Shown: positions 1 to 31,138 of the stretch, piece by piece
Layout of the letters: the number at the start of each line of letters is the position of its first letter
How positions within the stretch are numbered: the first letter of the stretch is position 1
UHGV virus genome: UHGV-0171672
DNA from: a virus
Direction: 5' to 3' (one strand)
Length of the DNA: 31,138 bases
Notes under the pieces: model-generated
What the model was told of the DNA's origin: nothing
Seen by the model: only the letters and a program-made list of their open reading frames with translations
Databases searched by the model: none
Position numbers and translations under genes: made by a program

Positions 1-85
1 CTGGCAGCCTGAGTTCACAGATAAAACACTCTCCAGGAAACCCGGGGCGGTTCAAGGAGTAATTATTGTTCGGTATCAAAGGGAG

Positions 86-112
86 ACAAAAAAGCGCCCG
101 CAGGAGATTTAA
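86..112. other. Candidate attL core (integrase-distal flank)
   Basis: acaaaaaagcgcccgcaggagatttaa lies just 3' of the int stop; it resembles my memory of the P2 att core (A-run ... GGGAGATT). Not verified. Confidence 0.2.
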
Positions 113-193
113 CACACCTTACTCCCCTTGATGATTTACTTATTTTTCAATGACTAAATCAAAAAAAGGGGAGCAAATTAACGCAAATTACAA

Positions 194-1186
194 CTAGTCA
201 ATGGACAGTTTATGGACACTATCAGCCAGCGGATTAAAGCTAATCGCATCCTGTAAAAAGTCCGGTGAAAAATGCGCATACGTCATCGTTTGTTGAATCG
301 TGGCGTGCCCAAGGATTCGCTGTAACGTAACGATATTTCCGCCGTTCATCATGAAATGCGTGGCGAACGTGTGACGCATAACGTGAGTCGCCTGACCTTT
401 GGGTAAATCCGGTTTCACCTCCTGAAGGATATCCCGAAAACGGATGTAATCAGCCTGGTACAATAGCCCGGTTTTTCGGGTTTTTATCAACGAAAGCACC
501 GTATCAGAAACAGGAACCGCGCGGGATTTTCCATTCTTTGTGTTAAAGAACATTACGCGGTTACCAACGATATGCTCACCACGTAAGCCAGCTGCTTCCC
601 CCCACCTTGCGCCAGTGGAAAGACACAGAACAGCAACACGACGCGCATCCCCCTCGAGTCGTTCAAGCAGCCGATCAATCTCATCATCTGAAAGAAAGGC
701 CATTTCTGTATTCCTGACCTTGAGCTTACGTATTCCACGCACCGGGTTTTCGTTATGAAAAACCTCCGCATCAATCAGCGAGGTAAACATTGCAGACAAG
801 GCGCACAAATCACGATTAACACTGGAGGGCATTAATCCGGCCTGTAATTTGTCTGAACGATACCCGAGCATAAACTTTCGCGTCATCTCACTGGCGCGGG
901 GGTCCCTCATCTCACGGTTTATTTTTTCCAGCCTGACCCTGTAAGTATCCCCGTAAGGCTGATTCCGGCCATCAAGCACCCACCAGGCATCTATCAGTTC
1001 GGATAACCGACGCTGATCAGCTGGCTTGGCCTGCCACGGTTTATCGTGGAAATTCTGCAAAACATACCTTTCAAACTCCTGTGCCTTTGACTTCAGGGTA
1101 AAAATCTTACGGATCCGCTTTCCTTCCGTCCCTTGCGGTCTTACATCAACCTTATAACGCCCGTCTTTGAGTTGCTTAATCGACAT
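194..1186 (-). CDS. int: Tyrosine recombinase / phage integrase (P2 Int-like)
   Basis: ORF 194..1201; likely true start is ATG at 1186 (MSIKQLKDGRYKVDV...) preceded by GGAGGGG. N-terminus resembles P2 Int; C-terminal HxxR and H...Y catalytic motifs present. Confidence 0.9.
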   Translation of the reverse strand: MSIKQLKDGRYKVDVRPQGTEGKRIRKIFTLKSKAQEFERYVLQNFHDKPWQAKPADQRRLSELIDAWWVLDGRNQPYGDTYRVRLEKINREMRDPRASEMTRKFMLGYRSDKLQAGLMPSSVNRDLCALSAMFTSLIDAEVFHNENPVRGIRKLKVRNTEMAFLSDDEIDRLLERLEGDARRVAVLCLSTGARWGEAAGLRGEHIVGNRVMFFNTKNGKSRAVPVSDTVLSLIKTRKTGLLYQADYIRFRDILQEVKPDLPKGQATHVMRHTFATHFMMNGGNIVTLQRILGHATIQQTMTYAHFSPDFLQDAISFNPLADSVHKLSID

Positions 1187-1255
1187 GATTAGCCCCTCCA
1201 ACGGATAAATCAGCCGTACACTCTCTACGGAATGAAACCCGCTCGATGTACAGCG

Positions 1256-1597
1256 TTAGCCAGCATTGCGACGAGATCGGGGTGATTTTTGGGTGGCTGG
1301 GATTGAATCCTGATCGTCCTCCGACTGAATGGAGCCATCAAGAGAGAGAGCCGGAGCTATCTGACCGGCAGCAGGCATTGTCTTATCTTTTATTAGCCAC
1401 ATCATGTATTTTTCAAACCGATCAACTTGGAGAACCATCTCAACAATTTTGGCTCTGGCGCTTTTTTGCCCTGATTCATAGTTCCTTATGGCAGCTAAAG
1501 ACAACCCCGTAATATCCGCAAATTCCTTTTGCGTTAGCCCTTCAGCCTTGCGTATTTGACGTAGCTTTTTTGCATAGTCTATTGACAAGATAACCAT
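1256..1597 (-). CDS. C: Immunity repressor, P2 C-like HTH protein
   Basis: HTH segment LTQKEFADITGLSLAAIRNYESGQ and the motif GQIAPAL shared with P2 C; divergent from the cox-like gene. ATG at 1597 chosen over the upstream TTG of the ORF track. Confidence 0.8.
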   Translation of the reverse strand: MVILSIDYAKKLRQIRKAEGLTQKEFADITGLSLAAIRNYESGQKSARAKIVEMVLQVDRFEKYMMWLIKDKTMPAAGQIAPALSLDGSIQSEDDQDSIPATQKSPRSRRNAG

Positions 1598-1616
1598 TTG
1601 AGTATTAACCTCTCGC

Positions 1617-1642
1617 AAAAGATACTCGTACGAGTATCTTTT
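1617..1642. promoter_or_regulatory. 26-bp perfect palindrome in the C/cox switch region (candidate operator)
   Basis: AAAAGATACTCGT|ACGAGTATCTTTT read directly from the sequence, lying between the divergent C and cox-like starts. Confidence 0.5.
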
Positions 1643-1701
1643 ATAAACCTAAACAAACCTTCATGAGGCGCGACAAGCGCACCAACGCAAGAGGATAGCA
1701 A

Positions 1702-2226
1702 ATGCGGAAGTCAATTGCCGATAAAGAGTTATCTGACACACAAGCCCTTCAGGAAAACGACAGCATCACCGAATCCGTTGGCGCGGCAAACGACGATGAA
1801 CACCAAGAGGAAAAGAAAAAACGCACCTACAAAAAAGGGGCAACCTTGCGACTGGATGGCCCGGTAGCCGGACTTTGCTCACTTGAAAAAGGGGCAGCCT
1901 ATATCGGGTTGACAAAAGCTGCATTGCGCGTGGCGCTTCAGCGAAATCAGATGCCTGGACACAAGACCCGTTCAAACCCTGAAGATGAAAATTCGGATGG
2001 CGTGTGGTGGTTTAACGCCAGAGAGTGGGACAAGCTGGCTGACGAACTACCAGAATGCGAGCCGCCAGAATGGCACAACTGGAAAAGCTACTGGACATAC
2101 GACCGACAGAAAAGAAAGTTTTCCCCGGCAAACAAAGAAGACTGCCAGACCATCAATGGAAAGCGGGTTTACACAGGAAGAAAGTCAAAACTGGAGCAAC
2201 ACCAATACAGTGGAGGCAACCAGTGA
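1702..2226 (+). CDS. Cox/Apl-like excisionase-regulator with N-terminal extension
   Basis: First gene of the rightward operon, SD AGAGGA. HTH-like GAAYIGLTKAALRVALQRNQMP followed by VWWFNAREW, parallel to the P2 Cox pattern. 174 aa is about twice P2 Cox; an internal TTG start after AAGGGG is possible. Confidence 0.6.
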   Translation: MRKSIADKELSDTQALQENDSITESVGAANDDEHQEEKKKRTYKKGATLRLDGPVAGLCSLEKGAAYIGLTKAALRVALQRNQMPGHKTRSNPEDENSDGVWWFNAREWDKLADELPECEPPEWHNWKSYWTYDRQKRKFSPANKEDCQTINGKRVYTGRKSKLEQHQYSGGNQ

Positions 2227-2310
2227 CATCAAAACAAACCGGCAACAGCGAAATCCCAGGAATGAGATTTCGCCGCAGATGCTGTGGAAAATGGTTGTTA
2301 TGCAAGCAGC

Positions 2311-2766
2311 CTACCAGGCTGATGGATGATCATCATCAATATCAAACACATTTCTGTAAAAACGAGAATGTTGCAAGGGATGAATAAGCGACCCCCAACA
2401 ATCATAAATATCAGCCAGTTCGAACACATCGTATGAGAGATGTTGAGCAAACGATTCGGCACCTTCAAAAGACTCAAACACCTCATCATACAAGTGAATG
2501 TTTTCAGGATACGAAAGTGACAAGCAAAAACCAGACGTAGATTCCGTAACCAAGAAGACAAGGTGATATTTATCATTCACCAGTGACTGAGCACATTTTT
2601 TTACAGAGCGAAGAATCACAGGGGAACGCGCGCCAATACGAAAGAGTTCTGCATGAGCACGGGCATCAACAAAACTGTGAAACCCCTCACTTCTTGCAAG
2701 CTCACGTTCGGCAGCACGCAAAACCCAAAACCACCGCCCAGATTCGGATGTAAGGATAATTTTCAT
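2311..2766 (-). CDS. Hypothetical protein, antisense to early operon, low-GC patch
   Basis: 151-aa ORF with a single Met and weak RBS; region looks AT-richer than its flanks. No motif recognised. Confidence 0.4.
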   Translation of the reverse strand: MKIILTSESGRWFWVLRAAERELARSEGFHSFVDARAHAELFRIGARSPVILRSVKKCAQSLVNDKYHLVFLVTESTSGFCLSLSYPENIHLYDEVFESFEGAESFAQHLSYDVFELADIYDCWGSLIHPLQHSRFYRNVFDIDDDHPSAW

Positions 2767-3030
2767 ATGAATAAAGAGAAATCTCCGGATTATTTTGTGA
2801 AACGATTACAGGATGCAACAGAGTCAATGTTGATTGCCCTGAATAATTACTCTTACGAAGAGGCCGTAACGGTACTTGAGTGGATAAAGGAAAAAATAAC
2901 GGAAGACAGCATCGTCAAGATGCAGAGTATCAACATCTCCCGTGACAAAACATTTCCACTGCGAATACCGCCAAAACGACGACTGGTTTACTCGATACCA
3001 GTCTCAATGCAGTGCAAATTGCCGAAATAG
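2767..3030 (+). CDS. Hypothetical protein
   Basis: ATG at 2767 (MNKEKSPDYF...), 87 aa, helical-looking; starts immediately adjacent to the minus-strand ORF start at 2766. Confidence 0.45.
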   Translation: MNKEKSPDYFVKRLQDATESMLIALNNYSYEEAVTVLEWIKEKITEDSIVKMQSINISRDKTFPLRIPPKRRLVYSIPVSMQCKLPK

Positions 3031-3182
3031 TTTATGAGAAAACATAAATACTCCTTTGTGTGGTTGGTTATCGTTACAACAGTTCGGGCAAGAATTGCAA
3101 GGCGTAACGAAATTACCACAAAACCATGCGCCGGGCATGGCTAAAAACCCGGCACAAATTCACAGCAGCAGTAGGGATTTTT

Positions 3183-3527
3183 ATGAAGAAACCGGGAAAT
3201 TTTTCACAGCAGAATTTTCGAACAAGTGCCGAACGCCACGTTGCACGCCAGCACTTCCGCAAAAATAGTGCGACCACAACCACTGAAATCCATGCCACAC
3301 CAGACGGTCACCCGGTAAAACAAACCGGCAAGCACACCTGGACGATTGGCGACACTGGCATCGTTATTCACAAAAGTTTTCGCAGCCCTGTTACTGGCAG
3401 ATTTAATTTCACCCTGACTCGCGGGGATGATTACTTCGGACAGGACTTCACATTTTTTGAAGCCTTAAGAACGGCAGACAGATTAATCAGCGGCCTGCGT
3501 TTTCAATATCCGGGAAGCAAGCACTGA
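3183..3527 (+). CDS. Hypothetical protein
   Basis: ATG at 3183 preceded by AGGGA; an alternative ATG at 3126 lacks an SD. Confidence 0.5.
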   Translation: MKKPGNFSQQNFRTSAERHVARQHFRKNSATTTTEIHATPDGHPVKQTGKHTWTIGDTGIVIHKSFRSPVTGRFNFTLTRGDDYFGQDFTFFEALRTADRLISGLRFQYPGSKH

Positions 3528-3545
3528 TAAATAAAGGATTCAGCC

Positions 3546-3788
3546 ATGATCGAAGCCTACAAAATACTTATTAATAACGCGTTGCAGCGTTACCACTTCG
3601 AACTTGCAAACCGGGGCGTAACTAAGGATGAAAGCCTTCGTAACTCACTGCGCGGCGCAATTATGGGGCTATACAACTGCGCACTGGGCAGCGATGACCG
3701 TGAAGCGCTGGAAGAATTAAAGTCGATTATGACAGAACTGTTTGAAGGTGAAATTGTTGAGCCTTACTTCACAGGGGTAGCCGCATGA
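3546..3788 (+). CDS. Hypothetical protein
   Basis: 80-aa ORF, SD AAAGGA 7 nt upstream; ATGA overlap with the next small ORF. Confidence 0.6.
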   Translation: MIEAYKILINNALQRYHFELANRGVTKDESLRNSLRGAIMGLYNCALGSDDREALEELKSIMTELFEGEIVEPYFTGVAA

Positions 3789-3910
3789 GCATATTTCTTT
3801 CATGGGTAATTCTGATTATCTCCGTGCTTATGGCAATCGGCATTATGCGAATTATCCACACACTGAAGGATATCGAATTATTCTTTACCGGCGATAAACG
3901 CCGTAAATAA
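3785..3910 (+). CDS. Small hydrophobic peptide (41 aa, one predicted TM helix)
   Basis: MSIFLSWVILIISVLMAIGIMRIIHTLKDIELFFTGDKRRK; ATGA-coupled to the upstream ORF; below the 60-aa ORF-track cutoff. Confidence 0.35.
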   Translation: MSIFLSWVILIISVLMAIGIMRIIHTLKDIELFFTGDKRRK

Positions 3911-3922
3911 AGCGAAAACCTT

Positions 3923-4018
3923 ATGAAGAATGTAAAAGCAATACACACCATCGCCACTGTATGGGTGATATTTCAGGTGAGTGCGCTTATCTGGTTAGCC
4001 CTGAAGATCTGGGAATAA
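3923..4018 (+). CDS. Small hydrophobic peptide (31 aa)
   Basis: MKNVKAIHTIATVWVIFQVSALIWLALKIWE; weak RBS. Confidence 0.2.
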   Translation: MKNVKAIHTIATVWVIFQVSALIWLALKIWE

Positions 4019-4123
4019 CCTGAAGCCGAAAGCAGGCGCGGAATAACACCAGAAAACACACGAGCAATTAATTAAGGCATTCATGCCTTCGGGTTCCCTT
4101 TGTCTTTTTTCAGGAGTCAACAA

Positions 4124-4354
4124 ATGAGAACAGCCGAATCACCCGGCAGAGAAATAACCGCCAGACCAGCTAACCATCATGCGCATATCAGCATGGCCGC
4201 AAGAAAAGCCGAGCGTGCACATATCTGCGAATTACTGCGCGAGCTGACTGAGACAGCGAAAGAGACACACACCTGTCCACAGGAAACCTGCGCAGCCATT
4301 GAACGACTGATTGCAATACTCGCCAACCCAGACGAACTGAAGGGGTGCGCATAA
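4124..4354 (+). CDS. Hypothetical protein
   Basis: ATG at 4124 with AGGAG 6 nt upstream; stop overlaps the exonuclease start (TAATG). Confidence 0.55.
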   Translation: MRTAESPGREITARPANHHAHISMAARKAERAHICELLRELTETAKETHTCPQETCAAIERLIAILANPDELKGCA

Positions 4355-4935
4355 TGAACCATCTCATGATTGACACCGAAACACTGGGTAACGGACCGGA
4401 CGCAGCCATATTCGCGATTGGGGCGGTGTTTTTCGACCCGTTCACCGGAAAGCTGGGCAAGCAGTTTGAGAAATTCATCGACCCGGTGGATTCAGAACGC
4501 AACGGCGGAACCGTCAATGCAGCCACCGCTGTATGGTGGGCCGGACAATCCGTGGAAGCCAGAGCCTGCCTGCGCAACGCAGATGGAACAGAGCTGGCAG
4601 CAGTGACCGAATTTCTGGCGTTCATTTCACGCAATATGCATGACGAAAGCCCGGGCAATTCACTGAACATATGGTGTAAGGGCGCATCCTTCGATTTCCC
4701 GATCCTGAAATCCGCCATAACACGCACAGCCGGAGAAAAAAGCATCCCCTGGTGCTACTGGAACGAGCGCTGTATGCGCCCGCTTATCGCCATGGCTGAA
4801 TCAACTGGATGGAAAATGCCAGGCAGATCAGGCAAAGAGACCATTGCTCACACCGCGCTGGGCGACGCCGTTTACCAGGCAAAGGTCGTGTCAGAAATCT
4901 GGCAGCGCTTCACAACACCATTCCTGAACATATGA
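4354..4935 (+). CDS. DEDDh-type 3'-5' exonuclease (DnaQ-like fold)
   Basis: N-terminal MIDTETLG motif and later H...GDA-like motif typical of DEDD exonucleases. Confidence 0.75.
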   Translation: MNHLMIDTETLGNGPDAAIFAIGAVFFDPFTGKLGKQFEKFIDPVDSERNGGTVNAATAVWWAGQSVEARACLRNADGTELAAVTEFLAFISRNMHDESPGNSLNIWCKGASFDFPILKSAITRTAGEKSIPWCYWNERCMRPLIAMAESTGWKMPGRSGKETIAHTALGDAVYQAKVVSEIWQRFTTPFLNI

Positions 4936-4944
4936 GGTGAAGCC

Positions 4945-5172
4945 ATGGTCGCCATCCTGAATGTGTGTTGCTGCCCCCCCCTGAACGTGGAAAGAAAAGC
5001 CCGCGCATCGCTGCGTTTATTCCGCGACGGCGTGCGGAATTTTTCACGCATAAAACCCCACGACTACCTGGTAATAAGAATCGGTTTTCGCTGGCGATTG
5101 CTGAGCAAAAACAACGGGGCGTCATGGGATTTATTAACGCACGAAACCTATAACAAAGAGGCCGCGTTATGA
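4945..5172 (+). CDS. Small hypothetical ORF containing a C8 homopolymer, coupled to dam
   Basis: Strong SD GAGGTGA before ATG 4945; ATGA overlap with dam start; C8 run at 4974-4981. Protein sequence is not obviously globular. Confidence 0.3.
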   Translation: MVAILNVCCCPPLNVERKARASLRLFRDGVRNFSRIKPHDYLVIRIGFRWRLLSKNNGASWDLLTHETYNKEAAL

Positions 5173-6113
5173 GCAAAGAACTGTTATCCGGCACGCCGCT
5201 TAAATGGGTGGGCGGAAAAAGTCGCATCATGAACACACTGAAGGCGCATCTGCCAGAAGCAGACTGCCTGGTTGAGCCGTTTGTGGGTGGCGCATCGGTA
5301 TTCATGAACACCAGTTACAAGCGTTACATCCTGGGTGATTCCAATGGTGCGCTGATTAATTTCTACCGGCAAGCCAGGGACAACACCGACAGCCTGATCG
5401 ACGAGGCGAAAACCCTGTTCCTGAACCACAACAACAGGGGTGACTATCTCATCATTCGCGAAACCTTTAACGCAGAGAATCATGCCTTCCTGAACAGCAG
5501 AACGGGAATAAGCGACCGCCGTGAACTGCGACTGGCCGCCATGTTTTTGTACCTGAACCGACACAGCTTTAACGGTTTGTTCCGCGTGAACGGAAAAGGC
5601 GATTTTAACGTGCCTTTCGGCTGCTACCGCAAGCCCTACTTCCCTGAGCGGGAAATCCGCGCATTTGCAGACAAGGCAAACAGCACCCGAACGCTGCTTA
5701 TCCACGCAGATTTTAAGGATACGCTGAACTCTGCCAGTCACCTGTTCGGCATGGGCAACACGCTTTGCGTGTACTGCGATCCCCCTTACCTGCGATTCAG
5801 TGGCCGGGACAATTTCACCGCCTACGGAAAACCATTCGATGAAGACGAGCACGTTCGTCTGAGGGCAGCGCTTGACCGCCTTTCACAGGAAACGGGCGGC
5901 ATGACCAGCATCACCATATCCAATTCCGACACACCGGAAACCAGACGCATTTATCAGGGTTACCGGATGAACGCCATCCAGGCACCACGAAGCGTTGGCG
6001 CAAGAACCCGGGAATCAGCACCGGAGGTTATCGCCACCCTGAGATGCATCACATCCGCCTTATCAACGGTTCGCACTTCTGCGCCACGAACATGGAAGAA
6101 GTACGCGTGCTGA
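5169..6113 (+). CDS. dam: DNA adenine methyltransferase (Dam-like N6-adenine MTase)
   Basis: KWVGGK AdoMet-binding motif near the N-terminus and catalytic DPPY motif. Confidence 0.9.
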   Translation: MSKELLSGTPLKWVGGKSRIMNTLKAHLPEADCLVEPFVGGASVFMNTSYKRYILGDSNGALINFYRQARDNTDSLIDEAKTLFLNHNNRGDYLIIRETFNAENHAFLNSRTGISDRRELRLAAMFLYLNRHSFNGLFRVNGKGDFNVPFGCYRKPYFPEREIRAFADKANSTRTLLIHADFKDTLNSASHLFGMGNTLCVYCDPPYLRFSGRDNFTAYGKPFDEDEHVRLRAALDRLSQETGGMTSITISNSDTPETRRIYQGYRMNAIQAPRSVGARTRESAPEVIATLRCITSALSTVRTSAPRTWKKYAC

Positions 6114-6141
6114 CAGCAACACGCAATACGGGAGGTAAAGC

Positions 6142-6492
6142 ATGGCAGTGATTTATATCGCCGGTCCCATGACCGGATGCAAAGACCACAACAGGACGGC
6201 ATTTTGCGTGGAGGACCTGAAACTTCGGTGCGCCGGAAACATCGTTCTTAATCCTGCCGTACTGCCTGACGGATTAAGCCAGCAGCAGTACATGAGTATT
6301 TGTATTCCGATGCCCATGTGTGCCGATGCCATTTACTTACTGGATGGATGGGAAGAGTCCGCTGGCGCACGGGCTGAGTACGCAATGGCGCTCAAACTGA
6401 ACATGCCAGTGTCATTCCCGGAAAACCGGGCAGCCGGCGAAACCGTCGCGCAGCTGCTTCACAAATCAAAAGCCGCACAGGCGACTGAGTAA
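6142..6492 (+). CDS. DUF4406-like protein (nucleoside 2-deoxyribosyltransferase-like fold)
   Basis: VIYIAGPMTG ... IVLNPAVLPDGLSQQQYM ... YLLDGWEESAGARAEY pattern matches DUF4406 as I remember it; SD GGAGGT. Confidence 0.7.
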   Translation: MAVIYIAGPMTGCKDHNRTAFCVEDLKLRCAGNIVLNPAVLPDGLSQQQYMSICIPMPMCADAIYLLDGWEESAGARAEYAMALKLNMPVSFPENRAAGETVAQLLHKSKAAQATE

Positions 6493-6930
6493 CCGACCGG
6501 AGATCGAAACATGATTGCGCGCAGAGCTACCAACCGTCTCACAGGCTTTATTCCAGGCAAGGTTGATCATGCACTCCATCACGGGGCTGTCACTTTCCTC
6601 AACAAAGGAGAGGCGCGCAATCATGCATTCCGGGGTGAGCACGTGGCGCTGGCTAATCAGTCTTTGATAGCTAAGCGCCTGCCATTCAGCCTTTTCAGCT
6701 CTGATAGAAAGAGAGGCAGCCATGACCTGCCACACCAGAAAGAGCACCACACTGGCGAAAACAAACGTTGCGCTGTCGCAAAAAATGAATGCGGCAACAA
6801 TCGCAAGGAAAGCGCTAATCCTCAGAACCAAGGAAGCGCGACGGTGGAGAAGGCTTGTCATGTGTTCAAGCCAGTAGCTGTACCACAGGTCAAAAAGAAT
6901 TTCGTAATCAGAAGGGAGCTTATCACTCAT
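6466..6930 (-). CDS. Hypothetical membrane protein, antisense orientation
   Basis: ATG at 6930 (MSDKLPSDYEILF...), two hydrophobic helices; the only plausible coding content in 6.5-7.3 kb. Confidence 0.35.
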   Translation of the reverse strand: MSDKLPSDYEILFDLWYSYWLEHMTSLLHRRASLVLRISAFLAIVAAFIFCDSATFVFASVVLFLVWQVMAASLSIRAEKAEWQALSYQRLISQRHVLTPECMIARLSFVEESDSPVMECMINLAWNKACETVGSSARNHVSISGRLLSRLCGF

Positions 6931-7188
6931 CAGAAACACCCCGCGTATGCAGACAATCACCAGTTGCCAGGTGATATTAATTCGCAACATTCTAACCACA
7001 TCAGCACGCAACACAAAAACCGCTTGCCAGCGCTCGTCGTGTCGGGTTACATTTCCGCTGCACCTCATAAAACGGGTGCCGGGATTTCCACCCCGCTGAC
7101 AAACGAAGCGCACAGCCGCGCCAGCGGTTTTTTTGTGCGTACTGTATCGCCACGTCTTTTTCGCGTCAGAATTATGGCGGGGCGTACA

Positions 7189-7222
7189 GGGCCGACTTCG
7201 GTCGGGCCGGTTTCTTCGTTTG
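7189..7222 (+). terminator. Stem-loop with UUCG-type loop followed by T-rich tract
   Basis: GGGCCGAC-TTCG-GTCGGGCC then GGTTTCTTCGTTT. Confidence 0.3.
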
Positions 7223-7313
7223 CCGGTTGTGGAAACCCTGTACGTCTCGCCACCCTGAGTTTTCCACCTCTGGTTGGTGAGTTTTCAAAATTCACAAACG
7301 AAGAGGCCACACC

Positions 7314-7535
7314 ATGGCAAACCGCAAGCAACAGCGCGCCCGCGCTGAGCGTCTTCACATCCGCAGCGAAATCAACCGCAGACTTTTCCGCGCAACACGC
7401 GTCGCGCAAATCATGCATATCAACATGCTGCATGAGCGCACGCACGCACTATCAAACCGTTACTGCGCTGCTGTCTTCAGCTATCTCGCCGAAGATCTGG
7501 CAGAACTGCAAAGCCTCATCAACCAGCACCGATAA
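7314..7535 (+). CDS. Hypothetical basic protein
   Basis: 73 aa, SD AAGAGG; preceded by a 19-bp near-palindrome at 7277-7295. Confidence 0.55.
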   Translation: MANRKQQRARAERLHIRSEINRRLFRATRVAQIMHINMLHERTHALSNRYCAAVFSYLAEDLAELQSLINQHR

Positions 7536-7603
7536 ACCACATCCGGAAGCTATCCCACACCTGCACGCGGGAGGCTTCCGCACGTCTGTTACCGGAGGTT
7601 CTC

Positions 7604-8020
7604 ATGAAGAGCGTTAAGGGACTTTCAGATATTCAGGACTTCTTTAACTGGATGTGGGCGGTGGATCCCCTGCTGGCTTCCCGCCTGAACAACTGGCACG
7701 ACTATTACCGCCGCGCCTGTAAACAGGCTGCCCGCAGCGTCACCACATACGGGGATTTCTCCTTCACCGTGGACGGTCGTTACCGCGTGGACGTGAAAGG
7801 TGACGGTGATGGCTTTGGTTTATTTCACATCAACGGCACCGACAGTACCGCCATCAGCTGGTCATCGTCAGAGATGGCACTGGTTCTGGAAATGACAACC
7901 CACAGCGTGGCCGTGAAAGGCATATACACCGCAGAAGACTTTATCGGTGAATACCAGCGCCTTCTCGTGCTGTACCGCGCGGCGTTTCAGGAGGTCACTG
8001 GCGGGGAGTACGACGCATGA
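7604..8020 (+). CDS. Hypothetical protein upstream of A
   Basis: 138 aa, SD GGAGG; ATGA overlap with A. Confidence 0.6.
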   Translation: MKSVKGLSDIQDFFNWMWAVDPLLASRLNNWHDYYRRACKQAARSVTTYGDFSFTVDGRYRVDVKGDGDGFGLFHINGTDSTAISWSSSEMALVLEMTTHSVAVKGIYTAEDFIGEYQRLLVLYRAAFQEVTGGEYDA

Positions 8021-10530
8021 GTGACCGCAATGCACAGCTGGCGTACCCGTGGAACGCACCGCTACCGGTTATCGATCCTGAAACGTTCGGCAGAGCACAA
8101 CCAACCGCATTACGCCAGGCCATTCAGAGCTACATCAACGAGGACATTCGCATTGATGCCAGACTGGATGAAGAAACCGTCTCCTTCCTGACAAACACAG
8201 ACGAAGGCAAGCGAATTAATTCGCATCTTCACCACGACGAAGAGCGTCGGGTCAGACTGGAAAAACTGGCGAAGCACAAACGCGAGAATCCGCCCACGGT
8301 GGTATCGGAAGCCATGGCAGAACTTCGCGCCCTGCCCTCGTTTCTTGGCAACGTGCTCATTCGTGATCTGGCGCGTTTAAACCGCAAACAACAAAGCGCC
8401 CGCAATGAAGGCGTGAAAAACAACAACACTCACGTGGCCGATAACTTCGTTCGCCGTGGACTGCGCACACGCCTGAAACGCATCGAACAGGTGAATGAAT
8501 GCTTCGCCACGACGGCATTCAAAGCCACCGCAGCGCGTCATCGCCTTGATGAATTACTCATGCTGCCACAACTCAACCGTGATCAAATTCAGCGCCTTGC
8601 CACACTAACGGCGGCGGCATTTTCCACCGAACTGGAACGCATATGTGATGAAGTTACTGAGCGGACAGGAAAAGGCGACGATAACCTGTTTACCTGGTTG
8701 CTGACTTACCAGCAGCTGGCGCGCATGGCAATAAAACTGGGCGTGAACCCACCATACTGGCCGTCACTCGAGATCAGACGTGACCGCCGCACGGCACCAG
8801 ACCCTGAACTGGTACCGGGTGCGGTAATGCGTATCACCTGCGCCACCTGGTGGAACAACCAGCTGCGCCACCTCGCTGATCTCTGGCGGGAGGAATTACT
8901 GCGTGCCGCCGGAAGAGTATCGCGCAAGGCATCCCCCTACATCAGCCATGAGTCACTCCAGGAATTCCGGGAGAAACGCCAGCGCACCCGTGATTTTCTC
9001 AAAAGCTGGGACATTGAAAACGAAGACGGTGAACGCTTGAGTCTGGAGGACGTGTACTGGTCAGGGCTGGGGAATCCGCGCAACCGCCGCAACGAGATGA
9101 TGGCCTGCGTCAGAGGGATGGAACAGGTCGCCGAATCGCGTGGTGACTCCGCGTTCTTCGTGACAGTAACCTGCCCTTCCCGCTTTCACAGCGTGAACGA
9201 GGACGGCAGCCTGAACCCGAAATACAACGGTGCCACCGTGCGCGATGCCAGTGATTATCTGGTTTACGACGTCTTTGCAGCTGCAAGAAAAAAACTCAAC
9301 AAAGAAGGCCTGAGCTGGTACGGGGTGCGCACCGTTGAGCCACACCATGACGGCACACCGCACTGGCACATGCTGGTATTCACCGCCCCGGACAATGAAG
9401 AACGCATCATTGAAATCATGCGTGACGCAGCAATCAAATCAGATCGCGCAGAACTGGGGAATGATATTTCTCCGCGCTTCAAGTGCGAAAAAATCGACCC
9501 GGCAAAAGGCACACCGGCAAGCTACATCGCAACCTATATTGGCAAGAACCTGGACGCCAGCACCTTTCACGACAATGACCCGAAAACCGGCAAACCTTAC
9601 GCCGATAAAGAATCGGGAAAAACCATGGCGGAAACCGTGGAAAACGCCATTGCCTGGGCGAGTCTCCACCGCATCCGGCAGTTCCAGTTCTTCGGTATCC
9701 CGCCCCGACAGGTATGGCGTGAACTCCGCCGCCTTGCCGGACAAATGGAGCGTAACCCCGCATCACCGAAGCGCCTGGACCATGACGACATTGACGCCAT
9801 TCTGGCCGCCGCTGACGTGGGGTGTTTTGCCACCTACATCAACCGTCAGGGCGGCGTGCTCATTCCACGCAACCTGTACCTGATCCGCACCGCATACGAA
9901 ACCGCAGATGAGGCCAACGACTACGGCGAATTCCCGCAGCGCATCTACGGAATTTGTGCCCCGTCGCTCGGCGAGCGCTACACCATCTGTACCCATCCGG
10001 ACGAATGGAAACTGGTCAGAAAAGAAGCGAAATCCGACAACAGCACGGACGAGGGTTTTGACGTTGGGGGCGGCTTCGCCGCACCTTGGACTCGTGGCAA
10101 TAACTGTCCCCATGATGAAAAAACAGACACCGGAGAGGGTAAAAACCCACCACCGGAAACCAGGAAAGAACAAAAACTGGTCGTCCCGGGAGGTGATTTG
10201 GGTGAGTGGTTAAGGTCACTGACCCCCACAAAGCGAAAACAACTCACCAGGCAGCTGAAAGATGCGCCATCTGACACAAAAACCGTGAAAACCGGCGGCC
10301 CCACCACGCCCGATGACGTCATACATGTGCGTACAGCATTGCCGCTGACTGACGTCACCACCACCGTAATCAAGTCGGCACTGAGCGCGACGGGCGAGGA
10401 GCTACACAGTGGCGCAGCACTTTCCGTACACAGAGGTGCACGCGTTCGCCTGCCTGACGGGCGGATTGTGCACTGGGATGAGAAATCACGAAGCCTGGTG
10501 GCAGCAGATCAACCGGAGGTGAACCCATGA
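8017..10530 (+). CDS. A: Rolling-circle replication initiation endonuclease (P2 gpA-like)
   Basis: HUH motif TPHWHMLVF and paired tyrosines YIATYIGK; 837 aa. Confidence 0.9.
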   Translation: MSDRNAQLAYPWNAPLPVIDPETFGRAQPTALRQAIQSYINEDIRIDARLDEETVSFLTNTDEGKRINSHLHHDEERRVRLEKLAKHKRENPPTVVSEAMAELRALPSFLGNVLIRDLARLNRKQQSARNEGVKNNNTHVADNFVRRGLRTRLKRIEQVNECFATTAFKATAARHRLDELLMLPQLNRDQIQRLATLTAAAFSTELERICDEVTERTGKGDDNLFTWLLTYQQLARMAIKLGVNPPYWPSLEIRRDRRTAPDPELVPGAVMRITCATWWNNQLRHLADLWREELLRAAGRVSRKASPYISHESLQEFREKRQRTRDFLKSWDIENEDGERLSLEDVYWSGLGNPRNRRNEMMACVRGMEQVAESRGDSAFFVTVTCPSRFHSVNEDGSLNPKYNGATVRDASDYLVYDVFAAARKKLNKEGLSWYGVRTVEPHHDGTPHWHMLVFTAPDNEERIIEIMRDAAIKSDRAELGNDISPRFKCEKIDPAKGTPASYIATYIGKNLDASTFHDNDPKTGKPYADKESGKTMAETVENAIAWASLHRIRQFQFFGIPPRQVWRELRRLAGQMERNPASPKRLDHDDIDAILAAADVGCFATYINRQGGVLIPRNLYLIRTAYETADEANDYGEFPQRIYGICAPSLGERYTICTHPDEWKLVRKEAKSDNSTDEGFDVGGGFAAPWTRGNNCPHDEKTDTGEGKNPPPETRKEQKLVVPGGDLGEWLRSLTPTKRKQLTRQLKDAPSDTKTVKTGGPTTPDDVIHVRTALPLTDVTTTVIKSALSATGEELHSGAALSVHRGARVRLPDGRIVHWDEKSRSLVAADQPEVNP

Positions 10531-10931
10531 CACGATTCCATTGTGTACTCCAGCACCATGATTTCAGCGCCATCATGAGTGGACGCATTCCGGCACTGAC
10601 GCTGAGCGGCGTCAGTGTTCGACCACAGCCAGGCGACGAACTGGAGATCACGATCGCAAACCCCGATCGCAGCACAGATACCGTCATGACCGACATCCTG
10701 ACTGCAAGAACCAACACCGACAGAAGCGCATTCATCGTTGCCGTGCGCCCTCGTCGCGCCATATCAGAGCCTGAACCACTGACTCCCGTAGGAAAAATCA
10801 TGCAGGCATACCACGAAAAACAGAACAGAAAACTCAACGAAGAACTGGCAAGAACGCTGGCCGTCGTTAACCGAAAAGCGGCAATTGTCAGCTATGTGCA
10901 TTCGGCCGCCAGCAGGCAATCACGCAGGTAA
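10527..10931 (+). CDS. Hypothetical protein
   Basis: ATGA overlap with A, SD GGAGGT. Confidence 0.6.
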   Translation: MTRFHCVLQHHDFSAIMSGRIPALTLSGVSVRPQPGDELEITIANPDRSTDTVMTDILTARTNTDRSAFIVAVRPRRAISEPEPLTPVGKIMQAYHEKQNRKLNEELARTLAVVNRKAAIVSYVHSAASRQSRR

Positions 10932-10979
10932 CAAAAGACCATGAACATGACCAGAAACAGCAAACCGAAGGAGCACACC

Positions 10980-11150
10980 ATGAACGACATCAGGAGGATC
11001 AGCGACAAAGAGCTTACGAAAATGATTGAGTCGGCGCAGCAGCTGCTTTCACGACGAAATCCGGTTGTGGAAGAAACATGGTGGGAAAATTTACTGGCAG
11101 CACTGACCGAACTCCGCGAACGCCGGAACAACGAAGGAGCCGCCAAATGA
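10980..11150 (+). CDS. Small hypothetical protein
   Basis: ATG at 10980 with GAAGGAG 6 nt upstream; in-frame ATG at 10941 lacks an SD. Confidence 0.45.
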   Translation: MNDIRRISDKELTKMIESAQQLLSRRNPVVEETWWENLLAALTELRERRNNEGAAK

Positions 11151-11485
11151 AGACACCCAGAATGACCGGAAAGGTAATCATTTTACGCTACCTGGAAACG
11201 CACGCACGCTTCAGCGCACCAGAGCTGGTTGAAAAACTGGGCGTGAAAAGGACCATCATTAATCAGGCCGCCGGAAAGATGGTACGCGAAGGGCTGCTGG
11301 TTGTGGACGGGTACACGGACAAGATAACGCATTACCGGAAGCCAACGGAAAAGGAACGACTGGAGCTGGCGCAACGGGCAGAATGGCAACAAGAGCCGTC
11401 CGTAATTGAAGCCTGCAAGCGCAGCGAAATCATGAAGAGAATTCTATTTATCTACGGCGCTGGCGAAGAGCTGCCAGTCATCTAA
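11147..11485 (+). CDS. Putative winged-helix DNA-binding protein
   Basis: ATGA overlap with the previous ORF, SD GAAGGAG; KVIILRYLETHARFSAPELVEKLGVKRTIINQAAGKMVREGLLVV looks like a wHTH. Confidence 0.55.
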   Translation: MKTPRMTGKVIILRYLETHARFSAPELVEKLGVKRTIINQAAGKMVREGLLVVDGYTDKITHYRKPTEKERLELAQRAEWQQEPSVIEACKRSEIMKRILFIYGAGEELPVI

Positions 11486-11517
11486 CCCCAACAATAAAAC
11501 CAACACGGGAGACAAAT

Positions 11518-11835
11518 ATGCCAACACAGGTTGCAACAGAGGGACGACTGGCAGCAGACCCGAACACAAGGAGAACAACCAAAGGAACCAACGTCACAAC
11601 GGCACAACTGGCGGTATCACTACCCTGCCATGGCGCAGAACAGCCAACCACAATGTGGCTTTACCTTATTTCATTCGGGAAGCAGCACGAAGAACTGGCA
11701 AAACACAGAAAAGGCGATCTGATTCTGGTGCACGGAAACTTGCAGGTAAACAGGTATCAGGACAAGTACGGGCAACAGAAAGAGGGCTGGCAGTTGCTGG
11801 CGCAAAGCATTATCAGCTCAAGAACCGGGCGATGA
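11518..11835 (+). CDS. SSB-like OB-fold protein, truncated (no acidic C-tail)
   Basis: GRLAADPNTRRTTKGTNVTTAQLAV ... WLYLISFGKQHEELAKHRKGDLILVHGNLQVNRYQDKYG parallels the E. coli SSB OB-fold core. Confidence 0.6.
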   Translation: MPTQVATEGRLAADPNTRRTTKGTNVTTAQLAVSLPCHGAEQPTTMWLYLISFGKQHEELAKHRKGDLILVHGNLQVNRYQDKYGQQKEGWQLLAQSIISSRTGR

Positions 11836-11845
11836 CTTCACGCAT

Positions 11846-11886
11846 GTTACCCTTAGCAGCGAGGGTAACACAGGATTTCTTTTTTC
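11846..11886 (+). terminator. Rho-independent terminator ending the rightward early operon
   Basis: GTTACCC-N10-GGGTAAC stem followed by ACAGGATTTCTTTTTTC. Confidence 0.6.
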
Positions 11887-12592
11887 AGTCAAACCGAAAT
11901 CGGCCGCTTGTCGCGTATGCATAGGTGACCACCGCACCCAGCGCATTCACACGCTTCTTCACATAAATCACATTACCATCCTGATAGTCACCGTATGGGT
12001 AGCAAATAAAGATTGTTTTTTGCAAATCAGGATCATCAACAAATGCCCCTGAACAACTTTTTGAGCTACCGCGACTGTACTCATAGGGAGCGGAATAGAA
12101 TGAATCTTCACCCGGAAGAAAATATATCAGCGTAACCAGGAGGGTAAACAGAATCATCCAGGTAAGAAGGCACATACCCGAAAAAAACTTAAGATACGAT
12201 GTAACCCCGGTAAATTTAGACCGATCAACCAGGTTCTTTTTCAACAGGCACAGTGAGACAAAAACCGAAAGCACCACAGACACTGAAACAAGGCAGTTTG
12301 TCGTGAACGAATAAAGGTAGGTAATTCTGTAAACATCGTTTCGCCACCAAATAAAAAGAAAAATCCCCCCCAAAACAGAAAGCGTGACAAAAGTTAAATA
12401 AGGATATGAGTAATTTTTCACAGTTCTCACCCGGCAGTCTCCCACTGACTCAGACAGATGAATATCATCACCACCTGCCACAAAAAATCGCAAGATCAAA
12501 ACTACACAAAAGCGCACGAAATTGCACAATTTTTCTAATGTACTTTTTCCCCATTCCGCCCGGTAACGGCGCTGGCTGAGGCCGGTTTGCAC
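11885..12592 (-). CDS. Multi-TM membrane protein (cargo island, module 2); start uncertain
   Basis: At least three hydrophobic helices plus a ~80-aa C-terminal soluble region. The first ~25 codons of the track ORF overlap promoter-like repeat copy A, so a downstream GTG (12421 or 12430, after GGGTGAG) is the more likely start. Confidence 0.5.
   Translation of the reverse strand: MQTGLSQRRYRAEWGKSTLEKLCNFVRFCVVLILRFFVAGGDDIHLSESVGDCRVRTVKNYSYPYLTFVTLSVLGGIFLFIWWRNDVYRITYLYSFTTNCLVSVSVVLSVFVSLCLLKKNLVDRSKFTGVTSYLKFFSGMCLLTWMILFTLLVTLIYFLPGEDSFYSAPYEYSRGSSKSCSGAFVDDPDLQKTIFICYPYGDYQDGNVIYVKKRVNALGAVVTYAYATSGRFRFD
12511..12576. repeat. Promoter-like direct repeat, copy A
   Basis: agcgcacgaaattgcacaatttttctaatgtactttttcccc... 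aligns at ~75% identity (hand alignment) with 15438-15501. Confidence 0.5.
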
Positions 12593-12759
12593 GGTGCACG
12601 AAAAACGAGGCGAGTAGTGGATGAGTAAAAATTAATAATAAGTATAAGCAATGTCGATAAACCAAGACACAACAAGTATTCAACACAATTAATCATGCAC
12701 GTGCAAATAGCAATAACATTAACACATTATTTATATAAAAACAATCTGATATTATTTCG

Positions 12760-12790
12760 GTTGTGGGCTTGGTATTTTCAAACCCACAAC
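12760..12790 (-). terminator. Perfect 8-bp stem hairpin downstream of the three-gene module (non-canonical terminator candidate)
   Basis: GTTGTGGG-N15-CCCACAAC, 35 nt past the stop of the 263-aa gene in an AT-rich spacer; no clean U-tract. Confidence 0.25.
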
Positions 12791-12824
12791 AATAATATTA
12801 TTTCGAGATATTAAACATAGACAA

Positions 12825-13616
12825 TCACCCTATTTTTCTATGCATTTTCATGAGTTCCCTTATTAAGCTAGCATGAAAGATTGATACATCAGAAATCCTT
12901 GTATCAATAGATGAATCAATATTATCAGAAACCTTTTGCTCAAATAAATCGCAGATACCATCAAGTGACTCAATATCTTTTTCCAACTTAGAAAAACCCT
13001 TAAATAGATATAATGAATCCCTTAACTCCCCAAGCTTTGAAAATAGTTGGCTATCTAGTAATGATATAAATTCATCAGAGGGAAGCCCCATCGCATCCTT
13101 AAAATCTTCCGTAACTTCAAAAGCTAATCCATTAATTTTAGGGAGAATAACTTCTCGTAACCAATACCCTTCGTTTATAGCTTCATTTCTTCCTTTATAA
13201 TGCTGCCACAAAGGAACCCCTACAGATGCAATTAGCGCAATAATTGAAATTGCTATAGAGTACCATTCAGGTCCTGATTCAGGAACTCTAACGATATTAT
13301 AGAGATTCCCCGATGAGGTTGAGGGGTAATATCCATTCAGAACATAATTATCAGGTTTATCATAAAGAAGGTGCGGTGTAAACTTCCTTTCATAACTATT
13401 GCATAATTTTAGATCGCTATTTTTTCCAATGCATATATCAGCATTAAAAATGTTTCCACTCTTTGGTTCTATTACGTGAGACTCTGAATTTTGCGAATCC
13501 ATGTTAGACGCGGTTCTTTCTAGATATGTCGCAGAGCAAGCGGATATATTAACAAAAAAAATGACAGGCAATGCTGTCATTTTAAAAACAGAACACAAAT
13601 CAGAAGAACGGAACAT
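12825..13616 (-). CDS. Lipoprotein-like membrane protein with internal TM helix (cargo island)
   Basis: N-terminus MFRSSDLCSVFKMTALPVIFFVNISAC has a lipobox-like ISAC; internal helix WYSIAISIIALIASVGVPLW; 17-nt overlap with the upstream gene. Confidence 0.6.
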   Translation of the reverse strand: MFRSSDLCSVFKMTALPVIFFVNISACSATYLERTASNMDSQNSESHVIEPKSGNIFNADICIGKNSDLKLCNSYERKFTPHLLYDKPDNYVLNGYYPSTSSGNLYNIVRVPESGPEWYSIAISIIALIASVGVPLWQHYKGRNEAINEGYWLREVILPKINGLAFEVTEDFKDAMGLPSDEFISLLDSQLFSKLGELRDSLYLFKGFSKLEKDIESLDGICDLFEQKVSDNIDSSIDTRISDVSIFHASLIRELMKMHRKIG

Positions 13617-13944
13617 TTCGATGTAATCCTCTTCTCACAGCCCTATCCAGCTCAGAAAGCATTCCTTCTTTATAATTCACTCCATCTAAAGATGTTCTGC
13701 TATAAAATTCATTCGGAGATGAAAAAAGAGGCAATATATTCTCTAGCATACCCAAAAAGTATGAGCTTGACACAACCACACCATTCGGAATTGATAGAAA
13801 AATCCTATCATTGTTATCAAAAGTAAAGCGATCTATGCCAAAGAAACTATATGCCTTGCGACCATTATCACGCCCAGCAAATAATTTCTTGCCGCCATCT
13901 TTAACTAATTTATTGAAATCTATATAAATATTTGCCATTTTCAT
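13600..13944 (-). CDS. Small STAS-like (DUF4325-like) protein, partner of the GHKL ATPase
   Basis: 114 aa; segment IFLSIPNGVVVSSSYFLGMLENIL resembles the SSSF-type motif of DUF4325/STAS proteins; SD GAGGAA; 11 nt after the ATPase stop. Confidence 0.55.
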   Translation of the reverse strand: MKMANIYIDFNKLVKDGGKKLFAGRDNGRKAYSFFGIDRFTFDNNDRIFLSIPNGVVVSSSYFLGMLENILPLFSSPNEFYSRTSLDGVNYKEGMLSELDRAVRRGLHRNVPFF

Positions 13945-13955
13945 TTACCTATTCC

Positions 13956-15332
13956 TCAGGTTCTTTGAGTTGCATTTTCCGGTAAAGGAAAACGTATATT
14001 AATCATAACTCCCGGAAAACGGGCTTTCTGCATACACTTAAGATAGGTACGATCTGGTTCAGATTCAAGCCCTGTATTATTAAATGGATAAGTGAATTTG
14101 TCACTTTGGTTATCTAACGTTTGCTTTTTCAACTTATAAGAACCATCAAAGTTTATATGTGTGCATCCAGAAATTAAAGACATTCTGATGTTTCCACTTA
14201 GTTCTTTGGATAGTTCTTTTAAACTATCATGCATATCCTGGAAAAACTTCAATAGCTCAATGGTTCCCGTACCAGAACTATCTGTCTCCGTTTCATTTTT
14301 ACAACTAACCCGCCCCTGCAAAGCAGCGACTGTAATCAAACCTTCTCTAAACATCCCTTTTTTATTTATGTGTTTTTCCACATAAGGGATTATGTGATTG
14401 TTATATGAATAATGTTCTAAAGAAAGTCCTGAAAAAGTTTCATCAATAGTTTTTCCAAAGTTAAAAACAGCTATTTCACATGTTGGCTGTTTTAAGCCAT
14501 TATTTACAAACCCCCTCAAATACCAACGCGGACGCTGCTCAAGCCCACAATGTCTCTCTGCATTATCAAGTAATTCGCCCATGCAAGATGTTAGATGGTT
14601 TTCTGCCTTGCTAACTAATTTTAATTGATGATCACTTAGACACTCGTTTATATAATTAGTGAATTTCTCAGACATTCTATTTTTGGTATCTTGTGCAAAT
14701 GCAGACGCATTTTCCTTGCCGATACTATCAGCAGAGAATATTCTTTTCTTAGGGTTATCTTTTTTCGATTTTTCTGTTTCATCATGCACCTTCCCTGGCG
14801 TCACTTTATTTATTTCTTTAACCAACCCGATGTCACGAATAATTTCTAAATATTTTTCATCCTTCGGATAAATGCCATTAAGTTGTACTTGAGCATCTTT
14901 TAAATTTATATTGTGACGTTTGGCTGAGCTCAGTGCAACACCAAGGAGACATTCCGCACCTAAACAATGCTTTTTATTTTTAGTATAATCAAGCAAATAT
15001 GATTTACGTTTACCCCTGGCAATCAATCTAGTTACACCATGAATAAACAAAAGAGATTTTTCTGGATGATCAAACAAATCGAAATATTTAGGTATTATTA
15101 TTCTATCTTCTTTGCGACGAAGAGTTGCAGTATCATATTTCTTTACGGATGAAATACTTTCAATAAAAGTAGCCACCTGACTTTTCACTGGTGTTACTTC
15201 GTCAGAAAAATGTAACCTTTCATAGGCTTTATATTTAATTCTTCTTTTATTTTTTCTCTCAACGCCTTTTAAAAAGCGAATCCAACCACGTAAAAAGCGT
15301 TTTCTTGCATCCTTTTTATCTATTTTTTTCAC
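13956..15332 (-). CDS. GHKL-type (histidine-kinase-like) ATPase with basic N-terminal domain
   Basis: N-box ELLDNAERH (encoded around 14551-14577) and Gly-rich DSSGTGTIELL; GTG start at 15332 after AAGGTGA; K/R-rich ~240-aa N-terminal region. Confidence 0.7.
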   Translation of the reverse strand: MKKIDKKDARKRFLRGWIRFLKGVERKNKRRIKYKAYERLHFSDEVTPVKSQVATFIESISSVKKYDTATLRRKEDRIIIPKYFDLFDHPEKSLLFIHGVTRLIARGKRKSYLLDYTKNKKHCLGAECLLGVALSSAKRHNINLKDAQVQLNGIYPKDEKYLEIIRDIGLVKEINKVTPGKVHDETEKSKKDNPKKRIFSADSIGKENASAFAQDTKNRMSEKFTNYINECLSDHQLKLVSKAENHLTSCMGELLDNAERHCGLEQRPRWYLRGFVNNGLKQPTCEIAVFNFGKTIDETFSGLSLEHYSYNNHIIPYVEKHINKKGMFREGLITVAALQGRVSCKNETETDSSGTGTIELLKFFQDMHDSLKELSKELSGNIRMSLISGCTHINFDGSYKLKKQTLDNQSDKFTYPFNNTGLESEPDRTYLKCMQKARFPGVMINIRFPLPENATQRT

Positions 15333-15429
15333 TATTCACCTTACTTAACAAACATCTATACTACTTCGTTGCAAAGTATACATATCACTTGCTAATACAC
15401 AATATGGCTTCGAGATAATCCGCAGCATC

Positions 15430-15456
15430 TGCACAATAGTGCACAAATTTGCATAA
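15430..15456. promoter_or_regulatory. Three TGCA(C/T)AA heptamers at 10-bp spacing (candidate regulator binding array)
   Basis: TGCACAAtagTGCACAAattTGCATAA; two related copies in repeat A (GCGCACG at 12512, TGCACAA at 12523). Confidence 0.35.
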
Positions 15457-15501
15457 TTTTTTTGAACGACTTTTTGCCCTTCCGGCCCGCGTGGCGGCTG
15501 G
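15438..15501. repeat. Promoter-like direct repeat, copy B (upstream of the GHKL ATPase operon)
   Basis: agtgcacaaatttgcataatttttttgaacgactttttgccc...; see copy A at 12511-12576. Confidence 0.5.
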
Positions 15502-15700
15502 ATCCGTCAAGGATCCGTGCGTGCACAAAAAAACACGCTTTTTCTGCGCGCAGGCGACGAGGGAAGGGCGCCCGAATTGAGGGGTGGAAGGCAGGTTGCT
15601 TTATTTGGGGTCGTATTGCGCGTGATACGCCAGCAGTGAAGCCTGTTTTAAAAAACCACATCAAAACATGGTCAGGGAAACAGGCCGTCAGAATGCGTCT

Positions 15701-15732
15701 GGCGAGGTCGGAGATCGGGAGGGAAACGGACG
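15701..15732. other. Candidate cos region
   Basis: GGCGAGGTCGGAGATCGGGAGGGAAACGGACG begins like the P2 cohesive end as I recall it (GGCGAGGCGGGGAAAGCAC) and sits ~70-100 bp beyond the 3' end of Q, as in P2. Memory-based. Confidence 0.25.
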
Positions 15733-15748
15733 TCAGGAGCTGGAGAGT

Positions 15749-15773
15749 CGGGGCATAAATTTTTTATGCCCCG
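15749..15773. other. Perfect 11-bp inverted repeat (hairpin) between cos-like region and Q
   Basis: CGGGGCATAAA-TTT-TTTATGCCCCG; no adjoining U-tract on either strand. Confidence 0.4.
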
Positions 15774-15799
15774 GCGAAGCAGCCGACAAGCGAAGCGCG

Positions 15800-16843
15800 T
15801 CAGCTGGCACCATCCTGAAGCAGCGAATAGGGATTAAAGCGCATCACTTCAACCCCAAGCCATTCATTGACATGCTTCATCGCTTCCATGACCGGTTGCA
15901 ACTCGTTGATGAAAAATACCCTCGCCGCCTTCTCAACGTCACCGAACGCCGCGTTCCCGTCAGGCATTGCCCCCATCAGCTGAGGCGGTACACGGTGAGC
16001 CGCAAGGATATCGTCGCGGGTACCCCCCTTGATGTTAAGGAATTCGTCCTTCGCGGTGATTTGCTGGAACGGCAGTATTTGCACACCATCCTTGCCGCCA
16101 CCTGGCGCGTGCAGAAGGATATTGCGGAACGCCCCCTTGCCACGGGATTCCGTGAGTGTTTTCTTGATGGCTTCCACGCTTTCAGCGTTTGCCTGGGCGG
16201 CACCAACATAGACAATGCACCCGGCATGTGAACCGTTGTCATAGTAGAGCTTGCGGAACGTATCCGCTGAGTTCGACAGACTCACCGACAGCAACCCACC
16301 GATATACTCCGGCATCCCGTAGATTTCCTGGTTGATATCGGGGTTCAGAACGTGGCACACAGCCCCCTTACGGAAAGCAAATTCAGAACCATCATCATTG
16401 AGGTACCAGTACGTATCGAGATCACTGCCCCGCCGCGTGTATTTCGCCAGCGCAGGACGAAGCGCAATGGGTTCACCGAACTTGTTGCGGCGGACTTCAA
16501 GATAGGCATTACCGAACACGAACCAGTCCAGCGCAAACGCGGAAAACGCCTGGCGGGACAGTAGCGGATGAGGAACAAAGCAGCCGTTCAGGGCATTACG
16601 CTTAAAATACAGGGCCGACTGGTGCCATGATGCACGACGCGAGGCGCGAGCAATGGCATTCCAGTCCATGGGGGTGTCATAGTAGCGGCCATTATCGGCG
16701 CACGACATGTTATCAAGCAGATCAAGACGGCTTGCTTCATAAGGACCGTCAAACGTGAAAGCACTGAGTGACGGCGCTGATTTCAGTGCATCAGCCAGTG
16801 AGCCCGTGCCGCGCTTTCCGGTGTATTTTTTACGTTTACTCAT
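15800..16843 (-). CDS. Q: Portal protein (P2 gpQ-like)
   Basis: 347 aa at the P2 Q position; sequence recognisable as P2-family portal; 5-nt gap after P. Confidence 0.9.
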   Translation of the reverse strand: MSKRKKYTGKRGTGSLADALKSAPSLSAFTFDGPYEASRLDLLDNMSCADNGRYYDTPMDWNAIARASRRASWHQSALYFKRNALNGCFVPHPLLSRQAFSAFALDWFVFGNAYLEVRRNKFGEPIALRPALAKYTRRGSDLDTYWYLNDDGSEFAFRKGAVCHVLNPDINQEIYGMPEYIGGLLSVSLSNSADTFRKLYYDNGSHAGCIVYVGAAQANAESVEAIKKTLTESRGKGAFRNILLHAPGGGKDGVQILPFQQITAKDEFLNIKGGTRDDILAAHRVPPQLMGAMPDGNAAFGDVEKAARVFFINELQPVMEAMKHVNEWLGVEVMRFNPYSLLQDGAS

Positions 16844-16848
16844 TGTGT

Positions 16849-18582
16849 TCAGAACTCCATTGCAAAGCCACGATTATCCTCACGCTCTGCGCCGATTGGC
16901 TCATTGATAACAGCAAGCATGGTTGCCCAGGCGAGATCACCATGACTGACACCGCGTGAGCGGTCAGTGTCATAGGTGATATAGCCGCCGGGCGTCTGTA
17001 TTTTTCGCACCGATGCAAAGGCCTGTACCAGGTCGCGCTCGCTGCGGTCATACTCCCAGCGTCCGGCACGGACCACCTGAAGCATCTTCATGACCAGCGC
17101 CCGCTTTGAAGCGATATTAAAGTTATACGGAACAGCCAGGGGGAAGAATTTTTTCACTATCTGATAAACCCCTTCCCCGTTCCCGCCGGTGACATCAATC
17201 CCGATATGCTTCACATTGTATTTTTGGGTGTACTCCTCAATCAGGGCCGCCTGCTGTTCAAACTCCATGCCCTGAACCCTGACGGTTTCCACCGTACGAA
17301 AACGCCCACCGGCAACAAGGGGTGGCACGCACACCGACAGCGCCCCGCAGTCCCCCTTCCCGCTGCTGCCGTTGGCGTCATACCCGAGCCAGACTTCCCT
17401 CACCCCCATAGGGCGGACAGCAAAAGGCTTCCAGTCCGGCCATTCGTCATAGCCATCAACACCGCACCCGACGAGCGTATTCAGACTGAAGGCTGCCTCA
17501 CCATCACGGACAAATTCGCACATGTACAGATTGCGAAATTCACTTTCTGTATTTTCGCCGCGAATATCATCAATACTGGTGAACTGCCATCCGTTAGCGA
17601 CAGCATCCTCAATGGTGACAATCTGCCGCCACGTTTTGTCGGGAAAGAGCACGCCCCTCTTCAGGTGAGCATGTGAAACATCAAACTCACTGCGTTTTGA
17701 GCGTGGCTGTTCGCTGTTCCAGCGGTCCCCCGTCCAGAACTGATACGCCTCATGCATTTCCCCCGACGGCGTCGAGAAGTAAGTGCGCGTAAGCCCTTCC
17801 AGGGTCGCCATTGCCCCGGCAACCTTCCTGAGGTTCACAAAGTTACTGACCCAGAAAAATTCGTCGAATTTAAGATGACCGGTATAGGACTGCGCGGTGG
17901 CAGCTGACGTACCGAGGAAGTGCAGCTCCGCGCCGTTGGACAGCACGATCTTGTCGCCCCCTTTCAGCTCAACATCCACTTCCAGCGCCGCCTGCTGAAT
18001 AAAATGCTTGAACTGATACGCCTGACGACGGGAGGCGGACAAAAATATCTGGTTGCGCTGATACCCGGCGGAGACGTCATCACGCAGTGCATCAAGGAGC
18101 GCCTCGCGCGCAAAATACCAGGTCGCACCAATCTGACGCGACTTCAGGATCATACGGTTGCGGTGGTGACGGTTTTCGTACCATTCACGTTGATGCCACG
18201 CCAGCGTCGGGAGGATTTTTTCACGAAGCGCGACAATCTGTTCTTCGGTGAAGTGATTTTTCAGTCTGCGTTTACGGGGCTTTTTACCGGAAACGGCCTG
18301 TTCTCCCTGACCGTCATTCAGTTTTTTCAGCTGGCGCGTGAGAAGGTCAATTTCCTTAAAATCGCTGCCGCTTTTCTCTGTTTTTGTGGTGAGCTGGATC
18401 AGGCGCGCATCAATGGACTGGGTGACCCGCTGGATCGGAGGTGTGGCATCCCACTCATCGCGTTTTTTCCATGAGTAAATCGTGTTCTGGCTGATCCCCA
18501 TCAGTTGCGAGATTTCCGCAGGTGTGTACCCTTGCCAGTAAAGTTGTCTTGCCCTTATGCGGACAAATGCATCCTGAATCAT
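16849..18582 (-). CDS. P: Terminase large (ATPase) subunit (P2 gpP-like)
   Basis: ATG at 18582 (MIQDAFVRIRARQLYWQGYTPAEIS...) preceded by AAGGGGG; the track start at 18627 is an upstream alternative. Confidence 0.9.
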   Translation of the reverse strand: MIQDAFVRIRARQLYWQGYTPAEISQLMGISQNTIYSWKKRDEWDATPPIQRVTQSIDARLIQLTTKTEKSGSDFKEIDLLTRQLKKLNDGQGEQAVSGKKPRKRRLKNHFTEEQIVALREKILPTLAWHQREWYENRHHRNRMILKSRQIGATWYFAREALLDALRDDVSAGYQRNQIFLSASRRQAYQFKHFIQQAALEVDVELKGGDKIVLSNGAELHFLGTSAATAQSYTGHLKFDEFFWVSNFVNLRKVAGAMATLEGLTRTYFSTPSGEMHEAYQFWTGDRWNSEQPRSKRSEFDVSHAHLKRGVLFPDKTWRQIVTIEDAVANGWQFTSIDDIRGENTESEFRNLYMCEFVRDGEAAFSLNTLVGCGVDGYDEWPDWKPFAVRPMGVREVWLGYDANGSSGKGDCGALSVCVPPLVAGGRFRTVETVRVQGMEFEQQAALIEEYTQKYNVKHIGIDVTGGNGEGVYQIVKKFFPLAVPYNFNIASKRALVMKMLQVVRAGRWEYDRSERDLVQAFASVRKIQTPGGYITYDTDRSRGVSHGDLAWATMLAVINEPIGAEREDNRGFAMEF

Positions 18583-18649
18583 TGACGCCCCCTTGCTGTT
18601 TGATCTCAAGAGTAAACGCCCGCGCATTCATCCAGGTATCCGGTGCCAT

Positions 18650-18667
18650 TGTCGCCACGCTCTTACA
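18650..18667. promoter_or_regulatory. TGT-N12-ACA dyad (Ogr/Delta-type late activator site) in the P/O divergent promoter region
   Basis: TGTcgccacgctcttACA, centred ~57 bp upstream of a plausible O transcription start. Confidence 0.5.
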
Positions 18668-18739
18668 ACATCGCCGCCTTGAGGCGCAGCCATCCCCTTA
18701 TCATCATGAAGAAAAGCAACCCACAGAAAGGGGATTTAC

Positions 18740-19576
18740 ATGGCAAGTAAAAACGCGCCAGTACGGAAAAAATTCCGCGTCGCCGTCTCGGGCACCACCA
18801 TCGACGGGCGTGAGATTTCGGGGCTGATGTTGCGTCAGGCCGCTGAGAATTACGACCCGGAAGTGTGGGGGTCACGGGTGAACGTGGAGCACATGCTTTC
18901 ACGTATGCCATCCAGTGAATTCAGTGCCGTGGGCGATGTGATTTCACTGTCCACCGAAGAAATCAGGGAAGGCAAACTGGCCGGCCGCACCGCACTGTAT
19001 GCCGAAATTGAGCCCACCGACCGCATGACGCAGATGCTGAATGATGGCAAGAAAATCTACTCAAGCATTGAGCTTGAACCCAACATTGATGCCGTTGGCG
19101 GCCCTTACGTAATTGGCCTGGCAATGACCGATACCCCGGCAAGTCTCGGCACTGAACGACTGAAGTTTGCCGCCCAGCAGCGCGCCAGCATCATGCAGTT
19201 CAACAGCCGCAGCGGTGAGCCAGTCATGTTCACCGAATGTATGGAAGCGGAACTCGCGGCCTCCGTACAGGACAGCACCGAAGAAAGCCAGAAATGGTTT
19301 TCGCGCGTCATGGCGCTCATCAGCAAAACCCGTGACACGGACAGCGAGCAGTTCGCTCACGTGCGCGAAGCCGTCGAGAGCATTGCCACGGAACAGGCCG
19401 GCCTTCTGGATCGCTTCCATGCGATGGAAGAGCAACAGCGCAGTGATAAGGCATCAATGGAAGCCCTGACCCGCGAACTGACTGAACTGAAGGCGCAGCT
19501 GAAAACCGAAGACGCAGACAAGGAACAGCGCTTTGCTTCAACCGGTGGCAACAGCCACGCCCTGGCTGATTTTTAA
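18740..19576 (+). CDS. O: Capsid scaffolding protein (P2 gpO-like)
   Basis: N-terminal KFRVAVSGTTIDGREIS resembles P2 O; SD AAAGGGGA. Confidence 0.85.
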   Translation: MASKNAPVRKKFRVAVSGTTIDGREISGLMLRQAAENYDPEVWGSRVNVEHMLSRMPSSEFSAVGDVISLSTEEIREGKLAGRTALYAEIEPTDRMTQMLNDGKKIYSSIELEPNIDAVGGPYVIGLAMTDTPASLGTERLKFAAQQRASIMQFNSRSGEPVMFTECMEAELAASVQDSTEESQKWFSRVMALISKTRDTDSEQFAHVREAVESIATEQAGLLDRFHAMEEQQRSDKASMEALTRELTELKAQLKTEDADKEQRFASTGGNSHALADF

Positions 19577-19591
19577 CAGAGGAACAAAATC

Positions 19592-20686
19592 ATGGGAAAC
19601 CGCTTAACGCTTTCTCGCGAAGGCCGCAGCAATCTTGAGGCCTATCTTGCACGCCAGGCAGAACTGGCCGAAACCACCGTAGAACGACTGGGGAAAACCT
19701 TCAGCGTTGATCCGGCTGTTCATCAGAAGATGGAAAACGCCATCAAAGAGAGCGACGAGCTGCTGAAAAGAATCAACAGCATCGGCGTTGACGATCAGGA
19801 GGGTGAAAAAGTCCTGGTGAATACCAGCGGCCCCATCGCCAGCACCAACTCAACCAGTGACGGCGTGAAGCGACGCAATCCCGCTGACGTCTCTGATCTG
19901 GCATCGCGTCGTTATCGCTGCGAACAGGTGAACTACGACACTTTCATCAGCTACGCACAGATTGACGCGTGGAGCAACCAGAAAAACTTCCAGCAACTGC
20001 TGAGTGCACAAATCACCCGACAGATTGCACTGGACCGTATCATGATTGGCTTTAACGGTGAGTCGCACGCCATCATCTCCGATCGTTCTGCCAACCCGAA
20101 ACTTCAGGACGTTAACACCGGGTGGCTGAAACACATCCGTGAACACGCCACGACGCGTGTCGTGAAGGCAATGACGCTGACCCGTCGCGATCATGAAAAC
20201 AAACTGGTTGCAAAAGGTGACTACGGCAACGCTGACGCGATGGTTAACGACATTCGTTCTTCCGTACTGGATGAGTGGCACAAGGACGCCCCGGATCTGG
20301 TTGTTGTCATGGGCCGCAACCTGTTCAACACGCTGCGTCTGCCTATGATTAACGCCATCAGCACCACCAACCCGAACACGGAGCTGGTCGCCGGACAGCT
20401 GATTACAGCCTCCCGCACCATTGGCGCGCTGCCGACCTTCTTTGCGCCGTACTTCCCGGACGATGCCATGCTGATCACGTCGTTCAGCAACCTTTCGGTG
20501 TACTTCCAGAAAGGGTCACTGCGTCGCTTCATCCGTGAAGAGCCGGAGTACAACCGTATCGCCACCTACCAGTCCATGAACGACTGCTACGTGGTGGAAG
20601 ACTACGGCAAGTGCGCACTGATTGAGGGCATTTCTTTCGCCGGTGAAGATCCGGAAGACAAGAAAGAGGCAGAAGCACAGGCGTAA
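19592..20686 (+). CDS. N: Major capsid protein (P2 gpN-like)
   Basis: Conserved blocks such as IMIGFNGESHAIISDRSANPKLQDV and PDLVVVMGRNL match P2 N. Confidence 0.9.
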   Translation: MGNRLTLSREGRSNLEAYLARQAELAETTVERLGKTFSVDPAVHQKMENAIKESDELLKRINSIGVDDQEGEKVLVNTSGPIASTNSTSDGVKRRNPADVSDLASRRYRCEQVNYDTFISYAQIDAWSNQKNFQQLLSAQITRQIALDRIMIGFNGESHAIISDRSANPKLQDVNTGWLKHIREHATTRVVKAMTLTRRDHENKLVAKGDYGNADAMVNDIRSSVLDEWHKDAPDLVVVMGRNLFNTLRLPMINAISTTNPNTELVAGQLITASRTIGALPTFFAPYFPDDAMLITSFSNLSVYFQKGSLRRFIREEPEYNRIATYQSMNDCYVVEDYGKCALIEGISFAGEDPEDKKEAEAQA

Positions 20687-20694
20687 CGCATCAT

Positions 20695-20714
20695 GGCGGG
20701 CACATGTGCCCGCC
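20695..20714. other. 20-bp perfect palindrome between N and M
   Basis: GGCGGGCACATGTGCCCGCC immediately after the N stop. Confidence 0.5.
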
Positions 20715-20735
20715 GGTTAATCAGGAGTCGAATAC

Positions 20736-21545
20736 ATGCTGACACCGGCACAACGATACCTTCAGCGCGCGATGGCGCATCATCGGGCTGATCCATTCAA
20801 TCGCGAAGAGCAGCGAACACGAACGGCACATGAACAGGTTCTTCACCAGTTACGCCTCGCACAGTTGCAGCTGAATGGCGTGCAGTCAAACATCGCGAAA
20901 GCGGAGCTGAAGAAGCACCTGATACCGAATTTTGAAGGCTGGATCGACGGCACACTGGCAGGCGACAGCGGACGCCAGGACGAAGTCATTACCACCATGA
21001 TGGTGTGGGCAATTGACTGCCGGGATTATCCGCTGGCACTGCGTATCGGTGAGTACGTCATTCGTCACCGGCTGGCACTGCCGGACAACTTCGGGCGCGA
21101 TTCGGCGACCGTGCTCACCGAAGAAATTGCCGAAGTTGTGCTGACAGAAGCCGCCACCAACAGCGAAACCGACTTATCCGGCTATATCCGTATGCTGGAC
21201 GAGCTGGATGCACTGGTTCACGACCAGGACATGCCGGATCAGGTTCGTGCAAAACTACATAAGGCGCGGGCATTTTCACGGCGCGCATCAGGCAGTACGG
21301 AAGACATGACTGTGTCACTTGGTCTGCTGCGTGAAGCCATGCGCATCAATCCGGCAGCGGGCGTGAAGCGTGAAATCGCCACGCTGGCCAGAAAGGTATC
21401 AAAGGTTCAGCCGGAACCGGAAAAACCGGCAGAAGAGAAAAGTAAATCGAAAGCAACATCAGGGCGCAAAAAGCCGACTACAAAAGCGACGGCCAGAAAA
21501 GCCACGAAAAAAACCGCCGCAAAACCGGCGCGCAAGGCGACCTGA
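20736..21545 (+). CDS. M: Terminase small subunit / endonuclease (P2 gpM-like)
   Basis: Matches the P2 M pattern, including the Lys/Arg/Ala/Thr-rich C-terminal tail. Confidence 0.85.
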   Translation: MLTPAQRYLQRAMAHHRADPFNREEQRTRTAHEQVLHQLRLAQLQLNGVQSNIAKAELKKHLIPNFEGWIDGTLAGDSGRQDEVITTMMVWAIDCRDYPLALRIGEYVIRHRLALPDNFGRDSATVLTEEIAEVVLTEAATNSETDLSGYIRMLDELDALVHDQDMPDQVRAKLHKARAFSRRASGSTEDMTVSLGLLREAMRINPAAGVKREIATLARKVSKVQPEPEKPAEEKSKSKATSGRKKPTTKATARKATKKTAAKPARKAT

Positions 21546-21577
21546 TAACACCGGACCCGACCTCGTCGGCAGGCGGC

Positions 21578-21624
21578 GCGACCGGTGATCTGATCGCTGA
21601 CTCCCGGTCATTTTCACCGGTCGC
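21578..21624. other. 11-bp inverted repeat pair in the M-L intergenic region
   Basis: GCGACCGGTGA (21578-21588) and TCACCGGTCGC (21614-21624). Confidence 0.35.
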
Positions 21625-21653
21625 CCACCGCCTGATCTACAGGAGAAGACATC

Positions 21654-22148
21654 ATGAGCATGGTAGCCAGACCCCGTGTGAACGACGCCACGGATGACAC
21701 GACAGACACCGACGACGGAGAAGCGCGCATCAGTACAGACGCGTTCTGGCCGGATATCGTGCTGAAAGAGCTGCGCCTTGCCATGCGCATTCCCGGGCGC
21801 ACCACCACCTCACGTCTGCTGCATTCGGCCACCGAAGCTGTGGCACATGTAACGGCAGAGCTTGACGCCTGGAAACAGAAACAGGAGGCGGCGGGACGGT
21901 CGACACTGGCGGACGTTCCGGCAGCACACATCAACGGTGAGAGCGTGAACGTGCACCGGTATCGACGCGCGGTGTATGCACTGACCCGCGCGGGCGTTCT
22001 TGAGCGTTCGCGGGATGTGGACACCACCGACAAAGGTGATCGCCGGGCCGATGCGCTGGACATGCAGATTGAAGATATGTGGCGCGATGCACGCTGGGCA
22101 ATATCCGATATTCGCGGCGTCAGACGGATTTATGCGGAGCTGATTTAA
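21654..22148 (+). CDS. L: Head completion/stabilisation protein (P2 gpL-like)
   Basis: Position after M; SD AGGAG; 164 aa. Confidence 0.85.
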   Translation: MSMVARPRVNDATDDTTDTDDGEARISTDAFWPDIVLKELRLAMRIPGRTTTSRLLHSATEAVAHVTAELDAWKQKQEAAGRSTLADVPAAHINGESVNVHRYRRAVYALTRAGVLERSRDVDTTDKGDRRADALDMQIEDMWRDARWAISDIRGVRRIYAELI

Positions 22149-22348
22149 TGAAGGTAACCGCGCATGACGGCGACACCGTTGACTTACTCTGCCAGCGTCA
22201 TTACGGCATGACAAAGGGCGTGACAGAGCACGTTCTGGCTGCCAATCCGGGGCTGAGTAACACGGTATTCCTCACTGCCGGGCAGGAAGTTGAATTACCG
22301 GAAATCACACAGGAAAAACAGCGCGAAACCGTTCAGTTGTGGGATTGA
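22148..22348 (+). CDS. X: Tail protein X (P2 gpX-like)
   Basis: MKVTAHDGDTVDLLCQRHYGMTKGVTEHVLAANPGL...VELPE parallels P2 X; TAATG overlap with L. Confidence 0.8.
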   Translation: MKVTAHDGDTVDLLCQRHYGMTKGVTEHVLAANPGLSNTVFLTAGQEVELPEITQEKQRETVQLWD

Positions 22349-22350
22349 TT

Positions 22351-22641
22351 ATGTTTCAGAGAATTTACGACCACATTACGTTTTTCACATCCGTCATGGT
22401 CACCGGTATAGGGGTTATGACGCTGAGCGAGAAGATGGCGCTGGCAGGACTGATTCTGGGGGCGCTTTCACTGCTGCGCGGATGGATGCACAGAACACGT
22501 ATGGAGCAGGCACAGGAGCGGCGCAATGAGCTTATTGCACGCATTGCCGACCAGATGCAGCACCGACCACTAAAAGGCAGCGAGAAGCGCGCTCTGGAAG
22601 CCCTGAATGCAGACGGGGAATCACATGCCAGGACAGATTAA
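22351..22641 (+). CDS. Holin (two-TM, pinholin-like)
   Basis: ATG at 22351 right after the X stop; two hydrophobic helices; sits directly upstream of a SAR endolysin. Confidence 0.65.
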   Translation: MFQRIYDHITFFTSVMVTGIGVMTLSEKMALAGLILGALSLLRGWMHRTRMEQAQERRNELIARIADQMQHRPLKGSEKRALEALNADGESHARTD

Positions 22642-23164
22642 ACGCTATGCCGTTGCCGCCATCGTGGCGCTGGGTTTTTCGCTGGCCCCCGGGGAGCTGA
22701 GAACCTCACAGGAGGCACAGGAAAAAATTGCCACCTGGGAAGAGTGTCGGGCATTCCCGTACAGGGATATCGCTGGCGTGAAAACAGTGGGTTGTGGCTC
22801 AACGGGAAACGTCCCCGACCGCCACCATACCAAACAGGAAGTTGCCGGTCGATGGGTGAACGATTTACGACGGGCGGAGAACTGCATCAATCAGAATTTC
22901 AATGGCCGCAACATGCCACAGCGCCACTTTGAGGCAATGACGGATGCTGCCTTTAATCTGGGGTGCAAAGGCCTGATGTGGTTTAAGGGGCGTGACGGGA
23001 GGATGCACAGAACAACCATCTGGAAGTTCGCTCAGGGAAAGAACTGGAGCGCAATGTGCGGCAGGCTGACGGATTTTGTGAACAGCGGCGGACGCTATTC
23101 ACAGGGGCTGTTTAACCGGCGCAATGACTTCAGGAACTGGTGTATGAACGGAGTGAAGCAATGA
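22607..23164 (+). CDS. SAR endolysin, T4-lysozyme-like (GH24) muramidase
   Basis: N-terminal weakly hydrophobic Gly/Ala-rich YAVAAIVALGFSLAPG; catalytic E-8-D-5-T spacing in EECRAFPYRDIAGVKT. Alternative start ATG 22625. Confidence 0.85.
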   Translation: MQTGNHMPGQIKRYAVAAIVALGFSLAPGELRTSQEAQEKIATWEECRAFPYRDIAGVKTVGCGSTGNVPDRHHTKQEVAGRWVNDLRRAENCINQNFNGRNMPQRHFEAMTDAAFNLGCKGLMWFKGRDGRMHRTTIWKFAQGKNWSAMCGRLTDFVNSGGRYSQGLFNRRNDFRNWCMNGVKQ

Positions 23165-23595
23165 AAACACCTGCCGTGTTGCTCTGGTTTCTTGCCACCC
23201 TGTTGCTTTGTGGCCTGACAGGCTGGGAAGCATACCGCAAAGGGAAGGAAAGTCTCGGACGGGAACAGATGATGGACATCATAGAGGACAACCGCGCCGC
23301 CATGCAGGAAGTTCGCCATGCATACACAGACTTTTCCAGGGTGATAAACGTGATCCGCATTCTGGACCAGCAACGGATCACAGAAGGAGAGCAACGACGT
23401 GAAGAAATGCAAAAAGCCGTGCAGGGCGACACGTGTGCCAGCGCTTATCCTCCCGCTGCTGTTACTGAGCGGTTGCAGCAACACGCCGCACACGTTGAAA
23501 ACCAGACTCGTTTACGAGCCGGTGCCGACAGTTCTGACAAGGCAGACCCCGGTTCCGGCACTGGAAATACCCGTGACATGGTACAGGGTGACTGA
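23161..23595 (+). CDS. i-spanin (LysB/Rz-like)
   Basis: ATGA overlap with the endolysin; N-terminal TM helix then charged, coiled-coil-like periplasmic region. Confidence 0.7.
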   Translation: MKTPAVLLWFLATLLLCGLTGWEAYRKGKESLGREQMMDIIEDNRAAMQEVRHAYTDFSRVINVIRILDQQRITEGEQRREEMQKAVQGDTCASAYPPAAVTERLQQHAAHVENQTRLRAGADSSDKADPGSGTGNTRDMVQGD

Positions 23596-23710
23596 ATGGA
23601 GCGATCGGCTACTGGAAGCACTCGACACATGCAACGCAGACAAGGCTGCGATCGCCTGGCTGGATAAACAAAGAGCAGAACGGGCGCAAGATGCGCCCCA
23701 TCAGGAGTAA
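23399..23710 (+). CDS. o-spanin lipoprotein (LysC/Rz1-like), overlapped architecture
   Basis: GTG start after AAGGAGA; signal peptide with lipobox LLSGC; begins inside the i-spanin gene in another frame and extends beyond it. Confidence 0.7.
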   Translation: MKKCKKPCRATRVPALILPLLLLSGCSNTPHTLKTRLVYEPVPTVLTRQTPVPALEIPVTWYRVTEWSDRLLEALDTCNADKAAIAWLDKQRAERAQDAPHQE

Positions 23711-23713
23711 ACG

Positions 23714-25684
23714 ATGAGCAAAAAACACTTTGAACTGATTACTGCCACCAACCGCGCAGAATTCGCTGAAAAAGTTAACAAGCGGTTACAGGAGGGCTGG
23801 GAACTTCTCGGTAATGCCGGTATTGCATCAGAGCCGGGAGTCCCCTGGTATCTCATGCAGGCTATGGTTTCAGGCAGTGATGACCAGGGAGGCACCATTA
23901 TCACCCCGACATCCGACAGCGAACCGGAGTGGTATTACGTTGTGGTGAGCGCTGGCCAGTCCAACTCTATGGCATACGGTGAGGGGTTACCTCTCCCGGA
24001 AAGTTACGATAAACCCGATTCGCGCATTCGCCAGCTGGCACGCCGCAGCACCGTAACCCCGAGCGGAAAAGCTTGTGCCTATAACGACATCATTCTGGCG
24101 GATCACTGCCTGCATGACGTGCAGGATATGAGCCAGTACAACCACCCGAAAGCCGACCTGAACAAAGGTCAGTATGGCTGTGTGAGTCAGGGATTGCACA
24201 TTGCGAAGCGCCTGCTGCCATTTATCCCGGCAAATGCGGGGATCCTTCTGGTCCCATGCAGCCGTGGCGGTTCCGGCTTTACAACCGGTGATGCGGGGCA
24301 ATTCAGCGAGATCGGCGGCGCAACTGAAAAATCCTGCCGCTGGGGAACGAACACGCCGCTGTACAAGGATTTAATCAGCCGCACAAAAGCAGCGCTGGCG
24401 AAAAATCCGAAAAACGTCCTGCTGGCCGTCTGCTGGACACAGGGCGAGGCAGATCTTGAGAAAGAACAAAACGCCGCACAGCATAAAGATCTTTTCACAG
24501 CCATGGTGAAGCAGTTCCGGGCTGACCTGGCCGATGTTGCGAAGCAGTGCAACCAGGGCAACCCTGAAAGCGTGCCGTGGATTTGTGGAGATACCACCTA
24601 CCACTGGAAAAAAACCTACGAAGCACAGTACGCAACCGTGTATGGCGGATACAAAAACAGCACTGAGAAGAATATTGTTTTTGTGCCTTTTGTTACGGAT
24701 GAGTACGGGAAAAACACCCCAACAAACGAGCCGACAGAAGATCCGGATATTGCGGAAGCGGGTTATTACGGTGCCGCATCCCGCAGTAGCGGAAACTGGG
24801 TAAGCCATCTGCGTGGAACGCACTTCAGCTCATGGGCCCGCCGGGGCATTATTGCCGATCGCATGGCGTCAGCAATCCTGCTTAACGTCGGCCGCACGCT
24901 GCCATTTATTGCGGGTACAGAGCCGGAACGCGTGGCAAAACCATCACAGGATGCACCGGGCGGCATCAGTAAGCCATCTTCACCGGAAGCAGAACAACCG
25001 GCAGTCAGACCGGGGCCGGTCACGCTCATGAGTCTGCTGGCATCATCTCCTGAACTGGAAAGCCAGGGCTGGACGCTGAGCGAAGGCAAAAACGGGGCCA
25101 ACACACCAAAACAACTGAAAGACATGCTGATCGGTGATGAGGAAGCAACAGGGAAAAAAGCCCTGAAACTGACCAAACAGGAAGGCAATACCTGGTATCT
25201 GGAGCATAAGGCCGGTAATGGTGCTGACCTTCTGAAAAATGGCGGGACTGTAAGTTGCCGATTCAAAATCGAGGGTGAGCTGAAAAAAGACCAGTACGCA
25301 ATGGCGATGTACTGGAAAACATCAGCATTACCGCAGGATGTGAAATTACTGGGGGCAGATCCAAATAATTTATTGCTCTCATTCTTTCTTCAGACAGACA
25401 GCGCAAACCTGAATCTGATGTATCACAAAACGCCAAACGAACAACTGGGAACCTTTGGTCAGTTCAATAACAACTGGCACACCATAGCGTTTCGTTTTGC
25501 GGGAAACAACAGCACCCAGGTAACACCGGTTCTGGATGGCGTGGACGGAAAACCGTTCATGCTTTCCACATCAAAAGCCGATGTTACCAACGACACGTTA
25601 CGCGTGACCGATATCACGTATCGGCCGACCTATACCGTACTGATTGACAGCCTGAGCGTTGTCGTAAATCAGCCACCGGCATAA
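23714..25684 (+). CDS. SGNH/sialate-O-acetylesterase-like cargo protein (NanS-p-like, DUF1737-type N-terminus)
   Basis: N-terminus MSKKHFELITATNRAEFAEKVNKRLQEGWELLG; GQSN nucleophile motif in VVSAGQSNSMAYGEG; 656 aa inserted between lysis and tail genes. Confidence 0.7.
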   Translation: MSKKHFELITATNRAEFAEKVNKRLQEGWELLGNAGIASEPGVPWYLMQAMVSGSDDQGGTIITPTSDSEPEWYYVVVSAGQSNSMAYGEGLPLPESYDKPDSRIRQLARRSTVTPSGKACAYNDIILADHCLHDVQDMSQYNHPKADLNKGQYGCVSQGLHIAKRLLPFIPANAGILLVPCSRGGSGFTTGDAGQFSEIGGATEKSCRWGTNTPLYKDLISRTKAALAKNPKNVLLAVCWTQGEADLEKEQNAAQHKDLFTAMVKQFRADLADVAKQCNQGNPESVPWICGDTTYHWKKTYEAQYATVYGGYKNSTEKNIVFVPFVTDEYGKNTPTNEPTEDPDIAEAGYYGAASRSSGNWVSHLRGTHFSSWARRGIIADRMASAILLNVGRTLPFIAGTEPERVAKPSQDAPGGISKPSSPEAEQPAVRPGPVTLMSLLASSPELESQGWTLSEGKNGANTPKQLKDMLIGDEEATGKKALKLTKQEGNTWYLEHKAGNGADLLKNGGTVSCRFKIEGELKKDQYAMAMYWKTSALPQDVKLLGADPNNLLLSFFLQTDSANLNLMYHKTPNEQLGTFGQFNNNWHTIAFRFAGNNSTQVTPVLDGVDGKPFMLSTSKADVTNDTLRVTDITYRPTYTVLIDSLSVVVNQPPA

Positions 25685-25748
25685 CAATGCTTCCCAGCCA
25701 TCCGGCGGGGAAGCTCGCTGACAACCGGGAAAATAAAAGGAGCAAGCC

Positions 25749-25913
25749 ATGGGATTTATTCATCAGATAATGTTGTATTTCAGTACCGCCGTATCCCTTC
25801 TGTATCTGATCTCAGGGGGATATAAAGCCGTCCGCAATTTCTGGAACAAAAAGATAGATGAAGCAGCCGCCAGGAAATCAGCTGGCGGAGCGGTCAACGG
25901 GGTATTGCCATAA
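25749..25913 (+). CDS. Small membrane peptide (54 aa) downstream of the esterase
   Basis: MGFIHQIMLYFSTAVSLLYLISGGYKAVRNFWNKK...; SD AAAGGAG; below the ORF-track cutoff. Confidence 0.3.
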   Translation: MGFIHQIMLYFSTAVSLLYLISGGYKAVRNFWNKKIDEAAARKSAGGAVNGVLP

Positions 25914-25969
25914 CAACAGGCACAGCGCATCAGAACGGCACCACTGTCCACAGCAAAAGAAACAAAAAA

Positions 25970-25988
25970 CCCTCCGGTATACGGAGGG
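25970..25988 (-). terminator. Hairpin with flanking A-run (terminator-like on the minus strand)
   Basis: aacaaaaaa-CCCTCCG-GTATA-CGGAGGG; the U-tract would be on the minus strand. Confidence 0.3.
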
Positions 25989-26085
25989 TGCAAGAGGGGA
26001 AAGGTGAGCAAGAAAGAACCCGAATTAAAAGCCATTTAATTTTGAGATTTTTAATTGCCACACGCAACACGTTCTACGGTGTTTT

Positions 26086-26556
26086 ATGCTGAAACTGAAT
26101 TCATTACGCGAAGCTCTGACCAGCAACTGCCGGTGGTGTAAGGCCAGCCCGGAAAAATTCACGGTATTCATTGAATCGGGTGGCATTGAAACCACCGGTG
26201 AATCCCCCTCATTCCTGTACCGCTACAACCTGGTGTTGTTCGTCATGGACTTCACAGAAAGTATCGACAACATCATGCTGCCGGTCATGGCGTGGCTGTA
26301 CAGGAATCAGCCGGATCTTCTTCTCAATCCGGAGAAGAACAAAAGCATCAAATTTTCGACGGCCATCAACGATGACGACAGTGCCGATATCCTGCTGGAA
26401 ATCCCGGTATGGGAGCGCGTGATTGTGCGCCGTAATGACGACGGCACGGTGACGGCAGAGCACATCGGTGAGCCCCCGATAAGCCGGGCACTGGAAGCAT
26501 GGCGCGTAGTGTTTGAAGACATGACGTGGCGAACCGGAACGGAGACCAGCACATGA
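26086..26556 (+). CDS. R: Tail completion protein (P2 gpR-like)
   Basis: 156 aa directly upstream of and ATGA-coupled to S; assigned by position and size. Confidence 0.65.
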   Translation: MLKLNSLREALTSNCRWCKASPEKFTVFIESGGIETTGESPSFLYRYNLVLFVMDFTESIDNIMLPVMAWLYRNQPDLLLNPEKNKSIKFSTAINDDDSADILLEIPVWERVIVRRNDDGTVTAEHIGEPPISRALEAWRVVFEDMTWRTGTETST

Positions 26557-27188
26557 GAGCGGACCGCGAACTGGATGTCATCTTTCAGGATATTCTTTCC
26601 GGCCTGTCGGCAGCCGGAATTCAGCGCACGGCAATGAGCGTGGGTAAGGTCGTCCGACAGCTACAGACAAAACGCATCAGAAGCCAGGTATCCCCGGAAG
26701 GCCAGCCATGGGAGAAACGAAAACGCCGCATCATGCGCATACAAAAAGGCGTGAAGTTTATCTGGAAGGACGGCCAGGTAAGAAACCTGAAAAACTGGAG
26801 CACGTCACAGGGATGTTTCGGGCAGAAAATCACCGGCTACGATACAGACGCCGGGGGGATCAGGACGTTTTACAAGGCAGACATCGGGGACTACCTGGAA
26901 ATTAACACACAGCGCGTCGCAGCAAGAGCATCACGTCGCTCACCTATGTTCGAAAAGCTGAGAACAGCACGCTTTCTGAGAATCATCCCCGACACAAACG
27001 GCGTAAGTGTCGGCTTTCAGGGCCGGGCCGCGCGTATTGCCAGAGTGCACCAGTTCGGTGAGGTGGGCCTGGTATCACCCGGGAACGCCACGAAATACCC
27101 CGTGCGCGAGCTGCTGGGCCTGAACGAAAAAGACAAACAGCAAATCACAGAAACCGTGATTGCCGGACTGGGGAAAGCAGCGAAATGA
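26553..27188 (+). CDS. S: Tail completion / virion morphogenesis protein (P2 gpS-like)
   Basis: ATG at 26553 overlapping the R stop, SD GGAG; position before V. Confidence 0.7.
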   Translation: MRADRELDVIFQDILSGLSAAGIQRTAMSVGKVVRQLQTKRIRSQVSPEGQPWEKRKRRIMRIQKGVKFIWKDGQVRNLKNWSTSQGCFGQKITGYDTDAGGIRTFYKADIGDYLEINTQRVAARASRRSPMFEKLRTARFLRIIPDTNGVSVGFQGRAARIARVHQFGEVGLVSPGNATKYPVRELLGLNEKDKQQITETVIAGLGKAAK

Positions 27189-27766
27189 ACATCGAGCTTA
27201 TGCGTCTGCTGGAAAACATTGTGCGGATTGGTGTGGTTACGGAAATCAACACCGACACCTGGGAGGTGCGTGTGCAGACCGGCGGCCTGACCACAAACTG
27301 GATCCGATGGAACAGCGGGCGGGCCGGAAAATTTAAAATCTGGATCCCCCCATCACCGGACGAACAGGTGTTTCTCCTATGCCCGGGCGGCAATCCGGAA
27401 ACCGCAGTCAGCGCAGGAAGTCTGTACAGCAACGACAACCCGCCACCGGGATCGCTGGAAAACGAAATGGTCATTACCGCGCCGGACGGTGCGGAATTTC
27501 GCTATAACGCACAGGAAAGCAGCCTGACGGCCAGAGGTATAAAAACCGCAACCATTACGGCTGAAACCAGTATCACGCTGGACGCGCCAAAGGTGGAATG
27601 TACGCAGTTGCTGAAGACAAAGACATTCGAGCTGACCAGCGGCGGAACAATGAAAGGCAACGTGAAACACAGTGGCGGCAGCCTCGAATCAAACGGCATC
27701 ACCGTACACACCCACGTACACAGCGGAGTGAAGAGCGGTAGCGATACGAGCGGAGGCCCACAATGA
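27185..27766 (+). CDS. V: Baseplate spike protein (P2 gpV-like)
   Basis: 193 aa, ATGA-coupled to S; position and size match P2 V. Confidence 0.85.
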   Translation: MNIELMRLLENIVRIGVVTEINTDTWEVRVQTGGLTTNWIRWNSGRAGKFKIWIPPSPDEQVFLLCPGGNPETAVSAGSLYSNDNPPPGSLENEMVITAPDGAEFRYNAQESSLTARGIKTATITAETSITLDAPKVECTQLLKTKTFELTSGGTMKGNVKHSGGSLESNGITVHTHVHSGVKSGSDTSGGPQ

Positions 27767-28131
27767 GTACCGGCTACACAGGCATGAATCACGCAGGCTA
27801 CGGAACGCTGACAGACATCGACCATCTGAACCAGTCAATCACGGATATTATCCTGACACCGGAAGGTTCGCGTGTTATGCGGCGCGAGTATGGCAGCAAC
27901 CTGCCCGCTCTTCTTGACAGTCCGGCAAATGAAATAACCAGACTGCGCTGTATGAGTGCCGCCGTGATCGCCATTACACGATGGGAGCCACGCGTTGCCA
28001 TAAACAGCGTGGACCTGACGTGGAGAAACAATGGCAGCGCAGTGTTATCCATGAGCTATCTGATTGTAAGCACCATGCAGAGCGCCAGTATTTCCGTTGA
28101 TATACAGGGAGGGAAGGATGCCGACAATTGA
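27763..28131 (+). CDS. W: Baseplate wedge protein (P2 gpW / gp25-like)
   Basis: 122 aa, overlap with V; DIILTPEGSRVMRREYGSNL-type GPW/gp25 motif. Confidence 0.85.
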   Translation: MSTGYTGMNHAGYGTLTDIDHLNQSITDIILTPEGSRVMRREYGSNLPALLDSPANEITRLRCMSAAVIAITRWEPRVAINSVDLTWRNNGSAVLSMSYLIVSTMQSASISVDIQGGKDADN

Positions 28132-29014
28132 TTTATCCCAGCTGCCGCAACCGGCGATCATTGAATCGCTGGATTATGAAGTGATTCTGGCACAGACAAA
28201 GACATTCATGATTAGCGTCTTTCCGGAAGCCATGCGCGATGAAGTGGCGGCAGCCCTTGAACTGGAGTCCGAACCACTGAACATCATCGCTCAGGCTATG
28301 GCATGGCGGGAGCTGTTACTGCGGCAGCGTATCAATGATGGCGCAGCGGCCTGTATGCTGAGTCATTCATCAGGAAGCGATCTTGACAATCTGGGTGTAA
28401 ACATGAATGTGCAGCGCCTGGTTATCACCGAAGCAACGGAGACCACACCGGCGGTAATGGAAAGTGACGCCGCGTTCCGGATGCGCATACAGAGCGCCTT
28501 TGAAGGGATGAGTGTTGCCGGACCTTCCGGCTCATATGAGTATTTTGCACGCAGCGCAAGCGGAAAAGTGGCAGATGCCAGAGCAACCAGCCCGGCACCG
28601 GCGGAAGTTGTGGTTGCGCTCCTTTCAGCCGACGGAGACGGAACGGCGAACGAAGCACTGATTAACGAAGTGAAAGCCGTACTGAACGACGAAACAGTTC
28701 GCCCCGTGGCGGACAGACTGACGGTGAAAAGCGCGGAAATCATCAGCTACAAGATTGATGCGACACTCTATTTTTACCCGGGGCCGGAATCAGAACCCAT
28801 ACTTCAGGCCGCACGGGCACAACTGGAGGCGTGGCTGGCAGAGCAGCGAAGAATTGGTCGTGACGTTGCCCGTTCAGCCATCATGGCGGCCCTGCATGTG
28901 CCCGGAGTTCAGCGGGTGGAGTTAACACAACCAGCGAAGGATCTGGTGATCAGCGAAACACAGGCGGCGCGATGCTCCGCCACAGAGATTCGCGCCGGGG
29001 GGACCGATGAGTAA
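28118..29014 (+). CDS. J: Baseplate assembly protein (P2 gpJ-like)
   Basis: ATG at 28118 after GGGAGGGAAGG; 298 aa. Confidence 0.85.
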   Translation: MPTIDLSQLPQPAIIESLDYEVILAQTKTFMISVFPEAMRDEVAAALELESEPLNIIAQAMAWRELLLRQRINDGAAACMLSHSSGSDLDNLGVNMNVQRLVITEATETTPAVMESDAAFRMRIQSAFEGMSVAGPSGSYEYFARSASGKVADARATSPAPAEVVVALLSADGDGTANEALINEVKAVLNDETVRPVADRLTVKSAEIISYKIDATLYFYPGPESEPILQAARAQLEAWLAEQRRIGRDVARSAIMAALHVPGVQRVELTQPAKDLVISETQAARCSATEIRAGGTDE

Positions 29015-29726
29015 AACGGTGCTTCCGCCGTCTGCCAGTGTTTTTCTGAAAACCGTTGATCGCTCCGGGGAAAAAATCAGCCAGCTGCCGGTGAAACTTA
29101 ACACCCTGTGGAATGCGGACGAATGCCCTGAAGTACTGCTGCCATGGCTCGCATGGACGCTTTCAGTGGACAGATGGGATAAGGCATGGACGGAAGAGAC
29201 TCGCCGGGACGTTATACGCGAGTCGTGGATGGTTCACCGTCATAAGGGGACCATCAGCGCCATGAGAAGAGCTATTGCCCCGTTCGGCGCGCTGCTGAGC
29301 ATTACAGAGTGGTGGGAAAACGGCGACCCTCCAGGCAGTTTTCGTCTCAACATCGATGTTACACATGCAGCCCTGACAGAGGCGACCTATCAGGAAATGG
29401 AGCGCATGATTGCGCTGGCGAAGCCGGTAAGCCGTCACCTGAAAGCACTGAGGCTGACATACATTGCAAAAGGGGAAGTCTTTACCGGGGCAGTGAGTCA
29501 TAGCGGAGACATCATACAGGTATATCCGGACGCAACACTGCCGAACCCCTGCATTACCGGAGGAGAAATTTATTGTGCTGGCGCGATTTACGACAGTGAC
29601 ATAACCCGGGTTAAACCGGATACGGAGATACCGTCACCGTGCGCCGCACAAGCCGCTATCTGTATAGCCGGAACAACATACGACGGCACAACGACCATCG
29701 TAAAACCGGCACCGGAGGAACCATGA
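29007..29726 (+). CDS. I: Baseplate/tail protein (P2 gpI-like) with Cys-containing C-terminal repeats
   Basis: Position between J and H; longer than P2 I, with repeated ...CxxGxxYD... segments in the C-terminus. Confidence 0.7.
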
Positions 29727-31138
29727 CACAGAAATACAAAACCATTATCACCACTGAGGGCCGCCGGAAGCTGGCCGAAGCCCTGAAGCCCGGTGGAAAA
29801 AAAGTCACCCTGGCAAAGATGCAGGTGGGCGACGGCAACGGCCAGGAAGTGGAGCCATCAGAAGGGCAAAAACAACTGGTGAAAAAAGTCTGGGAAGGGA
29901 ATATCTCCAGCATCACACAGGATGCGGAGAATGAAAGCTTTGTCACCGCAGAGCTGGTTATTCCTGCTGACCAGGGCGGCTTCTGGGTGAGGGAGATTGG
30001 GTTATTCGATGATGAAGGTGCCCTGATTGCTGTTGGCAACGTAGCAGAAGGTTACAAACCGAAGCTGGAGGAAGGTTCAGGTCGGGAGCAGGTATTCAGG
30101 ATGGTTATTCTCCTGAGTAATATTTCTGCGCTGAATATTAAACTGGATCAGTCAGTTGTCATGGTCACAAAAGCCGCTCTGGATCAGGCCATCAAAGAAC
30201 ATGAAAAAAGCGGCACCCACCAGTCTGCATCCACAAGCACAAAGGGATTTGTGCAACTGAGCAGTGCCACCGACAGTGACAGCGAAGAAACAGCCGCAAC
30301 CTCTAAGGCCATCAAAACGCTGAAAGGAATGATTAATGAAAAATCTTCAGTCACTGACGCCACGACCAGCCAGAAAGGCATCGTCCGGCTGAGCAGCGAA
30401 ACGGGCAGCGCCGCCGAAAACGCCGCTGCAACACCAAAGGCAGTCCAGCTCACCATGCAGAAAGCCACTGAAGCCGAAAAACTGGCTGAACAGGCTAAAC
30501 AGAGTGCACAGGCAGCAAGTGAGAAAGCCTCAACACTGGAGCAACAAATCAATGCCACAAACCAGACCGTACAACAACTTCAACAGTCAACACAAAGCGG
30601 AGCACAGAAGGCGAAATATACCGCGCTGACCGTTGATCTCAATACACTGGGAAAACCAGAACACCACGGGGATTACTATCAGTCGGCCAATAAAGATGCA
30701 ACCACCGCCATGCACTACCCCGTTGAACAGGCGGGATACCTGTCCGTGAAAATGGGAGCCTGGGGTTTCTGTCAACAGGAATACACTACATGGAACCCCA
30801 TCAGGAAGTTTGTCAGGGCTGTCAACGGTAATTTCACCGGAAATGGTCCATGGACGGACTGGAAGGAACTGGGGGCCGAGGGGCCAGCGGGTCGACAAGG
30901 ACCTGCCGGGCCGACGGGGCCGACGGGACCGACGGGGCCGCAGGGGAACACCGGACCACGAGGTTTGCAGGGAGAAACAGGAAGACAGGGCCCGACAGGT
31001 GAAACCGGACCACAAGGGCCAACCGGAAGGCTGGTACCCGGGGAAATTTACAGCATTGGAACATACATTATTGCCGTACTAGGCCCGTATATAACCGACA
31101 TCGGCAGAACCTATCAGCCAGGAGAAACTGTATCGGGT
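29723..31138 (+). CDS. H: Tail fibre protein (P2 gpH-like), 5' partial; contains a collagen-like Gly-X-Y run
   Basis: N-terminal region [61 protein letters not shown] parallels P2 H; frame open to the last base of the window. Confidence 0.85.
30911..30946 (+). repeat. Four tandem 9-bp units (CCGACGGGR x3 + CCGCAGGGG) inside the collagen-like segment of H
   Basis: ccgacgggg ccgacggga ccgacgggg ccgcagggg encoding [12 protein letters not shown]. Confidence 0.6.

What the first reader, a model, noticed from the sequence alone, without database searches (positions are those of the whole stretch)
1617..1642. 26-bp perfect palindrome at the lysis-lysogeny switch
AAAAGATACTCGTACGAGTATCTTTT lies between the divergent repressor and cox-like genes. 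A perfect dyad this long is a strong operator candidate for a dimeric repressor. P2 C is described as binding direct repeats, so this switch may be organised differently.
Basis: partly seen in the sequence, partly recalled or inferred. Interest (0 to 1): 0.4.

Follow-up and report, generated by a model that had tools for sequence, protein, structure and literature searches.

The report
Palindromic operator of a P2-type repressor
The 26-base palindrome is real and is most likely the main DNA site where this P2-like prophage's repressor shuts off the lytic promoter, which is notable because repressors of this family have been described as binding only direct, non-palindromic repeats.

Summary
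The palindrome AAAAGATACTCGTACGAGTATCTTTT is at 1617-1642 as reported. It is the longest in the window and longer than any in 200 shuffles. It lies between a 113-aa homologue of the P2 C repressor (1256-1597, minus strand) and a distant Cox-like gene (1702-2226).

Comparative evidence points to a C operator, which I call O2:
- Two E. coli prophages (G1/2, STEC17-183) match the window exactly across cox and int. They carry a different C N-terminal domain and a different dyad at the same place, so the site tracks C, not Cox.
- A copy of the half-site (O1, 1587-1595) sits 32 bp upstream, next to a consensus -35 (TTGACA, 1582-1587). This copy changes together with the dyad arms in several repressor classes.
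- Among 89 switch regions with C homologues, 28 have a compact inverted repeat. In 19 of the 27 that also carry the -35 hexamer, the centre lies 45.5-50 bp from it.

Only an 11+2+11 dyad is conserved. The perfect 26-bp form was found only in this window.

The layout resembles phage Wphi (two sites three helical turns apart around the lytic promoter), but O2 is a full dyad. No binding or promoter mapping was done. The main rival is an RNA hairpin. I rate this a new variant of a known kind, of moderate interest.

The parts
194..1186 (-). Tyrosine integrase of the lysogenic operon, downstream of C.
   Evidence: Pfam Int_N (7.5e-28) and Phage_integrase (7.1e-20). Orthologues are annotated as phage integrase.
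1256..1597 (-). Immunity repressor C, 113 aa. It has an HTH_3 domain and its recognition helix is about residues 32-41 (LSLAAIRNYE). Residue 36 is Ala where P2 C has Thr33.
   Evidence: Matches the P2 C structure 2xcj/2l49 with E=1.4e-13, residues 9-90 against 6-87 without gaps. Pfam HTH_3 3.5e-10. 48% identical to the Wphi-type C. Residue-36 distribution in 91 homologues: T 62, S 25, A 3, N 1.
1582..1587 (+). Inferred -35 hexamer (TTGACA) of the lytic promoter Pe, lying inside codons 4-6 of C.
   Evidence: Exact consensus hexamer. P2's annotated Pe -35 likewise overlaps the start of C. TTGACA with at most one mismatch occurs next to the C start in 82 of 91 family loci. Not mapped experimentally.
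1587..1608 (.). Candidate operator O1, AAGATAACC-ATTT-GAGTATTAA. The left half (1587-1595) is a direct repeat of the left arm of the palindrome, 32 bp upstream, and overlaps the C start codon. The right half is a degenerate inverted copy (ATACTC, 6 of 9).
   Evidence: Direct repeat D2 and inverted repeat I1. AAGATAMYC occurs only four times in the window, three of them here. A half-site copy at 31-34 bp recurs in the family. Binding is inferred.
1603..1610 (+). Uncertain -10 region of Pe. Candidates are TATTAA at 1603-1608 (15-bp spacer) and TTAACC at 1605-1610 (17-bp spacer).
   Evidence: Best hexamer. The consensus promoter scan found no site in 1400-1900. The position is inferred from the -35 only.
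1609..1614 (-). Probable ribosome-binding site of C (GAGAGG on the minus strand), 11 nt before the ATG and between O1 and O2.
   Evidence: Read directly from the sequence. Conserved in the 569R5 and G1/2 types.
1617..1642 (.). The palindrome, interpreted as operator O2. The conserved core is 1618-1641, AAAGATACTCG-TA-CGAGTATCTTT. Its centre is 48 bp from the first base of the Pe -35, which would cover roughly +1 to +25 of the early transcript.
   Evidence: existence. (symmetry kept while sequence changes; tracks C). (same position in many family members).
1643..1701 (.). Conserved spacer that probably holds the lysogenic promoter Pc (minus strand), Cox-binding repeats and the cox ribosome-binding site (GAGG at 1691-1694). 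AAACC repeats lie 10 bp apart at 1645 and 1655.
   Evidence: Identical to the G1/2 type from about 1655 in 30-nt sliding windows, and 80-97% identical to the 569R5 type. The best -10-like hexamer on the C strand is TATAAA (1645 down to 1640), with no good -35 and not conserved in relatives. Role inferred by analogy with P2 (PMC1904263).
1702..2226 (+). Cox-like protein, 174 aa, first gene of the early operon. It is about twice the length of P2 Cox and has an acidic N-terminal extension of about 55 aa.
   Evidence: Pfam Phage_Cox E=1.4e-5, 25.3 bits, below the 27.5 cut-off, residues 58-129. 24% identical to P2 Cox over 54 aa. The 82%-identical orthologues are named Cox family DNA-binding protein in RefSeq. 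No PDB or NCBIfam hit.

Best explanation
The palindrome is the principal operator (O2) of the prophage's P2-type immunity repressor C.

Proposed mechanism:
- One symmetric C dimer sits on the dyad. Each recognition helix reads one arm, roughly positions 3-12 from the centre, and the central 2-4 bp are not read.
- A second dimer occupies the weaker, half-degenerate site O1 (1587-1608), 32 bp (three helical turns) upstream, on the same face of the DNA.
- O1 fills the gap between the -35 and -10 of the lytic promoter Pe. O2 covers the start of the early transcript.
- Together the two sites exclude or trap RNA polymerase, keep cox and the early operon off, and confer immunity.
- Because O2 also lies in or next to the leader of the convergent C promoter, it may contribute to C autoregulation.
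- The C N-terminal domain plus O1 plus O2 forms an exchangeable immunity cassette.

Shown here: the sequence features, the homology to P2 C, the co-variation and the positional conservation. Inferred: binding, stoichiometry, promoter positions and repression.
For: 1. C is a true P2 C homologue (E=1.4e-13, 48% identity to the Wphi-type C). P2 C is a symmetric HTH dimer whose geometry resembles that of palindrome binders (PMC2995052).

2. A natural swap exists. The G1/2 and STEC17-183 prophages are identical to the window from about 1655 to 2400 in 30-nt sliding windows, with Cox 174/174 identical. They are also nearly identical to the left of about 1340, apart from a short divergent stretch at about 1280-1310. 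They are only 40-87% identical over 1340-1650, which is the C N-terminal domain plus O1 plus the palindrome. There they carry a different dyad, ACTTCACC-ACAG-GGTGAAGT, with its own O1 (TGTTCACCA) 32 bp upstream.

3. Against the 569R5 type, O1 and the -35 are 100% conserved while the palindrome is the least conserved stretch (47-53%). Dyad symmetry is nevertheless kept through changes on both arms, C.G to A.T and T.A to C.G.

4. O1 changes together with the arms in independent classes. In L023, O1 and both arms share CATCCTC; in L026 they share CATCCTTT. L065 matches 9 of 9, 569R5 9 of 9 and L047 10 of 12 by eye (these counts were read from the sequence printouts; the scripted 9-nt-window scores there are lower). 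Mean identity peaks at an offset of 32-33 bp, and the enrichment at 31-34 bp gives Wilcoxon p=1.4e-4.

5. 28 of 89 family switch regions have a compact inverted repeat at p<=0.05 against shuffles, where about 4.5 are expected. In 19 of the 27 of these that also carry the TTGACA hexamer, the centre lies 45.5-50 bp from its first base, wherever the C start codon falls.

6. Within-type variation hits the centre and the outermost base, as expected for bases a repressor does not contact.

7. Internal arm mismatches show no excess of G.U-compatible pairs: 2 on one strand, 2 on the other and 7 other, which is the chance ratio.

8. The half-site occurs nowhere else in the window as a pair.
Against: - No protein-DNA binding, footprint or transcription start was measured.
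- The consensus promoter scan finds nothing in 1400-1900, and the Pe -10 is weak or ambiguous.
- Any palindrome also folds as RNA, here at -12.5 kcal/mol. A hairpin at the 5' end of the early transcript would sit at the same fixed position, so positional conservation does not separate the two readings.
- The characterised family members P2, P2 Hy dis and Wphi bind direct repeats and show no dyad (PMC1904268).
- The link between residue 36 and the half-site sequence is imperfect. A36 repressors occur with AACC, AATC and ACTC arms, and T36 repressors with AACC and AATC.
- In this window O1 matches the arm at only 7 of 9 positions. On its own that is not significant (p=0.16).
Confidence: 0.78

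Rival explanations
1. The palindrome acts mainly as an RNA stem-loop. It could be a 5'-terminal hairpin that stabilises the early (cox) transcript. Alternatively it could be a hairpin in the leader of the C mRNA just upstream of its ribosome-binding site, affecting stability or translation. This could coexist with operator function.
For: - The predicted hairpins are stable for their length: -12.5 kcal/mol on the plus strand (z=-5.9) and -14.5 kcal/mol on the minus strand. Relatives give -12.2 and -11.5 kcal/mol.
- Changes on both arms preserve pairing, and the variable central 2-4 nt would form the loop.
- The fixed position, about +1 to +25 of the inferred Pe transcript, suits a 5' protective hairpin.
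- Wphi-like loci, whose operators are direct repeats, also carry a long-range inverted repeat (CCCGAAAAGG...CCTTTTCGGG) just after the Pe -10.
Against: - An RNA hairpin does not explain a third half-site copy (O1) at 31-34 bp that changes together with the arms.
- Internal mismatches are not enriched for G.U-compatible pairs on either strand: 2, 2 and 7, the chance ratio.
- Natural variants carry C.A, A.G and other non-pairing positions.
- The cassette boundary in the G1/2 swap falls immediately after the dyad, so the dyad travels with the repressor's DNA-binding domain.
Confidence: 0.1
2. The palindrome is a binding site for the Cox-like protein, or for a host factor such as IHF, rather than for C.
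For: - It lies in the C-cox intergenic region, where P2 Cox is known to bind and repress Pc (PMC3936717, PMC3448106).
Against: - Prophages with an identical Cox protein (174/174; same RefSeq accession WP_001232123.1 in SCU-172 and G1/2) have different dyads.
- Cox and Apl proteins bind direct repeats spaced one helical turn apart, not dyads (PMC7498355).
- The Cox-proximal spacer at 1655-1701 is the part that stays constant with Cox.
Confidence: 0.04
3. The palindrome is a transcription terminator or attenuator, or a functionless product of quasipalindrome mutation.
For: - It has an A-run before and a T-run after a stem, which superficially resembles a bidirectional terminator.
- Both private changes of this window, G to A at 1617 and the centre change, make the palindrome more perfect. 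That is the signature of template-switch mutation at quasipalindromes. This interpretation is my inference.
Against: - No terminator-like site was found in 1400-1900. The T-run is part of the stem rather than following it, and relatives lack any T-run after the stem.
- A terminator between a promoter and its first gene in both directions would silence both operons.
- A functionless repeat would not keep its symmetry and position across repressor classes. Template switching can explain why the palindrome is perfect here, but not why the dyad exists.
Confidence: 0.03

Closest known systems
Phage Wphi C repressor and its O1/O2 operator (P2-like coliphage, immunity class III)
   Same: - The closest experimentally studied repressor: 48% identity (the P2DC1 locus carries the Wphi operator TATTGGTGAC twice, as given in PMC1904263).
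- The Pe -35 TTGACA lies at the start of C.
- O1 lies between the -35 and -10, and O2 lies just downstream of the start site.
- The sites are about three helical turns apart: 34 bp in Wphi, 32 bp here.
- Wphi C can bind a single site on its own and bends DNA (PMC1904263).
   Different: The Wphi sites are 10-bp direct repeats with no dyad partner (best compact inverted repeat not significant, p=0.53). Here the downstream site is a 24-26-bp dyad and the upstream site a partial dyad.
Phage P2 C repressor with O1/O2 (PDB 2xcj)
   Same: - Homologous protein (E=1.4e-13).
- Same gene order int-C-cox, with convergent Pe and Pc.
- Pe -35 overlapping the C start, and two repressor sites flanking the Pe -10.
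- The footprint suggests four C monomers on the operator (PMC1904263).
   Different: - The P2 sites are 8-bp non-palindromic direct repeats 22 bp apart. P2 C cannot bind one site alone (PMC1904263, PMC2995052).
- The window's C has Ala at the position of P2 C Thr33, whose alanine substitution abolishes operator binding in P2 C (PMC2995052).
P22 c2 and 434 repressor N-terminal domains on 14-18-bp palindromic operators
   Same: - Works like these: an HTH dimer on a dyad with conserved outer half-sites and a variable, uncontacted centre of about 4 bp.
- The P2 C dimer superimposes on P22 c2, with the same 26 A spacing between recognition helices (PMC2995052).
   Different: - Not the same family or switch architecture. 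There are no three tandem operators shared with a Cro protein and no C-terminal RecA-cleavable domain.
- The second regulator is a Cox-type excisionase-repressor that recognises other sites.
Phage 186 CI repressor (the other switch type among P2-like phages)
   Same: It recognises inverted repeats at face-to-face promoters in a P2-like phage (PMC1904268).
   Different: 186 CI is about twice as large, has two domains, forms wheels of dimers, uses distal sites and needs CII. The window's repressor is a 113-aa P2 C homologue.

Membership tests
P2-type C immunity repressor and switch | Small (about 100 aa) HTH repressor homologous to P2 C | tested here: met
   113 aa. PDB 2xcj/2l49 E=1.4e-13 over residues 9-90. 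Pfam HTH_3. 29-52% identity to C proteins of P2, Wphi-type, L-413C and others.
P2-type C immunity repressor and switch | Gene order int-C on one strand, divergent from cox, with about 100 bp of spacer | tested here: met
   int 194-1186 (-), C 1256-1597 (-), cox-like 1702-2226 (+), 104-nt spacer. The P2 spacer is 114 nt.
P2-type C immunity repressor and switch | Face-to-face promoters Pe and Pc, with the Pe -35 at the start of the C gene | tested here: inconclusive
   TTGACA at 1582-1587 fits the family pattern (82 of 91 loci; P2 annotation). However, the -10 is weak, Pc was not identified, and the consensus scan found nothing. Transcript mapping is needed.
P2-type C immunity repressor and switch | Two repressor sites two to three helical turns apart flanking the Pe -10 | tested here: met
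   AAGATAACC (1587-1595) and AAGATACTC (1619-1627), 32 bp apart. The same spacing recurs in the family. These are sequence features only; binding was not tested.
P2-type C immunity repressor and switch | Operator made of non-palindromic direct repeats (as stated for the seven described coliphage immunity classes) | tested here: not met
   The downstream site is a perfect 26-bp palindrome, with an 11+2+11 dyad conserved in relatives.
P2-type C immunity repressor and switch | Second regulator is a Cox-family excisionase-repressor | tested here: inconclusive
   Pfam Phage_Cox 25.3 bits, below the 27.5 cut-off. 24% identity to P2 Cox over 54 aa. No PDB or NCBIfam hit. 82%-identical orthologues are named Cox family protein in RefSeq.
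P2-type C immunity repressor and switch | Repressor is a dimer in solution and bends its operator | not testable with these tools
   Inferred only, from homology to P2 C and Wphi C (PMC1904263, PMC2995052).
186-type CI switch | Two-domain CI of about 190 aa | tested here: not met
   The repressor is 113 aa and matches P2 C rather than a CI-type protein.
Lambdoid CI/Cro switch | Tandem palindromic operators shared by the repressor and Cro | tested here: not met
   There is one full dyad plus one partial site, with no other paired copy in the window. The dyad varies with C and not with the second regulator.
Intrinsic (rho-independent) terminator | G+C-rich stem-loop followed by a T-run | tested here: not met
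   No terminator-like site in 1400-1900. The T-run is inside the stem, and relatives have no T-run after it.

The most novel reading that the evidence does not exclude
The P2 C family may be ancestrally a palindrome binder, with one symmetric dimer per dyad. On this reading, the 'direct repeats' of P2, P2 Hy dis and Wphi are what remains when each of two dyads decays to a single specific half. The window's switch would be an intermediate: O2 is still a full dyad and O1 is half-degenerate. This would resolve the published puzzle of a symmetric P2 C dimer that must bind non-symmetric DNA. It would also make dyad-bearing members such as this one the natural subjects for a first repressor-DNA co-structure in the family.
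Probability: 0.45. Interest if true: 0.55.

Novelty: new variant of a known kind. Interest (0 to 1): 0.45.

Why it matters
The P2 C repressor is a textbook oddity: a symmetric helix-turn-helix dimer said to recognise non-palindromic direct repeats. The published model needs one helix of each dimer to bind non-specifically (PMC2995052).

This prophage, and roughly a quarter to a third of the C-family switch regions sampled here, instead carry a proper dyad at the same place relative to the lytic promoter. They keep the P2/Wphi two-site layout. If C binds this dyad as a symmetric dimer, three things follow:
- The direct-repeat rule would be a feature of three studied phages rather than of the family.
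- The paradox of a symmetric dimer on asymmetric DNA would get an evolutionary explanation.
- A simpler substrate would be available for structural work.

The three natural cassettes (window type, 569R5 type, G1/2 type) share identical or near-identical flanks. They form a ready-made set for testing how immunity specificity changes, including the role of the Thr/Ala position that matches P2 C Thr33.

Tried and rejected
- **Terminator or attenuator:** rejected. The scan found none, and the T-run lies within the stem.
- **Cox binding site:** rejected, because prophages with an identical Cox have different dyads.
- **A clean specificity code between residue 36 (Ala or Thr) and arm positions 4-5:** an alignment of 91 homologues looked promising, since all three Ala-36 proteins have A-T-n-C-T arms. 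Exact-flank scans of viral and metagenome contigs then turned up intermediates: A36 with AACC/AATC arms and T36 with an AATC arm. I keep this only as a weak trend.
- **Distal operators for looping, as in phage 186:** none found. The only extra half-site (14753, minus strand) is single and at chance level.
- **Promoter prediction:** the consensus scan found no sigma-70 site. A relaxed search gives only TATTAA with a 15-bp spacer for Pe and a non-conserved TATAAA for Pc. Promoter positions therefore rest on analogy with P2's annotation.
- **Hidden dyads in P2 and Wphi operators:** none (and inspection).
- **Karlsson et al. 2006, the paper describing immunity classes I-VII:** could not be read, as it is not held. 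What those classes' operators look like is taken second-hand from PMC2995052.
- **NCBIfam:** gave no curated family above its cut-off for either protein.
- **Literature:** four searches found no description of a palindromic operator for a P2-type C repressor. The library is incomplete.
- **Not run:** structure prediction and the large protein-database searches. The PDB sequence match already settles the homology, and no available tool models protein-DNA complexes.

Full report
**Observation**

The sequence at 1617-1642 is AAAAGATACTCGTACGAGTATCTTTT, a perfect palindrome with 13-nt arms and no spacer. It is the longest perfect palindrome in the window. The next is a 20-bp one at 20695-20714. 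In 200 shuffles of the window the longest arm reached 11 and was usually 7-8.

**Context**

The window is a P2-like (Peduoviridae) prophage, only distantly similar at the DNA level to phage P88 and its relatives.
- An integrase lies to the left of the palindrome (194-1186, minus strand; Pfam Int_N and Phage_integrase).
- A 113-aa HTH_3 protein follows (1256-1597, minus strand). It matches the solved P2 C repressor (2xcj/2l49) with E=1.4e-13 over residues 9-90 without gaps. It is 48% identical to the Wphi-type C.
- To the right, a 174-aa protein (1702-2226) gives a sub-threshold Pfam Phage_Cox match (25.3 against 27.5 bits). It is 24% identical to P2 Cox over 54 residues. Its 82%-identical orthologues are called Cox family DNA-binding protein in RefSeq.

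**Anatomy of the switch**
- A consensus TTGACA lies at 1582-1587, inside codons 4-6 of C.
- In the annotated P2 genome the -35 of the lytic promoter Pe likewise overlaps the start of C. There the two C binding sites flank the Pe -10.
- TTGACA with at most one mismatch lies next to the C start in 82 of 91 family loci examined.
- Immediately after the hexamer comes AAGATAACC (1587-1595). This is a direct repeat of the palindrome's left arm AAGATACTC (1619-1627), 32 bp away (D2).
- The pattern AAGATAMYC occurs four times in the window. Three of these are here, and no shuffle reached four.
- The upstream site has the same 9-4-9 layout as the palindrome, AAGATAACC-ATTT-GAGTATTAA, with a degenerate right half. 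I call it O1 and the palindrome O2.
- The -10 of Pe is not clear. The candidates are TATTAA with a 15-bp spacer and TTAACC with a 17-bp spacer, and the consensus scan found nothing.
- Pc was not identified.

**Comparison with close relatives**

Three repressor types share this genomic backbone.

1. *569R5 / E. albertii type* (C 88% identical). It has AAAGATAACC-TTTT-GGTTATCTTT at the same place. O1 and the -35 are 100% conserved, while the palindrome is the least conserved stretch (47-53% in 30-nt windows). Two arm positions changed on both sides, so symmetry is kept.

2. *G1/2 / STEC17-183 type.* These prophages are identical to the window from about 1655 to 2400 in 30-nt sliding windows, with a Cox protein identical at 174/174. 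They are also nearly identical to the left of about 1340, apart from a short divergent stretch at about 1280-1310. Over 1340-1650 they are only 40-87% identical. There they encode a different C N-terminal domain and carry a different dyad, ACTTCACC-ACAG-GGTGAAGT, with a matching O1 (TGTTCACCA) 32 bp upstream. This natural swap shows that the dyad belongs with the repressor's DNA-binding domain and not with Cox.

3. *Window type.* Within it, ten of the eleven other loci sampled have centre GTGC or GCAC. The eleventh (L100) keeps centre GTAC but has unequal arms. All eleven have G at the position of 1617.

Exact-flank scans also found asymmetric intermediates: AAAGATAACCG-TA-CGATTATCTTT, AAAGATAATCG-TA-TGAGTATCTTT and ...GTTT-GATTATCTTT.

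The conserved unit is therefore an 11+2+11 dyad. Its outer AAAGATA and the C at position 3 are fixed, positions 4-5 drift (AC, AT, CT), and the centre is free. Both of the window's private changes make the palindrome more perfect. I read this as the mark of template-switch mutation at a quasipalindrome (inference), not as selection for a 26-bp site.

**Comparison across the family**

A scan of one genome per species returned 80 loci with C homologues.
- With the phage loci added, 28 of 89 switch regions have a compact inverted repeat that beats 95% of shuffles, where about 4.5 are expected. 23 of these are centred 29-51 nt upstream of the C start codon.
- Measured from the -35 hexamer, the centre lies at 45.5-50 bp (mode 48) in 19 of the 27 loci that have both features. 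This holds wherever the C start codon falls.
- One locus (L026, Symbiopectobacterium) has an independent perfect 26-bp palindrome at the same place.
- P2, the Wphi type, pro483 and P37 show no such repeat. This agrees with the literature, in which their operators are direct repeats 22, 26 or 34 bp apart (PMC1904268, PMC1904263).
- In the dyad-bearing loci, a copy of the half-site recurs 31-34 bp upstream. Mean identity is 0.42-0.43 at an offset of 32-33 bp against about 0.26 elsewhere, and Wilcoxon p=1.4e-4.
- That copy changes together with the arms. In L023, O1 and both arms share CATCCTC; in L026 they share CATCCTTT. L065 matches 9 of 9.

**Mechanism**

The best reading is that O2 is the main operator for a symmetric C dimer. 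O1 binds a second dimer three helical turns away on the same face of the DNA. Together they block Pe. This is the P2/Wphi logic, with a full dyad at the downstream site.

It fits what is known of P2 C:
- P2 C is a symmetric dimer with recognition helices 26 A apart, and it superimposes on the palindrome-binding P22 c2 repressor (PMC2995052).
- The P2 footprint is compatible with four monomers on the operator (PMC1904263).

Residue 36 of the window's C is Ala at the position of P2 C Thr33, whose alanine substitution abolishes operator binding (PMC2995052). Across 91 homologues this position is T 62, S 25, A 3 and N 1. The three Ala proteins all have A-T-n-C-T arms. The intermediates show that this correlation is loose.

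**Rivals**

*RNA hairpin.* An RNA hairpin at the 5' end of the early transcript, or in the C leader, is the serious rival.
- For it: the stem is stable (-12.5 kcal/mol), the free centre would be its loop, and its position suits a 5' hairpin.
- Against it: it cannot explain O1, and the internal arm mismatches show no excess of G.U-compatible pairs (2, 2 and 7, the chance ratio).
- It could still be a second function of the same sequence.

*Cox binding.* This is contradicted by the G1/2 swap.

*Terminator.* This is not supported.

**Novelty**

The held literature states that P2-type C repressors recognise direct repeats, and that all seven described coliphage immunity classes seem to do so (PMC2995052). 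Four searches found no report of a palindromic operator in this family. The primary paper on the immunity classes could not be read. I therefore class the finding as a new variant of a known kind. It is of moderate interest, chiefly because it bears on the symmetric-dimer puzzle and supplies three natural immunity cassettes for testing. Everything about binding, stoichiometry and promoters remains inferred.

Noticed in passing
window 20695-20714: The second-longest perfect palindrome in the window, GGCGGGCACATGTGCCCGCC (20 bp, G+C-rich). It lies in the 49-nt gap between two plus-strand ORFs (19592-20686 and 20736-21545). The scan does not call it a terminator because no T-run follows. It may be an intercistronic stem-loop.
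   Followed up: partly
window 1617, 1629-1630 versus loci L013-L016, L100, L101, L112, L117, L119-L122: The window's only differences from its closest relatives inside the dyad are G to A at 1617 and the change of centre from GTGC or GCAC to GTAC. Both make the palindrome perfect. GTGC and GCAC are reverse complements of each other, as if the centre flips. This looks like template-switch (quasipalindrome) mutation.
   Followed up: partly
L026 (Symbiopectobacterium MAG) and L023 (Serratia ureilytica), switch regions: L026 has an independent perfect 26-bp palindrome, AAAACATCCTTTATAAAGGATGTTTT, at the same position relative to the Pe -35. L023 has CATCCTCAATTGAGGATG. Their C proteins are the only others of 91 with Ala at the position of P2 C Thr33.
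   Followed up: partly
L007 (Wphi-type), L008 (P37), L025, L030, L033, L036, switch regions: Loci of the Wphi type lack a compact dyad. They carry a long-range inverted repeat just after the Pe -10, for example CCCGAAAAGG...CCTTTTCGGG, with 9-11-nt arms and a 12-16-nt loop that contains O2. In some (L030, P37) the two 15-nt repressor-site-like elements are in inverted rather than direct orientation. No function is known.
   Followed up: no
window 1702-2226: The Cox-like protein is 174 aa, against 91 aa for P2 Cox. It has an acidic, low-complexity N-terminal extension of about 55 aa and a basic C-terminal extension. Only residues 58-129 resemble Cox. It has no solved-structure or NCBIfam match.
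   Followed up: partly
window about 2225-2800: Immediately after cox, the window and the 569R5-type prophage become unrelated (17-47% identity). The window has a 151-aa minus-strand ORF (2311-2766) with no family match. This appears to be a variable cargo slot in the early region.
   Followed up: no
window about 199-222: Two direct repeats of ATGGACA (caATGGACAgtttATGGACActatc) lie just beyond the end of int. They resemble the P2-type integrase arm-site consensus tgTGGaCa reported in PMC3448106. In relatives the prophage lies next to dmsA.
   Followed up: no
window 1645-1659: AAACC repeats lie 10 bp apart (TAAACCTAAACAAACC) to the right of the dyad, in the part of the spacer that stays constant with Cox. 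Chuche, P88_4B11 and several Enterobacter/Cedecea loci show clearer 10-11-bp phased repeats (TAAGCC or CTAAAGCGCC) at the equivalent place. These are candidate Cox boxes.
   Followed up: no

Follow-up and report, generated by a model that had tools for sequence, protein, structure and literature searches.

How can two genes be expressed when their start codons touch, and are both of them genes at all? These questions are raised by a locus in the virus genome UHGV-0171672, analysed here over its full 31,138 nucleotides (hereafter the window), in which gene A on the minus strand (2311–2766, 151 residues) and gene B on the plus strand (2767–3030, 87 residues) run away from each other from two ATG codons on adjacent bases, 2766 and 2767. 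The neighbouring genes mark a P2-like prophage: the minus strand encodes a tyrosine integrase (194–1201) and a helix-turn-helix repressor (1256–1618), a Cox-related 174-residue protein is the product of the first early gene on the plus strand (1702–2226), and beyond the pair the plus strand continues with genes for DUF4761 and DUF4754 proteins, a 3'-5' exonuclease, a Dam methylase and gpA.

An initial reading of the window (the original prediction) had described A and B as head-to-head frames with zero spacing inside the early region, in a lower-GC patch suggestive of acquired DNA, and had proposed that one of them is spurious, or else that one has its promoter within its neighbour. Its descriptive part stands: the two starts do occupy adjacent bases, the pair is flanked by the Cox-like gene on one side and by the block running from DUF4761 to gpA on the other, and the GC content of 2311–3030 is 42.5%, compared with 0.514 as a fraction for the whole window, which places the patch (0.425) among the lowest 11% of 720-nt windows. 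Acquisition is likewise supported, by this low GC, by the presence of the A/B cassette in 6 of 5426 E. coli genomes and by a site that accommodates many unrelated cargo genes, as described below. The prophage carrying the pair is inserted in E. coli at a site adjoining dmsA. Among GTDB species-representative genomes a single A/B locus was found, in Trabulsiella, and the family is therefore rare.

Coding capacity and start codons

Compared with Salmonella homologues, which share 56% amino-acid identity with A and 57–58% with B, A has a dN/dS of 0.21 and B one of 0.17, at a dS near saturation (about 1.7), with the changes falling preferentially at third positions (third-position substitutions 74/164 in A and 45/88 in B). 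RefSeq places the starts elsewhere. The RefSeq/PGAP start of A is a TTG at codon 16, giving 136 residues; this codon is TTA in Salmonella and so is not conserved, the first 15 codons of A taken alone have a dN/dS of 0.19, and both a weak DUF1508 match and the first predicted beta-strands of A begin before the TTG. RefSeq lengths for B are 87 or 77 residues. The frame of B is closed 4–8 codons upstream of its ATG, without an alternative start, in six of seven lineages, making a 125-residue form (start at 2653), possible in the E. coli lineage only, an accident of that lineage; A lacks an alternative upstream start in 4/7. Judged by this pattern of conservation, the true starts are 2766 for A and 2767 for B.

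That one of the ORFs is non-coding and exists only as a by-product of the gene on the opposite strand, as the original prediction had allowed, could draw on the RefSeq inconsistencies at both starts and on the failure of either protein to match Pfam, and we regard it as scarcely credible: dN/dS is close to 0.2 in both frames, both ORFs have stayed intact through eight lineages despite saturated dS, and A has a confident predicted fold. Conservation of the plus-strand frame alone among relatives, which the original prediction had named as part of a refutation, was not what we found, as the minus-strand frame is conserved too. Given purifying selection and conserved protein families in both frames, A and B are on comparative grounds both real protein-coding genes.

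The junction itself reads TTCAT/ATGAA (2762–2771; the slash marks the point where the genes part), a 10-bp palindrome, TTCATATGAA, that contains both start codons with zero spacing; extended by one base, 2762–2772 reads TTCAT/ATGAAT. This zero-nucleotide junction recurs in eight diverged lineages, from E. coli, two Salmonella types, Yersinia enterocolitica, Trabulsiella odontotermitis, another enterobacterium and metagenomes (two lineages), among which identity in A falls as low as 28%. TTCAT/ATG was found at 11 of 11 loci examined, and the starts likewise abut in L070, a very distant lineage with 28% identity in A (hhalign 98.9%, E 3e-17). A further, remote pair (L045 and L054) contains a homologue of B (hhalign 95.6%, E 1e-8) whose ATG overlaps by 2 nt, as CATG, the ATG of a leftward 87-residue ORF; the hhalign match of this ORF in L045 to DUF1508 is weak (15%, E 0.0017), and we retain that assignment as possible only.

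With zero spacing, all expression signals of either gene must lie within or beyond its partner, and the ribosome-binding sites of the two genes are interlocked accordingly. The Shine-Dalgarno (SD) sequence of B, AAGGA (2752–2756, plus strand), stands 10 nt before its ATG within codons 4–5 of A, and in all seven lineages compared a purine-rich SD is found 5–10 nt upstream of the B ATG, in A codons 3–6. Reciprocally, an SD for A (GGAG, GGGG or GAAGG, 7–9 nt upstream) lies within codons 3–5 of B in 6/7 of the lineages compared, the exception being the E. coli lineage of the window, where that place is taken by CTCT and a GGAG stands 16 nt away. Nucleotide conservation near the junction is accounted for by the amino-acid sequences and these ribosome-binding sites. 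The interlocking of the sites would explain why insertions and deletions are not tolerated at the junction and why the two ATGs have never been separated by an added base. Annotation pipelines shun divergent genes that leave no space between them, and in RefSeq the starts of both A and B are misplaced; selection has nevertheless kept the layout through saturating divergence. The pair thus offers a natural case for the coupling of two genes by antisense overlap and interlocked ribosome-binding sites.

Predicted folds and association of the two proteins

The acidic protein A (pI about 5.4 in the window and about 5.2–6.2 across homologues) is predicted to fold into two beta3-alpha repeats that resemble a tandem YegP/UPF0339 (DUF1508) protein, with the tandem copies arranged as a pseudo-dimer in the manner of 2K49 and 2K8E. 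Its conserved C-terminal tail has the consensus HPLQHSRFYRxxFDIxDDHPS, and the final 25 residues are the best-conserved part of the protein. Sequence relationships are more distant. A scores below the gathering threshold of Pfam PF07411 (DUF1508; E 0.078, 13.3 bits vs 22, residues 8–31 only), a BFVD fold search gave marginal single-domain DUF1508 matches only, and a search of 1.84 billion representative proteins returned matches at eight proteins. A 1276-residue protein, which we take to be a DUF1508-repeat protein, matches residues 5–35 of A in five stretches; in PHROGs, A belongs to an unknown family, phrog_28512.

By its modelled fold, A is a divergent member of the YegP/UPF0339 proteins. 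It differs from SO_3888 (2K49), HVO_2922 (6Q2Z) and NMB1088 (3BID) in that its sequence similarity is below the Pfam threshold and in ending with an additional tail of about 30 residues, acidic and conserved. A computational study likened tandem DUF1508 to the single-strand binders PC4 and Whirly and proposed such repeats as sensor domains in one defence system (PMC12065111). At the A/B locus a YegP/UPF0339-type fold has a well-defined genetic setting and a partner of its own, which provides an experimental way into this fold.

The basic protein B has a pI of 9.3 in the window and 9.3–10.2 across homologues, and a protein search with it returned eight clusters. In its AF2 model (pLDDT 62), helices at residues 7–26 and 30–51 form a helical hairpin (residues 7–51), followed by a predicted disordered tail that carries the invariant motif D.xFP.R.PPxRRL.Y.

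Searches by sequence family gave nothing significant for either protein. Neither A nor B has a significant match in Pfam or NCBIfam; no PADLOC-DB 2.0 component matched A, B or the Salmonella homologues at E ≤ 1; tblastn of both against 50,697 phage records and sequence-profile searches of both against the PDB found no match; and the family searches recognised no helix-turn-helix or other DNA-binding, defence, toxin or antitoxin family in A or B. The profile and structure searches that the original prediction had recommended yielded no significant family and two folds, YegP-like for A and a helical hairpin for B. A and B share with type II toxin-antitoxin modules the pairing of a small acidic and a small basic protein, one with a disordered, conserved C-terminal tail. 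They differ from such modules in being divergent rather than co-transcribed and in matching no toxin or antitoxin, and the hairpin and tail of B are only reminiscent of an antitoxin. On the strength of these searches and of the gene layout, the pair is not a PADLOC system and not a type II toxin-antitoxin pair.

How tightly the two proteins belong together is a matter on which the loci speak in two directions. Homologues of B always stand beside an A-type or DUF1508-looking leftward gene, with no exception in 26 loci with B matches. Alleles of A and B nevertheless reassort: at the L015 locus an A of the L022 type (78%) stands beside a B of the L004 type (93%), and the pairwise identities of A and B correlate at r = 0.21 only. 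A distant A homologue (hhalign 93%, E 2.5e-7) moreover occurs in L052 without B. Reassortment and an A homologue without B weaken the case for a specific partnership between the proteins. Both conserved tails are nearly invariant, so a swap of partners need not break an interaction.

A leftward signal and cargo slot beyond B

Just beyond B, at 3043–3154, lies a leftward signal whose elements follow one another on the minus strand in the order core, TGGTAATTT, hairpin and SD-ATG. The conserved core of about 45 nt, TACCACAAAACCATGCGCCGGGCATGGCTAAAAACCCGGC (3116–3154), contains the palindrome CCATGC-GCCGG-GCATGG (3124–3140). TGGTAATTT (3110–3118, minus strand) is a candidate extended −10 element of the form TGnTAnnnT, about 344 nt upstream of the ATG of A; TGGTCCTTT denotes an altered version of it. 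The hairpin CGTTAC...GTAACG (3072–3109) varies in stem sequence between phages and keeps its position and pairing. The last element (3004–3056, minus strand) consists of an SD, AAGGAGT (3056→3050), and an ATG (3045→3043) that opens a 13-codon ORF ending inside the 3' end of B.

Conservation of this signal extends to 61 distinct P2-like contigs. An 18-mer of the core has exact matches in 68 IMG/VR contigs whose size is P2-like, and the core is present in 78 of 5426 complete E. coli genomes. TGnTAnnnT stands at a fixed offset in 53 of the 61 distinct elements, as against 5% of shuffled flanks, with 14 hexamer variants of the −10 that all conform to TAnnnT; in the A/B lineages with enough sequence (6/6), it falls 83–100 nt beyond the B stop codon. 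The SD-ATG starts at least 15 unrelated leftward cargo families of 47–158 residues, among them SEN5_34 of Salmonella phage SEN5 and the distant A homologue of L052, which sits directly on the SD. Where A and B are present, the SD-ATG is kept in 7/8 lineages, opening a non-conserved ORF of 13–22 codons whose end falls within the 3' end of B, and is absent from L070. The genes to the right of the core vary too. With one SD-ATG heading many leftward cargo families and variable genes on its right, the element acts like the entrance to a slot for leftward cargo. A gene antisense to the early operon had been called unusual for P2-like phages; for this clade that finds no support, since all 61 distinct contigs have a leftward gene at the homologous place.

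Other properties of the element leave its action less clear-cut. The core folds more stably as the minus strand (−20.9 kcal/mol) than as the plus strand (−12.9 kcal/mol), and its 10-bp minus-strand hairpin is followed by a U-rich run, so that it might serve to terminate leftward transcription instead of belonging to a promoter. For the variable hairpin we detected no consistent strand bias in folding energy (25 vs 15 elements, Wilcoxon p 0.7), and an Rfam search of positions 1–8000 returned nothing within 2200–3200. A small plus-strand ORF in the same place (3034–3144) was set aside, as it is not conserved in other lineages.

Slot, core and extended −10 have no annotation in any E. coli RefSeq record found. 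A literature search on the RefSeq accessions, the PHROG identifier and the core sequence found no paper, and we came upon no description of the slot, the core or the A/B gene pair; the accessible portions of PMC9122126 and PMC13586616 do not mention the slot, core or extended −10. What stands out in this accessory cassette, with its noncontiguous-operon layout, is the invariant zero-spacing junction together with a cargo slot that carries no annotation. The slot signal heads many small genes listed as hypothetical, which, if the signal is active in lysogens, would be candidates for lysogenic conversion, exclusion or anti-defence, and if this proves true the slot could be mined for new small lysogenic-conversion and defence genes.

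Expression of the pair

In every context seen, B is co-directed with cox and gpA, and A with the repressor gene (C) and int. Comparison with relatives, which the original prediction had proposed, shows A oriented against the operon throughout and the cassette at differing places in the early region, behind one, two or four of its genes; in L009 the C-int genes follow A directly, at a distance of 230 bp. The operon around A is read from gene order. Behind the A stop codon, a 14-bp hairpin (2245–2276) with a U-rich tail (2244–2227) on the minus strand is a candidate end for the leftward A transcript, and on the plus strand no T-run follows it. A GC-rich hairpin is found after the A stop codon in the other lineages too, without a consistent U-tract.

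From this arrangement we propose that A and B form a conserved accessory cassette in which A is expressed in the lysogen from the slot promoter and B by early lytic read-through, the two being mutually exclusive as in a noncontiguous operon or excludon, a proposal to which we give even chances. In the lysogen, where the early promoter is repressed, A would be transcribed from the slot promoter, and the leader of its mRNA, about 340 nt, would be the complete antisense of B. During lytic growth, transcripts from the early promoter would cross A in antisense and then encode B. Fully complementary RNAs and converging polymerases would make expression of A and B mutually exclusive. Judging from the conservation of the extended −10, the promoter of A is probably the leftward slot signal beyond B. 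The idea of expression from a promoter inside the other gene is in essence upheld: the signals must indeed lie within or beyond the partner, and the SD of B is in A, whereas the best candidate promoter for A is found about 80 nt beyond the B stop.

Several observations weigh against this explanation, besides the terminator-like fold of the core and the reassortment of alleles. A transcription start 6–8 nt after the −10, as predicted, would fall in the 5' arm of the conserved hairpin, which argues against the slot promoter; about 235 nt of the A leader would be untranslated and thus exposed to Rho; and the E. coli lineage lacks the usual SD of A. A simple promoter and terminator scan of about 1200–3600 reported one weak promoter-like site inside A, fewer than in shuffles, no sigma-70 site at TGGTAATTT, and no intrinsic-terminator-like site on either strand between 1231 and 3600. 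The last of these results favours the proposal, as read-through would meet no obvious obstacle.

More speculatively, the acidic, YegP-like A may be an effector of the lysogenic phase, for example an exclusion factor, and the basic B, with its conserved disordered tail, may antagonise or replace A once the phage's own lytic cycle starts. This idea draws on the occurrence of B exclusively beside an A-type gene, the opposite charges and the two invariant tails. In its full form the cassette would be a strand-interlocked phase toggle in which A, possibly a binder of single-stranded nucleic acid, is made in the lysogen only, B is a small basic antagonist made in the lytic phase only, full antisense overlap and the palindrome common to both start codons enforce this exclusivity, and the pair occupies a slot of cargo so far undescribed; we hold this reading to be doubtful.

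Several other accounts of the locus deserve weight. The pair could be an autonomous face-to-face switch like P2 Pe/Pc or 186 pR/pL, bistable and independent of the early promoter and the slot, with the promoter of each gene inside its partner. Zero spacing would put any dedicated promoters there, and weak sigma-70-like matches do occur on both strands of the window, with an A-sense −10 ending 22 nt upstream of A and a B-sense match at −223; a leaderless A mRNA was considered and rejected, there being no −10 at the right distance from the ATG. A sigma-70 weight-matrix scan of A and B in six lineages, however, found no promoter conserved in position or sequence, and it is for want of a positionally conserved candidate that we reject internal promoters as the leading model. 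The amino-acid sequences and ribosome-binding sites leave no conservation at the junction for a switch to explain, neither protein has a recognisable DNA-binding domain, and no terminator separates B from the early promoter upstream of it. We consider such a switch improbable. Somewhat better placed, if still unlikely, is the absence of any functional link, with A as independent cargo, B as an ordinary early gene, and the spacing as an accident of a single ancestral insertion, since frozen only because the interlocked ribosome-binding sites make any indel harmful. The reassortment of alleles, the A homologue placed directly on the slot SD without B and the 15 or more unrelated cargo families of the slot all agree with this account; it fits poorly with a B that is seen only beside an A-type gene across deep divergence (the 28% identical A of L070, the L045 pair, the 26 loci), and the near-invariant tails mean that partner swapping need not break an interaction.

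The slot signal might alternatively be an establishment-type promoter, akin to pE of phage 186 or pRE of lambda, whose transcript continues into the repressor gene and int, with A as a passenger or helper. In its favour, A is co-oriented with C and int everywhere, at a distance of 230 bp in L009. Against this stand the GC-rich hairpin after the A stop in all lineages, the rightward gene between A and C in most contexts, the high variability of the cargo and the lack of a CII-like activator site; P2-type phages are not known to have an establishment promoter, and we rate this account as very improbable.

The cassette shares features with several known arrangements. In the P2 (Pe/Pc) and 186 (pR/pL) switches, found in the same kind of phage, transcription for lysogeny runs leftward into the rightward transcription of the lytic phase; the transcripts overlap, and transcriptional interference results. 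Those switches have DNA-binding repressors and a mapped intergenic control region, and A/B have neither. Noncontiguous operons with mutual repression are known from S. aureus menE, from Listeria excludons and, in four cases, from prophage 80alpha (PMC11034616). They resemble the proposed layout of the cassette in that an embedded gene, like A, is oriented opposite to the rest of the operon. In an excludon the transcripts overlap completely, mutual repression is expected, and opposing roles have been proposed for the embedded gene and its operon. A/B differ from excludons in being known from sequence alone, in their start-to-start zero spacing with interlocked ribosome-binding sites, and in an A leader that would be antisense to the whole of gene B.

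As cargo, A/B can also be set beside phage morons and the old, tin and fun/Z genes of P2, which (PMC9122126; PMC13586616) are, like A/B, low in GC, present or absent at a fixed site with many unrelated occupants, and oriented for expression in the lysogen; the int-gpA interval, in which the slot lies, is reported to hold 8% of recognised P2 defence systems (PMC13586616). In contrast to the P2 morons, the A/B cargo has no PADLOC match and the cassette has an oppositely oriented second gene. The cassette does have the atypical composition and the presence/absence pattern among related phages that mark a moron, and for the promoter and terminator of a moron it offers, at the level of motifs only, TGnTAnnnT in 53/61 elements and the hairpin at 2245–2276 with its U-rich tail.

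A conserved leftward cargo slot beside genes A and B

To the right of gene B lies a minus-strand cargo slot (window positions 3043-3154; also present at homologous loci L016 and L024-L091) that is conserved among P2-like phages and stands at the head of small leftward genes, at least 15 of them unrelated to one another. The slot is built from a 45-nt core carrying the palindrome CCATGC-GCCGG-GCATGG, an extended -10 element (TGnTAnnnT), a hairpin, and a Shine-Dalgarno sequence with its ATG; the stem sequence of the hairpin differs between copies, with compensating changes. We found the slot in 61 distinct viral contigs and, among 5426 E. coli genomes, in 78; the E. coli RefSeq matches carry no annotated feature on it. 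The core may be a promoter/operator, or else a leftward terminator.

A direct repeat of the form AAACC(C/G)GG...TTCACAGCAG spans the start of the DUF4761 gene (window 3145-3212), its two copies (3145-3168 and 3189-3212) lying 44 nt apart. This repeat was seen in the lineage of the window only.

Within the head-to-head pair itself (2311-3030), the starts that RefSeq (PGAP) assigns to A and B, in the window as in loci L001 and L002, look wrong. The PGAP start of A is a non-conserved TTG that yields a protein of 136 aa (WP_225379704.1), and the annotated length of B is 77 aa in one genome (WP_250886373.1) but 87 aa in a second (WP_001031145.1). In Salmonella, frameshifts have cut A down to 116 or 73 aa in some copies (P0003, P0004 and P0013), and A is therefore now and then lost as a pseudogene.

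The repressor-cox interval and the first early gene

The interval that separates the repressor gene from the cox-like gene contains a perfect 12+2+12 palindrome, AAAAGATACTCG-TA-CGAGTATCTTTT (1617-1642), which is probably the immunity operator. A TTGACA at 1582-1587, possibly part of the early promoter, is separated from TATTAA by a spacer of just 15 nt. The product of the first early gene (1702-2226) is 174 aa long and is Phage_Cox-like in its middle part (residues 58-129), with a match slightly under threshold (25.3 bits against 27.5). In contrast to P2 Cox, which lacks them, this protein has long N- and C-terminal extensions. The related phages SEN5 and L014 carry a long first gene of the same kind and, right of the slot, a Cox of 93 aa as a separate gene.

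The gpA-portal hotspot and small RNA matches

Four minus-strand ORFs of 235, 263, 114 and 458 aa (11885-15332) occupy the hotspot that separates gpA (8017-10530) from the portal gene, a region that includes the GC minimum of the window (0.325 near 14641). Pfam and PADLOC searches returned a match for none of the four. Located where P2 classically carries tin and old, these ORFs could form an uncharacterized defense or cargo system.

Within the early region, Rfam places isrK (7060-7134; 64 bits) directly before a C4 antisense RNA (7170-7257; 82 bits), and both matches exceed the gathering score. An STnc130-like match (56-110), slightly under its gathering score (49.6 versus 55 bits), sits where the prophage meets host DNA adjoining dmsA, immediately outside the integrase gene.

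Follow-up and report, generated by a model that had tools for sequence, protein, structure and literature searches.

Natural length variation of a C8 tract shifts the reading frame of a ParE-like early gene in a P2-family prophage lineage of Escherichia coli

A run of eight C residues near the start of a small gene in the early operon of a P2-family prophage of Escherichia coli varies in length among natural relatives, and changes of one or two bases put out of frame a protein with a predicted RelE/ParE toxin fold. The length differences are genuine, and they are out of the ordinary in E. coli, a species that is proficient in mismatch repair and in which homopolymer switching is rarely reported. 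We consider it somewhat better than an even bet (about 55%) that the tract is a mutational hot spot at mutation-selection balance that toggles the toxin-fold gene, with at most a minor, secondary effect on the adjacent dam gene. We favour this reading over that of a true contingency locus, which we regard as doubtful.

The window, by which we mean the whole 31,138-nt stretch of DNA that was analysed, is a P2-family prophage of E. coli. An integrase and a repressor are encoded on the minus strand at its left end, and the early operon runs on the plus strand in the order DUF4761, DUF4754, a 76-aa small protein of phrog_22206 (4124..4354), a 3′-5′ exonuclease of the Rv2179c-like type (4345..4935, with the PGAP start at 4354), the 75-aa ORF that contains the tract, dam, and DUF4406. 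The dam gene (5169..6113, plus strand) encodes a 314-aa Dam-family N6-adenine DNA methyltransferase with a DPPY motif (CDPPY, coded at ~5780-5794), which matched PF02086 with an E-value of 1e-51 and TIGR00571 with 226.9 bits against a cut-off of 114.85. It remained below the equivalog cut-off for the host Dam (218.8 vs 441), and we assume that it has GATC specificity. Further along lies the replication endonuclease A gene (8017-10530, phrog_91), followed by the portal, terminase and P2-type capsid genes. The nearest relative among complete genomes was a prophage of E. coli S1-CAM-02-A (95% coverage, 98.9% identity). Since the phage genome collection contained no near match, its distant matches being only fragments of the dam or exonuclease gene, all comparisons were drawn from E. 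coli genomes, IMG/VR and metagenomes.

The C8 homopolymer occupies positions 4974..4981 of the plus strand and falls within codons 9-13 (TGC TGC CCC CCC CTG) of the 75-codon ORF, which extends on the same strand from the ATG at 4945 to the TGA at 5170-5172 (4945..5172). In the structural model, it codes for a Cys-Pro-Pro-Leu loop between the predicted strand β1 and helix α1. The Shine-Dalgarno sequence of this ORF, GAGGTG (4934..4939, plus strand), has a spacing of 5 nt to the ATG, shares bases with the exonuclease stop codon (4933-4935), and is kept in almost all related loci. At the opposite end, the dam ATG (5169-5171) overlaps the stop codon of the ORF, forming an ATGA junction (5169-5172). 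The original prediction had described precisely this arrangement, namely a C8 run in a small ORF endowed with a strong Shine-Dalgarno sequence and a stop overlapping the dam start, and the sequence confirms it.

The presence of the tract is not by itself above chance, and it is its length behaviour that goes beyond chance. The window contains one C8/G8 run, versus 0.76 expected from dinucleotide-preserving shuffles of the 31 kb, and at least one such run appeared in 46 of 100 shuffles. Among the genera that carry the small gene, the tract is confined to the E. coli lineage: in the other genera the corresponding position reads SAPL and the longest run reaches at most 4 nt. Even within E. coli, a sister lineage has the tract broken (CCCCACCC), with the frame kept and a Pro-to-Thr change. 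Thus, given the shuffles, its absence elsewhere and its breakage in the sister lineage, the C8 tract displays neither maintenance nor over-representation beyond chance.

The small ORF is a real, conserved protein-coding gene and not a mere leader. Its 75-aa product matched the Pfam family ParE_like (PF24732; E-value 1.1e-17, 64 bits vs a cut-off of 24) as well as phrog_1525 (residues 4-73 of a 75-position profile), and PGAP calls exactly the same 75-aa ORF 'ParE family toxin-like protein' (WP_000225756.1). Homologues of 75 aa are present in at least seven enterobacterial genera, this length being shared by nearly all those from Klebsiella, Enterobacter, Citrobacter, Salmonella, Pantoea, Yokenella, Raoultella and Serratia. 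The N-terminus is conserved among them (M-x-P-R-L-S-V-x-C-S-A-P-L) and, therefore, the long form initiated at the ATG driven by the Shine-Dalgarno sequence is the conserved product. Between E. coli lineages, the gene had dN/dS values of 0.2-0.45.

A RelE/ParE toxin fold was predicted for the 75-aa protein, which by both fold and family profile belongs to the RelE/ParE superfamily, its toxin activity being putative. The conserved residues R45, R51, K55, H66 and Y69 would be compatible with an RNase but prove nothing. Searches of the small protein against NCBIfam and PADLOC gave no match, nor did a profile search of PDB sequences, and neither domain search nor PADLOC detected a recognised antitoxin family beside the gene. 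A homologue of the phrog_22206 protein directly precedes and overlaps the ParE-like gene in Raoultella and Serratia; in E. coli, Klebsiella and Yokenella, the exonuclease gene lies between them. This gene order makes the 76-aa protein a candidate partner or antitoxin, which we offer as a lead only.

The tract is variable in nature. Among 48 uninterrupted related E. coli loci from three collections, a set that may include duplicates between collections and clonal relatives, 35 had C8, seven C7, five C9 and one C10, so that 13 of them (27%) were out of frame with respect to ATG 4945. The locus was present in 27 complete E. coli genomes, 20 with C8, three with C7 (MSB1_4I, JNEC-KY203 and JNEC-KY208), two with C9 (NCTC9112 and LZSFT34), none with C10, and two with the interrupted but in-frame CCCCACCC. 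The other two collections were gathered by a flank-gap-flank pattern scan and had no interrupted tract: ten IMG/VR loci (C8 in five, C7 in three, C9 in two, C10 in none) and 13 metagenome contigs (C8 in ten, and C7, C9 and C10 in one each).

Several of these lengths occur on otherwise identical sequence. In a 160-nt alignment of five near-identical E. coli loci, the sole difference was a run of C7, C8 or C9. When the loci were grouped by 330 nt of flank, one haplotype carried C7, C8 and C9, a further one C8 and C10, and two more C7 and C8, which amounts to at least 12 independent length changes by a conservative count. The eight genomes of three clonal sets were all C8, a hint that switching is not very fast. 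The locus therefore has two properties of phase-variable loci: a frame-shifting repeat inside an ORF and a polymorphism among close relatives that arose by independent events.

This range widened when a collection of 15 billion proteins was searched for exact matches to the predicted products. The C8 product was found on at least 1000 contigs, so that the shifted fraction in this material is an upper bound; the C7 product was found on 100 contigs, a 46-aa truncated call that is probably also C7 on a further 30, and the C9, C11, C5, C6 and C10 products on 31, nine, five, three and one, respectively. The in-frame lengths C5 and C11 (14 contigs), three bases away from C8, outnumber C6 and C10 (four contigs), only two bases away, an excess to which a gene-calling bias could partly contribute. 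The slipped-strand length changes anticipated in the original prediction are thus borne out, with alleles from C5 to C11 in existence and C7, C8 and C9 on identical flanks, and the comparison among related prophages that it had proposed revealed a tract whose length is not invariant.

Homopolymers of eight or more nucleotides are a classic site of sequencing error. The length differences might then be errors of sequencing or assembly in a tract that is actually stable, all the more as some of the variant genomes are long-read assemblies, which are prone to homopolymer errors (NCTC9112 is a PacBio assembly). Nevertheless, variants were also found in short-read SPAdes metagenome contigs and in IMG/VR loci, and alleles three bases off C8 are hard to explain by consensus error; we therefore give this reading a minimal chance. 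The recurrence of an identical shifted protein on as many as 100 contigs for C7 and 31 for C9 also argues against it, and so do other homopolymers in the same assemblies and loci. Runs of A or T of 6-7 nt were invariant with the exception of a T6 at 4105. The only other long G/C run in the window, a C7 at 12365, did not change in length in 21 of 22 complete genomes, among them NCTC9112, MSB1_4I and JNEC-KY203, whose C8 tract varies.

The consequences of a length change for the small gene can be read from the sequence. In C7 and C10 alleles, the frame opened at ATG 4945 ends at a TGA right after the tract (4982..4984, plus strand), leaving a peptide of 12-13 aa. In C9 alleles, the shifted frame continues to a TAA at 5151..5153 (plus strand), 16 nt upstream of the dam ATG, and specifies a 69-aa basic nonsense product unrelated to the original protein. 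The sequence that codes for the conserved domain downstream of the tract is intact in every shifted allele. Out-of-frame alleles could also be taken as a sign of prophage decay, an idea that we rejected: the prophages concerned match the window as fully as their in-frame siblings (NCTC9112 equals the EC2, UCPROB and SW0716 strains, each with 75% coverage and 98.8% identity). As these prophages are no less complete than their siblings, the shifts are recent or reversible and do not reflect general decay.

PGAP rescues the shifted alleles with another start codon: the C9 protein begins at ATG 4961 and has 70 aa, the C7 protein begins at GTG 4965 and has 68 aa, and other calls, of 61 or 46 aa, begin still further downstream. 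Immediately before the tract, every frame has a start codon within the heptamer ATGTGTG (4961..4967, plus strand), namely ATG 4961, GTG 4963 and GTG 4965. We discarded the idea that these starts were 'designed' for such a role: a sister lineage that still has the tract carries ATATGCG in place of the heptamer, which is thus probably a chance feature. None of the three has a Shine-Dalgarno sequence and, according to the structural prediction, their products would not include the N-terminal strand β1. For these two reasons, internal initiation would probably yield little or no functional protein. Slippage of the ribosome offers another route: judging from the sequence, the exact wild-type product would be restored if tRNA-Pro in the P site slipped by −1 in C7 or by +1 in C9. 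CCC-C is known as a place where tRNA-Pro tends to slip (PMC4519876, PMC7577736), so slippage of this kind may make the off state leaky.

The original prediction had assigned a different target to the tract. It regarded the small ORF as a leader translationally coupled to dam, with tract length possibly switching Dam as a phase-variable function in epigenetic control or anti-restriction. One half of the argument stands, as length changes do shift the frame of the ORF; the other half, that they could alter coupled translation of dam, is not supported. The dam gene has its own Shine-Dalgarno sequence, AAGAGG (5156..5161, plus strand), 7 nt before ATG 5169, and the surrounding RNA is not more stably folded than its shuffles (z = −0.84), 36 of 200 of which reach an equally good fold. 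The E. coli prophages in Bongo and JNEC-KY174 possess the homologous exonuclease gene and dam without the small gene, yet from 29 nt ahead of the dam ATG onwards their sequence is identical, AAGAGG and the start codon included. In the C9 alleles the shifted frame ends so close to dam that coupling would persist. Moreover, the gene conservation described above does not fit a mere leader, and outside E. coli the gene has other neighbours: in Enterobacter vonholyi it overlaps the gene of a 565-aa CxxC-motif protein (probably a primase) instead of dam, and in Serratia two ORFs lie between it and dam. Overlaps like ATGA are also found at small-gene junctions in other genera; since the small gene there overlaps whatever follows, the junction with dam is ordinary operon packing.

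Other signals that might link the tract to dam were likewise not detected. A scan for sigma-70-type promoters gave no site next to the ORF or dam, and matches in the region were at chance level. There was no terminator-like site on the plus strand between the ORF and dam, nor any C-rich, G-poor stretch resembling a Rho-utilisation site downstream of the tract, so that a signal for Rho-dependent polarity is missing as well. Obligatory coupling is characterised by an overlap, by a downstream gene that lacks an accessible ribosome-binding site of its own and by an upstream ORF that lacks a conserved product; here, only the overlap is present. What remains in favour of the leader model is the ATGA junction itself, the pairing of part of the dam Shine-Dalgarno sequence in the minimum-free-energy fold, and the fact that in C7 and C10 alleles upstream translation would stop 185 nt before dam, where a modest loss of coupling is possible. 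Control of dam by the tract is thus not supported; we consider the leader model very unlikely and, with the dam start kept in prophages devoid of the small gene, we abandon as unsupported the tempting idea of a phase-variable prophage Dam. A dN/dS estimate for dam (window vs L008 or L009) was discarded: the alignment, with 172-181 differences per 525 nt and probably an indel, was unreliable.

The most plausible scenario is therefore centred on the small gene. In the E. coli lineage, the Cys-Pro-Pro-Leu codons (TGC CCC CCC CTG) make up, by coincidence, an unbroken stretch of eight C. A stretch of this kind is liable to slipped-strand mispairing when the DNA is copied, and the natural sequences compared here show that C residues are recurrently gained and lost. 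Ribosomes starting at ATG 4945 would complete the protein on C8, C5 or C11 alleles, stop at the TGA directly after the tract on C7 or C10 alleles, and make the 69-aa nonsense product on C9 or C6 alleles. In the shifted alleles the conserved domain would then be reached only through internal starts devoid of a Shine-Dalgarno sequence or through rare −1/+1 slippage of tRNA-Pro, and expression would presumably be off or strongly reduced. Because the early operon would be repressed in the lysogen, shifted alleles probably cost little there and may build up to ~10-27% of copies. The in-frame state is kept by selection, presumably during phage replication, as shown by the predominance of C8 across lineages ~17% apart at synonymous sites together with dN/dS values below 0.5. 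The out-of-frame share, at most 27% as compared with the two-thirds expected at neutral equilibrium, also speaks for selection on the in-frame state, and we count in the same sense the excess of C5 and C11 over C6 and C10, with the possible gene-calling bias in mind. For the tract itself, we infer a non-adaptive origin.

Some of these observations would suit an adaptive contingency locus equally well. According to this alternative, the phage or the lysogen gains from having a toxin-fold early protein turned on and off at random, and the C run is maintained for that reason; the gain could lie, for instance, in removing leaky toxicity in the lysogen or in bet-hedging against host defences that sense the protein or are blocked by it, and reversion would restore the small gene. 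Shifted alleles are indeed common, with 13 of 48 loci, and go back to at least 12 events spread over many backgrounds; they exhibit no further decay and sit in intact prophages, and such a pattern, with a 20-27% share out of frame, is what reversible switching would also look like. A perfect C8 persists in two lineages with dS ~0.17, the product has a toxin fold with no recognised antitoxin, and the greater abundance of C5 and C11 could be read in the same way. However, the tract is absent from every other genus with the gene and broken in the sister E. coli lineage, about one C8 run per 31 kb is expected by chance and, as the tract holds only four synonymous sites, its survival at dS 0.17 is unremarkable. 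The uniform C8 of the clonal sets, and an early operon that is expected to be silent in lysogens, point in the same direction, and we hold adaptive switching to be a tentative possibility. In its full form, a P2-family E. coli phage would carry a true contingency locus in which poly-C reversibly switches an antitoxin-less early protein of RelE/ParE fold, giving mixed lysogen and virion populations with effects on host takeover, lysogen toxicity or the interaction with host defences, and tRNA-Pro slippage partly rescuing the shifted alleles; this elaborate version we deem unlikely.

A further possibility is that the C run works as a recoding site, promoting ribosomal frameshifting or transcriptional slippage so that a single allele yields both the 75-aa protein and a shifted product. 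The slip-prone CCC-C context (PMC4519876, PMC7577736), the recovery of the wild-type protein in C7 and C9 through slips of −1 and +1, respectively, and an alternative frame that is open for 62 codons in E. coli would agree with it. Nonetheless, of the ten loci compared from other genera, five have 5-7 stops in this frame (Klebsiella spallanzanii, Raoultella, E. vonholyi, Hafnia and Serratia bockelmannii), for which reason we also rejected a conserved overlapping gene there. Loci of other genera are devoid of the tract, and the RNA around it does not fold better than shuffles (z = 0.17), which leaves it with no stimulatory structure. We assign recoding a very low probability, and a mutational hot spot in a gene under selection to stay in frame continues to be our preferred explanation.

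We found no prior description of this locus in the literature on PF24732, on phase variation of Dam in P2-like prophages, on homopolymeric tracts in E. coli prophages or on orphan ParE-like proteins. Should the switch prove functional, it would be an uncommon instance of phase variation by a repeat tract, both for E. coli and for the early operon of a temperate phage; its target would be a toxin-fold protein, and the tract would provide a handle on the role of the widespread phrog_1525/PF24732 protein. Even if it is only a hot spot, about one-fifth to one-quarter of the database copies of this gene are frame-shifted at a single site, and annotation pipelines give the shifted copies at least three different start codons and lengths (68, 70, 61 and 46 aa).

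Poly-C and poly-G runs inside ORFs are well known in Neisseria, Haemophilus, Campylobacter and Bordetella, where they switch genes by slipped-strand mispairing. The tract described here resembles those loci in being an uninterrupted C run near the 5′ end of an ORF whose one-base changes shift the frame, and in having several lengths in natural isolates on otherwise identical sequence. It differs from them in belonging to a prophage early-operon gene instead of a surface or restriction-modification gene, and in being 8 nt long, limited to one lineage and within chance expectation. As in phasevarions, which have tracts in mod or hsdS, a repeat tract adjoins a DNA adenine methyltransferase gene. 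Here, however, it lies outside both the methyltransferase gene and its promoter, dam has its own Shine-Dalgarno sequence and occurs without the small gene, and the Dam protein is a solitary phage enzyme in a lytic operon. What is switched is thus not the methyltransferase gene, and the locus does not qualify as a phasevarion. The same 4-nt ATGA overlap that joins the small gene to dam is found in coupled genes of phage operons, but at this junction there is no sign that dam depends on coupling, given its own Shine-Dalgarno sequence, the unstructured RNA and the natural deletions upstream. Finally, the RelE/ParE type II toxins, among them RelE, YoeB, YafQ, HigB and ParE, as in the prophage-borne PaaA2-ParE2 of E. 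coli O157 (PDB 5czf), measure 84-121 aa as compared with the 75 aa of the protein studied here. Unlike theirs, its gene has no recognised antitoxin family beside it and its sequence has no match in PADLOC or among PDB sequences, and it is encoded inside a phage replication/early operon.

The ParE-like gene is missing from the related P2-family prophages of E. coli Bongo (related locus L046, 1150-1270) and JNEC-KY174 (genome match H28), where dam begins 37 nt after the exonuclease stop codon, with a Shine-Dalgarno sequence and start identical to those of the window. At L013, a related locus of Klebsiella sp. WOUb02 (2977-4368), the conserved N-terminus of Dam is found ~190 nt past the ParE-like stop codon, within an ORF starting at 3358, and in Raoultella terrigena a ParE-like protein of 118 amino acids (P0037) has its C-terminus continuing in another frame. 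Both cases may represent further frame disruptions in the same operon.

A possible partner of the ParE-like protein is encoded upstream. The phrog_22206 gene (4124-4354) specifies a conserved small protein with the motif ARKxERAHLxxLL...TPEEI, also found in the related loci L014 (2801-2986), L016 (2807-3007) and L017 (2810-3004). In Raoultella and Serratia, the gene for this protein lies directly 5' of the ParE-like gene and overlaps it; the two are kept apart by the exonuclease gene in E. coli, Klebsiella and Yokenella. This small protein may be considered a candidate partner or antitoxin of the ParE-like protein. A short distance 5' of its annotated start (4124), a T6 run (4105-4110) is the only homopolymer besides the C8 tract for which we observed variation in length, 12 of the related loci having T6, six T7 and one T8. 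The second-longest G/C run of the window, a C7 run (12365-12371) inside an ORF on the minus strand (11885-12592), was unaltered in all but one of 22 E. coli genomes. The exception is STEC17-183 (genome match H99), where the matching stretch as a whole is 2 nt longer and no annotated gene underlies the match.

Directly 3' of dam, the DUF4406 protein (6142-6492) resembles phage 'nucleoside 2-deoxyribosyltransferase' families (phrog_355, E = 3e-37) and, thus, this deoxyribosyltransferase-like gene makes up, together with the exonuclease and Dam genes, a nucleic-acid-modifying cluster within the early operon. Between the DUF4406 gene and the ORF at 7604, Rfam identified two plus-strand RNAs: the Hfq-binding small RNA isrK (7060-7134; 64 bits against a gathering score of 50) and a C4 antisense RNA (7170-7257; 82 bits against 45). 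Since they occupy this region, the long ORFs listed on both strands at 6466-7617 are probably spurious.

Farther along, a block of four minus-strand ORFs of 235, 263, 114 and 458 amino acids (11885-15332) had no match in Pfam or PADLOC searches and may, for that reason, be an uncharacterised system. It occupies the interval that separates the replication and portal genes, the place where the accessory or defence cargo of P2 phages typically sits.

Follow-up and report, generated by a model that had tools for sequence, protein, structure and literature searches.

Two adjacent genes, encoding a Dam methyltransferase and a DUF4406 protein, form part of the early operon in a P2-like prophage of E. 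coli. On the balance of the evidence these are two separate accessory genes, one for an orphan Dam predicted to act at GATC and the other for a putative (d)NMP N-glycosidase, rather than an obligate pair. The genes were found in a stretch of 31,138 nucleotides (UHGV virus genome UHGV-0171672), which will subsequently be referred to as the window.

The dam–DUF4406 locus

The locus is an ordinary piece of P2-like prophage in which both genes are real and have been annotated previously, RefSeq already carrying the names 'DNA adenine methylase' and 'DUF4406 domain-containing protein'. Both genes have an undisrupted open reading frame (ORF) and a good ribosome-binding site, and the 28 nt spacer between them contains the sequence GGGAGG (Table 1). 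They lie on one strand between cox and gene A, in agreement with the early-operon placement proposed in the first-pass annotation. The neighbourhood of dam consists of an exonuclease gene, a 75-aa ORF and DUF4406. The order exonuclease–dam–DUF4406 is found again in P2-like relatives, and the 75-aa ORF upstream of dam is kept in close relatives. This small ORF has no match in NCBIfam, its 'ParE family toxin-like protein' label being taken from the RefSeq annotation of a 99.3% identical locus. A 368-aa ORF across the apparent gap at 6511-7617 was rejected as a gene, as a third-position substitution bias is absent.

Table 1. Features of the dam–DUF4406 region, with positions in the window.
Feature	Position	Strand	Evidence
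Rv2179c-like DEDDh 3'-5' exonuclease, upstream in the same early operon	4345..4935	+	Pfam PF16473, E 2.5e-51
75-aa ORF, stop overlapping the dam start (ATGA)	4945..5172	+	RefSeq: 'ParE family toxin-like protein'
Dam-family (D12 class) N6-adenine DNA methyltransferase, 314 aa, predicted GATC-specific	5169..6113	+	PF02086, TIGR00571, 2g1p alignment
KWVGGK motif, aa 12-17, includes equivalent of EcoDam K9	5202..5219	+	
DPPY catalytic motif IV, aa 204-207	5778..5789	+	Aligned to EcoDam D181-Y184
Junction of 480-bp deletion relative to close relatives, 4-nt microhomology CTGA	6039..6044	+	blastn
Shine-Dalgarno GGGAGG, 6 nt 5' of the DUF4406 ATG	6130..6135	+	Sequence read directly
DUF4406 protein, 116 aa, minimal NDT/DNPH1/MilB superfamily member, predicted N-glycosidase	6142..6492	+	
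S73-x-G75-A76-x-x-E79 motif, predicted catalytic Glu and phosphate-binding Ser by DNPH1/Rcl analogy	6358..6378	+	

An orphan Dam methyltransferase

The Dam protein scores above threshold against both PF02086 (E 1.1e-51; 176.4 bits, cutoff 22) and TIGR00571 (226.9 bits, cutoff 114.85), the Pfam and TIGRFAM families that it shares with E. coli Dam, T4 Dam and P1 Dam (D12 class, alpha group). It aligns full length to E. coli Dam (EcoDam, pdb 2g1p; E 2.4e-52), with 42.6% identity over 256 aligned residues. The host-Dam equivalog NF008152 is not reached (218.8 bits, cutoff 441), and the protein is a phage paralogue rather than the product of chromosomal dam.

The KWVGGK and DPPY motifs by which the gene was first recognized are both present within this profile-matched protein. 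The SAM-binding motif I (FxGxG) is represented by FVGGAS at aa 38, which aligns to FVGAGS in EcoDam. The EcoDam residues K9, R95, N120, L122, R124, N126, P134 and Y138 are all conserved in the alignment; among the residues checked the only changes are Y119 to F and R137 to C. From the EcoDam–DNA structure, K9, N120, L122, R124, P134 and Y138 are presumably the residues that contact GATC, and the specificity of the phage enzyme is predicted from its sequence to be GATC.

Scans with Pfam, NCBIfam or PADLOC detected no restriction-enzyme domain in the flanking ORFs or in the ORFs scanned from the variable island, a low-GC region (11885-15332) containing four ORFs. Three of these were also searched against PDB sequences, which revealed no restriction partner. 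A cognate endonuclease adjoining the methyltransferase, as in a type II restriction-modification system, is thus absent from the locus, a situation like that of phage orphan Dams. The best PADLOC model for Dam is 'orphan methyltransferase', and strain S19-651 contains the same dam region at 99.3% identity together with hotspot cargo that differs. Since no restriction enzyme was found and this near-identical prophage has other cargo at the hotspot, Dam is an orphan, as had been proposed from the lack of a restriction enzyme gene nearby.

Given the properties of known phage orphan Dams, the suggested anti-restriction or regulatory role is reasonable. The enzyme would methylate the adenine of GATC on replicating phage DNA, supplementing host Dam such that packaged genomes are fully methylated. 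Full methylation could in turn protect the DNA from GATC-sensitive restriction, affect phage regulation, or both. A regulatory GATC cluster is not supported by the site statistics: the count is 94 against 119-134 expected, with no strong avoidance, and the C/cox control region contains no GATC.

A recent deletion abuts the two genes

The first-pass annotation had placed DUF4406 directly downstream of dam. This is the case in the window, but the arrangement is derived, and is due only to a recent 480-bp deletion. The deletion was mapped by blastn of the window against three close relatives (L187, L188 and L190). Positions 4900-6042 of the window correspond to 2732-3874 of L187 and positions 6039-6600 to 4355-4916, at an identity of 99.6-99.8%. 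In most close relatives two small ORFs lie between dam and DUF4406, and the deletion takes out the Cys-rich C-terminal tail of Dam, a 78-aa ORF and the 5' half of a 72-aa ORF. The latter is unrelated to the 72-aa ORF of lambdoid loci, the equal length being coincidental. E. coli genome matches from H74 onward similarly align in two pieces, the alignment spanning ~485 more bases in the record than in the query (4,286 compared with 3,801).

The Cys-rich tail is an addition in the relatives of this Dam that distinguishes them from E. coli Dam and the phage orphan Dams, and it has been lost in this copy. The native Dam sequence ends at approximately aa 292, after which the ~34 last residues of the 326-aa full-length allele are replaced by 22 out-of-frame residues. 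As the deletion begins past the last residues aligned to EcoDam (query 290 is equivalent to EcoDam 267 of 278), it leaves the catalytic domain intact. Copies with the deletion, 98.4-99.3% identical, occur in IMG/VR contigs as well as in three complete E. coli genomes.

Structure and conserved motif of the DUF4406 protein

The DUF4406 protein consists of a single domain of 116 aa with a core of ~95 residues and four predicted strands. It matches the DUF4406 profile PF14359 with 108.6 bits (cutoff 22), the match extending over positions 2-90 of the 91 in the profile. Searches by sequence with HMMER, using either the single sequence or a 35-sequence profile, revealed no PDB relatives, and only fold searches were successful. 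The AlphaFold model is confident, has the flavodoxin-like fold of nucleoside 2-deoxyribosyltransferase (NDT), and matches only the NDT/DNPH1/MilB superfamily, which bears out the NDT-like fold that had been suggested for the protein. The closest solved folds are MilB and DNPH1, both of which act on nucleoside monophosphates.

The motif S73-x-G75-A76-x-x-E79 contains the candidate active-site residues. A set of 35 close homologues shares S73 and E79 without exception, and across 52 family members that are more divergent the S, G, A and E of the motif do not vary. E79 lies in a helix (74-85) following a strand (63-66); its putative equivalence to NDT E98 and Rcl E93 is by motif spacing, not superposition. 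On the same spacing we take S73 and E79 to correspond to Rcl S87 and E93, and to NDT D92 and E98. The family is very large (18,519 clusters at 50% identity, E<=1e-3), and this, together with the invariance of S73, G75, A76 and E79 in divergent members, indicates that DUF4406 is, as judged from sequence conservation, an enzyme rather than a decoy. The loci examined are those of phages and prophage-like regions, and among 52 longer members of the family a second Pfam domain is almost never present.

Comparison with the characterized superfamily members reveals several differences. DUF4406 is smaller than DNPH1/Rcl (2'-deoxynucleoside 5'-phosphate N-hydrolase) and MilB/BcmB (CMP/hmCMP N-glycosidases), to which HMMER detects no sequence similarity, and the general-acid Asp of NDT and Rcl has no obvious counterpart. 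With respect to NDT (PF05014), the equivalent of Asp92 is replaced by Ser and the C-terminal residues given by the partner subunit are not evident. The label 'nucleoside 2-deoxyribosyltransferase', common in databases, is unsupported. In the window protein residue 58 is Pro, whereas Leu occupies this position in at least 90% of homologues. Literature searches found neither a functional study of DUF4406 nor a description of it as an anti-defence protein.

Linkage of DUF4406 to DNA methylases

The pairing of dam with DUF4406 was initially taken as a hint of a joint function in nucleotide metabolism or DNA modification, to be checked by co-occurrence in prophages. The linkage itself is kept across divergent P2-like phages, and a P2-like subgroup has the order dam–DUF4406–C5 methylase. 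Other methylase families also adjoin DUF4406: a C5 methylase in N15, PF05869-type Dam and MT-A70-like methylases in lambdoid loci, methylases in the actinophages Island3 and Nadeem, and large PF01555 methylases in prophages of Clostridia and Actinobacteria (L264, L270 and L273). However, two close relatives (L193 and L194) have dam without DUF4406, gene A sits between dam and DUF4406 in a Sodalis locus (L246), and at many DUF4406 loci methylases are absent to a distance of 4 kb.

Among 30 clusters from IMG/VR and phage loci, 9 have DUF4406 next to a methylase, with at least five methylase families represented, compared with 2.75 expected (P ~4e-4 in a local permutation against other genes of the same loci). 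Five of the methylase-adjacent clusters are P2-like, and the excess is therefore inflated by shared ancestry. In loci sampled at one genome per species the methylase frequency is 6/150 at ±1 gene and 5/136 at ±4 genes, such that there is no excess at the adjacent position; a Pfam census was used for this sample because a seed-based methylase detector under-called. A general adjacency of DUF4406 to methylases was rejected, being confounded by P2-like ancestry and not reproduced against the ±4 control. The linkage stands for P2-like phages, and the step from linkage to joint function is only partly supported: dam and DUF4406 are co-transcribed but are no obligate functional pair.

A possible role in nucleotide-pool control and its alternatives

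The most likely role of DUF4406 is that of a stand-alone (d)NMP N-glycosidase in a phage nucleotide-pool toolkit, as suggested by its neighbours and fusions. DUF4406 is adjoined by a dUTPase in Vibrio phage 1.017.O and, in mycobacteriophage Gaia, by MazG followed by a dATP/dGTP diphosphohydrolase; MazG is near DUF4406 in MiaZeal, as is a pyrophosphatase in Chelms. Two viral proteins (A0A6J5LQ71 and A0A6J5S4N9) have a DUF4406-like domain fused to a dATP/dGTP diphosphohydrolase domain, BFVD being the sole source of informative fusions. The enzyme would cleave the N-glycosidic bond of a (deoxy)nucleoside 5'-monophosphate via a covalent Glu79 intermediate, and may work in nucleotide-pool control after the dNTP pyrophosphohydrolases.

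In Riah and MiaZeal, PAPS-reductase-like genes adjoin DUF4406. The PAPS-reductase-like family includes DNA-modification enzymes (DndC-like).

The methylase adjacency could nevertheless reflect real coupling, and the loss of the native Dam C-terminus and the presence of Pro58 could mean that either protein is impaired. That DUF4406 has a task tied to DNA methylation, whether the destruction of methylated dNMPs or one half of a retron trigger–blocker pair, is unlikely, although it would explain why a protein of ~100 aa lies beside D12, C5, PF05869, MT-A70-like and PF01555 methylases in unrelated phages. In the former case DUF4406 would hydrolyse methylated dNMPs (N6-methyl-dAMP and 5-methyl-dCMP) derived from methylated DNA, so blocking their salvage and random re-incorporation, in parallel with the action of DNPH1 on hmdUMP and of MilB on hmCMP. 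The unrelatedness of the adjoining methylase families, the permutation result, the PAPS-reductase-like neighbours, and the preference of the nearest solved folds for modified nucleotides are consistent with such sanitation. It is nonetheless improbable, given the P2-like ancestry behind the permutation result, the lack of a ±1 excess in the species-dereplicated control and the many DUF4406 genes with no methylase nearby; furthermore, large-scale DNA degradation is rare for temperate phages. Adjacency to any methylase family would be accounted for by an S-adenosylhomocysteine/MTA-type nucleosidase that clears the product inhibitor of SAM-dependent methyltransferases, and cleavage of an N-glycosidic bond is typical of the fold family. 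This is the least credible of the alternatives, as it leaves the dNTP pyrophosphohydrolase, dUTPase and PAPS-reductase-like neighbours and fusions unexplained, E. coli already has Pfs/MtnN, and a Ser at the inferred DNPH1 phosphate-binding position suggests a 5'-phosphate substrate. It is also quite unlikely that the window simply contains a decaying copy, in which a truncated Dam, an L58P DUF4406 or both are inactive prophage remnants. The replaced Dam C-terminus and Pro58 would fit such decay, but the catalytic domain of Dam is undamaged, the variant persists in several genomes at high identity, and both reading frames, their ribosome-binding sites and the AF2 model appear sound.

Retrons provide a further possible connection to methylation. 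Retron-Sen2 is triggered when Dam (of E. coli, Salmonella or P1) methylates a GATC site in its msDNA, and racC-recE has been described as a linked blocker–trigger gene pair (preprint 10.1101/2020.06.22.160242). Similarly, Ec86 is triggered by phage Dcm, its NDT-like effector depleting adenine derivatives (preprint 10.1101/2023.08.16.553469). The effectors of type II-A retrons are NDT-like, and the retron literature assigns RcaT of Sen2 and the Ec86 effector to the broad superfamily of DUF4406 (PMC7736814). Phage DNA methyltransferases, which act as the defence trigger for retron effectors, are for DUF4406 a genomic neighbour. It is conceivable, if very unlikely, that DUF4406 neutralizes or reverses an NDT-like effector unleashed by msDNA methylation through a phage Dam or Dcm; the shared fold superfamily, the recurrence beside diverse methylases and the racC-recE parallel would fit this. 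The top structural matches of DUF4406 do not include retron effectors, and the protein also lacks their C-terminal DNA-binding domain. DUF4406 is not itself a type II-A retron effector, having no match in PADLOC and only a single domain, and the Rfam scan of the window returned isrK and C4 only.

The more useful results concern DUF4406 itself. The family combines a confidently predicted NDT/DNPH1/MilB-like fold with a motif that is invariant and looks catalytic, and experimental characterization was not found for it. Judged from its neighbours and fusions, it may be a (d)NMP N-glycosidase that acts after dNTP pyrophosphohydrolases, which is a concrete and inexpensive biochemical hypothesis. 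More speculatively, the recurrent but non-obligate proximity of DUF4406 to methylases may represent a testable link to retron biology.

Prophage context and the early operon

The window is a P2-like prophage. Beyond the integrase and repressor genes it encodes a Cox-like protein, followed by a plus-strand early operon of which replication gene A is the last gene. On the 3' side of gene A lie SSB, a low-GC island and two ORFs whose counterparts in the near-identical prophage of E. coli strain S19-651 are annotated as portal and terminase. The segment 4300–8100 is 96–99% identical to E. coli prophages, and at least 80% of it is present in 27 of 5,426 complete genomes; in S19-651 its counterpart is inserted beside nadA. 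The RefSeq names read, in order, '3'-5' exonuclease', 'ParE family toxin-like protein', 'DNA adenine methylase', 'DUF4406 domain-containing protein' and 'replication endonuclease'. The 75-aa ORF bearing the second of these names is kept in close relatives; it had no match in an NCBIfam search and no antitoxin-like partner is evident. GATC sites are mildly under-represented in the window (94 against 119–134 expected) and none was found in the C/cox control region.

Features of the prophage discussed in the text
Feature	Position	Strand	Remarks
Integrase	194-1201	minus	
C-type HTH repressor	1256-1618	minus	
75-aa ORF	4945-5172	plus	stop overlaps dam start codon (ATGA)
dam	5169-6113	plus	314 aa
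Deletion junction	about 6039-6044		4-nt microhomology CTGA; comparison with relative locus L187
Shine-Dalgarno GGGAGG	6130-6135		strong, DUF4406 gene's own; from sequence
DUF4406 gene	6142-6492	plus	116 aa
368-aa ORF	6511-7617	plus	rejected as gene
isrK	7060-7134	plus	Rfam, 64.1 bits
C4 antisense RNA	7170-7257	plus	Rfam, 82.1 bits
73-aa ORF	7314-7535	plus	directly 3' of C4; phage P88 counterpart annotated 'derepression protein' (phrog_3688)
Replication gene A	8017-10530	plus	PF05840, E 1.9e-108
Densest GATC cluster	10507-10665		4 sites/160 bp; gene A 3' end and next ORF start
Low-GC island	11885-15332	minus	35% GC (vs about 55%); P2 cargo hotspot between SSB and portal genes
Portal counterpart ORF	15800-16843		
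Terminase counterpart ORF	16849-18627		

Tandem Rfam matches to isrK and C4 antisense RNA, both above the gathering score, fall in the roughly 1.1-kb gap 3' of the DUF4406 gene. Together with the 73-aa ORF they look like a P1/P7-style c4-antirepressor immunity module inside a P2-like early operon. The 368-aa ORF that runs across them remains open in several relatives and is unannotated in RefSeq; it has no third-codon-position substitution bias (e.g. 58/48/40), so it was rejected as a gene.

The Dam methyltransferase

The first-pass annotation had placed a Dam gene with KWVGGK and DPPY motifs here and, seeing no cognate restriction gene nearby, called it an orphan; the Dam assignment is correct. 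The product scores E 1.1e-51 against PF02086 and 226.9 bits against TIGR00571 'dam', whose cutoff is 114.85, with KWVGGK at residues 12–17, FVGGAS at residue 38 and DPPY at residues 204–207. E. coli Dam (EcoDam, 2g1p) aligns with it end to end (E 2.4e-52, 42.6% identity over 256 residues). EcoDam K9, R95, N120, L122, R124, N126, P134 and Y138, which contact GATC in the EcoDam–DNA structure, are all conserved, the sole changes among the residues checked being Y119 to F and R137 to C; GATC specificity is therefore strongly predicted for the window enzyme. It is not the chromosomal dam equivalog, scoring 218.8 bits on NF008152, where the cutoff is 441.

Its orphan status was likewise borne out. 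The genes around dam encode a DEDDh exonuclease, the 75-aa ORF and DUF4406; no restriction-enzyme domain was found in any ORF scanned with Pfam, NCBIfam or PADLOC, and the top PADLOC model for Dam is 'orphan methyltransferase'. The sole unexplained genes in the search for a restriction partner were the four ORFs of the low-GC island (235, 263, 114 and 458 aa), which gave no Pfam, NCBIfam or PADLOC matches (0/4) and no PDB-sequence matches (0/3 searched). In the S19-651 prophage, 99.3% identical over 4300–8100, the hotspot holds only 235-aa and 167-aa hypothetical ORFs, and Dam is therefore not tied to the island cargo of the window. The island itself is a candidate for uncharacterised defence cargo.

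A deletion brings dam and DUF4406 together

Close Dam relatives (85–99% identity) match the window protein only over its residues 1–292. Their usual gene order is Dam (326 aa), a 78-aa ORF, a 72-aa ORF and DUF4406, the 326-aa Dam bearing a Cys-rich, zinc-ribbon-like tail (CDxCGRHGGGYCPDC). Relative to L187, whose flanks are 99.6–99.8% identical, exactly 480 bp are missing from the window, removing the Dam tail, the 78-aa ORF and half of the 72-aa ORF. Dam residues 293–314 thus come from what is left of the 72-aa ORF, read out of frame, and the direct abutment of the two genes is a derived state, which corrects the impression of a tight native dam–DUF4406 pair. The last residue aligned to EcoDam is 290 (EcoDam 267 of 278) and the deletion, which starts beyond it, leaves the catalytic domain whole. 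The allele with the deletion recurs in three complete E. coli genomes.

Linkage of DUF4406 to methylases

The first-pass annotation had read the pairing as a functional hint and proposed a co-occurrence analysis, which was run in four samples. The first was centred on DUF4406 and comprised 168 loci drawn from IMG/VR and phage records, which fall into 30 clusters when DUF4406 is grouped at 85% identity. A DNA methylase directly abuts or overlaps DUF4406 in 9–12 of these clusters: D12 Dam in P2-like phages, C5 in N15, a PF05869-type Dam, MT-A70-like enzymes and beta-class enzymes in mycobacteriophage Island3. Against a local null of other genes from the same loci, adjacency was seen in 9 clusters with 2.75 expected (P about 4e-4), five of the nine being P2-like and of common ancestry. 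The P2-like phages keep the order exo–dam–DUF4406 down to a gpA identity of 31%, and in some a C5 methylase is inserted straight after DUF4406. Of 19 deposited phage lineages, three (N15, Island3, Nadeem) have a methylase at ±1, five have one within ±2 and six within ±3; four (1.017.O, Gaia, MiaZeal, Chelms) have a dNTP pyrophosphatase or dUTPase within ±2, and two (Riah, MiaZeal) a PAPS-reductase-like gene at −1. In 80 loci from a one-genome-per-species collection, methylases make up at least 6 of 150 immediate neighbours, including large PF01555 enzymes in Clostridia and Actinobacteria prophages, versus at least 5 of 136 genes four positions off, both counts being lower bounds from a census of the 25 commonest families. 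Finally, DUF4406 lies downstream of Dam in 10 of 12 Dam-centred loci and is absent in two (L193 and L194).

Our reading is that DUF4406 and methylases both belong to an early/replication accessory module. Tight pairs arose repeatedly in some lineages. Linkage between the two is facultative, and with shared ancestry and neighbourhood taken into account no enrichment of immediate adjacency can be demonstrated.

N15-like phages and a subgroup of P2-like phages share a unit of DUF4406 and a C5 cytosine methylase whose stop and start codons overlap; in the P2-like subgroup it is inserted between dam–DUF4406 and gene A. The loci concerned are L002 (phage N15 genes 57–58) and, from IMG/VR, L096–L102 and L109. 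Their C5 enzymes are 45–47% identical, a pattern suggestive of a mobile cassette of two genes.

Fold and predicted activity of DUF4406

The gene directly downstream of dam encodes a DUF4406 protein as proposed (PF14359, E 2.1e-31). The family comprises 18,519 clusters at 50% identity (E ≤ 1e-3) and occurs in 459 deposited phage genomes with Vibrio, Arthrobacter, Gordonia, Mycobacterium, Pseudomonas and enterobacterial hosts; literature searches returned no functional study. Sequence searches, including one with a 35-sequence profile, detected no related PDB chain. The AlphaFold2 model computed from the 35-sequence alignment is confident (pLDDT 89.7, pTM 0.84), and all of its top 50 Foldseek matches in the PDB are nucleoside 2-deoxyribosyltransferases (NDTs), DNPH1/Rcl, MilB, BcmB or unnamed relatives. 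The model therefore upholds the NDT-like fold called by the first-pass annotation.

Y5, P9, M10, N17, R18, W70, S73 and E79 are invariant among close homologues, and S73, G75, A76 and E79 remain so in 52 more divergent members. The S-x-G-x-x-x-E motif shares its spacing with S87...E93 of Rcl, where the Ser binds the 5'-phosphate, and D92...E98 of NDT. This spacing, as distinct from a superposition, points to a nucleoside monophosphate as the likely substrate and to Glu as the likely nucleophile. Codon 58 (6313–6315) encodes Pro at a position occupied by Leu in at least 90% of 35 homologues; it falls within a predicted short helix (56–59) and could be a mildly damaging substitution.

Neighbours of DUF4406 genes include dUTPase, MazG and dATP/dGTP diphosphohydrolase. 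In mycobacteriophage Gaia (L176, gp125–127) the order is DUF4406–MazG–dATP/dGTP diphosphohydrolase. Two proteins of uncultured phages (BFVD A0A6J5LQ71 and A0A6J5S4N9) fuse a DUF4406-like domain, 34–36% identical, to a dATP/dGTP diphosphohydrolase N-terminal domain. A PAPS-reductase-family gene lies directly upstream of DUF4406 in the unrelated Riah (L086, Pseudomonas phage) and MiaZeal (L179, mycobacteriophage); the MiaZeal DUF4406 gene is labelled 'MazG-like pyrophosphatase', apparently in error.

Possible roles of DUF4406

That a motif of catalytic type is invariant favours an enzymatic role, and the nearest solved folds, MilB and DNPH1/Rcl, are nucleoside-monophosphate N-glycosidases. In the putative pathway dNTP would be converted to dNMP, which DUF4406 would cleave to free base and deoxyribose 5-phosphate; this two-step route is the most economical reading. 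Within the nucleotide-pool toolkit of phages, DUF4406 is probably a (d)NMP N-glycosidase. Proximity to methylases would gain meaning if DUF4406 instead sanitized methylated dNMPs, much as DNPH1 acts on hmdUMP and MilB on hmCMP, though this role seems unlikely. An SAH-nucleosidase role would be very unlikely and leaves the pyrophosphatase neighbours unexplained.

DUF4406 might also be an NDT-like blocker of retrons that travels with methylases. Retron-Sen2 is triggered by Dam methylation of a GATC site in its msDNA (10.1101/2020.06.22.160242) and Ec86 by phage Dcm (10.1101/2023.08.16.553469), both toxic effectors are NDT-like (PMC7736814; 10.1101/2023.08.16.553469), and racC–recE is a documented linked blocker–trigger pair (10.1101/2020.06.22.160242). 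However, DUF4406 matches no PADLOC model, retron effectors are absent among its top structural matches, its catalytic motif is conserved, and the sole anti-retron protein surfacing in the literature search, T5 Rad, is unrelated; such a role would be improbable. Decay of the window copy, with its truncated Dam and its Pro58 at a nearly invariant Leu position, is possible and not favoured.

Both Dam and DUF4406 are known families already annotated, so the novelty is low; the first-pass observation is confirmed and its interpretation partly supported. Taken as a whole, we consider the picture of Dam and the predicted N-glycosidase reasonably probable, and what is gained for this very large and uncharacterised family of phage proteins is a hypothesis concrete enough to test.

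Follow-up and report, generated by a model that had tools for sequence, protein, structure and literature searches.

The locus examined here raised the question of what is encoded in front of gene 7314, where a gap of 383 bp (6931-7313) separates it from a gene on the opposite strand. The analysed DNA, a single stretch of 31,138 nucleotides called the window below, encodes gpA, portal, terminase, GPO scaffold, P2-family capsid and baseplate J (Pfam/annotation). The portal, terminase, P2 capsid and baseplate genes mark the host element as a complete P2-like E. coli prophage and not a satellite. An HTH repressor (1256-1618) and Cox-like pair is present in the prophage, as in P2. A preliminary description of the DNA had seen no convincing plus-strand coding ahead of gene 7314, and we agree that none between 6492 and 7314 is credible. 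A 368-aa plus-strand ORF (6511-7617) was considered as a gene and rejected because a Pfam search with it came back empty. This ORF overlaps the conserved minus-strand gene, two Rfam RNAs and, in another frame, gene 7314.

The gap contains two full-length Rfam families on the plus strand, and all RNA features given below are on this strand. The same description had guessed at a small regulatory RNA, and two small RNA genes of known families are indeed there. We consider it likely that the gap is an RNA immunity cassette of the P1-c4/P4-CI type in the early region of a complete P2-like prophage. The RNA pair most likely keeps an anti-repressor-like gene and the replication gene silent. Direct support for this reading comes from both RNA families, the C4 fold, four co-varying target sites, the overlap of one of these sites with a Shine-Dalgarno sequence, the gene order, and the homology of the first downstream gene to P4 epsilon.

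The C4 (P4 CI-type) antisense RNA at 7170-7257 was matched by Rfam RF01695 with 82.1 bits against a gathering score of 45, over model positions 1-87 of 87 (E 6.6e-15 for the whole window). It is laid out as a 17-bp closing stem, a UUCG hairpin (CCGAC-UUCG-GUCGG, 7192-7205) and a second hairpin at 7206-7227. The fold was kept in 50 distinct homologs, with 99.3% of cells paired and compensatory, two-sided changes in 17 of the 27 pairs, and none of 500 shuffles gave an equally good one. The invariance of the hairpin 2 stem in this comparison is partly due to the way in which the loci were collected. Two segments of C4 carry its specificity: b' (UCUUCGUUUG, 7213-7222) is the loop of hairpin 2, and a' (GUGGAAA, 7229-7235) lies in the single-stranded joining region. 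C4 RNAs are stable RNAs of about 77 nt, cut from a longer transcript by RNase P, that repress the downstream gene. The UUCG hairpin had been described with a T-rich tail. The hairpin is real, and the tail turned out to be the 5' arm and loop of the second hairpin and not the tail of a terminator. A terminator scan also flagged 7198-7210 as terminator-like; this reading was rejected because the segment falls within the C4 fold.

Upstream of C4, at 7060-7134, lies an isrK/P4 seqA-like RNA (Rfam RF01394) that carries the a1 and b1 sites. It scored 64.1 bits against a gathering score of 50, over model positions 1-77 of 77 (E 1e-11 for the whole window). Two 5' hairpins are followed by a single-stranded linker and a Rho-independent terminator at 7114-7134 (stem 7114-7129, then a U run), which was found both in the Rfam match and by a terminator scan. 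The a1 site (UUUCCAC, 7085-7091) is in the loop of isrK hairpin 2 and is complementary to a' of C4; the b1 site (CAAACGAAG, 7100-7108) is in the linker and is complementary to C4 loop 2. The spacing from isrK to C4 is 35 nt, and of 15 other loci that were scanned, 9 have an isrK ahead of their C4. A consensus scan placed a promoter-like site at 7024-7053 (-35 TTGCCA, 18-nt spacer, -10 TACATT), with a predicted transcription start near 7060. Both hexamers are invariant in 9 related modules, in which the spacer varies in sequence and is constant in length. RNAs of the isrK family have their own promoter, show partial read-through of their terminator and bind Hfq.

The isrK RNA, its terminator and its promoter were all missed by the preliminary description. 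Its suggestion of an internal promoter/terminator pair nevertheless agrees with the promoter-like site and the isrK terminator, so that its reading was sound in outline and wrong in the assignment of the anatomy. The features that drew attention to the gap are far beyond chance, as the E values of C4 and isrK in the whole window indicate.

Downstream of C4 there is a second copy of the target sites. The a2 site (UUUCCAC, 7261-7267) is complementary to a' at 7 of 7 nt, and the b2 site (CAAACGAAGA, 7295-7304, within an element at 7295-7306) is complementary to C4 loop 2 at 10 of 10 nt. The b2 element overlaps the Shine-Dalgarno sequence GAAGAGG (7300-7306) of gene 7314 and ends within it, 9 nt ahead of the ATG. 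Co-variation of these sites was examined in 57 C4 loci with 45 b' types and 28 a' types, with cross-locus pairs as controls. The a1 site matched its own a' in 27 of 28 distinct a' types, as compared to 18 of 756 controls, and an a2 match of at least 7 nt was found in 26 of 28 types (controls, 23 of 756). For the distinct loops, an own-locus b1 match was present in 21 of 45 (controls, 25 of 1980) and a b2 match of at least 8 nt in 31 of 45 (controls, 15 of 1980). All four sites are at fixed distances across the C4 loci: a2 always lies 0-10 nt after C4, and b2 is placed at +28 to +38 after it. Nearly all differences among 9 close relatives fall within the six a/b patches.

The near-palindrome GTGAGTTTTCAAAATTCAC, reported earlier at 7277-7295, is present there, between a2 and b2. 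It pairs at 9 of 9 positions when G-U is allowed, around a one-base centre, and is effectively an 8-bp stem with a 3-nt loop. The stem is kept in relatives through one-sided and G-U/G-C changes, and a hairpin with dG <= -3 occurs in the a2-b2 interval of 34 of 38 distinct loci. This element is best read as an RNA spacer hairpin rather than an operator. When 7060-7340 is folded to minimum free energy, loop 2 is paired with b2 and the Shine-Dalgarno sequence. Whole-molecule RNAduplex energies of C4 with the downstream leader and with isrK were not clearly better than those of shuffles (z of -1.8 and -1.2, respectively). Because RNAduplex disregards intramolecular structure, these energies were not used as evidence, and the case rests on co-variation and not on energy.

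The first gene under the proposed C4 control (7314-7535, plus strand) encodes a 73-aa protein resembling the P4 epsilon "derepression" protein, and "derepression protein" is also the RefSeq name of its product. The match to Pfam PF25738 is marginal, at 28.2 bits with a gathering score of 27. Against P4 epsilon itself, BLASTP gave 32% identity over 50 aa (E 8e-8) and hhalign gave a probability of 92.9%. The gene has a C>G skew. It is followed in the same direction by orf138 (phrog_3237, 7604-8020) and by the gene for a gpA-type replication endonuclease (8017-10530; Pfam Phage_GPA, E 1.9e-108). A gene of an antirepressor type (Rha, Bro-N, AntA, P22_AR_N, KilAC or ORF6N) usually comes first after C4 at other loci; Pfam and PHROG searches gave no Ant, KilAC or Bro domain here.

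From this arrangement we infer promoter activity, C4 processing, Rho polarity, a direction of the IsrK effect and a target of the epsilon-like protein, as follows. Transcription from 7024-7053 would give a 75-nt IsrK/seqA-like RNA that ends mostly at its own terminator (7114-7134). Read-through transcripts would carry C4 (7170-7257), which would be excised as a stable, tRNA-like small RNA. Its b' loop and a' joining region would then pair with b2 (7295-7304) and a2 (7261-7267) on the same kind of transcript. Pairing at b2 would block translation of the epsilon-like gene from its ATG at 7314, because b2 covers the Shine-Dalgarno sequence. The untranslated, C-rich mRNA would probably be ended by Rho, and orf138 and the gpA replication gene would thereby be silenced too. 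The a1/b1 copy on IsrK, acting in cis or in trans, may compete for these C4 surfaces, so that the IsrK:C4 balance would set the switch off (lysogeny, immunity) or on. P4 epsilon inactivates the P2 C-type repressor, and in the on state the epsilon-like protein most likely does the same, while gpA would start replication.

The cassette clearly belongs to a known system, of which P1 c4, P4 CI and Gifsy-1 IsrK are further examples, and it is an ordinary case of it. The P4 immunity region (P_LE, seqA, CI RNA and seqC, upstream of epsilon and alpha) contains Rfam isrK and C4 in the same order and orientation. P_LE is the positional counterpart of the promoter-like site at 7024-7053. In P4, as here, a' and b' of C4 are complementary to one upstream and one downstream site, the downstream b site ends in the Shine-Dalgarno sequence of the next ORF, and an epsilon gene and then a replication gene follow. 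The differences are in the surroundings. P4 is a satellite with an alpha primase-helicase and no structural genes, whereas the carrier here is a complete P2-like phage whose replication protein is the gpA HUH endonuclease. The isrK-C4 spacer is about 107 nt in P4 and 35 nt here, the first ORF after C4 is kil/eta in P4 and the epsilon-like gene here, orf138 is unrelated to P4 orf151 (no similarity was found between the two), and the a/b specificity differs. Phage P88 likewise has an isrK match at the same place, and its isrK-then-C4 pair is upstream of epsilon-like and replication genes.

The immI operon of P1 and P7 (c4 RNA, icd, ant1/2), with its a1 b1, a' b' and a2 b2 sites, was reportedly worked out by Citron & Schuster in 1990 and 1992. 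Its c4 RNA belongs to the same family, RF01695. As in the present cassette, the antisense scheme uses two sites, of which a decoy copy lies upstream, b2 reaches into the ribosome-binding site of the small ORF that comes first, and the output can be likened to antirepressor function (the c4 immI scheme is summarised in PMC8546580). In both, specificity evolves by concerted changes of the a/b sites, as in the hetero-immunity of P1 and P7. The genes after C4 are icd and ant1/ant2 in immI, in contrast to the epsilon-like gene and phrog_3237 here. In addition, immI is an operon of its own, while the present cassette is part of the early/replication operon in a P2-type phage, and P1/P7 have only a short c4-a1b1 motif where the window has an isrK with its own terminator. 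The Rfam c4-a1b1 motif (RF03163; Weinberg 2010, PMC2864571) is likewise an upstream a1/b1 target copy of C4 and overlaps isrK matches at some loci. The upstream element of the window reaches the gathering threshold as isrK and not as RF03163.

Experimental evidence for such a pair comes from Salmonella Gifsy-1 (IsrK, STnc1160, orf45, anrP). There, IsrK is made from a promoter of its own and its terminator is leaky, the isrK read-through transcript contains a C4-like RNA and the antirepressor gene, and pairing of IsrK with the downstream C4-like region was proven by compensatory mutants (PMC4825925). The antirepressor is activated, and the locus controls prophage induction (PMC4825925). Gifsy-1 is a lambdoid prophage and not P2-like. 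Translation of its AnrP is coupled to orf45, whereas b2 here is directly on the Shine-Dalgarno sequence of the epsilon-like gene. The Gifsy-1 locus finally yields the antiterminator AntQ, whereas the next genes here are replication genes.

The role of the a1/b1 copy is ambiguous in the literature, since it is needed for P4 immunity and is an activator in Gifsy-1 (PMC4825925). This bears on a strictly P4-style reading, which we regard as possible though somewhat unlikely. According to it, the cassette mainly serves superinfection immunity and the control of replication, by ending transcription prematurely, before gpA. C4 would pair with a1b1 (seqA) and a2b2 (seqC) of the nascent leader and stop transcription; IsrK/a1b1 would be a co-target that promotes termination and not a decoy, and the epsilon-like gene would be a mere passenger. 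The elements follow one another as in the P4 left operon, ahead of the replication gene, and the literature describes an isrK-like element as required in P4-like prophages. A genome that enters the cell with the same a/b type could be acted on in trans by C4 of the prophage already there, and there are sister prophages whose two cassettes differ in specificity, as determinants of immunity would be expected to do. However, b2 here covers the Shine-Dalgarno sequence of the epsilon-like gene, as it does that of an antirepressor gene in most other loci, which points to translational control of the first gene. Moreover, the short IsrK activates and does not repress in Gifsy-1 (PMC4825925). The termination reading and our translational reading overlap.

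It is improbable that C4 acts mainly in trans, as a weapon against mobile elements that share its a/b specificity. C4 would block the replication or derepression genes of elements such as P4-like satellites, which hijack P2-like phages as helpers, or rival P88-like phages. Such a role was speculated for the IsrK-C4 systems of lambdoid prophages (PMC3632133), and the cassette of a helper-type phage is found here beside a homolog of epsilon, a gene of the satellite. The a/b repertoire is very diverse, as the 45 b' and 28 a' types in 57 loci indicate, and the module is very common, the same 306 bp being present, without annotation, in 1228 of 5426 complete E. coli genomes, with 1420 E. coli copies counted. 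Against this role, no b' type was common to P4-like and P88-like loci in the 57-locus sample. Every cassette has a perfect self-target, and self-regulation therefore suffices as an explanation. When viral contigs were scanned with the a2-N-b2 pattern of the window, the matches listed were single, chance-like ones in unrelated environmental contigs.

The minus-strand gene next to the gap (6466-6930) had been described as an ORF for a two-TM protein. It is a real gene, transcribed against the early operon, whose 154-aa product belongs to phrog_6315 (PHROG E 1.6e-65, full length). The family has 19 representatives, including full-length homologs of 152-161 aa with 25-39% identity and an aligned start Met. 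Hydropathy gave two hydrophobic helices, and the AF2 model is a helical hairpin with a pLDDT of 88. Foldseek found no fold match in PDB (the best hit, E 0.37, was a generic helical hairpin), NCBIfam and PADLOC searches were empty, and Pfam gave only a sub-threshold match to DUF6239. Between the window and one relative, 19 codon changes were synonymous and 24 non-synonymous, which is weak evidence; another related copy is useless for such a dN/dS-type check because it is frameshifted. The convergent two-TM gene and the isrK terminator lie between the upstream early promoter and gpA, and transcription from that promoter would have to pass both to arrive at gpA.

This gene is separate cargo, apart from the RNA module, and we found no evidence linking the two. 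A single functional unit of gene and cassette, for example with a toxin or exclusion protein whose expression is linked to the divergent promoter region of isrK, is very doubtful. In a second prophage lineage, a two-TM homolog of 39% identity does occupy the corresponding position and is divergent from isrK-C4, and a remnant retains the two-TM gene and a truncated C4. The two lineages with this arrangement are similar in sequence only from about 7001 on, however, so the junction of two-TM gene and RNA module has the look of a mosaic boundary. Upstream of most isrK-C4 modules lie different neighbours, such as SPFH or other genes in P88, UTI89 and O157; other members of the two-TM family sit elsewhere in prophages that have no C4; and the gene has no complementarity to a' or b'.

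A plain internal terminator and promoter dividing the early operon, with hairpins that have no trans-acting RNA function, is hardly credible even though both elements are present, because two covariance-model matches well above their gathering scores, compensatory changes in the C4 stems and four target sites that co-vary in concert with the C4 loops are unexpected for it and count against it.

Recognition of the gap as a complete C4/IsrK regulatory cassette corrects its annotation and reveals no new kind of system. It provides a testable model of how P88-type and related P2-like prophages silence an epsilon-like antirepressor and a replication gene, and it places the determinants of immunity specificity in the six a/b patches. 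To our knowledge, P2-like phages were classically thought to rely only on the C/Cox protein switch. Our literature search found no account of the cassette in P88-like or P2-like phages. We suggest, as a tentative idea that is rather unlikely as it stands, that P88-type and related P2-like phages carry a second, RNA-gated switch whose variable IsrK/C4 "address code" is shared with the immunity of P4-like satellites. The code, with at least 45 b' and 28 a' types and sometimes tandem cassettes, may control an epsilon-type antirepressor and gpA. If this were true, RNA specificity could allow a helper to silence or derepress a satellite and vice versa, because they would have the code in common. 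In about one fifth of the complete E. coli genomes, a gap of about 320 bp before the "derepression protein" gene is either unannotated or lies under a spurious antisense ORF.

All features named in the preliminary description were found when positions 5800-8000 were read through and ORFs were listed on both strands. As stated there, no convincing plus-strand coding is present between the end of the DUF4406 gene at 6492 and the next rightward gene, which starts at 7314 on the plus strand. The 368-aa plus-strand ORF at 6511-7617 has no Pfam match and was rejected as a gene because all the other features there overlap it. We scanned the window against Rfam at gathering thresholds and then with relaxed filters. 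The gathering-threshold scan gave exactly two matches in the whole window, both on the plus strand and both within the 383-bp gap before gene 7314 (6931-7313). They are the small RNA isrK (RF01394, 7060-7134, 64.1 bits versus a gathering score of 50) and C4 antisense RNA (RF01695, 7170-7257, 82.1 bits versus 45), each full length. A 3' hairpin with a U run (7114-7134, plus strand) forms the isrK terminator. TTGCCA-18-TACATT (7024-7053) lies about 7 nt upstream of where the isrK match begins and is the only plus-strand promoter-like site that a promoter scan called in 6300-7800; its hexamers are invariant in nine relatives, and its spacer differs in sequence with constant length. The suggestion of a regulatory RNA or a promoter/terminator pair is borne out in outline by the two RNAs, the isrK terminator and this site, but not with the UUCG hairpin as the terminator. 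That hairpin, CCGAC-UUCG-GUCGG, was indeed found at 7192-7205, but the Rfam match shows that the "UUCG hairpin with T-rich tail" combines inner hairpin 1 of C4 with the loop and 5' arm of inner hairpin 2. A weak promoter on the minus strand (TTGTGT-16-TAGAAT, 7016-6989), seen by eye but not called by the scan, stands back-to-back with the isrK promoter.

C4 has a closing stem (7175-7191 with 7236-7252), hairpin 1 with its UUCG loop, hairpin 2 (7206-7227), whose loop UUUCUUCGUUUG carries the pairing segment b' (7213-7222), and a joining region with the pairing segment a' (GUGGAAA, 7229-7235). UUUCCAC, complementary to a', occurs in the loop of isrK hairpin 2 (a1, 7085-7091) and 3' of C4 (a2, 7261-7267). 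Likewise, b' is complementary to CAAACGAAG in the isrK linker (b1, 7100-7108) and to CAAACGAAGA (b2, 7295-7304), which overlaps the Shine-Dalgarno sequence GAAGAGG (7300-7306) of ATG 7314. In the minimum-free-energy fold of 7060-7340, loop 2 is paired with b2 and the Shine-Dalgarno sequence. P1/P7 have this same arrangement in its classical form, a1b1 - c4(a'b') - a2b2, and P4 has it as seqA - CI - seqC. At one locus, the Rfam family "a1, b1 targets of C4 antisense RNA" overlaps isrK.

The proposed covariance search for a conserved RNA structure was carried out on 80 viral contigs gathered by a loose C4 pattern. A model built from the window, P88 and P4 found 65 C4 RNAs. The C4 fold is kept in 50 distinct sequences, with 99.3% of cells paired and compensatory changes in 17 of 27 pairs; no shuffle or slid register came close to the real score. 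Complements of a' and b' occur at fixed positions far more often for the segments of the same locus than for those of other loci. With at least 8 nt required, b2 was found at 31/45 own versus 15/1980 other-locus comparisons, and b1 at 21/45 versus 25/1980. With at least 7 nt, the figures are 26/28 versus 23/756 for a2 and 27/28 versus 18/756 for a1. When nine P88-type modules were aligned, six a/b patches held almost all of the variation and changed in concert.

Between a2 and b2 lies the near-palindrome GTGAGTTTTCAAAATTCAC (7277-7295), also correctly described. Relatives retain its stem through G-U/G-C and U-A/U-G changes, and the a2-b2 hairpin has a dG of -3 kcal/mol or lower in 34 of 38 distinct loci (mean z versus shuffles, -1.3). 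Our reading is that this hairpin acts as an RNA spacer, bringing a2 close to b2; it could alternatively be a protein operator.

The 73-aa product of gene 7314 (7314-7535) matches Pfam Derepression (28.2 bits versus a gathering score of 27) and P4 epsilon (BLASTP E 8e-8; hhalign probability 92.9%), and by sequence comparison it is a homolog of P4 epsilon. P4 has the same two Rfam matches in identical order (isrK over seqA, C4 over CI RNA), followed by epsilon, orf151 and alpha. Thus, the window has the P4 left operon order, isrK - C4 - epsilon-like - X - replication gene, here carried by a helper-type phage. The P4 record labels epsilon "helper derepression protein". P4 epsilon acts on the P2 C repressor; by analogy, the target of the epsilon-like protein is presumably this prophage's own C-type repressor.

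The first ORF after b2 at other C4 loci is most often of antirepressor type (Rha, Bro-N, AntA, P22_AR_N, KilAC, ORF6N), which fits C4 control of a derepressing function; it is kil/eta in P4-like elements and an epsilon-like protein in P88-type phages. In one viral contig (L019, C4 at 1876-1963), the gene directly under C4 control (2013-2270) is Tad2-like (anti-Thoeris) and not an antirepressor. Other Rfam RNAs near C4 loci are TwoAYGGAY RNA (L059, 2832-2951) and, in a P4-like element, int-alpA RNA (L056, 7978-8039).

On the best reading, the putative isrK promoter would be on in a lysogen and the isrK terminator would stop most transcripts. Read-through would yield C4, probably processed into a stable RNA, whose pairing with a2/b2 would block translation of the epsilon-like gene. 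The coding strand of this gene is markedly rich in C and poor in G (7300-7600, GC skew -0.2 to -0.29), a rut-like composition that fits Rho-dependent polarity whenever the gene is untranslated; Rho would then end the mRNA and silence the next gene, orf138, and gpA as well. The a1/b1 sites of IsrK would compete for C4, as decoy or co-target. The Gifsy-1 locus is homologous to this cassette. Direct experiments there showed that the isrK promoter drives a downstream antirepressor gene, that the read-through RNA is translationally silent, that short IsrK in trans activates it at least 100-fold, and that C162/C159 of the downstream C4-like segment pair with IsrK G28/G31 (PMC4825925). The same authors pointed to the structural homology of IsrK with P4 seqA and to the resemblance of STnc1160 to CI (PMC4825925), and Barquist et al. 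equated IsrK-C4 with seqA-CI (PMC3632133). Both RNAs belong to curated families and their pairing is already in the literature; for P88-type or P2-like phages, our literature search found no description of the cassette. The more interesting possibilities include a switch in P2-like phages in which RNA gates an antirepressor, and RNA cross-talk with P4-like satellites, for which the small sample of loci examined gave no support.

The minus-strand ORF at 6466-6930, described as encoding a two-TM protein, is a real gene, with a match to phrog_6315 (E 1.6e-65), full-length homologs and two hydrophobic helices. An exhaustive search gave 19 representatives; among them are full-length homologs (152-161 aa, 25-39% identity) that have the start Met and several motifs in common. 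The AF2 model (pLDDT 88) is a long helical hairpin with three short helices and has no fold match in PDB; no family was found in Pfam, NCBIfam or PADLOC. In every context examined the gene stands alone on the strand opposite to its neighbours. In a P88-like lineage (L130-L132, 4001-4468), a homolog with 39% identity stands at the same position, divergent from isrK-C4. What survives in L133 is the gene (4001-4468) and a truncated C4 (3673-3758, 27 bits), a remnant flanked by IS elements and an hsdR gene of type I restriction. Because most isrK-C4 modules have other neighbours, we treat the two-TM gene as cargo separate from the RNA switch; perhaps it is expressed in lysogeny. A copy in assembly GCA_900450425 (L124, 4001-4525) has local frameshifts, and gpA is fragmented there, reflecting either a degraded prophage or assembly indel errors.

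The window represents a complete P2-like E. coli prophage, with genes for integrase, HTH repressor (1256-1618, minus strand), Cox-like protein (1702-2226), gpA (8017-10530), portal, terminase, GPO scaffold, P2-family capsid and baseplate J. The early operon (4345-6492; 5470-8093 in L001) encodes a 3'-5' exonuclease (Rv2179c-like), a ParE-like toxin, apparently orphan, Dam methylase and DUF4406. Two sizeable minus-strand ORFs of 263 and 458 aa (12825-13616 and 13956-15332), with no match in Pfam or PADLOC, are placed between the portal gene and the replication region, where P2 has its tin/old cargo hotspot; they may be uncharacterised defence cargo.

Near-identical copies of the window occur in 25 complete genomes. 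Positions ~7000-7528 are 83-86% identical to phage P88 and other Xuanwuvirus phages, at the same position before the replication gene. Homology between lineages starts at ~7001-7008, so the module extends from ~7001 to the epsilon-like gene. Of 5426 complete E. coli genomes, 1228 carry 306 bp of this module (7008-7313), O157:H7 and UTI89 among them; identity is usually 80-90%, the differences fall within the a/b patches, and the gene context is the same. RefSeq is blank at these copies or carries a spurious 62-aa antisense ORF. In the window, this minus-strand "hypothetical protein" of RefSeq/GenBank (~7065-7253) lies exactly over the isrK terminator and C4; its counterparts are at 8666-8854 in L001 and 5033-5221 in P88, the RNAs themselves being without annotation. 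It is probably an annotation artefact repeated across many genomes. Some viral contigs, like sister prophages from the window's lineage, have two complete isrK-C4-(epsilon-like) cassettes in tandem, ~830 bp apart (C4 at 2905-2992 and 3734-3821 in both L125 and L127; two C4 matches each also in L028, L029 and L066). Each cassette matches its own targets, and the a/b specificities differ between the two; in the sister prophages, such differing tandem cassettes are another of the more interesting possibilities.

Follow-up and report, generated by a model that had tools for sequence, protein, structure and literature searches.

[quoted passage not shown] What, then, is such a gene doing in a P2-like prophage, and why does its product stop at 105 amino acids, without the tail through which E. 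coli SSB recruits its partners? The gene (ssb, below) lies in UHGV virus genome UHGV-0171672, a stretch of 31,138 nucleotides that was analysed as a whole and is called the window here. The window is a P2-like (Peduoviridae) prophage of E. coli, the relevant features of which are collected in Table 1. When the region 10500-12000 (megablast) and the SSB protein (tblastn) were compared with 50,697 phage records, no match was found at E <= 1e-5; the 105-aa SSB family is therefore absent from cultured phages, and the prophage belongs to an uncultured P2-like lineage, all known members of which are prophages. Its replication initiator, gpA, is 837 aa long and about 52% identical to those of the nearest cultured phages (P88-like / Xuanwuvirus, Citrobacter phage Shae_phiSM).

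Table 1. Features of the window that bear on the ssb gene (position 1 is the first letter of the window)
Feature	Position	Strand	Evidence and remarks
Integrase and C-type repressor	left end of window
Cox-like regulator	early region
Rv2179c-like 3'-5' exonuclease, D12-class Dam methylase, DUF4406	4345-6492	+	E 2.5e-51 (exonuclease), E 1.1e-51 (methylase); accessory DNA-metabolism genes
215-aa ORF	6466..7113	-
Terminator-like site	7114-7137		bidirectional hairpin with T-run
73-aa ORF, 'derepression protein'-like	7314..7535		so annotated in sister loci; heads gpA unit
orf138	between 7314..7535 ORF and gpA
gpA rolling-circle replication initiator	8017..10530	+	Pfam Phage_GPA E 1.9e-108; phrog_91
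orf134 (134 aa)	10527..10931	+	small, conserved; phrog_14984 / phrog_14672 (with orf69)
orf69 (69 aa)	10941..11150	+	small, conserved; phrog_14984 / phrog_14672 (with orf134)
Winged-helix MarR_2 / 'Ren-like' gene	11147..11485	+	phrog_142 'Ren-like exclusion protein' E 1.3e-28
Shine-Dalgarno-like GGGAG	11507..11511	+	6 nt before ssb ATG, read from sequence
ssb-like CDS (105 aa and TGA stop)	11518..11835	+	ORF list, Pfam, PHROG, AlphaFold2 model
Hairpin (10-bp, 11845-11870), then T-rich run (11876-11885)	11845..11885	+	RNA fold -13.7 kcal/mol, z -3.2 vs shuffles; likely terminator
Variable cargo: four low-GC ORFs (235, 263, 114, 458 aa)	11885..15332	-	GC 0.32-0.44
Portal gene	15800..16843		right of cargo; then terminase, scaffold and capsid genes of P2 type

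The protein belongs to the SSB family and consists of an OB domain. A sequence-only reading of the window had described the 105-aa ORF as matching the OB-fold core of SSBs without their Gly-rich linker and acidic tail, and had named a search with family HMMs as one way to check it. The ORF is as described, and the search is significant: Pfam PF00436 scores 52.3 bits where the cut-off is 26 (E 6.6e-14; protein 4-97, profile 3-100 of 104), and PHROG 44, 'single strand DNA binding protein', matches at E 8.5e-24. The NCBIfam matches are all SSB models save one weak 'hypothetical protein' (E 0.0023), and the score against one of them, TIGR00621, is 48.8, under its trusted cut-off of 53.95. A phmmer search of the PDB returns SSBs only, that of Thermus/Deinococcus at 1e-9 and that of E. 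coli at about 1e-4.

The fold agrees. An AlphaFold model made from the single sequence was unusable (pLDDT 49.5) and was replaced by an AlphaFold2 model built on an alignment of 89 homologues (pLDDT 94.1, pTM 0.83), which comprises a complete OB domain with the topology b1-b1'-b2-b3-alpha-b4-b5. When this model is compared with the PDB by Foldseek, the top 50 matches are all SSB chains, with TM values of 0.69-0.83; the best are S. aureus SsbB and SsbA (0.80-0.83), B. subtilis SsbA and E. coli SSB (1eyg, 0.76). The model matches predicted phage SSBs as well. S. aureus SsbB, taken singly, is about 33% identical in sequence, with a TM of 0.82-0.83. Alignment with the OB core of E. coli SSB (29% identity) places W47, F53 and Y80 opposite W54, F60 and W88, so that three of the four aromatic residues that stack in the E. 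coli protein are kept. The position of the fourth, W40, falls within a four-residue deletion of loop L23, and it is because this loop is shortened that an equivalent aromatic is missing. Like the isolated OB domain of E. coli SSB (pI 9.05), the protein is basic (pI 9.7). We infer that it would bind ssDNA, and likewise its oligomeric state.

Where the two proteins part company is at the C-terminus. E. coli SSB continues through a linker to the DDDIPF tip, the hub to which its partners are recruited, whereas the 105-aa protein ends, ...SIISSRTGR, at the end of b5. It has no acidic residue in its last 15 positions, and both the Gly/Pro-rich disordered linker and the DDDIPF-like acidic tip are absent, as the sequence-only reading had it. 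No remnant of tail-coding DNA is found 3' of the ssb stop; a hairpin with a T-run begins within 10 nt of it and, within 50 nt, there is also a convergent gene, which ends at 11885. A tail supplied by read-through or frameshifting was considered and rejected: reading through the TGA adds only about six codons, and no downstream frame gives an acidic tip.

Has the tail been lost, or was it never there? An exhaustive HMMER search of 1.84 billion representatives yielded 2414 relatives at E <= 0.001. Only one cluster, the protein's own, is found at E <= 1e-30; the next relatives are 38-54% identical and longer, at 127-179 aa. Most of these run on, from a homologous 'SARTVRPGGG', through a basic linker rich in Gly to a tip of the form F-DD-x-[IL]-P-F (...PPFDDDIPF in P0156, ...NDDLPF in P0012 and ...FDDAIPF in P0017, for example). 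A neighbour-joining tree built from the OB core, weakly resolved and indicative only, nests the 105-aa clade among relatives most of which have the tip. Since the relatives are mostly tailed, the tail of the 105-aa SSB was lost secondarily, and 'truncated', the word used in the sequence-only reading, is apt in this evolutionary sense.

Nor is the 105-aa clade alone in this. Other tail-less relatives (P0173, P0176, P0189, P0194 and P0196; 112-117 aa) end right after 'RPGGGRRR', and tail loss is recurrent within this clade of mobile-element SSBs. The gene of one short, tail-less relative overlaps a Toprim primase gene. Tailed relatives occupy similar positions: in a Klebsiella prophage, that of Klebsiella oxytoca (P0158, 150 aa) comes directly after a Zn-ribbon/Toprim/DUF927 primase, and that of Edwardsiella hoshinae (P0156, 139 aa) directly follows a D5_N/Pox_D5 primase-helicase in integrase-AlpA satellites, beside variable DNA. 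Because replication initiators stand beside tailed and tail-less relatives alike, association with a replication module is a property of the clade as a whole. These two SSBs from mobile elements of Proteobacteria are the closest in sequence (45-54% identity), and they share with ours the place directly 3' of the element's initiator or primase and beside variable DNA. They differ in keeping a linker of 35-60 residues—and, in the case of P0156 and most others, a DDDIPF-type tip—and in having primase-helicases (D5_N/Pox_D5, Toprim/DUF927) for neighbours, instead of gpA. A pattern scan of GTDB representative genomes found no relative; among cultured phages, P0010, a tailed one, matches only phage SSBs at no more than 34% identity. 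Predicted phage proteins commonly include short SSBs, of 107-130 aa.

In the prophage, gpA, orf134, orf69, the MarR-like gene and ssb follow one another on one strand, overlapping or with very short spacers, and the synteny of orf134 and orf69 is kept in sister prophages. The MarR-like gene, whose match to Pfam MarR_2 is weak (E 2.9e-5, under cut-off), lies upstream of ssb in every locus that has ssb, and occurs without it in two sister prophages (L019 and L020). Its stop codon is separated from ssb by 32 nt. Alignment with homologues begins at residue 1 of the ssb product, and the start codon is therefore right. No sigma-70-like promoter was found on the + strand between 10400 and 11518, and SOS control was set aside, as no LexA box (CTGT-N8-ACAG) turned up anywhere in the window. 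The hairpin that follows ssb, which borders on the stop of the convergent 235-aa ORF, likely terminates the rightward unit; a simple terminator scan missed it because its T-run begins 6 nt past the stem. The sequence-only reading had made ssb the last gene of the early operon. It is indeed the last co-directional gene after gpA and, to judge from this arrangement, is probably co-transcribed with gpA, in a unit that it closes. The unit, however, probably starts near 7314, and not at a Cox-proximal early promoter, since the minus-strand 215-aa ORF and the terminator-like site next to it break the series of rightward genes.

Beyond ssb, the loci differ. Fifteen related loci are co-linear from gpA through orf134, orf69 and the MarR-like gene to ssb, and homology then breaks, either in the last two or three codons of ssb or just past its stop or hairpin. 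The break leaves ssb with three different C-terminal endings (TGR, TAI and TAR) and with different hairpins downstream. In the window, GC content falls from 0.51-0.53 over ssb and the genes preceding it to 0.32-0.36 in the cargo, and the placing of ssb at the boundary of a cargo island, another claim of the sequence-only reading, is confirmed. The GC content of ssb, 0.51, and its A/T skew match those of the preceding backbone genes. What follows ssb in sister loci is variously a 235-aa or a 178-aa membrane-like protein, a TumE-family toxin-antitoxin pair with an HVO_A0114 protein, or a DUF4760 protein. Overall, ssb adjoins at least four different cargos and has no fixed partner among them. That ssb might belong to a neighbouring cargo system was considered and set aside, because these cargos, at least four, are unrelated to one another and that of the window belongs to no known family.

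That the protein is truncated at the recombination junction suggests that an ancestral exchange of cargo cost it its tail. The 3' end of a tailed ssb was, on this comparison, probably replaced during cargo exchange at the hotspot, and selection would then have kept the short form. If so, ssb shows how cargo swapping in the P2 hotspot can reshape the last gene of the backbone.

Two observations on this region may be added. The four cargo ORFs of the window gave no match to Pfam or PADLOC at E <= 0.01, and three of them, the 263/114/458-aa trio, are present in none of the sister prophages examined; they are a candidate for an uncharacterised system in the P2 tin/old hotspot. And the AT skew on the coding strand, with A in excess of T, stands at 0.35-0.42 between 10700 and 11900—over orf69, the MarR-like gene and ssb—and is gone in the cargo.

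What might an SSB without a tail be for? On balance, and by analogy, we favour the view that it is an accessory coat for rolling-circle ssDNA, one that would not dock the partners of host SSB. During lytic replication the protein would oligomerise as other SSBs do and, while gpA and Rep drive the rolling circle, would coat the displaced strand by way of the aromatic surface formed by W47, F53 and Y80. This coat would supplement a limited pool of host SSB and protect the ssDNA beneath it, which would be shielded, and not passed to the repair and recombination enzymes of the host. The established partners of E. coli SSB include chi of Pol III, PriA, RecQ, RecJ, RecO, ExoI and RecG; a protein with no SSB-Ct tip would, we propose, dock no such partners.

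There is precedent for such a protein. SsbB of B. subtilis, 113 aa and without a tail, protects incoming ssDNA and does not interact with RecO (PMC3384303), and the OB-only SSBs of Anabaena bind ssDNA (PMC3976300). Like ours, B. subtilis SsbB is a natural OB-only SSB of nearly the same length with no acidic tail, and the likeness might extend to binding and protecting ssDNA without recruiting RecO and other such proteins. The two are not orthologous, however: ours is phage-borne and sits in a rolling-circle module, SsbB belongs to the competence regulon instead, and their tails were lost independently.

Between replication and interference, the two roles that the sequence-only reading had offered, genomic context leans toward the former, as a non-essential accessory of replication or of ssDNA protection, since the relatives stand beside replication initiators, the composition of ssb is like that of the backbone, and no promoter of its own was found. 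Counted against a replication-accessory role are the dispensability of the gene, its disrupted alleles and its rarity, all described below, as well as the loss of W40 and the shortfall against TIGR00621. For lagging-strand priming, moreover, a tail-less SSB might be a hindrance and not a help.

The gene is rare, being present in only 27 of 5426 complete E. coli genomes. It is missing from three sister prophages (L019, L020 and L021) that share the gpA-orf134-orf69(-MarR) block: in the first, the MarR-like gene is followed by ogr and then the portal gene; in the second, about 35 nt stand in place of ssb and some 160 bp; and in the third, the MarR-like gene is missing along with ssb. The gene is a dispensable accessory of one E. 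coli P2-like prophage lineage.

Dispensability, and presence or absence among prophages that are otherwise co-linear, are also what might be expected of a gene for interference or counter-defence. Its product would compete for ssDNA with the SSB of the host or with foreign SSBs, or mix into their oligomers, and so stop co-infecting phages and satellites from replicating or recombining, or else would hide phage ssDNA from those host defences that work by way of SSB or ssDNA. We think this possible but unlikely. In function, the gene would then be a cousin of P2 Tin, found in the same gpA-gpQ interval. Tin reportedly poisons gp32, the SSB of phage T4, so that it, too, concerns an SSB. Like Tin, Old and other cargo between gpA and gpQ (Rousset et al. 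2022, PMC9122126), ssb lies in the interval between gpA and portal that those authors regard as the P2 defence hotspot, and varies in presence among related prophages. The exact protein, WP_016232588, is given as 'SSB' in Table S5 of gpA-gpQ loci of that study, the main text of which gives no sign of its having been tested. The neighbour upstream of ssb matches the PHROG named 'Ren-like exclusion protein', and phage SSBs are known triggers of Retron-Eco8 (PMC13402713), which makes variant SSBs relevant to defence.

Several things speak against interference, nevertheless. When compared with known defence families (PADLOC), ssb gave no match. In composition, strand and spacing it belongs to the backbone string of replication genes and not to the low-GC cargo, and it is conserved while the adjoining cargo changes, with none of which it is regularly paired. 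With no promoter of its own detected, expression in the lysogen, which exclusion by a prophage would need, is not expected. Its relatives are embedded in replication modules. And identity to the host SSB is so low, at 29%, that mixed tetramers are unlikely.

A 'mute' SSB, one that calls in none of the host's SSB interactome, might also insulate the rolling-circle ssDNA of the phage from host nucleases, helicases and immune systems that sense SSB or ssDNA, or else, as a counterpart of P2 Tin based on an SSB and sited at its locus, poison the replication of competing phages and satellites. This we regard as doubtful. If it were true, recurrent and stable loss of the tail would mark a general strategy of mobile elements.

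Is the gene, perhaps, doing nothing at all? It might be a decaying relic: a tailed ssb that lost its 3' end at a cargo swap, leaving behind a functionless OB reading frame, young or hitch-hiking with gpA. The truncation point does coincide with the recombination boundary of the hotspot, the gene is rare and lacking from sister prophages, and several alleles have been disrupted independently. One has an amber codon at position 87 (strain SW070917; L001 13277-13279). Another has a 1.26-kb IS3-family insertion after nt 75 (L006 3878-5143) that encodes an orfA of 100 aa and an rve transposase of 272 aa. A third, found in two loci (L016 5972-6229, and L007), has an in-frame deletion of 20 residues between GRLA and ARLA repeats. 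It was the amber allele that first hinted at decay.

Most alleles are intact, however, including those in 13 of the 15 annotated E. coli loci examined. The intact alleles form three groups (~95-100%, 81% and 75% identity), and all of them, down to 75% identity, stop at the same place, codon 106. The Nei-Gojobori dN/dS of ssb is put at 0.15-0.33 across alleles that differ by dS of up to ~0.35; comparisons inside the main group give 0.11-0.23, and those from group to group 0.29-0.35. For gpA in the same pairs of loci it is similar, at 0.17-0.30. Comparisons with one further locus (L018) give 0.5-0.6, from only 8-12 substitutions each, of which several fall at the recombinant 3' end. The tail-less form is, by these measures, stable and under purifying selection, which contradicts a functionless relic, and other stable subclades of the mobile-element clade have lost the tail as well. 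We consider the relic quite improbable, and rejected a recent pseudogene on the grounds that most alleles are intact and the gene is under selection.

Highly improbable, finally, is a PriB-like adaptor specific for the initiator—an OB dimer that, with gpA, Rep or the host primosome, would load the displaced strand with helicase or primase instead of coating ssDNA in general—for while the protein resembles E. coli PriB (104 aa) in length, in its SSB-derived OB fold and in having no C-terminal tail, and is tightly linked to replication initiators here and in related elements, its nearest relatives are mostly ordinary tailed SSBs, and PriB identity was rejected for lack of sequence similarity, there being no BLASTP alignment with E. 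coli PriB at E <= 100, no PriB model among the NCBIfam matches at E <= 1, and no PriB chain among the PDB sequence matches or the top 50 fold matches.

A gene of this sort leaves current knowledge unchallenged. PGAP already labels the protein 'single-stranded DNA-binding protein' in RefSeq, and the annotation is not new; tail-less SSBs are a known kind, and the gene is ordinary in kind. The accessory SSB of the window, which comes from a rare and uncultured P2-like lineage, is in short annotated correctly. Our searches of the literature brought up no work on the protein, and none on SSBs in P2-like phages. If it does bind ssDNA without a tail, it would be the natural equivalent, on a temperate phage, of the SSB-deltaC constructs made in the laboratory, and a convenient system in which to find out what mobile elements gain from covering ssDNA without recruiting anything to it.

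One group of relatives ends in a manner of its own. The members of a 128-aa subclade (P0037, P0181, P0182, P0188 and P0195) have no DDxIPF tip and share, instead, the C-terminus ...[EK]Q[ER]xLW[EQT]S (...LWES), which may be a different motif for docking partners. The gene of one member (L029 6001-6387) overlaps that of a RepA_C initiator, beside ParA and RHH genes.

Follow-up and report, generated by a model that had tools for sequence, protein, structure and literature searches.

A three-gene cassette encoding a putative STAS-GHKL kinase, a small STAS-like protein and a membrane protein in the cos-proximal hotspot of a P2-like prophage of E. coli: a candidate anti-phage system

Some of the protein kinases that combine a STAS with a GHKL domain are now known to act through small STAS-type substrates in bacterial immunity. 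In VapKSC, the STAS-GHKL kinase VapK phosphorylates the STAS antitoxin VapS and releases the PIN toxin VapC; the phosphorylation is activated by ssDNA, and the system, which has been described as toxin-antitoxin-like, protects against phage Bas42 (Chambers et al., EMBO J 2026, PMC13373217). CapK and CapS, an ssDNA-activated kinase and a STAS-wHTH repressor, control CBASS, Bub and Thoeris operons (PMC13373217). For the P2-like phages, the gpA-gpQ interval near cos is a validated defence hotspot, with cargo that includes old, tin, retrons, DprA-PRTase, DUF4238, 'hp+hp+hp'/Rst_3HP and 2TM+1TM+TIR, and about a quarter of these hotspots hold partition-type cargo instead of defence genes (Rousset et al. 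2022, PMC9122126). A recognisable defence gene is missing from the hotspot in about 19% of P2-like elements (PMC13586616).

The window analysed here is a stretch of 31,138 nucleotides (UHGV virus genome UHGV-0171672) from a P2-like prophage of E. coli, in which gpA, a MarR gene and ssb (11518-11835) are followed by the block of interest and then by the portal (15800-16843, minus strand) and terminase genes. This gene order agrees with the initial annotation, which had placed the block after the replication operon, before the cos/portal region and in the tin/old hotspot of P2; the locus is indeed the hotspot that P2-like phages have between gpA and gpQ, close to cos (Rousset 2022, PMC9122126). 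The terminator that had been proposed behind ssb (11846-11886) is plausible, with a U-run behind a hairpin of 10 bp (z -2.1), and all four minus-strand ORFs of the block were recovered at exactly the coordinates listed for them. The AT-richness, originally judged by eye, proved on computation to be real and large, with a GC content of 0.34-0.36 in 500-nt windows from 12501 to 15500 and of 0.51-0.59 on either side, or 34% for 12.6–15.4 kb as compared to ~55% in the flanks. By gene, the values are 0.343 for A, 0.351 for B and 0.347 for C, against 0.55 for the flanking phage genes.

The ~3.5-kb block is AT-rich, as had been claimed, but it is not a single unit, and the four-gene system envisaged for it reduces to three genes. 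The multi-TM gene D (11885..12592, minus strand), an ORF of 235 aa with a GTG start and four TM-like segments, has a GC content of 0.436, intermediate between the cassette and the flanks, and stays with the phage backbone: it occurs without A-B-C in ~960 E. coli genomes, and it has relatives of its own in lambdoid phages (46% identity to a 'putative membrane protein' of phages 434, mEp332 and 2B8). Gene D is a backbone-linked membrane-protein moron that lies outside the triad. The mobile unit is a cassette of ~3 kb that comprises the three genes A (458 aa), B (114 aa) and C (263 aa) at 12612–15565, the exchanged and evenly AT-rich stretch extending from 12612 to about 15428/15565.

The limits of this unit were drawn from comparisons with other prophages, by blastn against two loci (L003 and L002) and by megablast. 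Homology to cassette-free prophage backbones stops at 12611, and homology to another cassette-bearing backbone begins at 12612, which marks the left junction (unstranded). On the other side, a conserved cos-proximal block of 137 bp (15429..15565, unstranded) is common to P88-like and other P2-like phages, matches 14 phage records at 92-96% identity, is present in both L002 and L003 and is likely to be the right-hand recombination anchor for cassette exchange. The exchange predicted for this interval is borne out by the recurrence of the same cassette, 99.3% identical, in a P2-like prophage with another backbone and by the empty sites, devoid of A-B-C, of the ~960 E. coli genomes noted above; the A-to-Q interval, compared across P2-like prophages as had been suggested, is variable between otherwise near-identical prophages. 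The two copies of the cassette differ at 20 positions, of which 12 are intergenic, two are in A (both synonymous), none is in B and six are in C (two of them non-synonymous). This pattern, with all of the ORFs intact, indicates that function is maintained. The cassette-specific region upstream of A (15333..15428, minus strand) holds the Shine-Dalgarno sequence AAGGTGA, as read from the sequence, and probably the native promoter; a promoter scan of the region gave no signal above chance. Just past the stop codon of C is a strong hairpin (12749..12798, minus strand; dG -25.5 kcal/mol, z -4.0) that none of 200 shuffled sequences matched in folding and that is followed by a T-run; it is likely to be the transcription terminator of the cassette.

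Gene A (13956..15332, minus strand; RefSeq WP_000717775.1, 'hypothetical protein') has a GTG start and encodes a putative protein kinase. Its N-terminus is a single long basic helix (aa 6-35), followed by a STAS-like domain (about aa 72-202; 14727..15119, minus strand) and then by a GHKL (Bergerat-fold) kinase domain (about aa 241-450; 13983..14612, minus strand); no HTH was found in the protein. [quoted passage not shown] The N-box residues E253, N257 and H261 are invariant, as are the glycines G293, G354 and G356; for E253, N257 and the three glycines this holds in 190 of 190 sequences. All motifs of an active enzyme are present except for the Asp of the G1 box, at which position A has Asn291 and the family has N in 170, S in 15 and D in 3 of the 190 sequences (N 89%, S 8%). 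In GHKL proteins this Asp contacts adenine, and its replacement in other members of the superfamily abolishes ATP binding; the kinase activity of A is therefore not assured. The canonical phospho-serine position of the STAS domain (aa 123) is D, C, G or S across the family, and because of this variation the domain is probably a regulatory or sensor domain of A rather than a substrate. The A family amounts to at least 1,356 clusters at 50% identity, every one of which lacks an annotation.

Gene B (13600..13944, minus strand; RefSeq WP_000781372.1) lies directly downstream of A at every locus seen and encodes a small alpha/beta protein, in whose 114 residues and structure model no wHTH or other extra domain was found. 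An AF2 model of the protein (pLDDT 90) has a helix at residues 60-67, alpha2, with serines at its N-cap. These serines, Ser59-Ser60-Ser61 (codons at 13762..13770, minus strand), occur without exception in the 39 sequences compared and constitute a candidate phosphorylation site. Together with the size and gene position of B, they mirror VapS (S48) and Ser58 of SpoIIAA, and they align with the S48 region of VapS; the overall similarity of B to VapS is not significant. The sole match of B among PDB profiles is the STAS protein TM1081, aligned through the DSxxLG motif at the serine patch. This match and other weak signals for a STAS fold give weak support to the initial description of B as a STAS-like partner; it would be a divergent STAS-like protein.

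Gene C (12825..13616, minus strand), the ORF of which overlaps that of B (by 17 nt in this copy), encodes an orphan protein that crosses the membrane once. Its N-terminus resembles a signal or lipobox sequence (ISAC, Cys27) and leads into a variable periplasmic part, which is followed by a TM helix (aa 118-139; 13200..13265, minus strand; score 1.96 in a 19-residue Kyte-Doolittle window) and a conserved, helical cytoplasmic domain of ~120 aa. Hydropathy and alignment of seven loci identify the TM helix and the cytoplasmic domain as the conserved core of the protein, and the periplasmic part as fast-evolving, very short in some homologs and essentially absent in one (L010). The juxtamembrane motif AINEGYWLREVILP behind the TM helix is kept in all of the C homologs, down to 15-20% identity, and residues A127, W152 and P159 are invariant in an alignment of 21 sequences. 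The initial annotation had C as a lipoprotein-like membrane protein; a membrane protein it is, and its ISAC does resemble a lipobox, but the lipoprotein feature is not kept in the family. No relatives of C were found in Pfam or the PDB, and nothing similar among known effectors.

The resemblance of this triad to VapKSC is mainly one of design. Both are three-gene operons with the same order of a STAS-GHKL kinase, a protein of ~115 aa and an effector (a proposed effector in the case of C); in both, the small protein has an invariant Ser at the N-terminus of alpha2 (S48 in the 116 aa of VapS, Ser59-61 in B), the N-box of the kinase has the form E-x3-N-x3-H-S, a phosphatase gene is lacking, and the genes are found in mobile elements and near other defence genes. 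The third gene, however, encodes the PIN nuclease VapC in the one case and an orphan membrane protein in the other. VapK, at 296 aa, is shorter than A, in which the linker is longer and the basic N-terminal helix is additional, and the G1 box reads DFGVG in VapK and DSGLG in CapK, with Asn at that Asp in A. VapS has a STAS fold, as compared to the weakly detectable one of B. The sequence homology of A to CapK and VapK appears marginal from profile comparisons: an HMM of the A family gave them scores between 0.2 and 7.0 bits, as against 6.8 for the top-scoring of 1,000 shuffles, and hhalign of A against a four-sequence CapK/VapK profile gave a co-linear alignment over 196 columns with a P of 0.0034 and a probability of 9%. 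CapK/CapS is similar to A-B in that a STAS-GHKL kinase gene precedes the gene for a STAS-type substrate and in its ties to immunity loci, but CapK has an N-terminal HTH and CapS a C-terminal wHTH, both of which are missing from A and B, and CapK/CapS stands upstream of an immune operon, whereas only C and the hairpin lie downstream of A-B. In SpoIIAB-SpoIIAA, RsbW-RsbV and SiaB-SiaC the kinase and STAS domains are not fused as they are in A. The SpoIIAB/RsbW modules, moreover, have a sigma-factor target and a PP2C phosphatase, neither of which accompanies the triad, and the triad differs from them also in being mobile-element cargo and in its membrane protein partner and non-canonical G1 box.

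None of the 5,027 models of PADLOC-DB v2 matched A, B, C or D at E values up to 0.1, and 30 diverse homologs of A gave chance-level matches only. No name for the system was found among Pfam, NCBIfam and PADLOC models or in the searchable literature, in keeping with the original remark that the combination was not recognised as a named defence system; the design, on the other hand, does have a close mechanistic parallel in CapK/CapS and VapKSC (PMC13373217). The cassette shares with other cargo of the P2 hotspot its locus, its size of ~3 kb, its low GC content, its own (here probable) promoter and its swapping between near-identical prophages, and with 2TM+1TM+TIR the pairing of a cytoplasmic enzyme with small membrane proteins, but the proteins of the hotspot systems validated by Rousset et al. 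(PMC9122126) are unrelated to the triad in sequence. Rst_3HP ('hp + hp + hp'; pFR109, from E. coli E1114) was considered and set aside, as the pFR109 proteins differ from A, B and C in sequence and size. Table S5A of Rousset 2022 (PMC9122126) gives exactly these A, B and C proteins for this locus, as a catalogue entry only, and their strings are absent from Tables S2A and S2B.

The order A-B-C is kept in 11 contexts, down to ~28% identity, with sizes of ~417-469 aa for A, ~107-115 for B and ~186-263 for C. These contexts include P2 hotspots, an Aeromonas chromosome, a GpJ-type phage contig, integrase-flanked islands and Pantoea and Vibrio plasmids; a diverged copy (50% identity) occupies the same hotspot in Klebsiella P2-like prophages, and one triad directly adjoins a complete type III RM system. 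No homologs were found among ~50,700 deposited phage genomes, nor was any sigma-factor or PP2C signature found in A, B, C or their neighbours at the 11 loci.

On balance, and tentatively, we regard the cassette as a horizontally exchanged accessory module that specifies an anti-phage system, of the abortive-infection or exclusion kind, built on an anti-sigma-type phospho-switch; its anti-phage activity we infer from context. In this scheme, A would be a cytoplasmic sensor kinase whose STAS domain and basic N-terminal helix regulate the GHKL domain, and B would be an adaptor that holds the cytoplasmic domain of C inactive in uninfected lysogens. Upon an infection cue, which by analogy with CapK/VapK might be a nucleic acid (ssDNA, for example), A would phosphorylate B at Ser59-61, and the phosphorylated B would dissociate and leave C, as the putative effector, to damage or depolarise the inner membrane, such that the cell would be stopped while the competing phage is still immature. 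As no phosphatase is encoded, the switch would run in one direction only. A broader version of this proposal, which we consider possible but doubtful, is that the triad is the first representative of an extensive family of defence systems, comprising at least 1,300 clusters, in which an Asn-pocket anti-sigma-type kinase senses infection and the one-way phosphorylation of a diverged STAS-like adaptor unleashes a new single-pass membrane effector. Partner switching would then gate membrane-based abortive infection, and the triad, because it is independent of VapKSC in sequence, might possibly be a convergent or very ancient sister design.

The position of the triad immediately past parAB on two plasmids, of Pantoea and Vibrio, means that a role in stabilisation or addiction fits there as well as defence does. 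C could be a toxin that acts at the membrane and B the antitoxin to it, labile or switchable and modulated by A, so that the carrier prophage or plasmid is stabilised by post-segregational killing and any effect on phages is secondary; the overlap of the B and C ORFs and the pairing of a small protein with a membrane protein resemble toxin-antitoxin pairs, and the partition-type cargo of P2 hotspots (PMC9122126) and the description of VapKSC (PMC13373217) cited above point in the same direction. We nevertheless hold this to be unlikely as the main function, given that the triad is also found in chromosomal islands and beside the type III RM system, and that stabilisation would not explain why a sensor kinase of such size and strict conservation is needed, but the two roles are not mutually exclusive.

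The direction of signalling might also be the reverse of that proposed, with C sensing adsorption, injection or membrane stress at the envelope through its periplasmic part and signalling through B, and with A as the effector that phosphorylates host or phage proteins, in the manner of Stk2-type defence kinases. C spans the membrane, its periplasmic region varies as would be expected of a surface exposed to diverse phages, and A retains nearly all of the active-enzyme motifs; yet the periplasmic part is dispensable, the conserved core of C lies elsewhere, SpoIIAB-class kinases are dedicated to STAS substrates and B bears the invariant serine patch expected of such a substrate, so that this arrangement seems quite unlikely. 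CapK and CapS demonstrate that a module of this type can act purely in transcriptional regulation (PMC13373217), and the triad could accordingly be a partner-switching regulator for lysogenic conversion, with A binding a transcription factor of the host or of a phage in anti-sigma fashion, B antagonising A and C relaying membrane or stress signals, so as to tune the expression of prophage or host genes with no direct role in defence. We think this improbable: the triad encodes no sigma factor, DNA-binding domain (neither a wHTH in B nor an HTH in A) or PP2C phosphatase, the strong hairpin after the cassette is followed by no regulated operon, and the three genes move as a self-contained unit among unrelated replicons.

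The cassette fills one of the 'unknown' entries of the P2 hotspot, and it raises the questions of which ligand is bound by a GHKL kinase that has Asn in place of the adenine-binding Asp, what activates the kinase and how the single-pass protein C would stop a cell. If the cassette protects against phage, then a widespread and wholly unannotated three-gene family would join the catalogue of defence systems, and the kinase-STAS phospho-switch, for which the known outputs to date are the repressor CapS and the PIN toxin VapC, would be a general trigger module that is also able to drive a membrane effector.

The AT-rich island lies in a P2-like prophage whose genes in the window include those for the integrase, HTH repressor, Cox, Dam methylase, gpA replication endonuclease, MarR, ssb, portal, terminase and capsid. 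It occupies the interval that separates the replication operon from the portal gene, and a hairpin of 10 bp with a U-run is found 3' of ssb. The low GC content that the initial annotation had judged by eye is real: each 500-nt window from 12501 to 15500 has a GC content of 0.34-0.36, against 0.51-0.59 on both sides. The four minus-strand ORFs of that annotation are likewise present, with exactly its coordinates, and are referred to here as A (13956-15332, 458 aa), B (13600-13944, 114 aa), C (12825-13616, 263 aa) and D (11885-12592, 235 aa). At the gene level, GC is 0.343 in A, 0.351 in B and 0.347 in C, compared with 0.55 for the flanking phage genes. The C ORF overlaps B by 17 nt and is followed by a strong hairpin (12749-12798; dG -25.5 kcal/mol, z -4.0). 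A scan for sigma-70 promoters, which is uninformative in DNA of such AT content, gave 15 sites where 13.2 were expected. The interval corresponds to the cos-proximal gpA-gpQ hotspot, which is occupied by old and tin in P2 and by many defence systems in its relatives (Rousset et al., PMC9122126), as the proposed tin/old-type position had implied.

A megablast comparison of the island with 5,426 complete E. coli genomes detected the full 3.8 kb in one genome and the segment 12612-15565, containing A, B and C, in nine further genomes (99.3% identity) that have a different P2-like backbone, in which the cassette is located directly 3' of the replication endonuclease gene without MarR, ssb or D. 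Another ~960 genomes carry the backbone of this window, including ssb and D and then portal, without A-B-C. The cassette exchange envisaged for the gpA-gpQ interval is thus borne out. By local blastn, the junctions of the cassette map to 12611/12612 and to the inside of a conserved 137-bp cos-proximal block (15429-15565), which is common to P88-like and other P2-like phages at 92-96% identity, is present in cassette-bearing and cassette-free prophages alike, and is probably a homologous-recombination anchor for the exchange of hotspot cargo. The 20 differences between two copies of the cassette are mostly intergenic (12) or synonymous, with 6 in C (2 of them non-synonymous), 2 synonymous changes in A and none in B, which indicates that the cassette genes are being maintained.

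The unit that moves is therefore one of three genes rather than the four initially grouped together. D was rejected as a fourth component, being found without the A-B-C triad in the ~960 genomes and missing where the triad occupies the other backbone. It is a moron in its own right, linked to the backbone and carried as cargo in this hotspot. Its GC content is intermediate (0.436), its product has four TM-like segments, and its relatives (46% identity) are annotated as "putative membrane protein" in the lambdoid phages 434, mEp332 and 2B8. D could be a membrane protein of the superinfection-exclusion type. Since the match to PHROG 1416 is confined to the last 90 aa, the true start codon of D is uncertain.

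Elsewhere in the window, the early operon (4345-6113, plus strand) contains a gene of the Rv2179c-like 3'-5' exoribonuclease family (4345-4935) and a Dam-type N6-adenine methyltransferase gene (5169-6113), a pair that is also present in Klebsiella P2-like prophages. Rfam models detected, above their gathering thresholds, an isrK Hfq-binding RNA (7060-7134, plus strand, 64 bits) and a C4 antisense RNA (7170-7257, plus strand, 82 bits), that is, a P1/P7-type antisense immunity RNA pair within the early region of a P2-like prophage. Part of this stretch (7060-7257) is antisense to the 5' end of an orphan minus-strand ORF (6466-7113, 215 aa) that lies on the opposite strand inside the rightward early operon, has no Pfam match and bears the label "hypothetical protein" in two related prophages (L001 and L003). 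It could represent another moron or an immunity-related gene tied to the adjacent isrK/C4 RNAs.

Profile searches of Pfam, NCBIfam and PADLOC yielded no match for A, B or C, nor for D, in agreement with the earlier view that the combination does not correspond to a named system; PHROGs profiles returned only families of unknown function for A-D, and RefSeq labels A, B and C as hypothetical. Sequence and profile searches of the PDB gave no match for A, for which the fold search was the sole informative structural comparison. A word-indexed search collected only 56 clusters of A relatives; with an exhaustive profile search the number rose to 1,356 (clustering at 50% identity), of which 652 reached E<=1e-30. 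Nearly all are full-length, and the named members, from Enterobacterales, Aeromonas, Vibrio and one "[Bacillus]" isolate, are all called "hypothetical protein". In A, a basic helix at the N-terminus (aa 6-35) is joined to a STAS-like domain (~aa 72-202) and a putative kinase domain of the SpoIIAB/RsbW GHKL class (~aa 241-450). The original assignment as a GHKL ATPase holds for the fold and the N-box, but it had missed the N-terminal STAS domain and the SpoIIAB/RsbW-type class. In an alignment of 190 family members, E253 and N257 of the N-box do not vary, nor do the lid glycines G293, G354 and G356; H261 is conserved in 189, and the STAS domain has no conserved serine at the phospho-site position. 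Every ATP-site motif is invariant other than the G1-box Asp, which contacts adenine in other GHKL proteins and is present in VapK (DFGVG) and CapK (DSGLG). The matching position is Asn in 170/190 sequences, Ser in 15 and Asp in 3; in A of the window it is N291 (codon 14460-14462, minus strand). This substitution suggests that the pocket has a changed nucleotide preference or binds in an unusual way, and Asn291 is a genuine caveat for the predicted kinase activity of A.

The B gene is always immediately 3' of A across the triad loci compared. Its product is modeled (pLDDT 90) as a small alternating beta/alpha fold in which the motif Ser59-Ser60-Ser61-Tyr-Phe-Leu-Gly, invariant in 39/39 sequences, caps the N-terminus of the second long helix, where the phosphorylated serine of SpoIIAA-type STAS proteins sits. 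The latter position is likewise given in PMC13373217. The sole match of B among PDB profiles is the STAS protein TM1081 (E 0.4), aligned via the Ser59-61 motif; one of 22 B family members matches the "STAS-like" DUF4325 (E 0.019), and Foldseek found no match. Support for B being a STAS domain, as the initial annotation had proposed, is only moderate.

C diverges faster than A and B, its nearest non-identical homolog being 51% identical as compared with 70-77% for those two, and searches of Pfam and the PDB brought up no relatives. Comparison of seven loci and an alignment of 21 sequences defined a conserved core of one TM helix (aa 118-139 in the window), a juxtamembrane motif (AINEGYWLREVILP in the window, with W152 and P159 invariant in the 21 sequences) and, on the cytoplasmic side, a helical domain of ~120 aa. 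Outside the cytoplasm, the N-terminal part varies among loci from essentially absent to ~115 aa. The description of C as a lipoprotein-like membrane protein fits the TM helix and the lipobox-like ISAC of this copy, but the lipobox occurs in only some family members.

The order and sizes of A-B-C are kept down to ~28% identity in diverse settings: on the Aeromonas dhakensis chromosome outside any prophage, in the same portal-gpA hotspot of Klebsiella P2-like prophages, on a phage contig that also has tail (GpJ-type) and lysis genes, and in integrase-flanked islands adjoining a ResIII restriction enzyme. A distant triad (L010, 373-7208; 441-112-186 aa), in which the periplasmic part of C is almost absent, comes right after a complete type III RM pair (PADLOC models: Mod E 1e-213, Res E 2e-168) and is followed by a transposase, which is a typical defence-island arrangement. 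No A homolog was found by tblastn in ~50,700 deposited phage genomes, and only six homologs turned up in PLSDB plasmids.

The cassette proteins themselves (WP_000717775, WP_000781372 and WP_012565106/WP_001761865) appear as "hypothetical + hypothetical + hypothetical" in Table S5A of P2 loci (Rousset, PMC9122126), a locus catalogue only; that study cloned and tested other systems. Identity of the cassette with Rst_3HP ("three hypothetical proteins", Rousset 2022) was rejected, the pFR109 proteins being unrelated. In a 2026 survey of P2/P4 hotspots, the unknowns tested came from P4 loci only (PMC13586616). The cassette accessions are not mentioned in the DefensePredictor paper and its supplements or elsewhere in the literature searched, and where other papers mention HATPase, they mean unrelated systems of the two-component type, such as Ambrosia.

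The closest precedent for the triad is VapKSC/CapK-CapS (Chambers et al., EMBO J 2026, PMC13373217). On activation by ssDNA, CapK (HTH-STAS-GHKL) phosphorylates CapS (STAS-wHTH), a repressor. The VapKSC operon of three genes protects against phage Bas42, and its proposed mechanism is phosphorylation of VapS, a STAS protein of 116 aa, at S48 by VapK (STAS-GHKL), with release of the PIN toxin VapC (PMC13373217). The triad similarly combines a STAS-GHKL putative kinase, a small invariant-serine protein and a candidate effector without a phosphatase, but its third gene does not encode a PIN nuclease. The A-family HMM scored CapK and VapK no better than shuffles. Profile-profile comparison (P 0.003, probability 9%) was co-linear through the STAS domain, N-box and G1 box. 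This homology test is weak, as the VapK profile is shallow: GTDB representative genomes supplied one close relative and plasmids another. For B and VapS, P was 0.3. On these scores, and with a third gene of another kind, we class the triad as one that may work like VapKSC rather than as a demonstrated member of that family.

The folds, motifs, topology, synteny, mobility and context of the triad are what the analysis shows. We infer an anti-phage mechanism via a phospho-switch, whereby A would sense an infection cue and phosphorylate B at Ser59-61, phospho-B would release the cytoplasmic domain of C, and the freed C would disrupt the inner membrane and abort the infection. As no phosphatase is encoded, the switch would be one-way. 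It is also possible that the triad is an addiction or stabilisation module, since it lies immediately 3' of parA/parB on plasmids of Pantoea agglomerans (L014, 5818-8079) and Vibrio rarus (L015, 5767-8146). An assignment of sensor and effector roles in the reverse sense and a partner-switch regulator with no role in defence are both less likely, given that the triad has no DNA-binding, sigma or phosphatase component, that its mobility is self-contained and that the periplasmic part of C is dispensable.

The observation in the initial annotation holds, and its interpretation as a candidate anti-phage system is supported in part, now sharpened to a three-gene cassette. The locus is best described as an unnamed candidate cassette for defence, its design agreeing with a mechanism published in 2026, to which it would add a different candidate effector, a divergent putative kinase family and a non-canonical nucleotide pocket.

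What the first reader, a model, noticed from the sequence alone, without database searches (positions are those of the whole stretch)
11885..12592. Second membrane-protein module with ambiguous start codon
The 235-aa track ORF overlaps repeat copy A in its first ~25 codons and has no internal ATG until ~residue 150. A GTG at 12421 or 12430 (after GGGTGAG) is the more plausible start, giving a ~178-aa protein with three TM helices and a soluble C-terminal domain. It is separated from the three-gene module by a 230-bp AT-rich spacer with a hairpin (12760-12790), so it may be an independent effector or superinfection-exclusion gene.
Basis: partly seen in the sequence, partly recalled or inferred. 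Interest (0 to 1): 0.5.

Follow-up and report, generated by a model that had tools for sequence, protein, structure and literature searches.

The report
Prophage membrane-protein gene, start corrected
The 235-codon reading frame is really a 178-residue inner-membrane protein gene carried as independent cargo in the cos-proximal anti-phage hotspot of a P2-like E. coli prophage; it belongs to a common but uncharacterised prophage family that is a reasonable, untested candidate for blocking infection by other phages.

Summary
The window is a P2-like prophage, and the ORF 11885-12592(-) lies in the gpA-to-portal cargo hotspot next to cos.

Start codon: the gene starts at GTG 12421, giving 178 aa.
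- All full-length homologues begin MK(K/N)xSY at that codon.
- Salmonella, Cedecea and E. coli EC2 relatives have in-frame stops upstream.
- EC2 has 20 substitutions in the 171-nt extension and none in the 537-nt core.
- GTG 12430 is not excluded.

Upstream region: the first ~31 codons of the long ORF overlap a real repeat, 12502-12611, about 84% identical to 15429-15498. It is P2-like backbone sequence beside cos, with 10-bp-phased TTGTGCA repeats.

Independence: the gene occurs alone in 22 E. coli genomes and the three-gene module alone in others. They join at 12611|12612, and a strong hairpin (12760-12790) lies between them.

Protein: three TM helices, predicted N-in/C-out, and a conserved 75-aa five-strand domain with two (near-)invariant cysteines, predicted periplasmic. 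Pfam, NCBIfam, PADLOC, PDB and fold searches gave no match. PHROGs places it only in an unknown-function family.

Distribution: P2-like hotspots, lambdoid xis-exo regions (915 of 5426 complete E. coli genomes) and chromosomal sites.

Function is inferred, not shown. An envelope-level superinfection-exclusion protein is most likely (about 0.4).

The parts
11885..12421 (-). True coding sequence: 178-aa membrane protein. GTG start at 12421-12419, stop TGA at 11887-11885. GC 0.42 against about 0.55 for the phage backbone.
   Evidence: Homologue alignments A1 and A3. Upstream stops and substitution pattern. PGAP 178-aa call in relatives. GC values.
12422..12592 (-). Non-coding 5' region wrongly included in the 235-aa ORF. 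It holds the leader, the alternative GTG 12430 and probably the promoter.
   Evidence: E. coli EC2 has 20 substitutions and 2 in-frame stops here against 0 changes in the core. No amino-acid conservation with homologues.
12502..12611 (-). Repeat copy A: cos-proximal P2-like backbone block with 10-bp-phased TTGTG(C/T)A-type repeats (plus-strand matches at 12503 and 12523). Putative promoter or regulatory region of the gene.
   Evidence: 84% identity to copy B, score 54 against shuffles 17.7 +/- 2.3. Continuous with the cos region in L002. The same block lies upstream of homologues in Salmonella and E. coli P2-like prophages and in lambdoid phage 434.
12612..12617 (+). Junction scar: GAGTAG, the last two codons of the gpA gene of an L003-type P2-like phage. 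It marks where the three-gene module was joined onto copy A (12611|12612).
   Evidence: Three-way sequence comparison of window, L002 and L003.
12760..12790 (.). Strong hairpin downstream of the three-gene module (extended stem 12749-12798). Likely a terminator that insulates the membrane-protein gene from read-through.
   Evidence: dG -21.9 kcal/mol (- strand) and -21.3 (+ strand), z = -7.1 and -6.0. There is no U-run on the - strand, so terminator function is inferred.
11845..11870 (.). Hairpin between the convergent SSB gene (+) and the membrane-protein gene (-). A T-run follows on the + strand (11875-11884).
   Evidence: dG about -13.7 kcal/mol, z = -3.2 and -2.5. Sequence read.
12365..12371 (-). 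G7 homopolymer inside the CDS (codons for L-G-G in TM1). One relative has G9, which shifts the frame.
   Evidence: The change may be a sequencing error in that genome.
15429..15538 (-). Repeat copy B (context): the same backbone block in its normal place beside cos, upstream of the three-gene module. Three phased repeats at 15430, 15440 and 15450.
15553..15571 (+). cos cohesive-end 19-mer of this prophage (context): GGCGACGAGGGAAGGGCGC, resembling P2 cosR GGCGAGGCGGGGAAAGCAC.
   Evidence: by resemblance to the annotated P2 cosR. An exact P2 pattern with up to 3 mismatches was not found, so the assignment is by position and partial similarity.

Best explanation
SHOWN
- The window is a P2-like prophage. 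Positions 11885-12421(-) encode a 178-aa protein that starts at GTG 12421.
- The gene is a self-contained cargo cassette in the cos-proximal gpA-portal hotspot, the locus that holds old and tin in phage P2.
- The upstream 171 nt of the long ORF is non-coding. It includes a retained copy (12502-12611) of the backbone block that normally lies beside cos.
- The three-gene module was stacked between this cassette and cos by an illegitimate join at 12611|12612.

PREDICTED
- The protein has three TM helices with N-in/C-out topology.
- This places a conserved 75-aa five-strand domain, with two (near-)invariant cysteines, in the periplasm.

INFERRED
- The gene is transcribed on its own from the retained upstream block, in the lysogen.
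- Its product sits in the inner membrane. There the periplasmic domain binds either a conserved host envelope component or an incoming phage ejection or tail-tip protein.
- This blocks genome entry of superinfecting phages. That is superinfection exclusion in the manner of HK97 gp15, P22 SieA or T4 Imm, by an unrelated protein family.

CONFIDENCE: about 0.9 for the gene model and its independence, about 0.4 for the exclusion function. The single number given for this explanation (0.4) is the one for the function.
For: Locus
- gpA (Phage_GPA, 1.9e-108), an SSB gene and the portal flank the region.
- The literature defines the gpA-gpQ interval as the P2 defence hotspot that carries old and tin (PMC9122126; PMC13586616).

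Start codon.

Independence
- The gene is alone between SSB and portal in 22 genomes, and the three-gene module is alone in others.
- A hairpin lies between the two modules.

Foreign origin: GC 0.42 against 0.55-0.56 for the backbone.

Orientation
- The gene is opposite to the adjacent early-operon genes in the P2-like prophage.
- It is also opposite to the pL-operon genes in lambdoid phages 434, 2B8 and mEp332, which is the classic moron layout (definition in PMC3594210).

Upstream block
- It travels with the gene into lambdoid phages: 434 against copy B scores 53 (shuffle max 26), and Salmonella against 434 scores 64.
- It is absent from the chromosomal homologues examined. This argues that it is needed for expression from the prophage.

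Topology
- Hydropathy profile.
- The TM2-TM3 loop carries 4.3 K/R on average across 24 family members, against 1.3 in loop 1.
- There are about 2.0 Cys per C-terminal domain, and that domain is the best-conserved part.
- AF2 predicts three helices plus five strands.

Stand-alone gene: no conserved partner gene in any context.

Prevalence: 915 + 77 + 23 of 5426 complete E. coli genomes.
Against: - The P2 hotspot also carries non-defence cargo, such as partition systems and cytolethal distending toxin.
- Homologues sit at apparently stable chromosomal or megaplasmid sites in Cedecea, Serratia and Pantoea. This suggests a host-physiology role from which the phage copies derive.
- The periplasmic domain is the most conserved part of the protein. 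That fits a conserved host partner better than rapidly evolving phage targets.
- No consensus sigma-70 promoter was found in the upstream block.
- The block is not significantly similar to phage P2's mapped old-tin promoter region. Prophage expression is therefore inferred, not shown.
Confidence: 0.4

Rival explanations
1. Lysogenic-conversion or host-physiology factor unrelated to phages. On this reading it is an inner-membrane protein whose periplasmic domain acts in envelope homeostasis, transport regulation, or protection against bacteriocins or contact-dependent toxins. The prophage copies would be morons that raise host fitness.
For: - Chromosomal or megaplasmid homologues lie outside prophages. 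In Cedecea the gene is between an AraC-type gene and an SBP_bac_5 gene. In Serratia it is directly after ptsG and near mntR and an Nramp gene. In Pantoea it is beside a TetR gene, an ABM gene and fetAB.
- The periplasmic domain is highly conserved.
- The P2 hotspot is known to hold non-defence cargo.
- The HK97 gp15 / YebO precedent shows that phage morons can derive from host genes.
Against: - In E. coli and Salmonella the family was found only in prophages, at loci enriched for anti-phage genes.
- One metagenomic homologue sits beside two DUF4062-TPR STAND-type proteins and an Apyc1-like gene, a defence-island-like setting.
- There is no conserved neighbour that points to a pathway.
Confidence: 0.3
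2. Abortive-infection membrane effector. The protein would be a latent pore or membrane disruptor that kills or arrests the infected cell when triggered by phage infection.
For: - Membrane proteins in hotspot systems are often proposed suicide effectors (PMC9122126).
- The locus is a defence hotspot.
- Weak, non-significant resemblances: RexB in 1 of 24 members at E = 0.09, and a Foldseek hit to an S-2TMbeta effector at prob 0.09.
Against: - The gene is stand-alone, with no sensor partner in any context.
- Only about 9 N-terminal residues and a roughly 17-residue loop face the cytoplasm. That leaves little to sense an intracellular infection cue.
- The conserved, cysteine-bearing domain is predicted to face the periplasm.
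Confidence: 0.12
3. Start-codon variant: translation begins at GTG 12430, giving 181 aa (MRT + core), rather than at 12421.
For: GGGAG lies 8 nt upstream of GTG 12430 in the window. This is a better Shine-Dalgarno match than anything before 12421. The 9 nt between the two GTGs are invariant in the close relatives examined.
Against: - All homologues from other lineages start at the residue aligned with 12421, and Salmonella reads MKNYSYPYL exactly.
- The GGGAG is mutated to GGTGT in the EC2 lineage, whose protein core is 100% identical.
Confidence: 0.15
4. The annotated 235-aa protein from GTG 12592 (WP_225390635.1) is the real product.
For: The frame is open in the window and in L001 and L002, and PGAP calls it there.
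Against: - E. coli EC2 has two in-frame stops in the extension, with 11.7% divergence there against 0% in the core.
- Stops also lie upstream in Salmonella and Cedecea.
- The extension shows no homology in other family members.
- The extension overlaps a backbone repeat that is also present upstream of an unrelated module.
Confidence: 0.03

Closest known systems
Phage P2 old and tin (cargo of the same gpA-portal, cos-proximal hotspot)
   Same: Same locus. The gene is transcribed leftward, away from cos. It is prophage accessory cargo with lower GC than the backbone, and the hotspot is documented to hold anti-phage genes.
   Different: No sequence relation. Old is a cytoplasmic ATPase/nuclease and Tin is a soluble protein, whereas this is a 3-TM membrane protein. 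The upstream block is not significantly similar to P2's mapped old-tin promoter region.
HK97 gp15 (moron-encoded inner-membrane superinfection-exclusion protein; YebO-related)
   Same: A small stand-alone prophage moron that encodes an inner-membrane protein, with non-phage enterobacterial homologues. gp15 blocks genome entry without touching the outer-membrane receptor (PMC3594210).
   Different: No sequence similarity (no Pfam hit of any kind). This protein is larger, has 3 TM helices and carries a structured periplasmic domain. Its function is untested.
P22 SieA
   Same: Similar size (162-164 aa against 178 aa), three predicted TM helices, inner membrane, prophage-expressed, and likewise an uncertain start codon (PMC10883804).
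   Different: hhalign probability is 0.4%. SieA's conserved motif FxRYPxEAxxFNK is predicted to be cytoplasmic and is absent here. SieA genes sit only between genes 16 and 9 of P22-like phages.
T4 Imm and Sp (membrane or periplasmic exclusion proteins of a virulent phage)
   Same: Envelope-located proteins that act on incoming phage. This comparison rests on my own knowledge.
   Different: No Pfam match to Imm_superinfect or any other family, and the architecture differs.
DUF1093 / YxeF-like small membrane-associated beta-barrel proteins of Bacillus (PDB 3npp, 2k5q)
   Same: Best structural neighbours of the C-terminal domain model. They are small beta-barrels attached to the membrane.

Membership tests
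P2-like gpA-gpQ (cos-proximal) hotspot cargo | Located between the replication gene A region and portal gene Q, adjacent to cos, in a P2-like prophage | tested here: met
   Phage_GPA at 8017-10530 and Phage_portal at 15800-16843. cos-like 19-mer at 15553-15571. Definition from PMC9122126 and PMC13586616.
P2-like gpA-gpQ (cos-proximal) hotspot cargo | Variable presence between otherwise near-identical prophages (cassette behaviour) | tested here: met
   The same backbone occurs with the gene alone (L002), and another P2-like prophage has the three-gene module alone (L003). Only one genome besides the window has both.
Moron (Juhala/Hendrix sense) | Base composition differs from flanking phage genes | tested here: met
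   GC 0.42 against 0.55-0.56.
Moron (Juhala/Hendrix sense) | Own promoter and terminator; expressed from the repressed prophage | tested here: inconclusive
   Hairpins flank the unit, and a conserved upstream block travels with the gene. No consensus sigma-70 promoter was found. Expression cannot be measured here.
P22 SieA family | Sequence homology to SieA types A, B or C, including the FxRYPxEAxxFNK motif | tested here: not met
   hhalign probability 0.4%. The motif is absent from the sequence.
P22 SieA family | Blocks DNA delivery of P22-like phages through their ejection proteins | not testable with these tools
   Needs infection assays.
HK97 gp15 / YebO, T4 Imm, RexB (known membrane exclusion or Abi proteins with profile models) | Match to the family profile (Pfam or PADLOC) | tested here: not met
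   No Pfam hit above noise for any of 24 family members. PADLOC gave only RexB, at E = 0.09, in 1 of 24 members.
MliC/PliC periplasmic lysozyme inhibitors (considered because of the SxSGA motif) | Profile similarity to MliC; eight-strand barrel | tested here: not met
Class I holins (3 TM) | About 70-110 aa, 3 TM, short charged cytoplasmic C-terminus, located in a lysis cassette | tested here: not met
   178 aa with a 75-aa beta domain predicted to be periplasmic. It is not in a lysis cassette. There is no holin Pfam hit.
PHROG 1416 | Profile match | tested here: met
   E = 7.6e-50 over residues 89-178, which is the full 90-position profile. The family is annotated 'unknown function'. The short profile suggests that the phage members were called from an internal ATG.

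The most novel reading that the evidence does not exclude
The protein founds an unrecognised and very common family, present in roughly 18% of complete E. coli genomes through P2-like and lambdoid prophages. On this reading it is an inner-membrane superinfection-exclusion protein whose disulfide-bonded periplasmic beta-domain blocks phage genome entry by a mechanism unrelated to gp15, SieA or Imm. The family would have spread from P2-like to lambdoid phages together with a portable about 100-nt P2-backbone regulatory block that carries three phased TTGTGCA repeats.
Probability: 0.3. Interest if true: 0.6.

Novelty: new variant of a known kind. Interest (0 to 1): 0.4.

Why it matters
- Annotation. 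RefSeq carries both a 235-aa and a 178-aa model for identical core proteins, and PHROG 1416 covers only the C-terminal half. The 178-aa model should replace the others.
- A testable candidate. A stand-alone, orphan membrane protein occupies a validated anti-phage hotspot and is carried by prophages in about one complete E. coli genome in five, including O157:H7. It is a cheap, well-defined candidate for a new exclusion or defence family.
- How cassettes stack. The locus shows at nucleotide resolution how hotspot cassettes are stacked. An illegitimate join 16 nt from cos leaves a duplicated regulatory block, so each module keeps its own copy.
- Caveat. If the gene proves to have a non-phage role, it is an ordinary moron of unknown function.

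Tried and rejected
- Domain searches gave nothing informative. Pfam, NCBIfam and PADLOC gave no match for the protein or for 24 family members. PHROGs gave only 'unknown function'.
- A PDB sequence profile search found only noise.
- SieA homology is rejected: hhalign 0.4%.
- The MliC-like lysozyme-inhibitor idea, prompted by the SCSGA motif, is rejected: hhalign 0.45% and no fold hit.
- The upstream block is not demonstrably homologous to the mapped P2 old-tin promoter. Local alignment scores of 18-21 fall within the shuffles, so the equivalence is positional only.
- The exact P2 cos 19-mer was not found with up to 3 mismatches. A diverged 19-mer was found by alignment instead.
- A 13-codon upstream ORF (ATG 12468 to the TGA that overlaps GTG 12430) looked like translational coupling. 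It is not conserved in Salmonella, Cedecea or 434, so I dropped it.
- The neighbouring three-gene module is not Rousset's validated 'hp+hp+hp' system; the protein sequences differ.
- Rfam gave nothing in 11000-16000.
- Literature searches for the protein accessions and for mEp332 found no functional data.

Full report
**Setting**

The window is a P2-like prophage of E. coli.
- The 837-aa ORF at 8017-10530 is a replication gene A protein (Pfam Phage_GPA, E = 1.9e-108).
- A MarR-like gene and an SSB gene (11518-11835) follow it.
- On the other strand are the portal gene (15800-16843, Phage_portal) and the terminase gene.
- One complete genome, E. coli S1-CAM-02-A, matches window 10000-17500 at 99.6% and is annotated in the same way.

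The finding lies in the interval between gene A and the portal, next to cos. Two papers define this interval as the defence and cargo hotspot of P2-like phages, the place where P2 itself carries old and tin (PMC9122126; PMC13586616).

**The observation**

- ORF 11885-12592(-) has a GTG start and 235 codons.
- In-frame GTGs lie at 12445, 12430 and 12421. The first internal Met is residue 140, not about 150.
- The spacer to the three-gene module is 232 bp with GC 0.306.
- The hairpin core at 12760-12790 folds at -21.9 kcal/mol, z = -7.1.

The 'repeat copy A' is real. Positions 12502-12570 align to 15429-15498 at 84% identity, with score 54 against 17.7 +/- 2.3 (max 27) for shuffles. Comparison with relatives extends it to 12611.

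**Start codon**

Five lines of evidence place the start at 12421.
1. A search of 5.8 billion proteins found 43 homologues of 150-223 aa. An exhaustive profile search of 1.84 billion cluster representatives found 58 clusters. The full-length members are about 166-200 aa and match the profile from their first residues.
2. In both alignments the conserved N-terminus MK(K/N)xSYxxL aligns with V58 of the long ORF. Salmonella P0017 begins MKNYSYPYL, where the window reads (V)KNYSYPYL.
3. In Salmonella P2-like prophages, in Cedecea and in E. coli EC2, in-frame stop codons lie between the equivalents of 12592 and 12421.
4. E. coli EC2 differs from the window at 20 of 171 positions in the extension and at 0 of 537 in the core. 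This is the pattern expected of non-coding DNA next to a constrained gene.
5. PGAP already annotates the 178-aa form (WP_000801013.1) in EC2 and SCU-106, and the 235-aa form (WP_225390635.1) in S1-CAM-02-A.

GTG 12430 has a better Shine-Dalgarno sequence in the window (GGGAG, 8 nt upstream). That motif is GGTGT in the EC2 lineage, whose protein is identical. I therefore favour 12421 and keep 12430 as a minor alternative. The two products differ by three residues.

**Independence and origin of the repeat**

Megablast against 5426 complete E. coli genomes splits the query exactly at 12611|12612.
- Window 11800-12611 occurs in 22 genomes that lack the three-gene module. In the four of these I inspected, the membrane-protein gene is the only cargo annotated between SSB and the portal (in one of them it is frameshifted and unannotated).
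- Window 12612 onward occurs in other genomes, where the three-gene module lies directly after gene A.

In the single-cargo relative L002, the sequence upstream of the gene runs on without a break into cos. The cos 19-mer is GGCGACGAGGGAAGGGCGC, and its window copy is at 15553-15571. Copy A therefore ends 16 nt short of cos.

In the window, the next bases after copy A (12612-12617, GAGTAG) are the last two codons of the gene A of an L003-type phage. That phage's three-gene module and its own cos-proximal block (copy B) follow. The two modules were thus stacked by an illegitimate join, and each kept a copy of the backbone block.

The block contains 10-bp-phased TTGTGCA-type repeats. Copy B has three, at 15430, 15440 and 15450.

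The same block lies about 90 nt upstream of the homologous genes in several phages:
- Salmonella and E. coli P2-like prophages;
- lambdoid phages 434 and mEp332, which is notable. 434 against copy B scores 53 (shuffle max 26), and Salmonella against 434 scores 64.

The block is absent upstream of the chromosomal homologues examined. The simplest reading is that the gene moved from P2-like to lambdoid phages together with its P2-backbone regulatory region. This argues that the block serves expression rather than packaging.

I could not identify a consensus sigma-70 promoter in it. It is also not significantly similar to phage P2's mapped old-tin promoter region. 'Promoter' therefore remains an inference.

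**The protein**

- Hydropathy gives three TM segments at residues 6-27, 39-61 and 79-103. AlphaFold2 gives three helices followed by five beta-strands (mean pLDDT 70.5; domain-only model 63).
- Across 24 diverse members, the TM2-TM3 loop carries 4.3 K/R in about 17 residues, against 1.3 in loop 1. This predicts N-in/C-out topology.
- The C-terminal domain is the best-conserved part. It holds on average 2.0 cysteines: C140 is invariant and C123 nearly so. This fits a disulfide-bonded periplasmic domain.
- Its motif is PG..S.Y.A.Y.Y..GG+.SCSGA.V.DP.L.K.I.IC.P.G...V.KRSN.LG.VV.

**Distribution**

The family is small, with 58 clusters at 50% identity, and the members I could place taxonomically are enterobacterial. 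It is nevertheless common in E. coli complete genomes:
- the window allele is in 23 genomes;
- a second P2-hotspot allele, next to StbAB partition genes, is in 77;
- the lambdoid allele is in 915 of 5426, including O157:H7.

In lambdoid phages the gene lies between xis and exo, on the strand opposite to the pL operon. That is a classic moron layout (PMC3594210).

Homologues outside prophages also exist:
- Cedecea;
- Serratia, directly after ptsG;
- Pantoea megaplasmids;
- a metagenomic lineage, beside DUF4062-TPR STAND-type genes.

No partner gene is conserved in any context.

**Mechanism**

Shown:
- an independent, horizontally mobile, single-gene cassette;
- it encodes a 3-TM protein whose conserved domain is predicted to be periplasmic;
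- it sits in loci where temperate phages keep prophage-expressed accessory genes.

Inferred, with confidence about 0.4: it is expressed from the lysogen and acts at the inner membrane or periplasm to block genome entry of superinfecting phages. It would work like HK97 gp15, P22 SieA or T4 Imm, but with an unrelated protein. The strong conservation of the periplasmic domain suggests that it binds a conserved host envelope component rather than variable phage proteins.

The main rival (about 0.3) is a host-physiology or other lysogenic-conversion role, suggested by the chromosomal homologues and by the non-defence cargo known in this hotspot. An abortive-infection pore is less likely (about 0.12), because almost nothing of the protein faces the cytoplasm and there is no sensor partner.

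**Verdict**

The functional suggestion is plausible but untested. If the gene is an exclusion protein, it is a new protein family doing a known kind of job. Interest is moderate.

Noticed in passing
window 12825-15332 (- strand): Three-gene module (458, 114 and 263 aa; GC 0.345). It has no Pfam, NCBIfam or PADLOC hit and only weak PHROG 'unknown' hits. It occurs alone between gene A and the portal in other P2-like prophages. Rousset 2022 Table S5 lists it only as hypothetical x3, and it is not their validated 'hp+hp+hp' system. It is a candidate uncharacterised defence system.
   Followed up: partly
window 12502-12611 and 15429-15538; L007 5823-5921; L027 4823-4911; L004 (phage 434) 4895-4921: A portable backbone block with three 10-bp-phased TTGTGCA repeats lies about 90 nt upstream of the membrane-protein gene in P2-like and lambdoid phages. 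It is also beside cos, upstream of an unrelated module. It is absent from the chromosomal homologues examined. The binding factor and function are unknown, and it is not significantly similar to P2's old-tin promoter region.
   Followed up: partly
window 12611|12612 and 12612-12617: Sharp recombination junction. Copy A stops 16 nt short of where cos would be, and is followed by GAGTAG, the last two codons of another phage's gene A. This is a scar of cassette stacking by illegitimate recombination.
   Followed up: yes
window 15533-15571: cos-like 19-mer GGCGACGAGGGAAGGGCGC (15553-15571). On the - strand it is followed at once by a terminator-like hairpin and T-run (15551-15533), presumably the end of the late portal operon.
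   Followed up: partly
window 12365-12371; L023 (E. coli STEC17-183): A G7 homopolymer lies inside TM1 of the CDS. STEC17-183 has G9 there, which shifts the frame, and the gene is unannotated in that genome. This could be slipped-strand inactivation or a homopolymer sequencing error.
   Followed up: no
L004 (phage 434, OL657227) 4755-4925: The annotated 56-aa 'putative membrane protein' upstream of the 434 homologue overlaps the conserved non-coding block. Its reading frame is not conserved in other loci, so it is probably a spurious call. The 188/200-aa models of the 434-type gene likewise carry a non-conserved N-terminal extension.
   Followed up: partly
L026 (Serratia marcescens) 2333-4510; L025 (Pantoea vagans) 2704-6342: Non-phage homologues sit directly downstream of ptsG in Serratia, and beside TetR/ABM and fetAB genes in Pantoea. 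PtsG is the inner-membrane factor that HK97 needs for DNA entry, so the Serratia adjacency is curious, but it may be coincidence.
   Followed up: no
L002 5719-5979 compared with window 11518-11835: The SSB gene upstream of the cassette is annotated shorter (261 nt) in strain SW070917 than in the window (318 nt). This suggests a truncating change at its 3' end, next to the cargo boundary.
   Followed up: no
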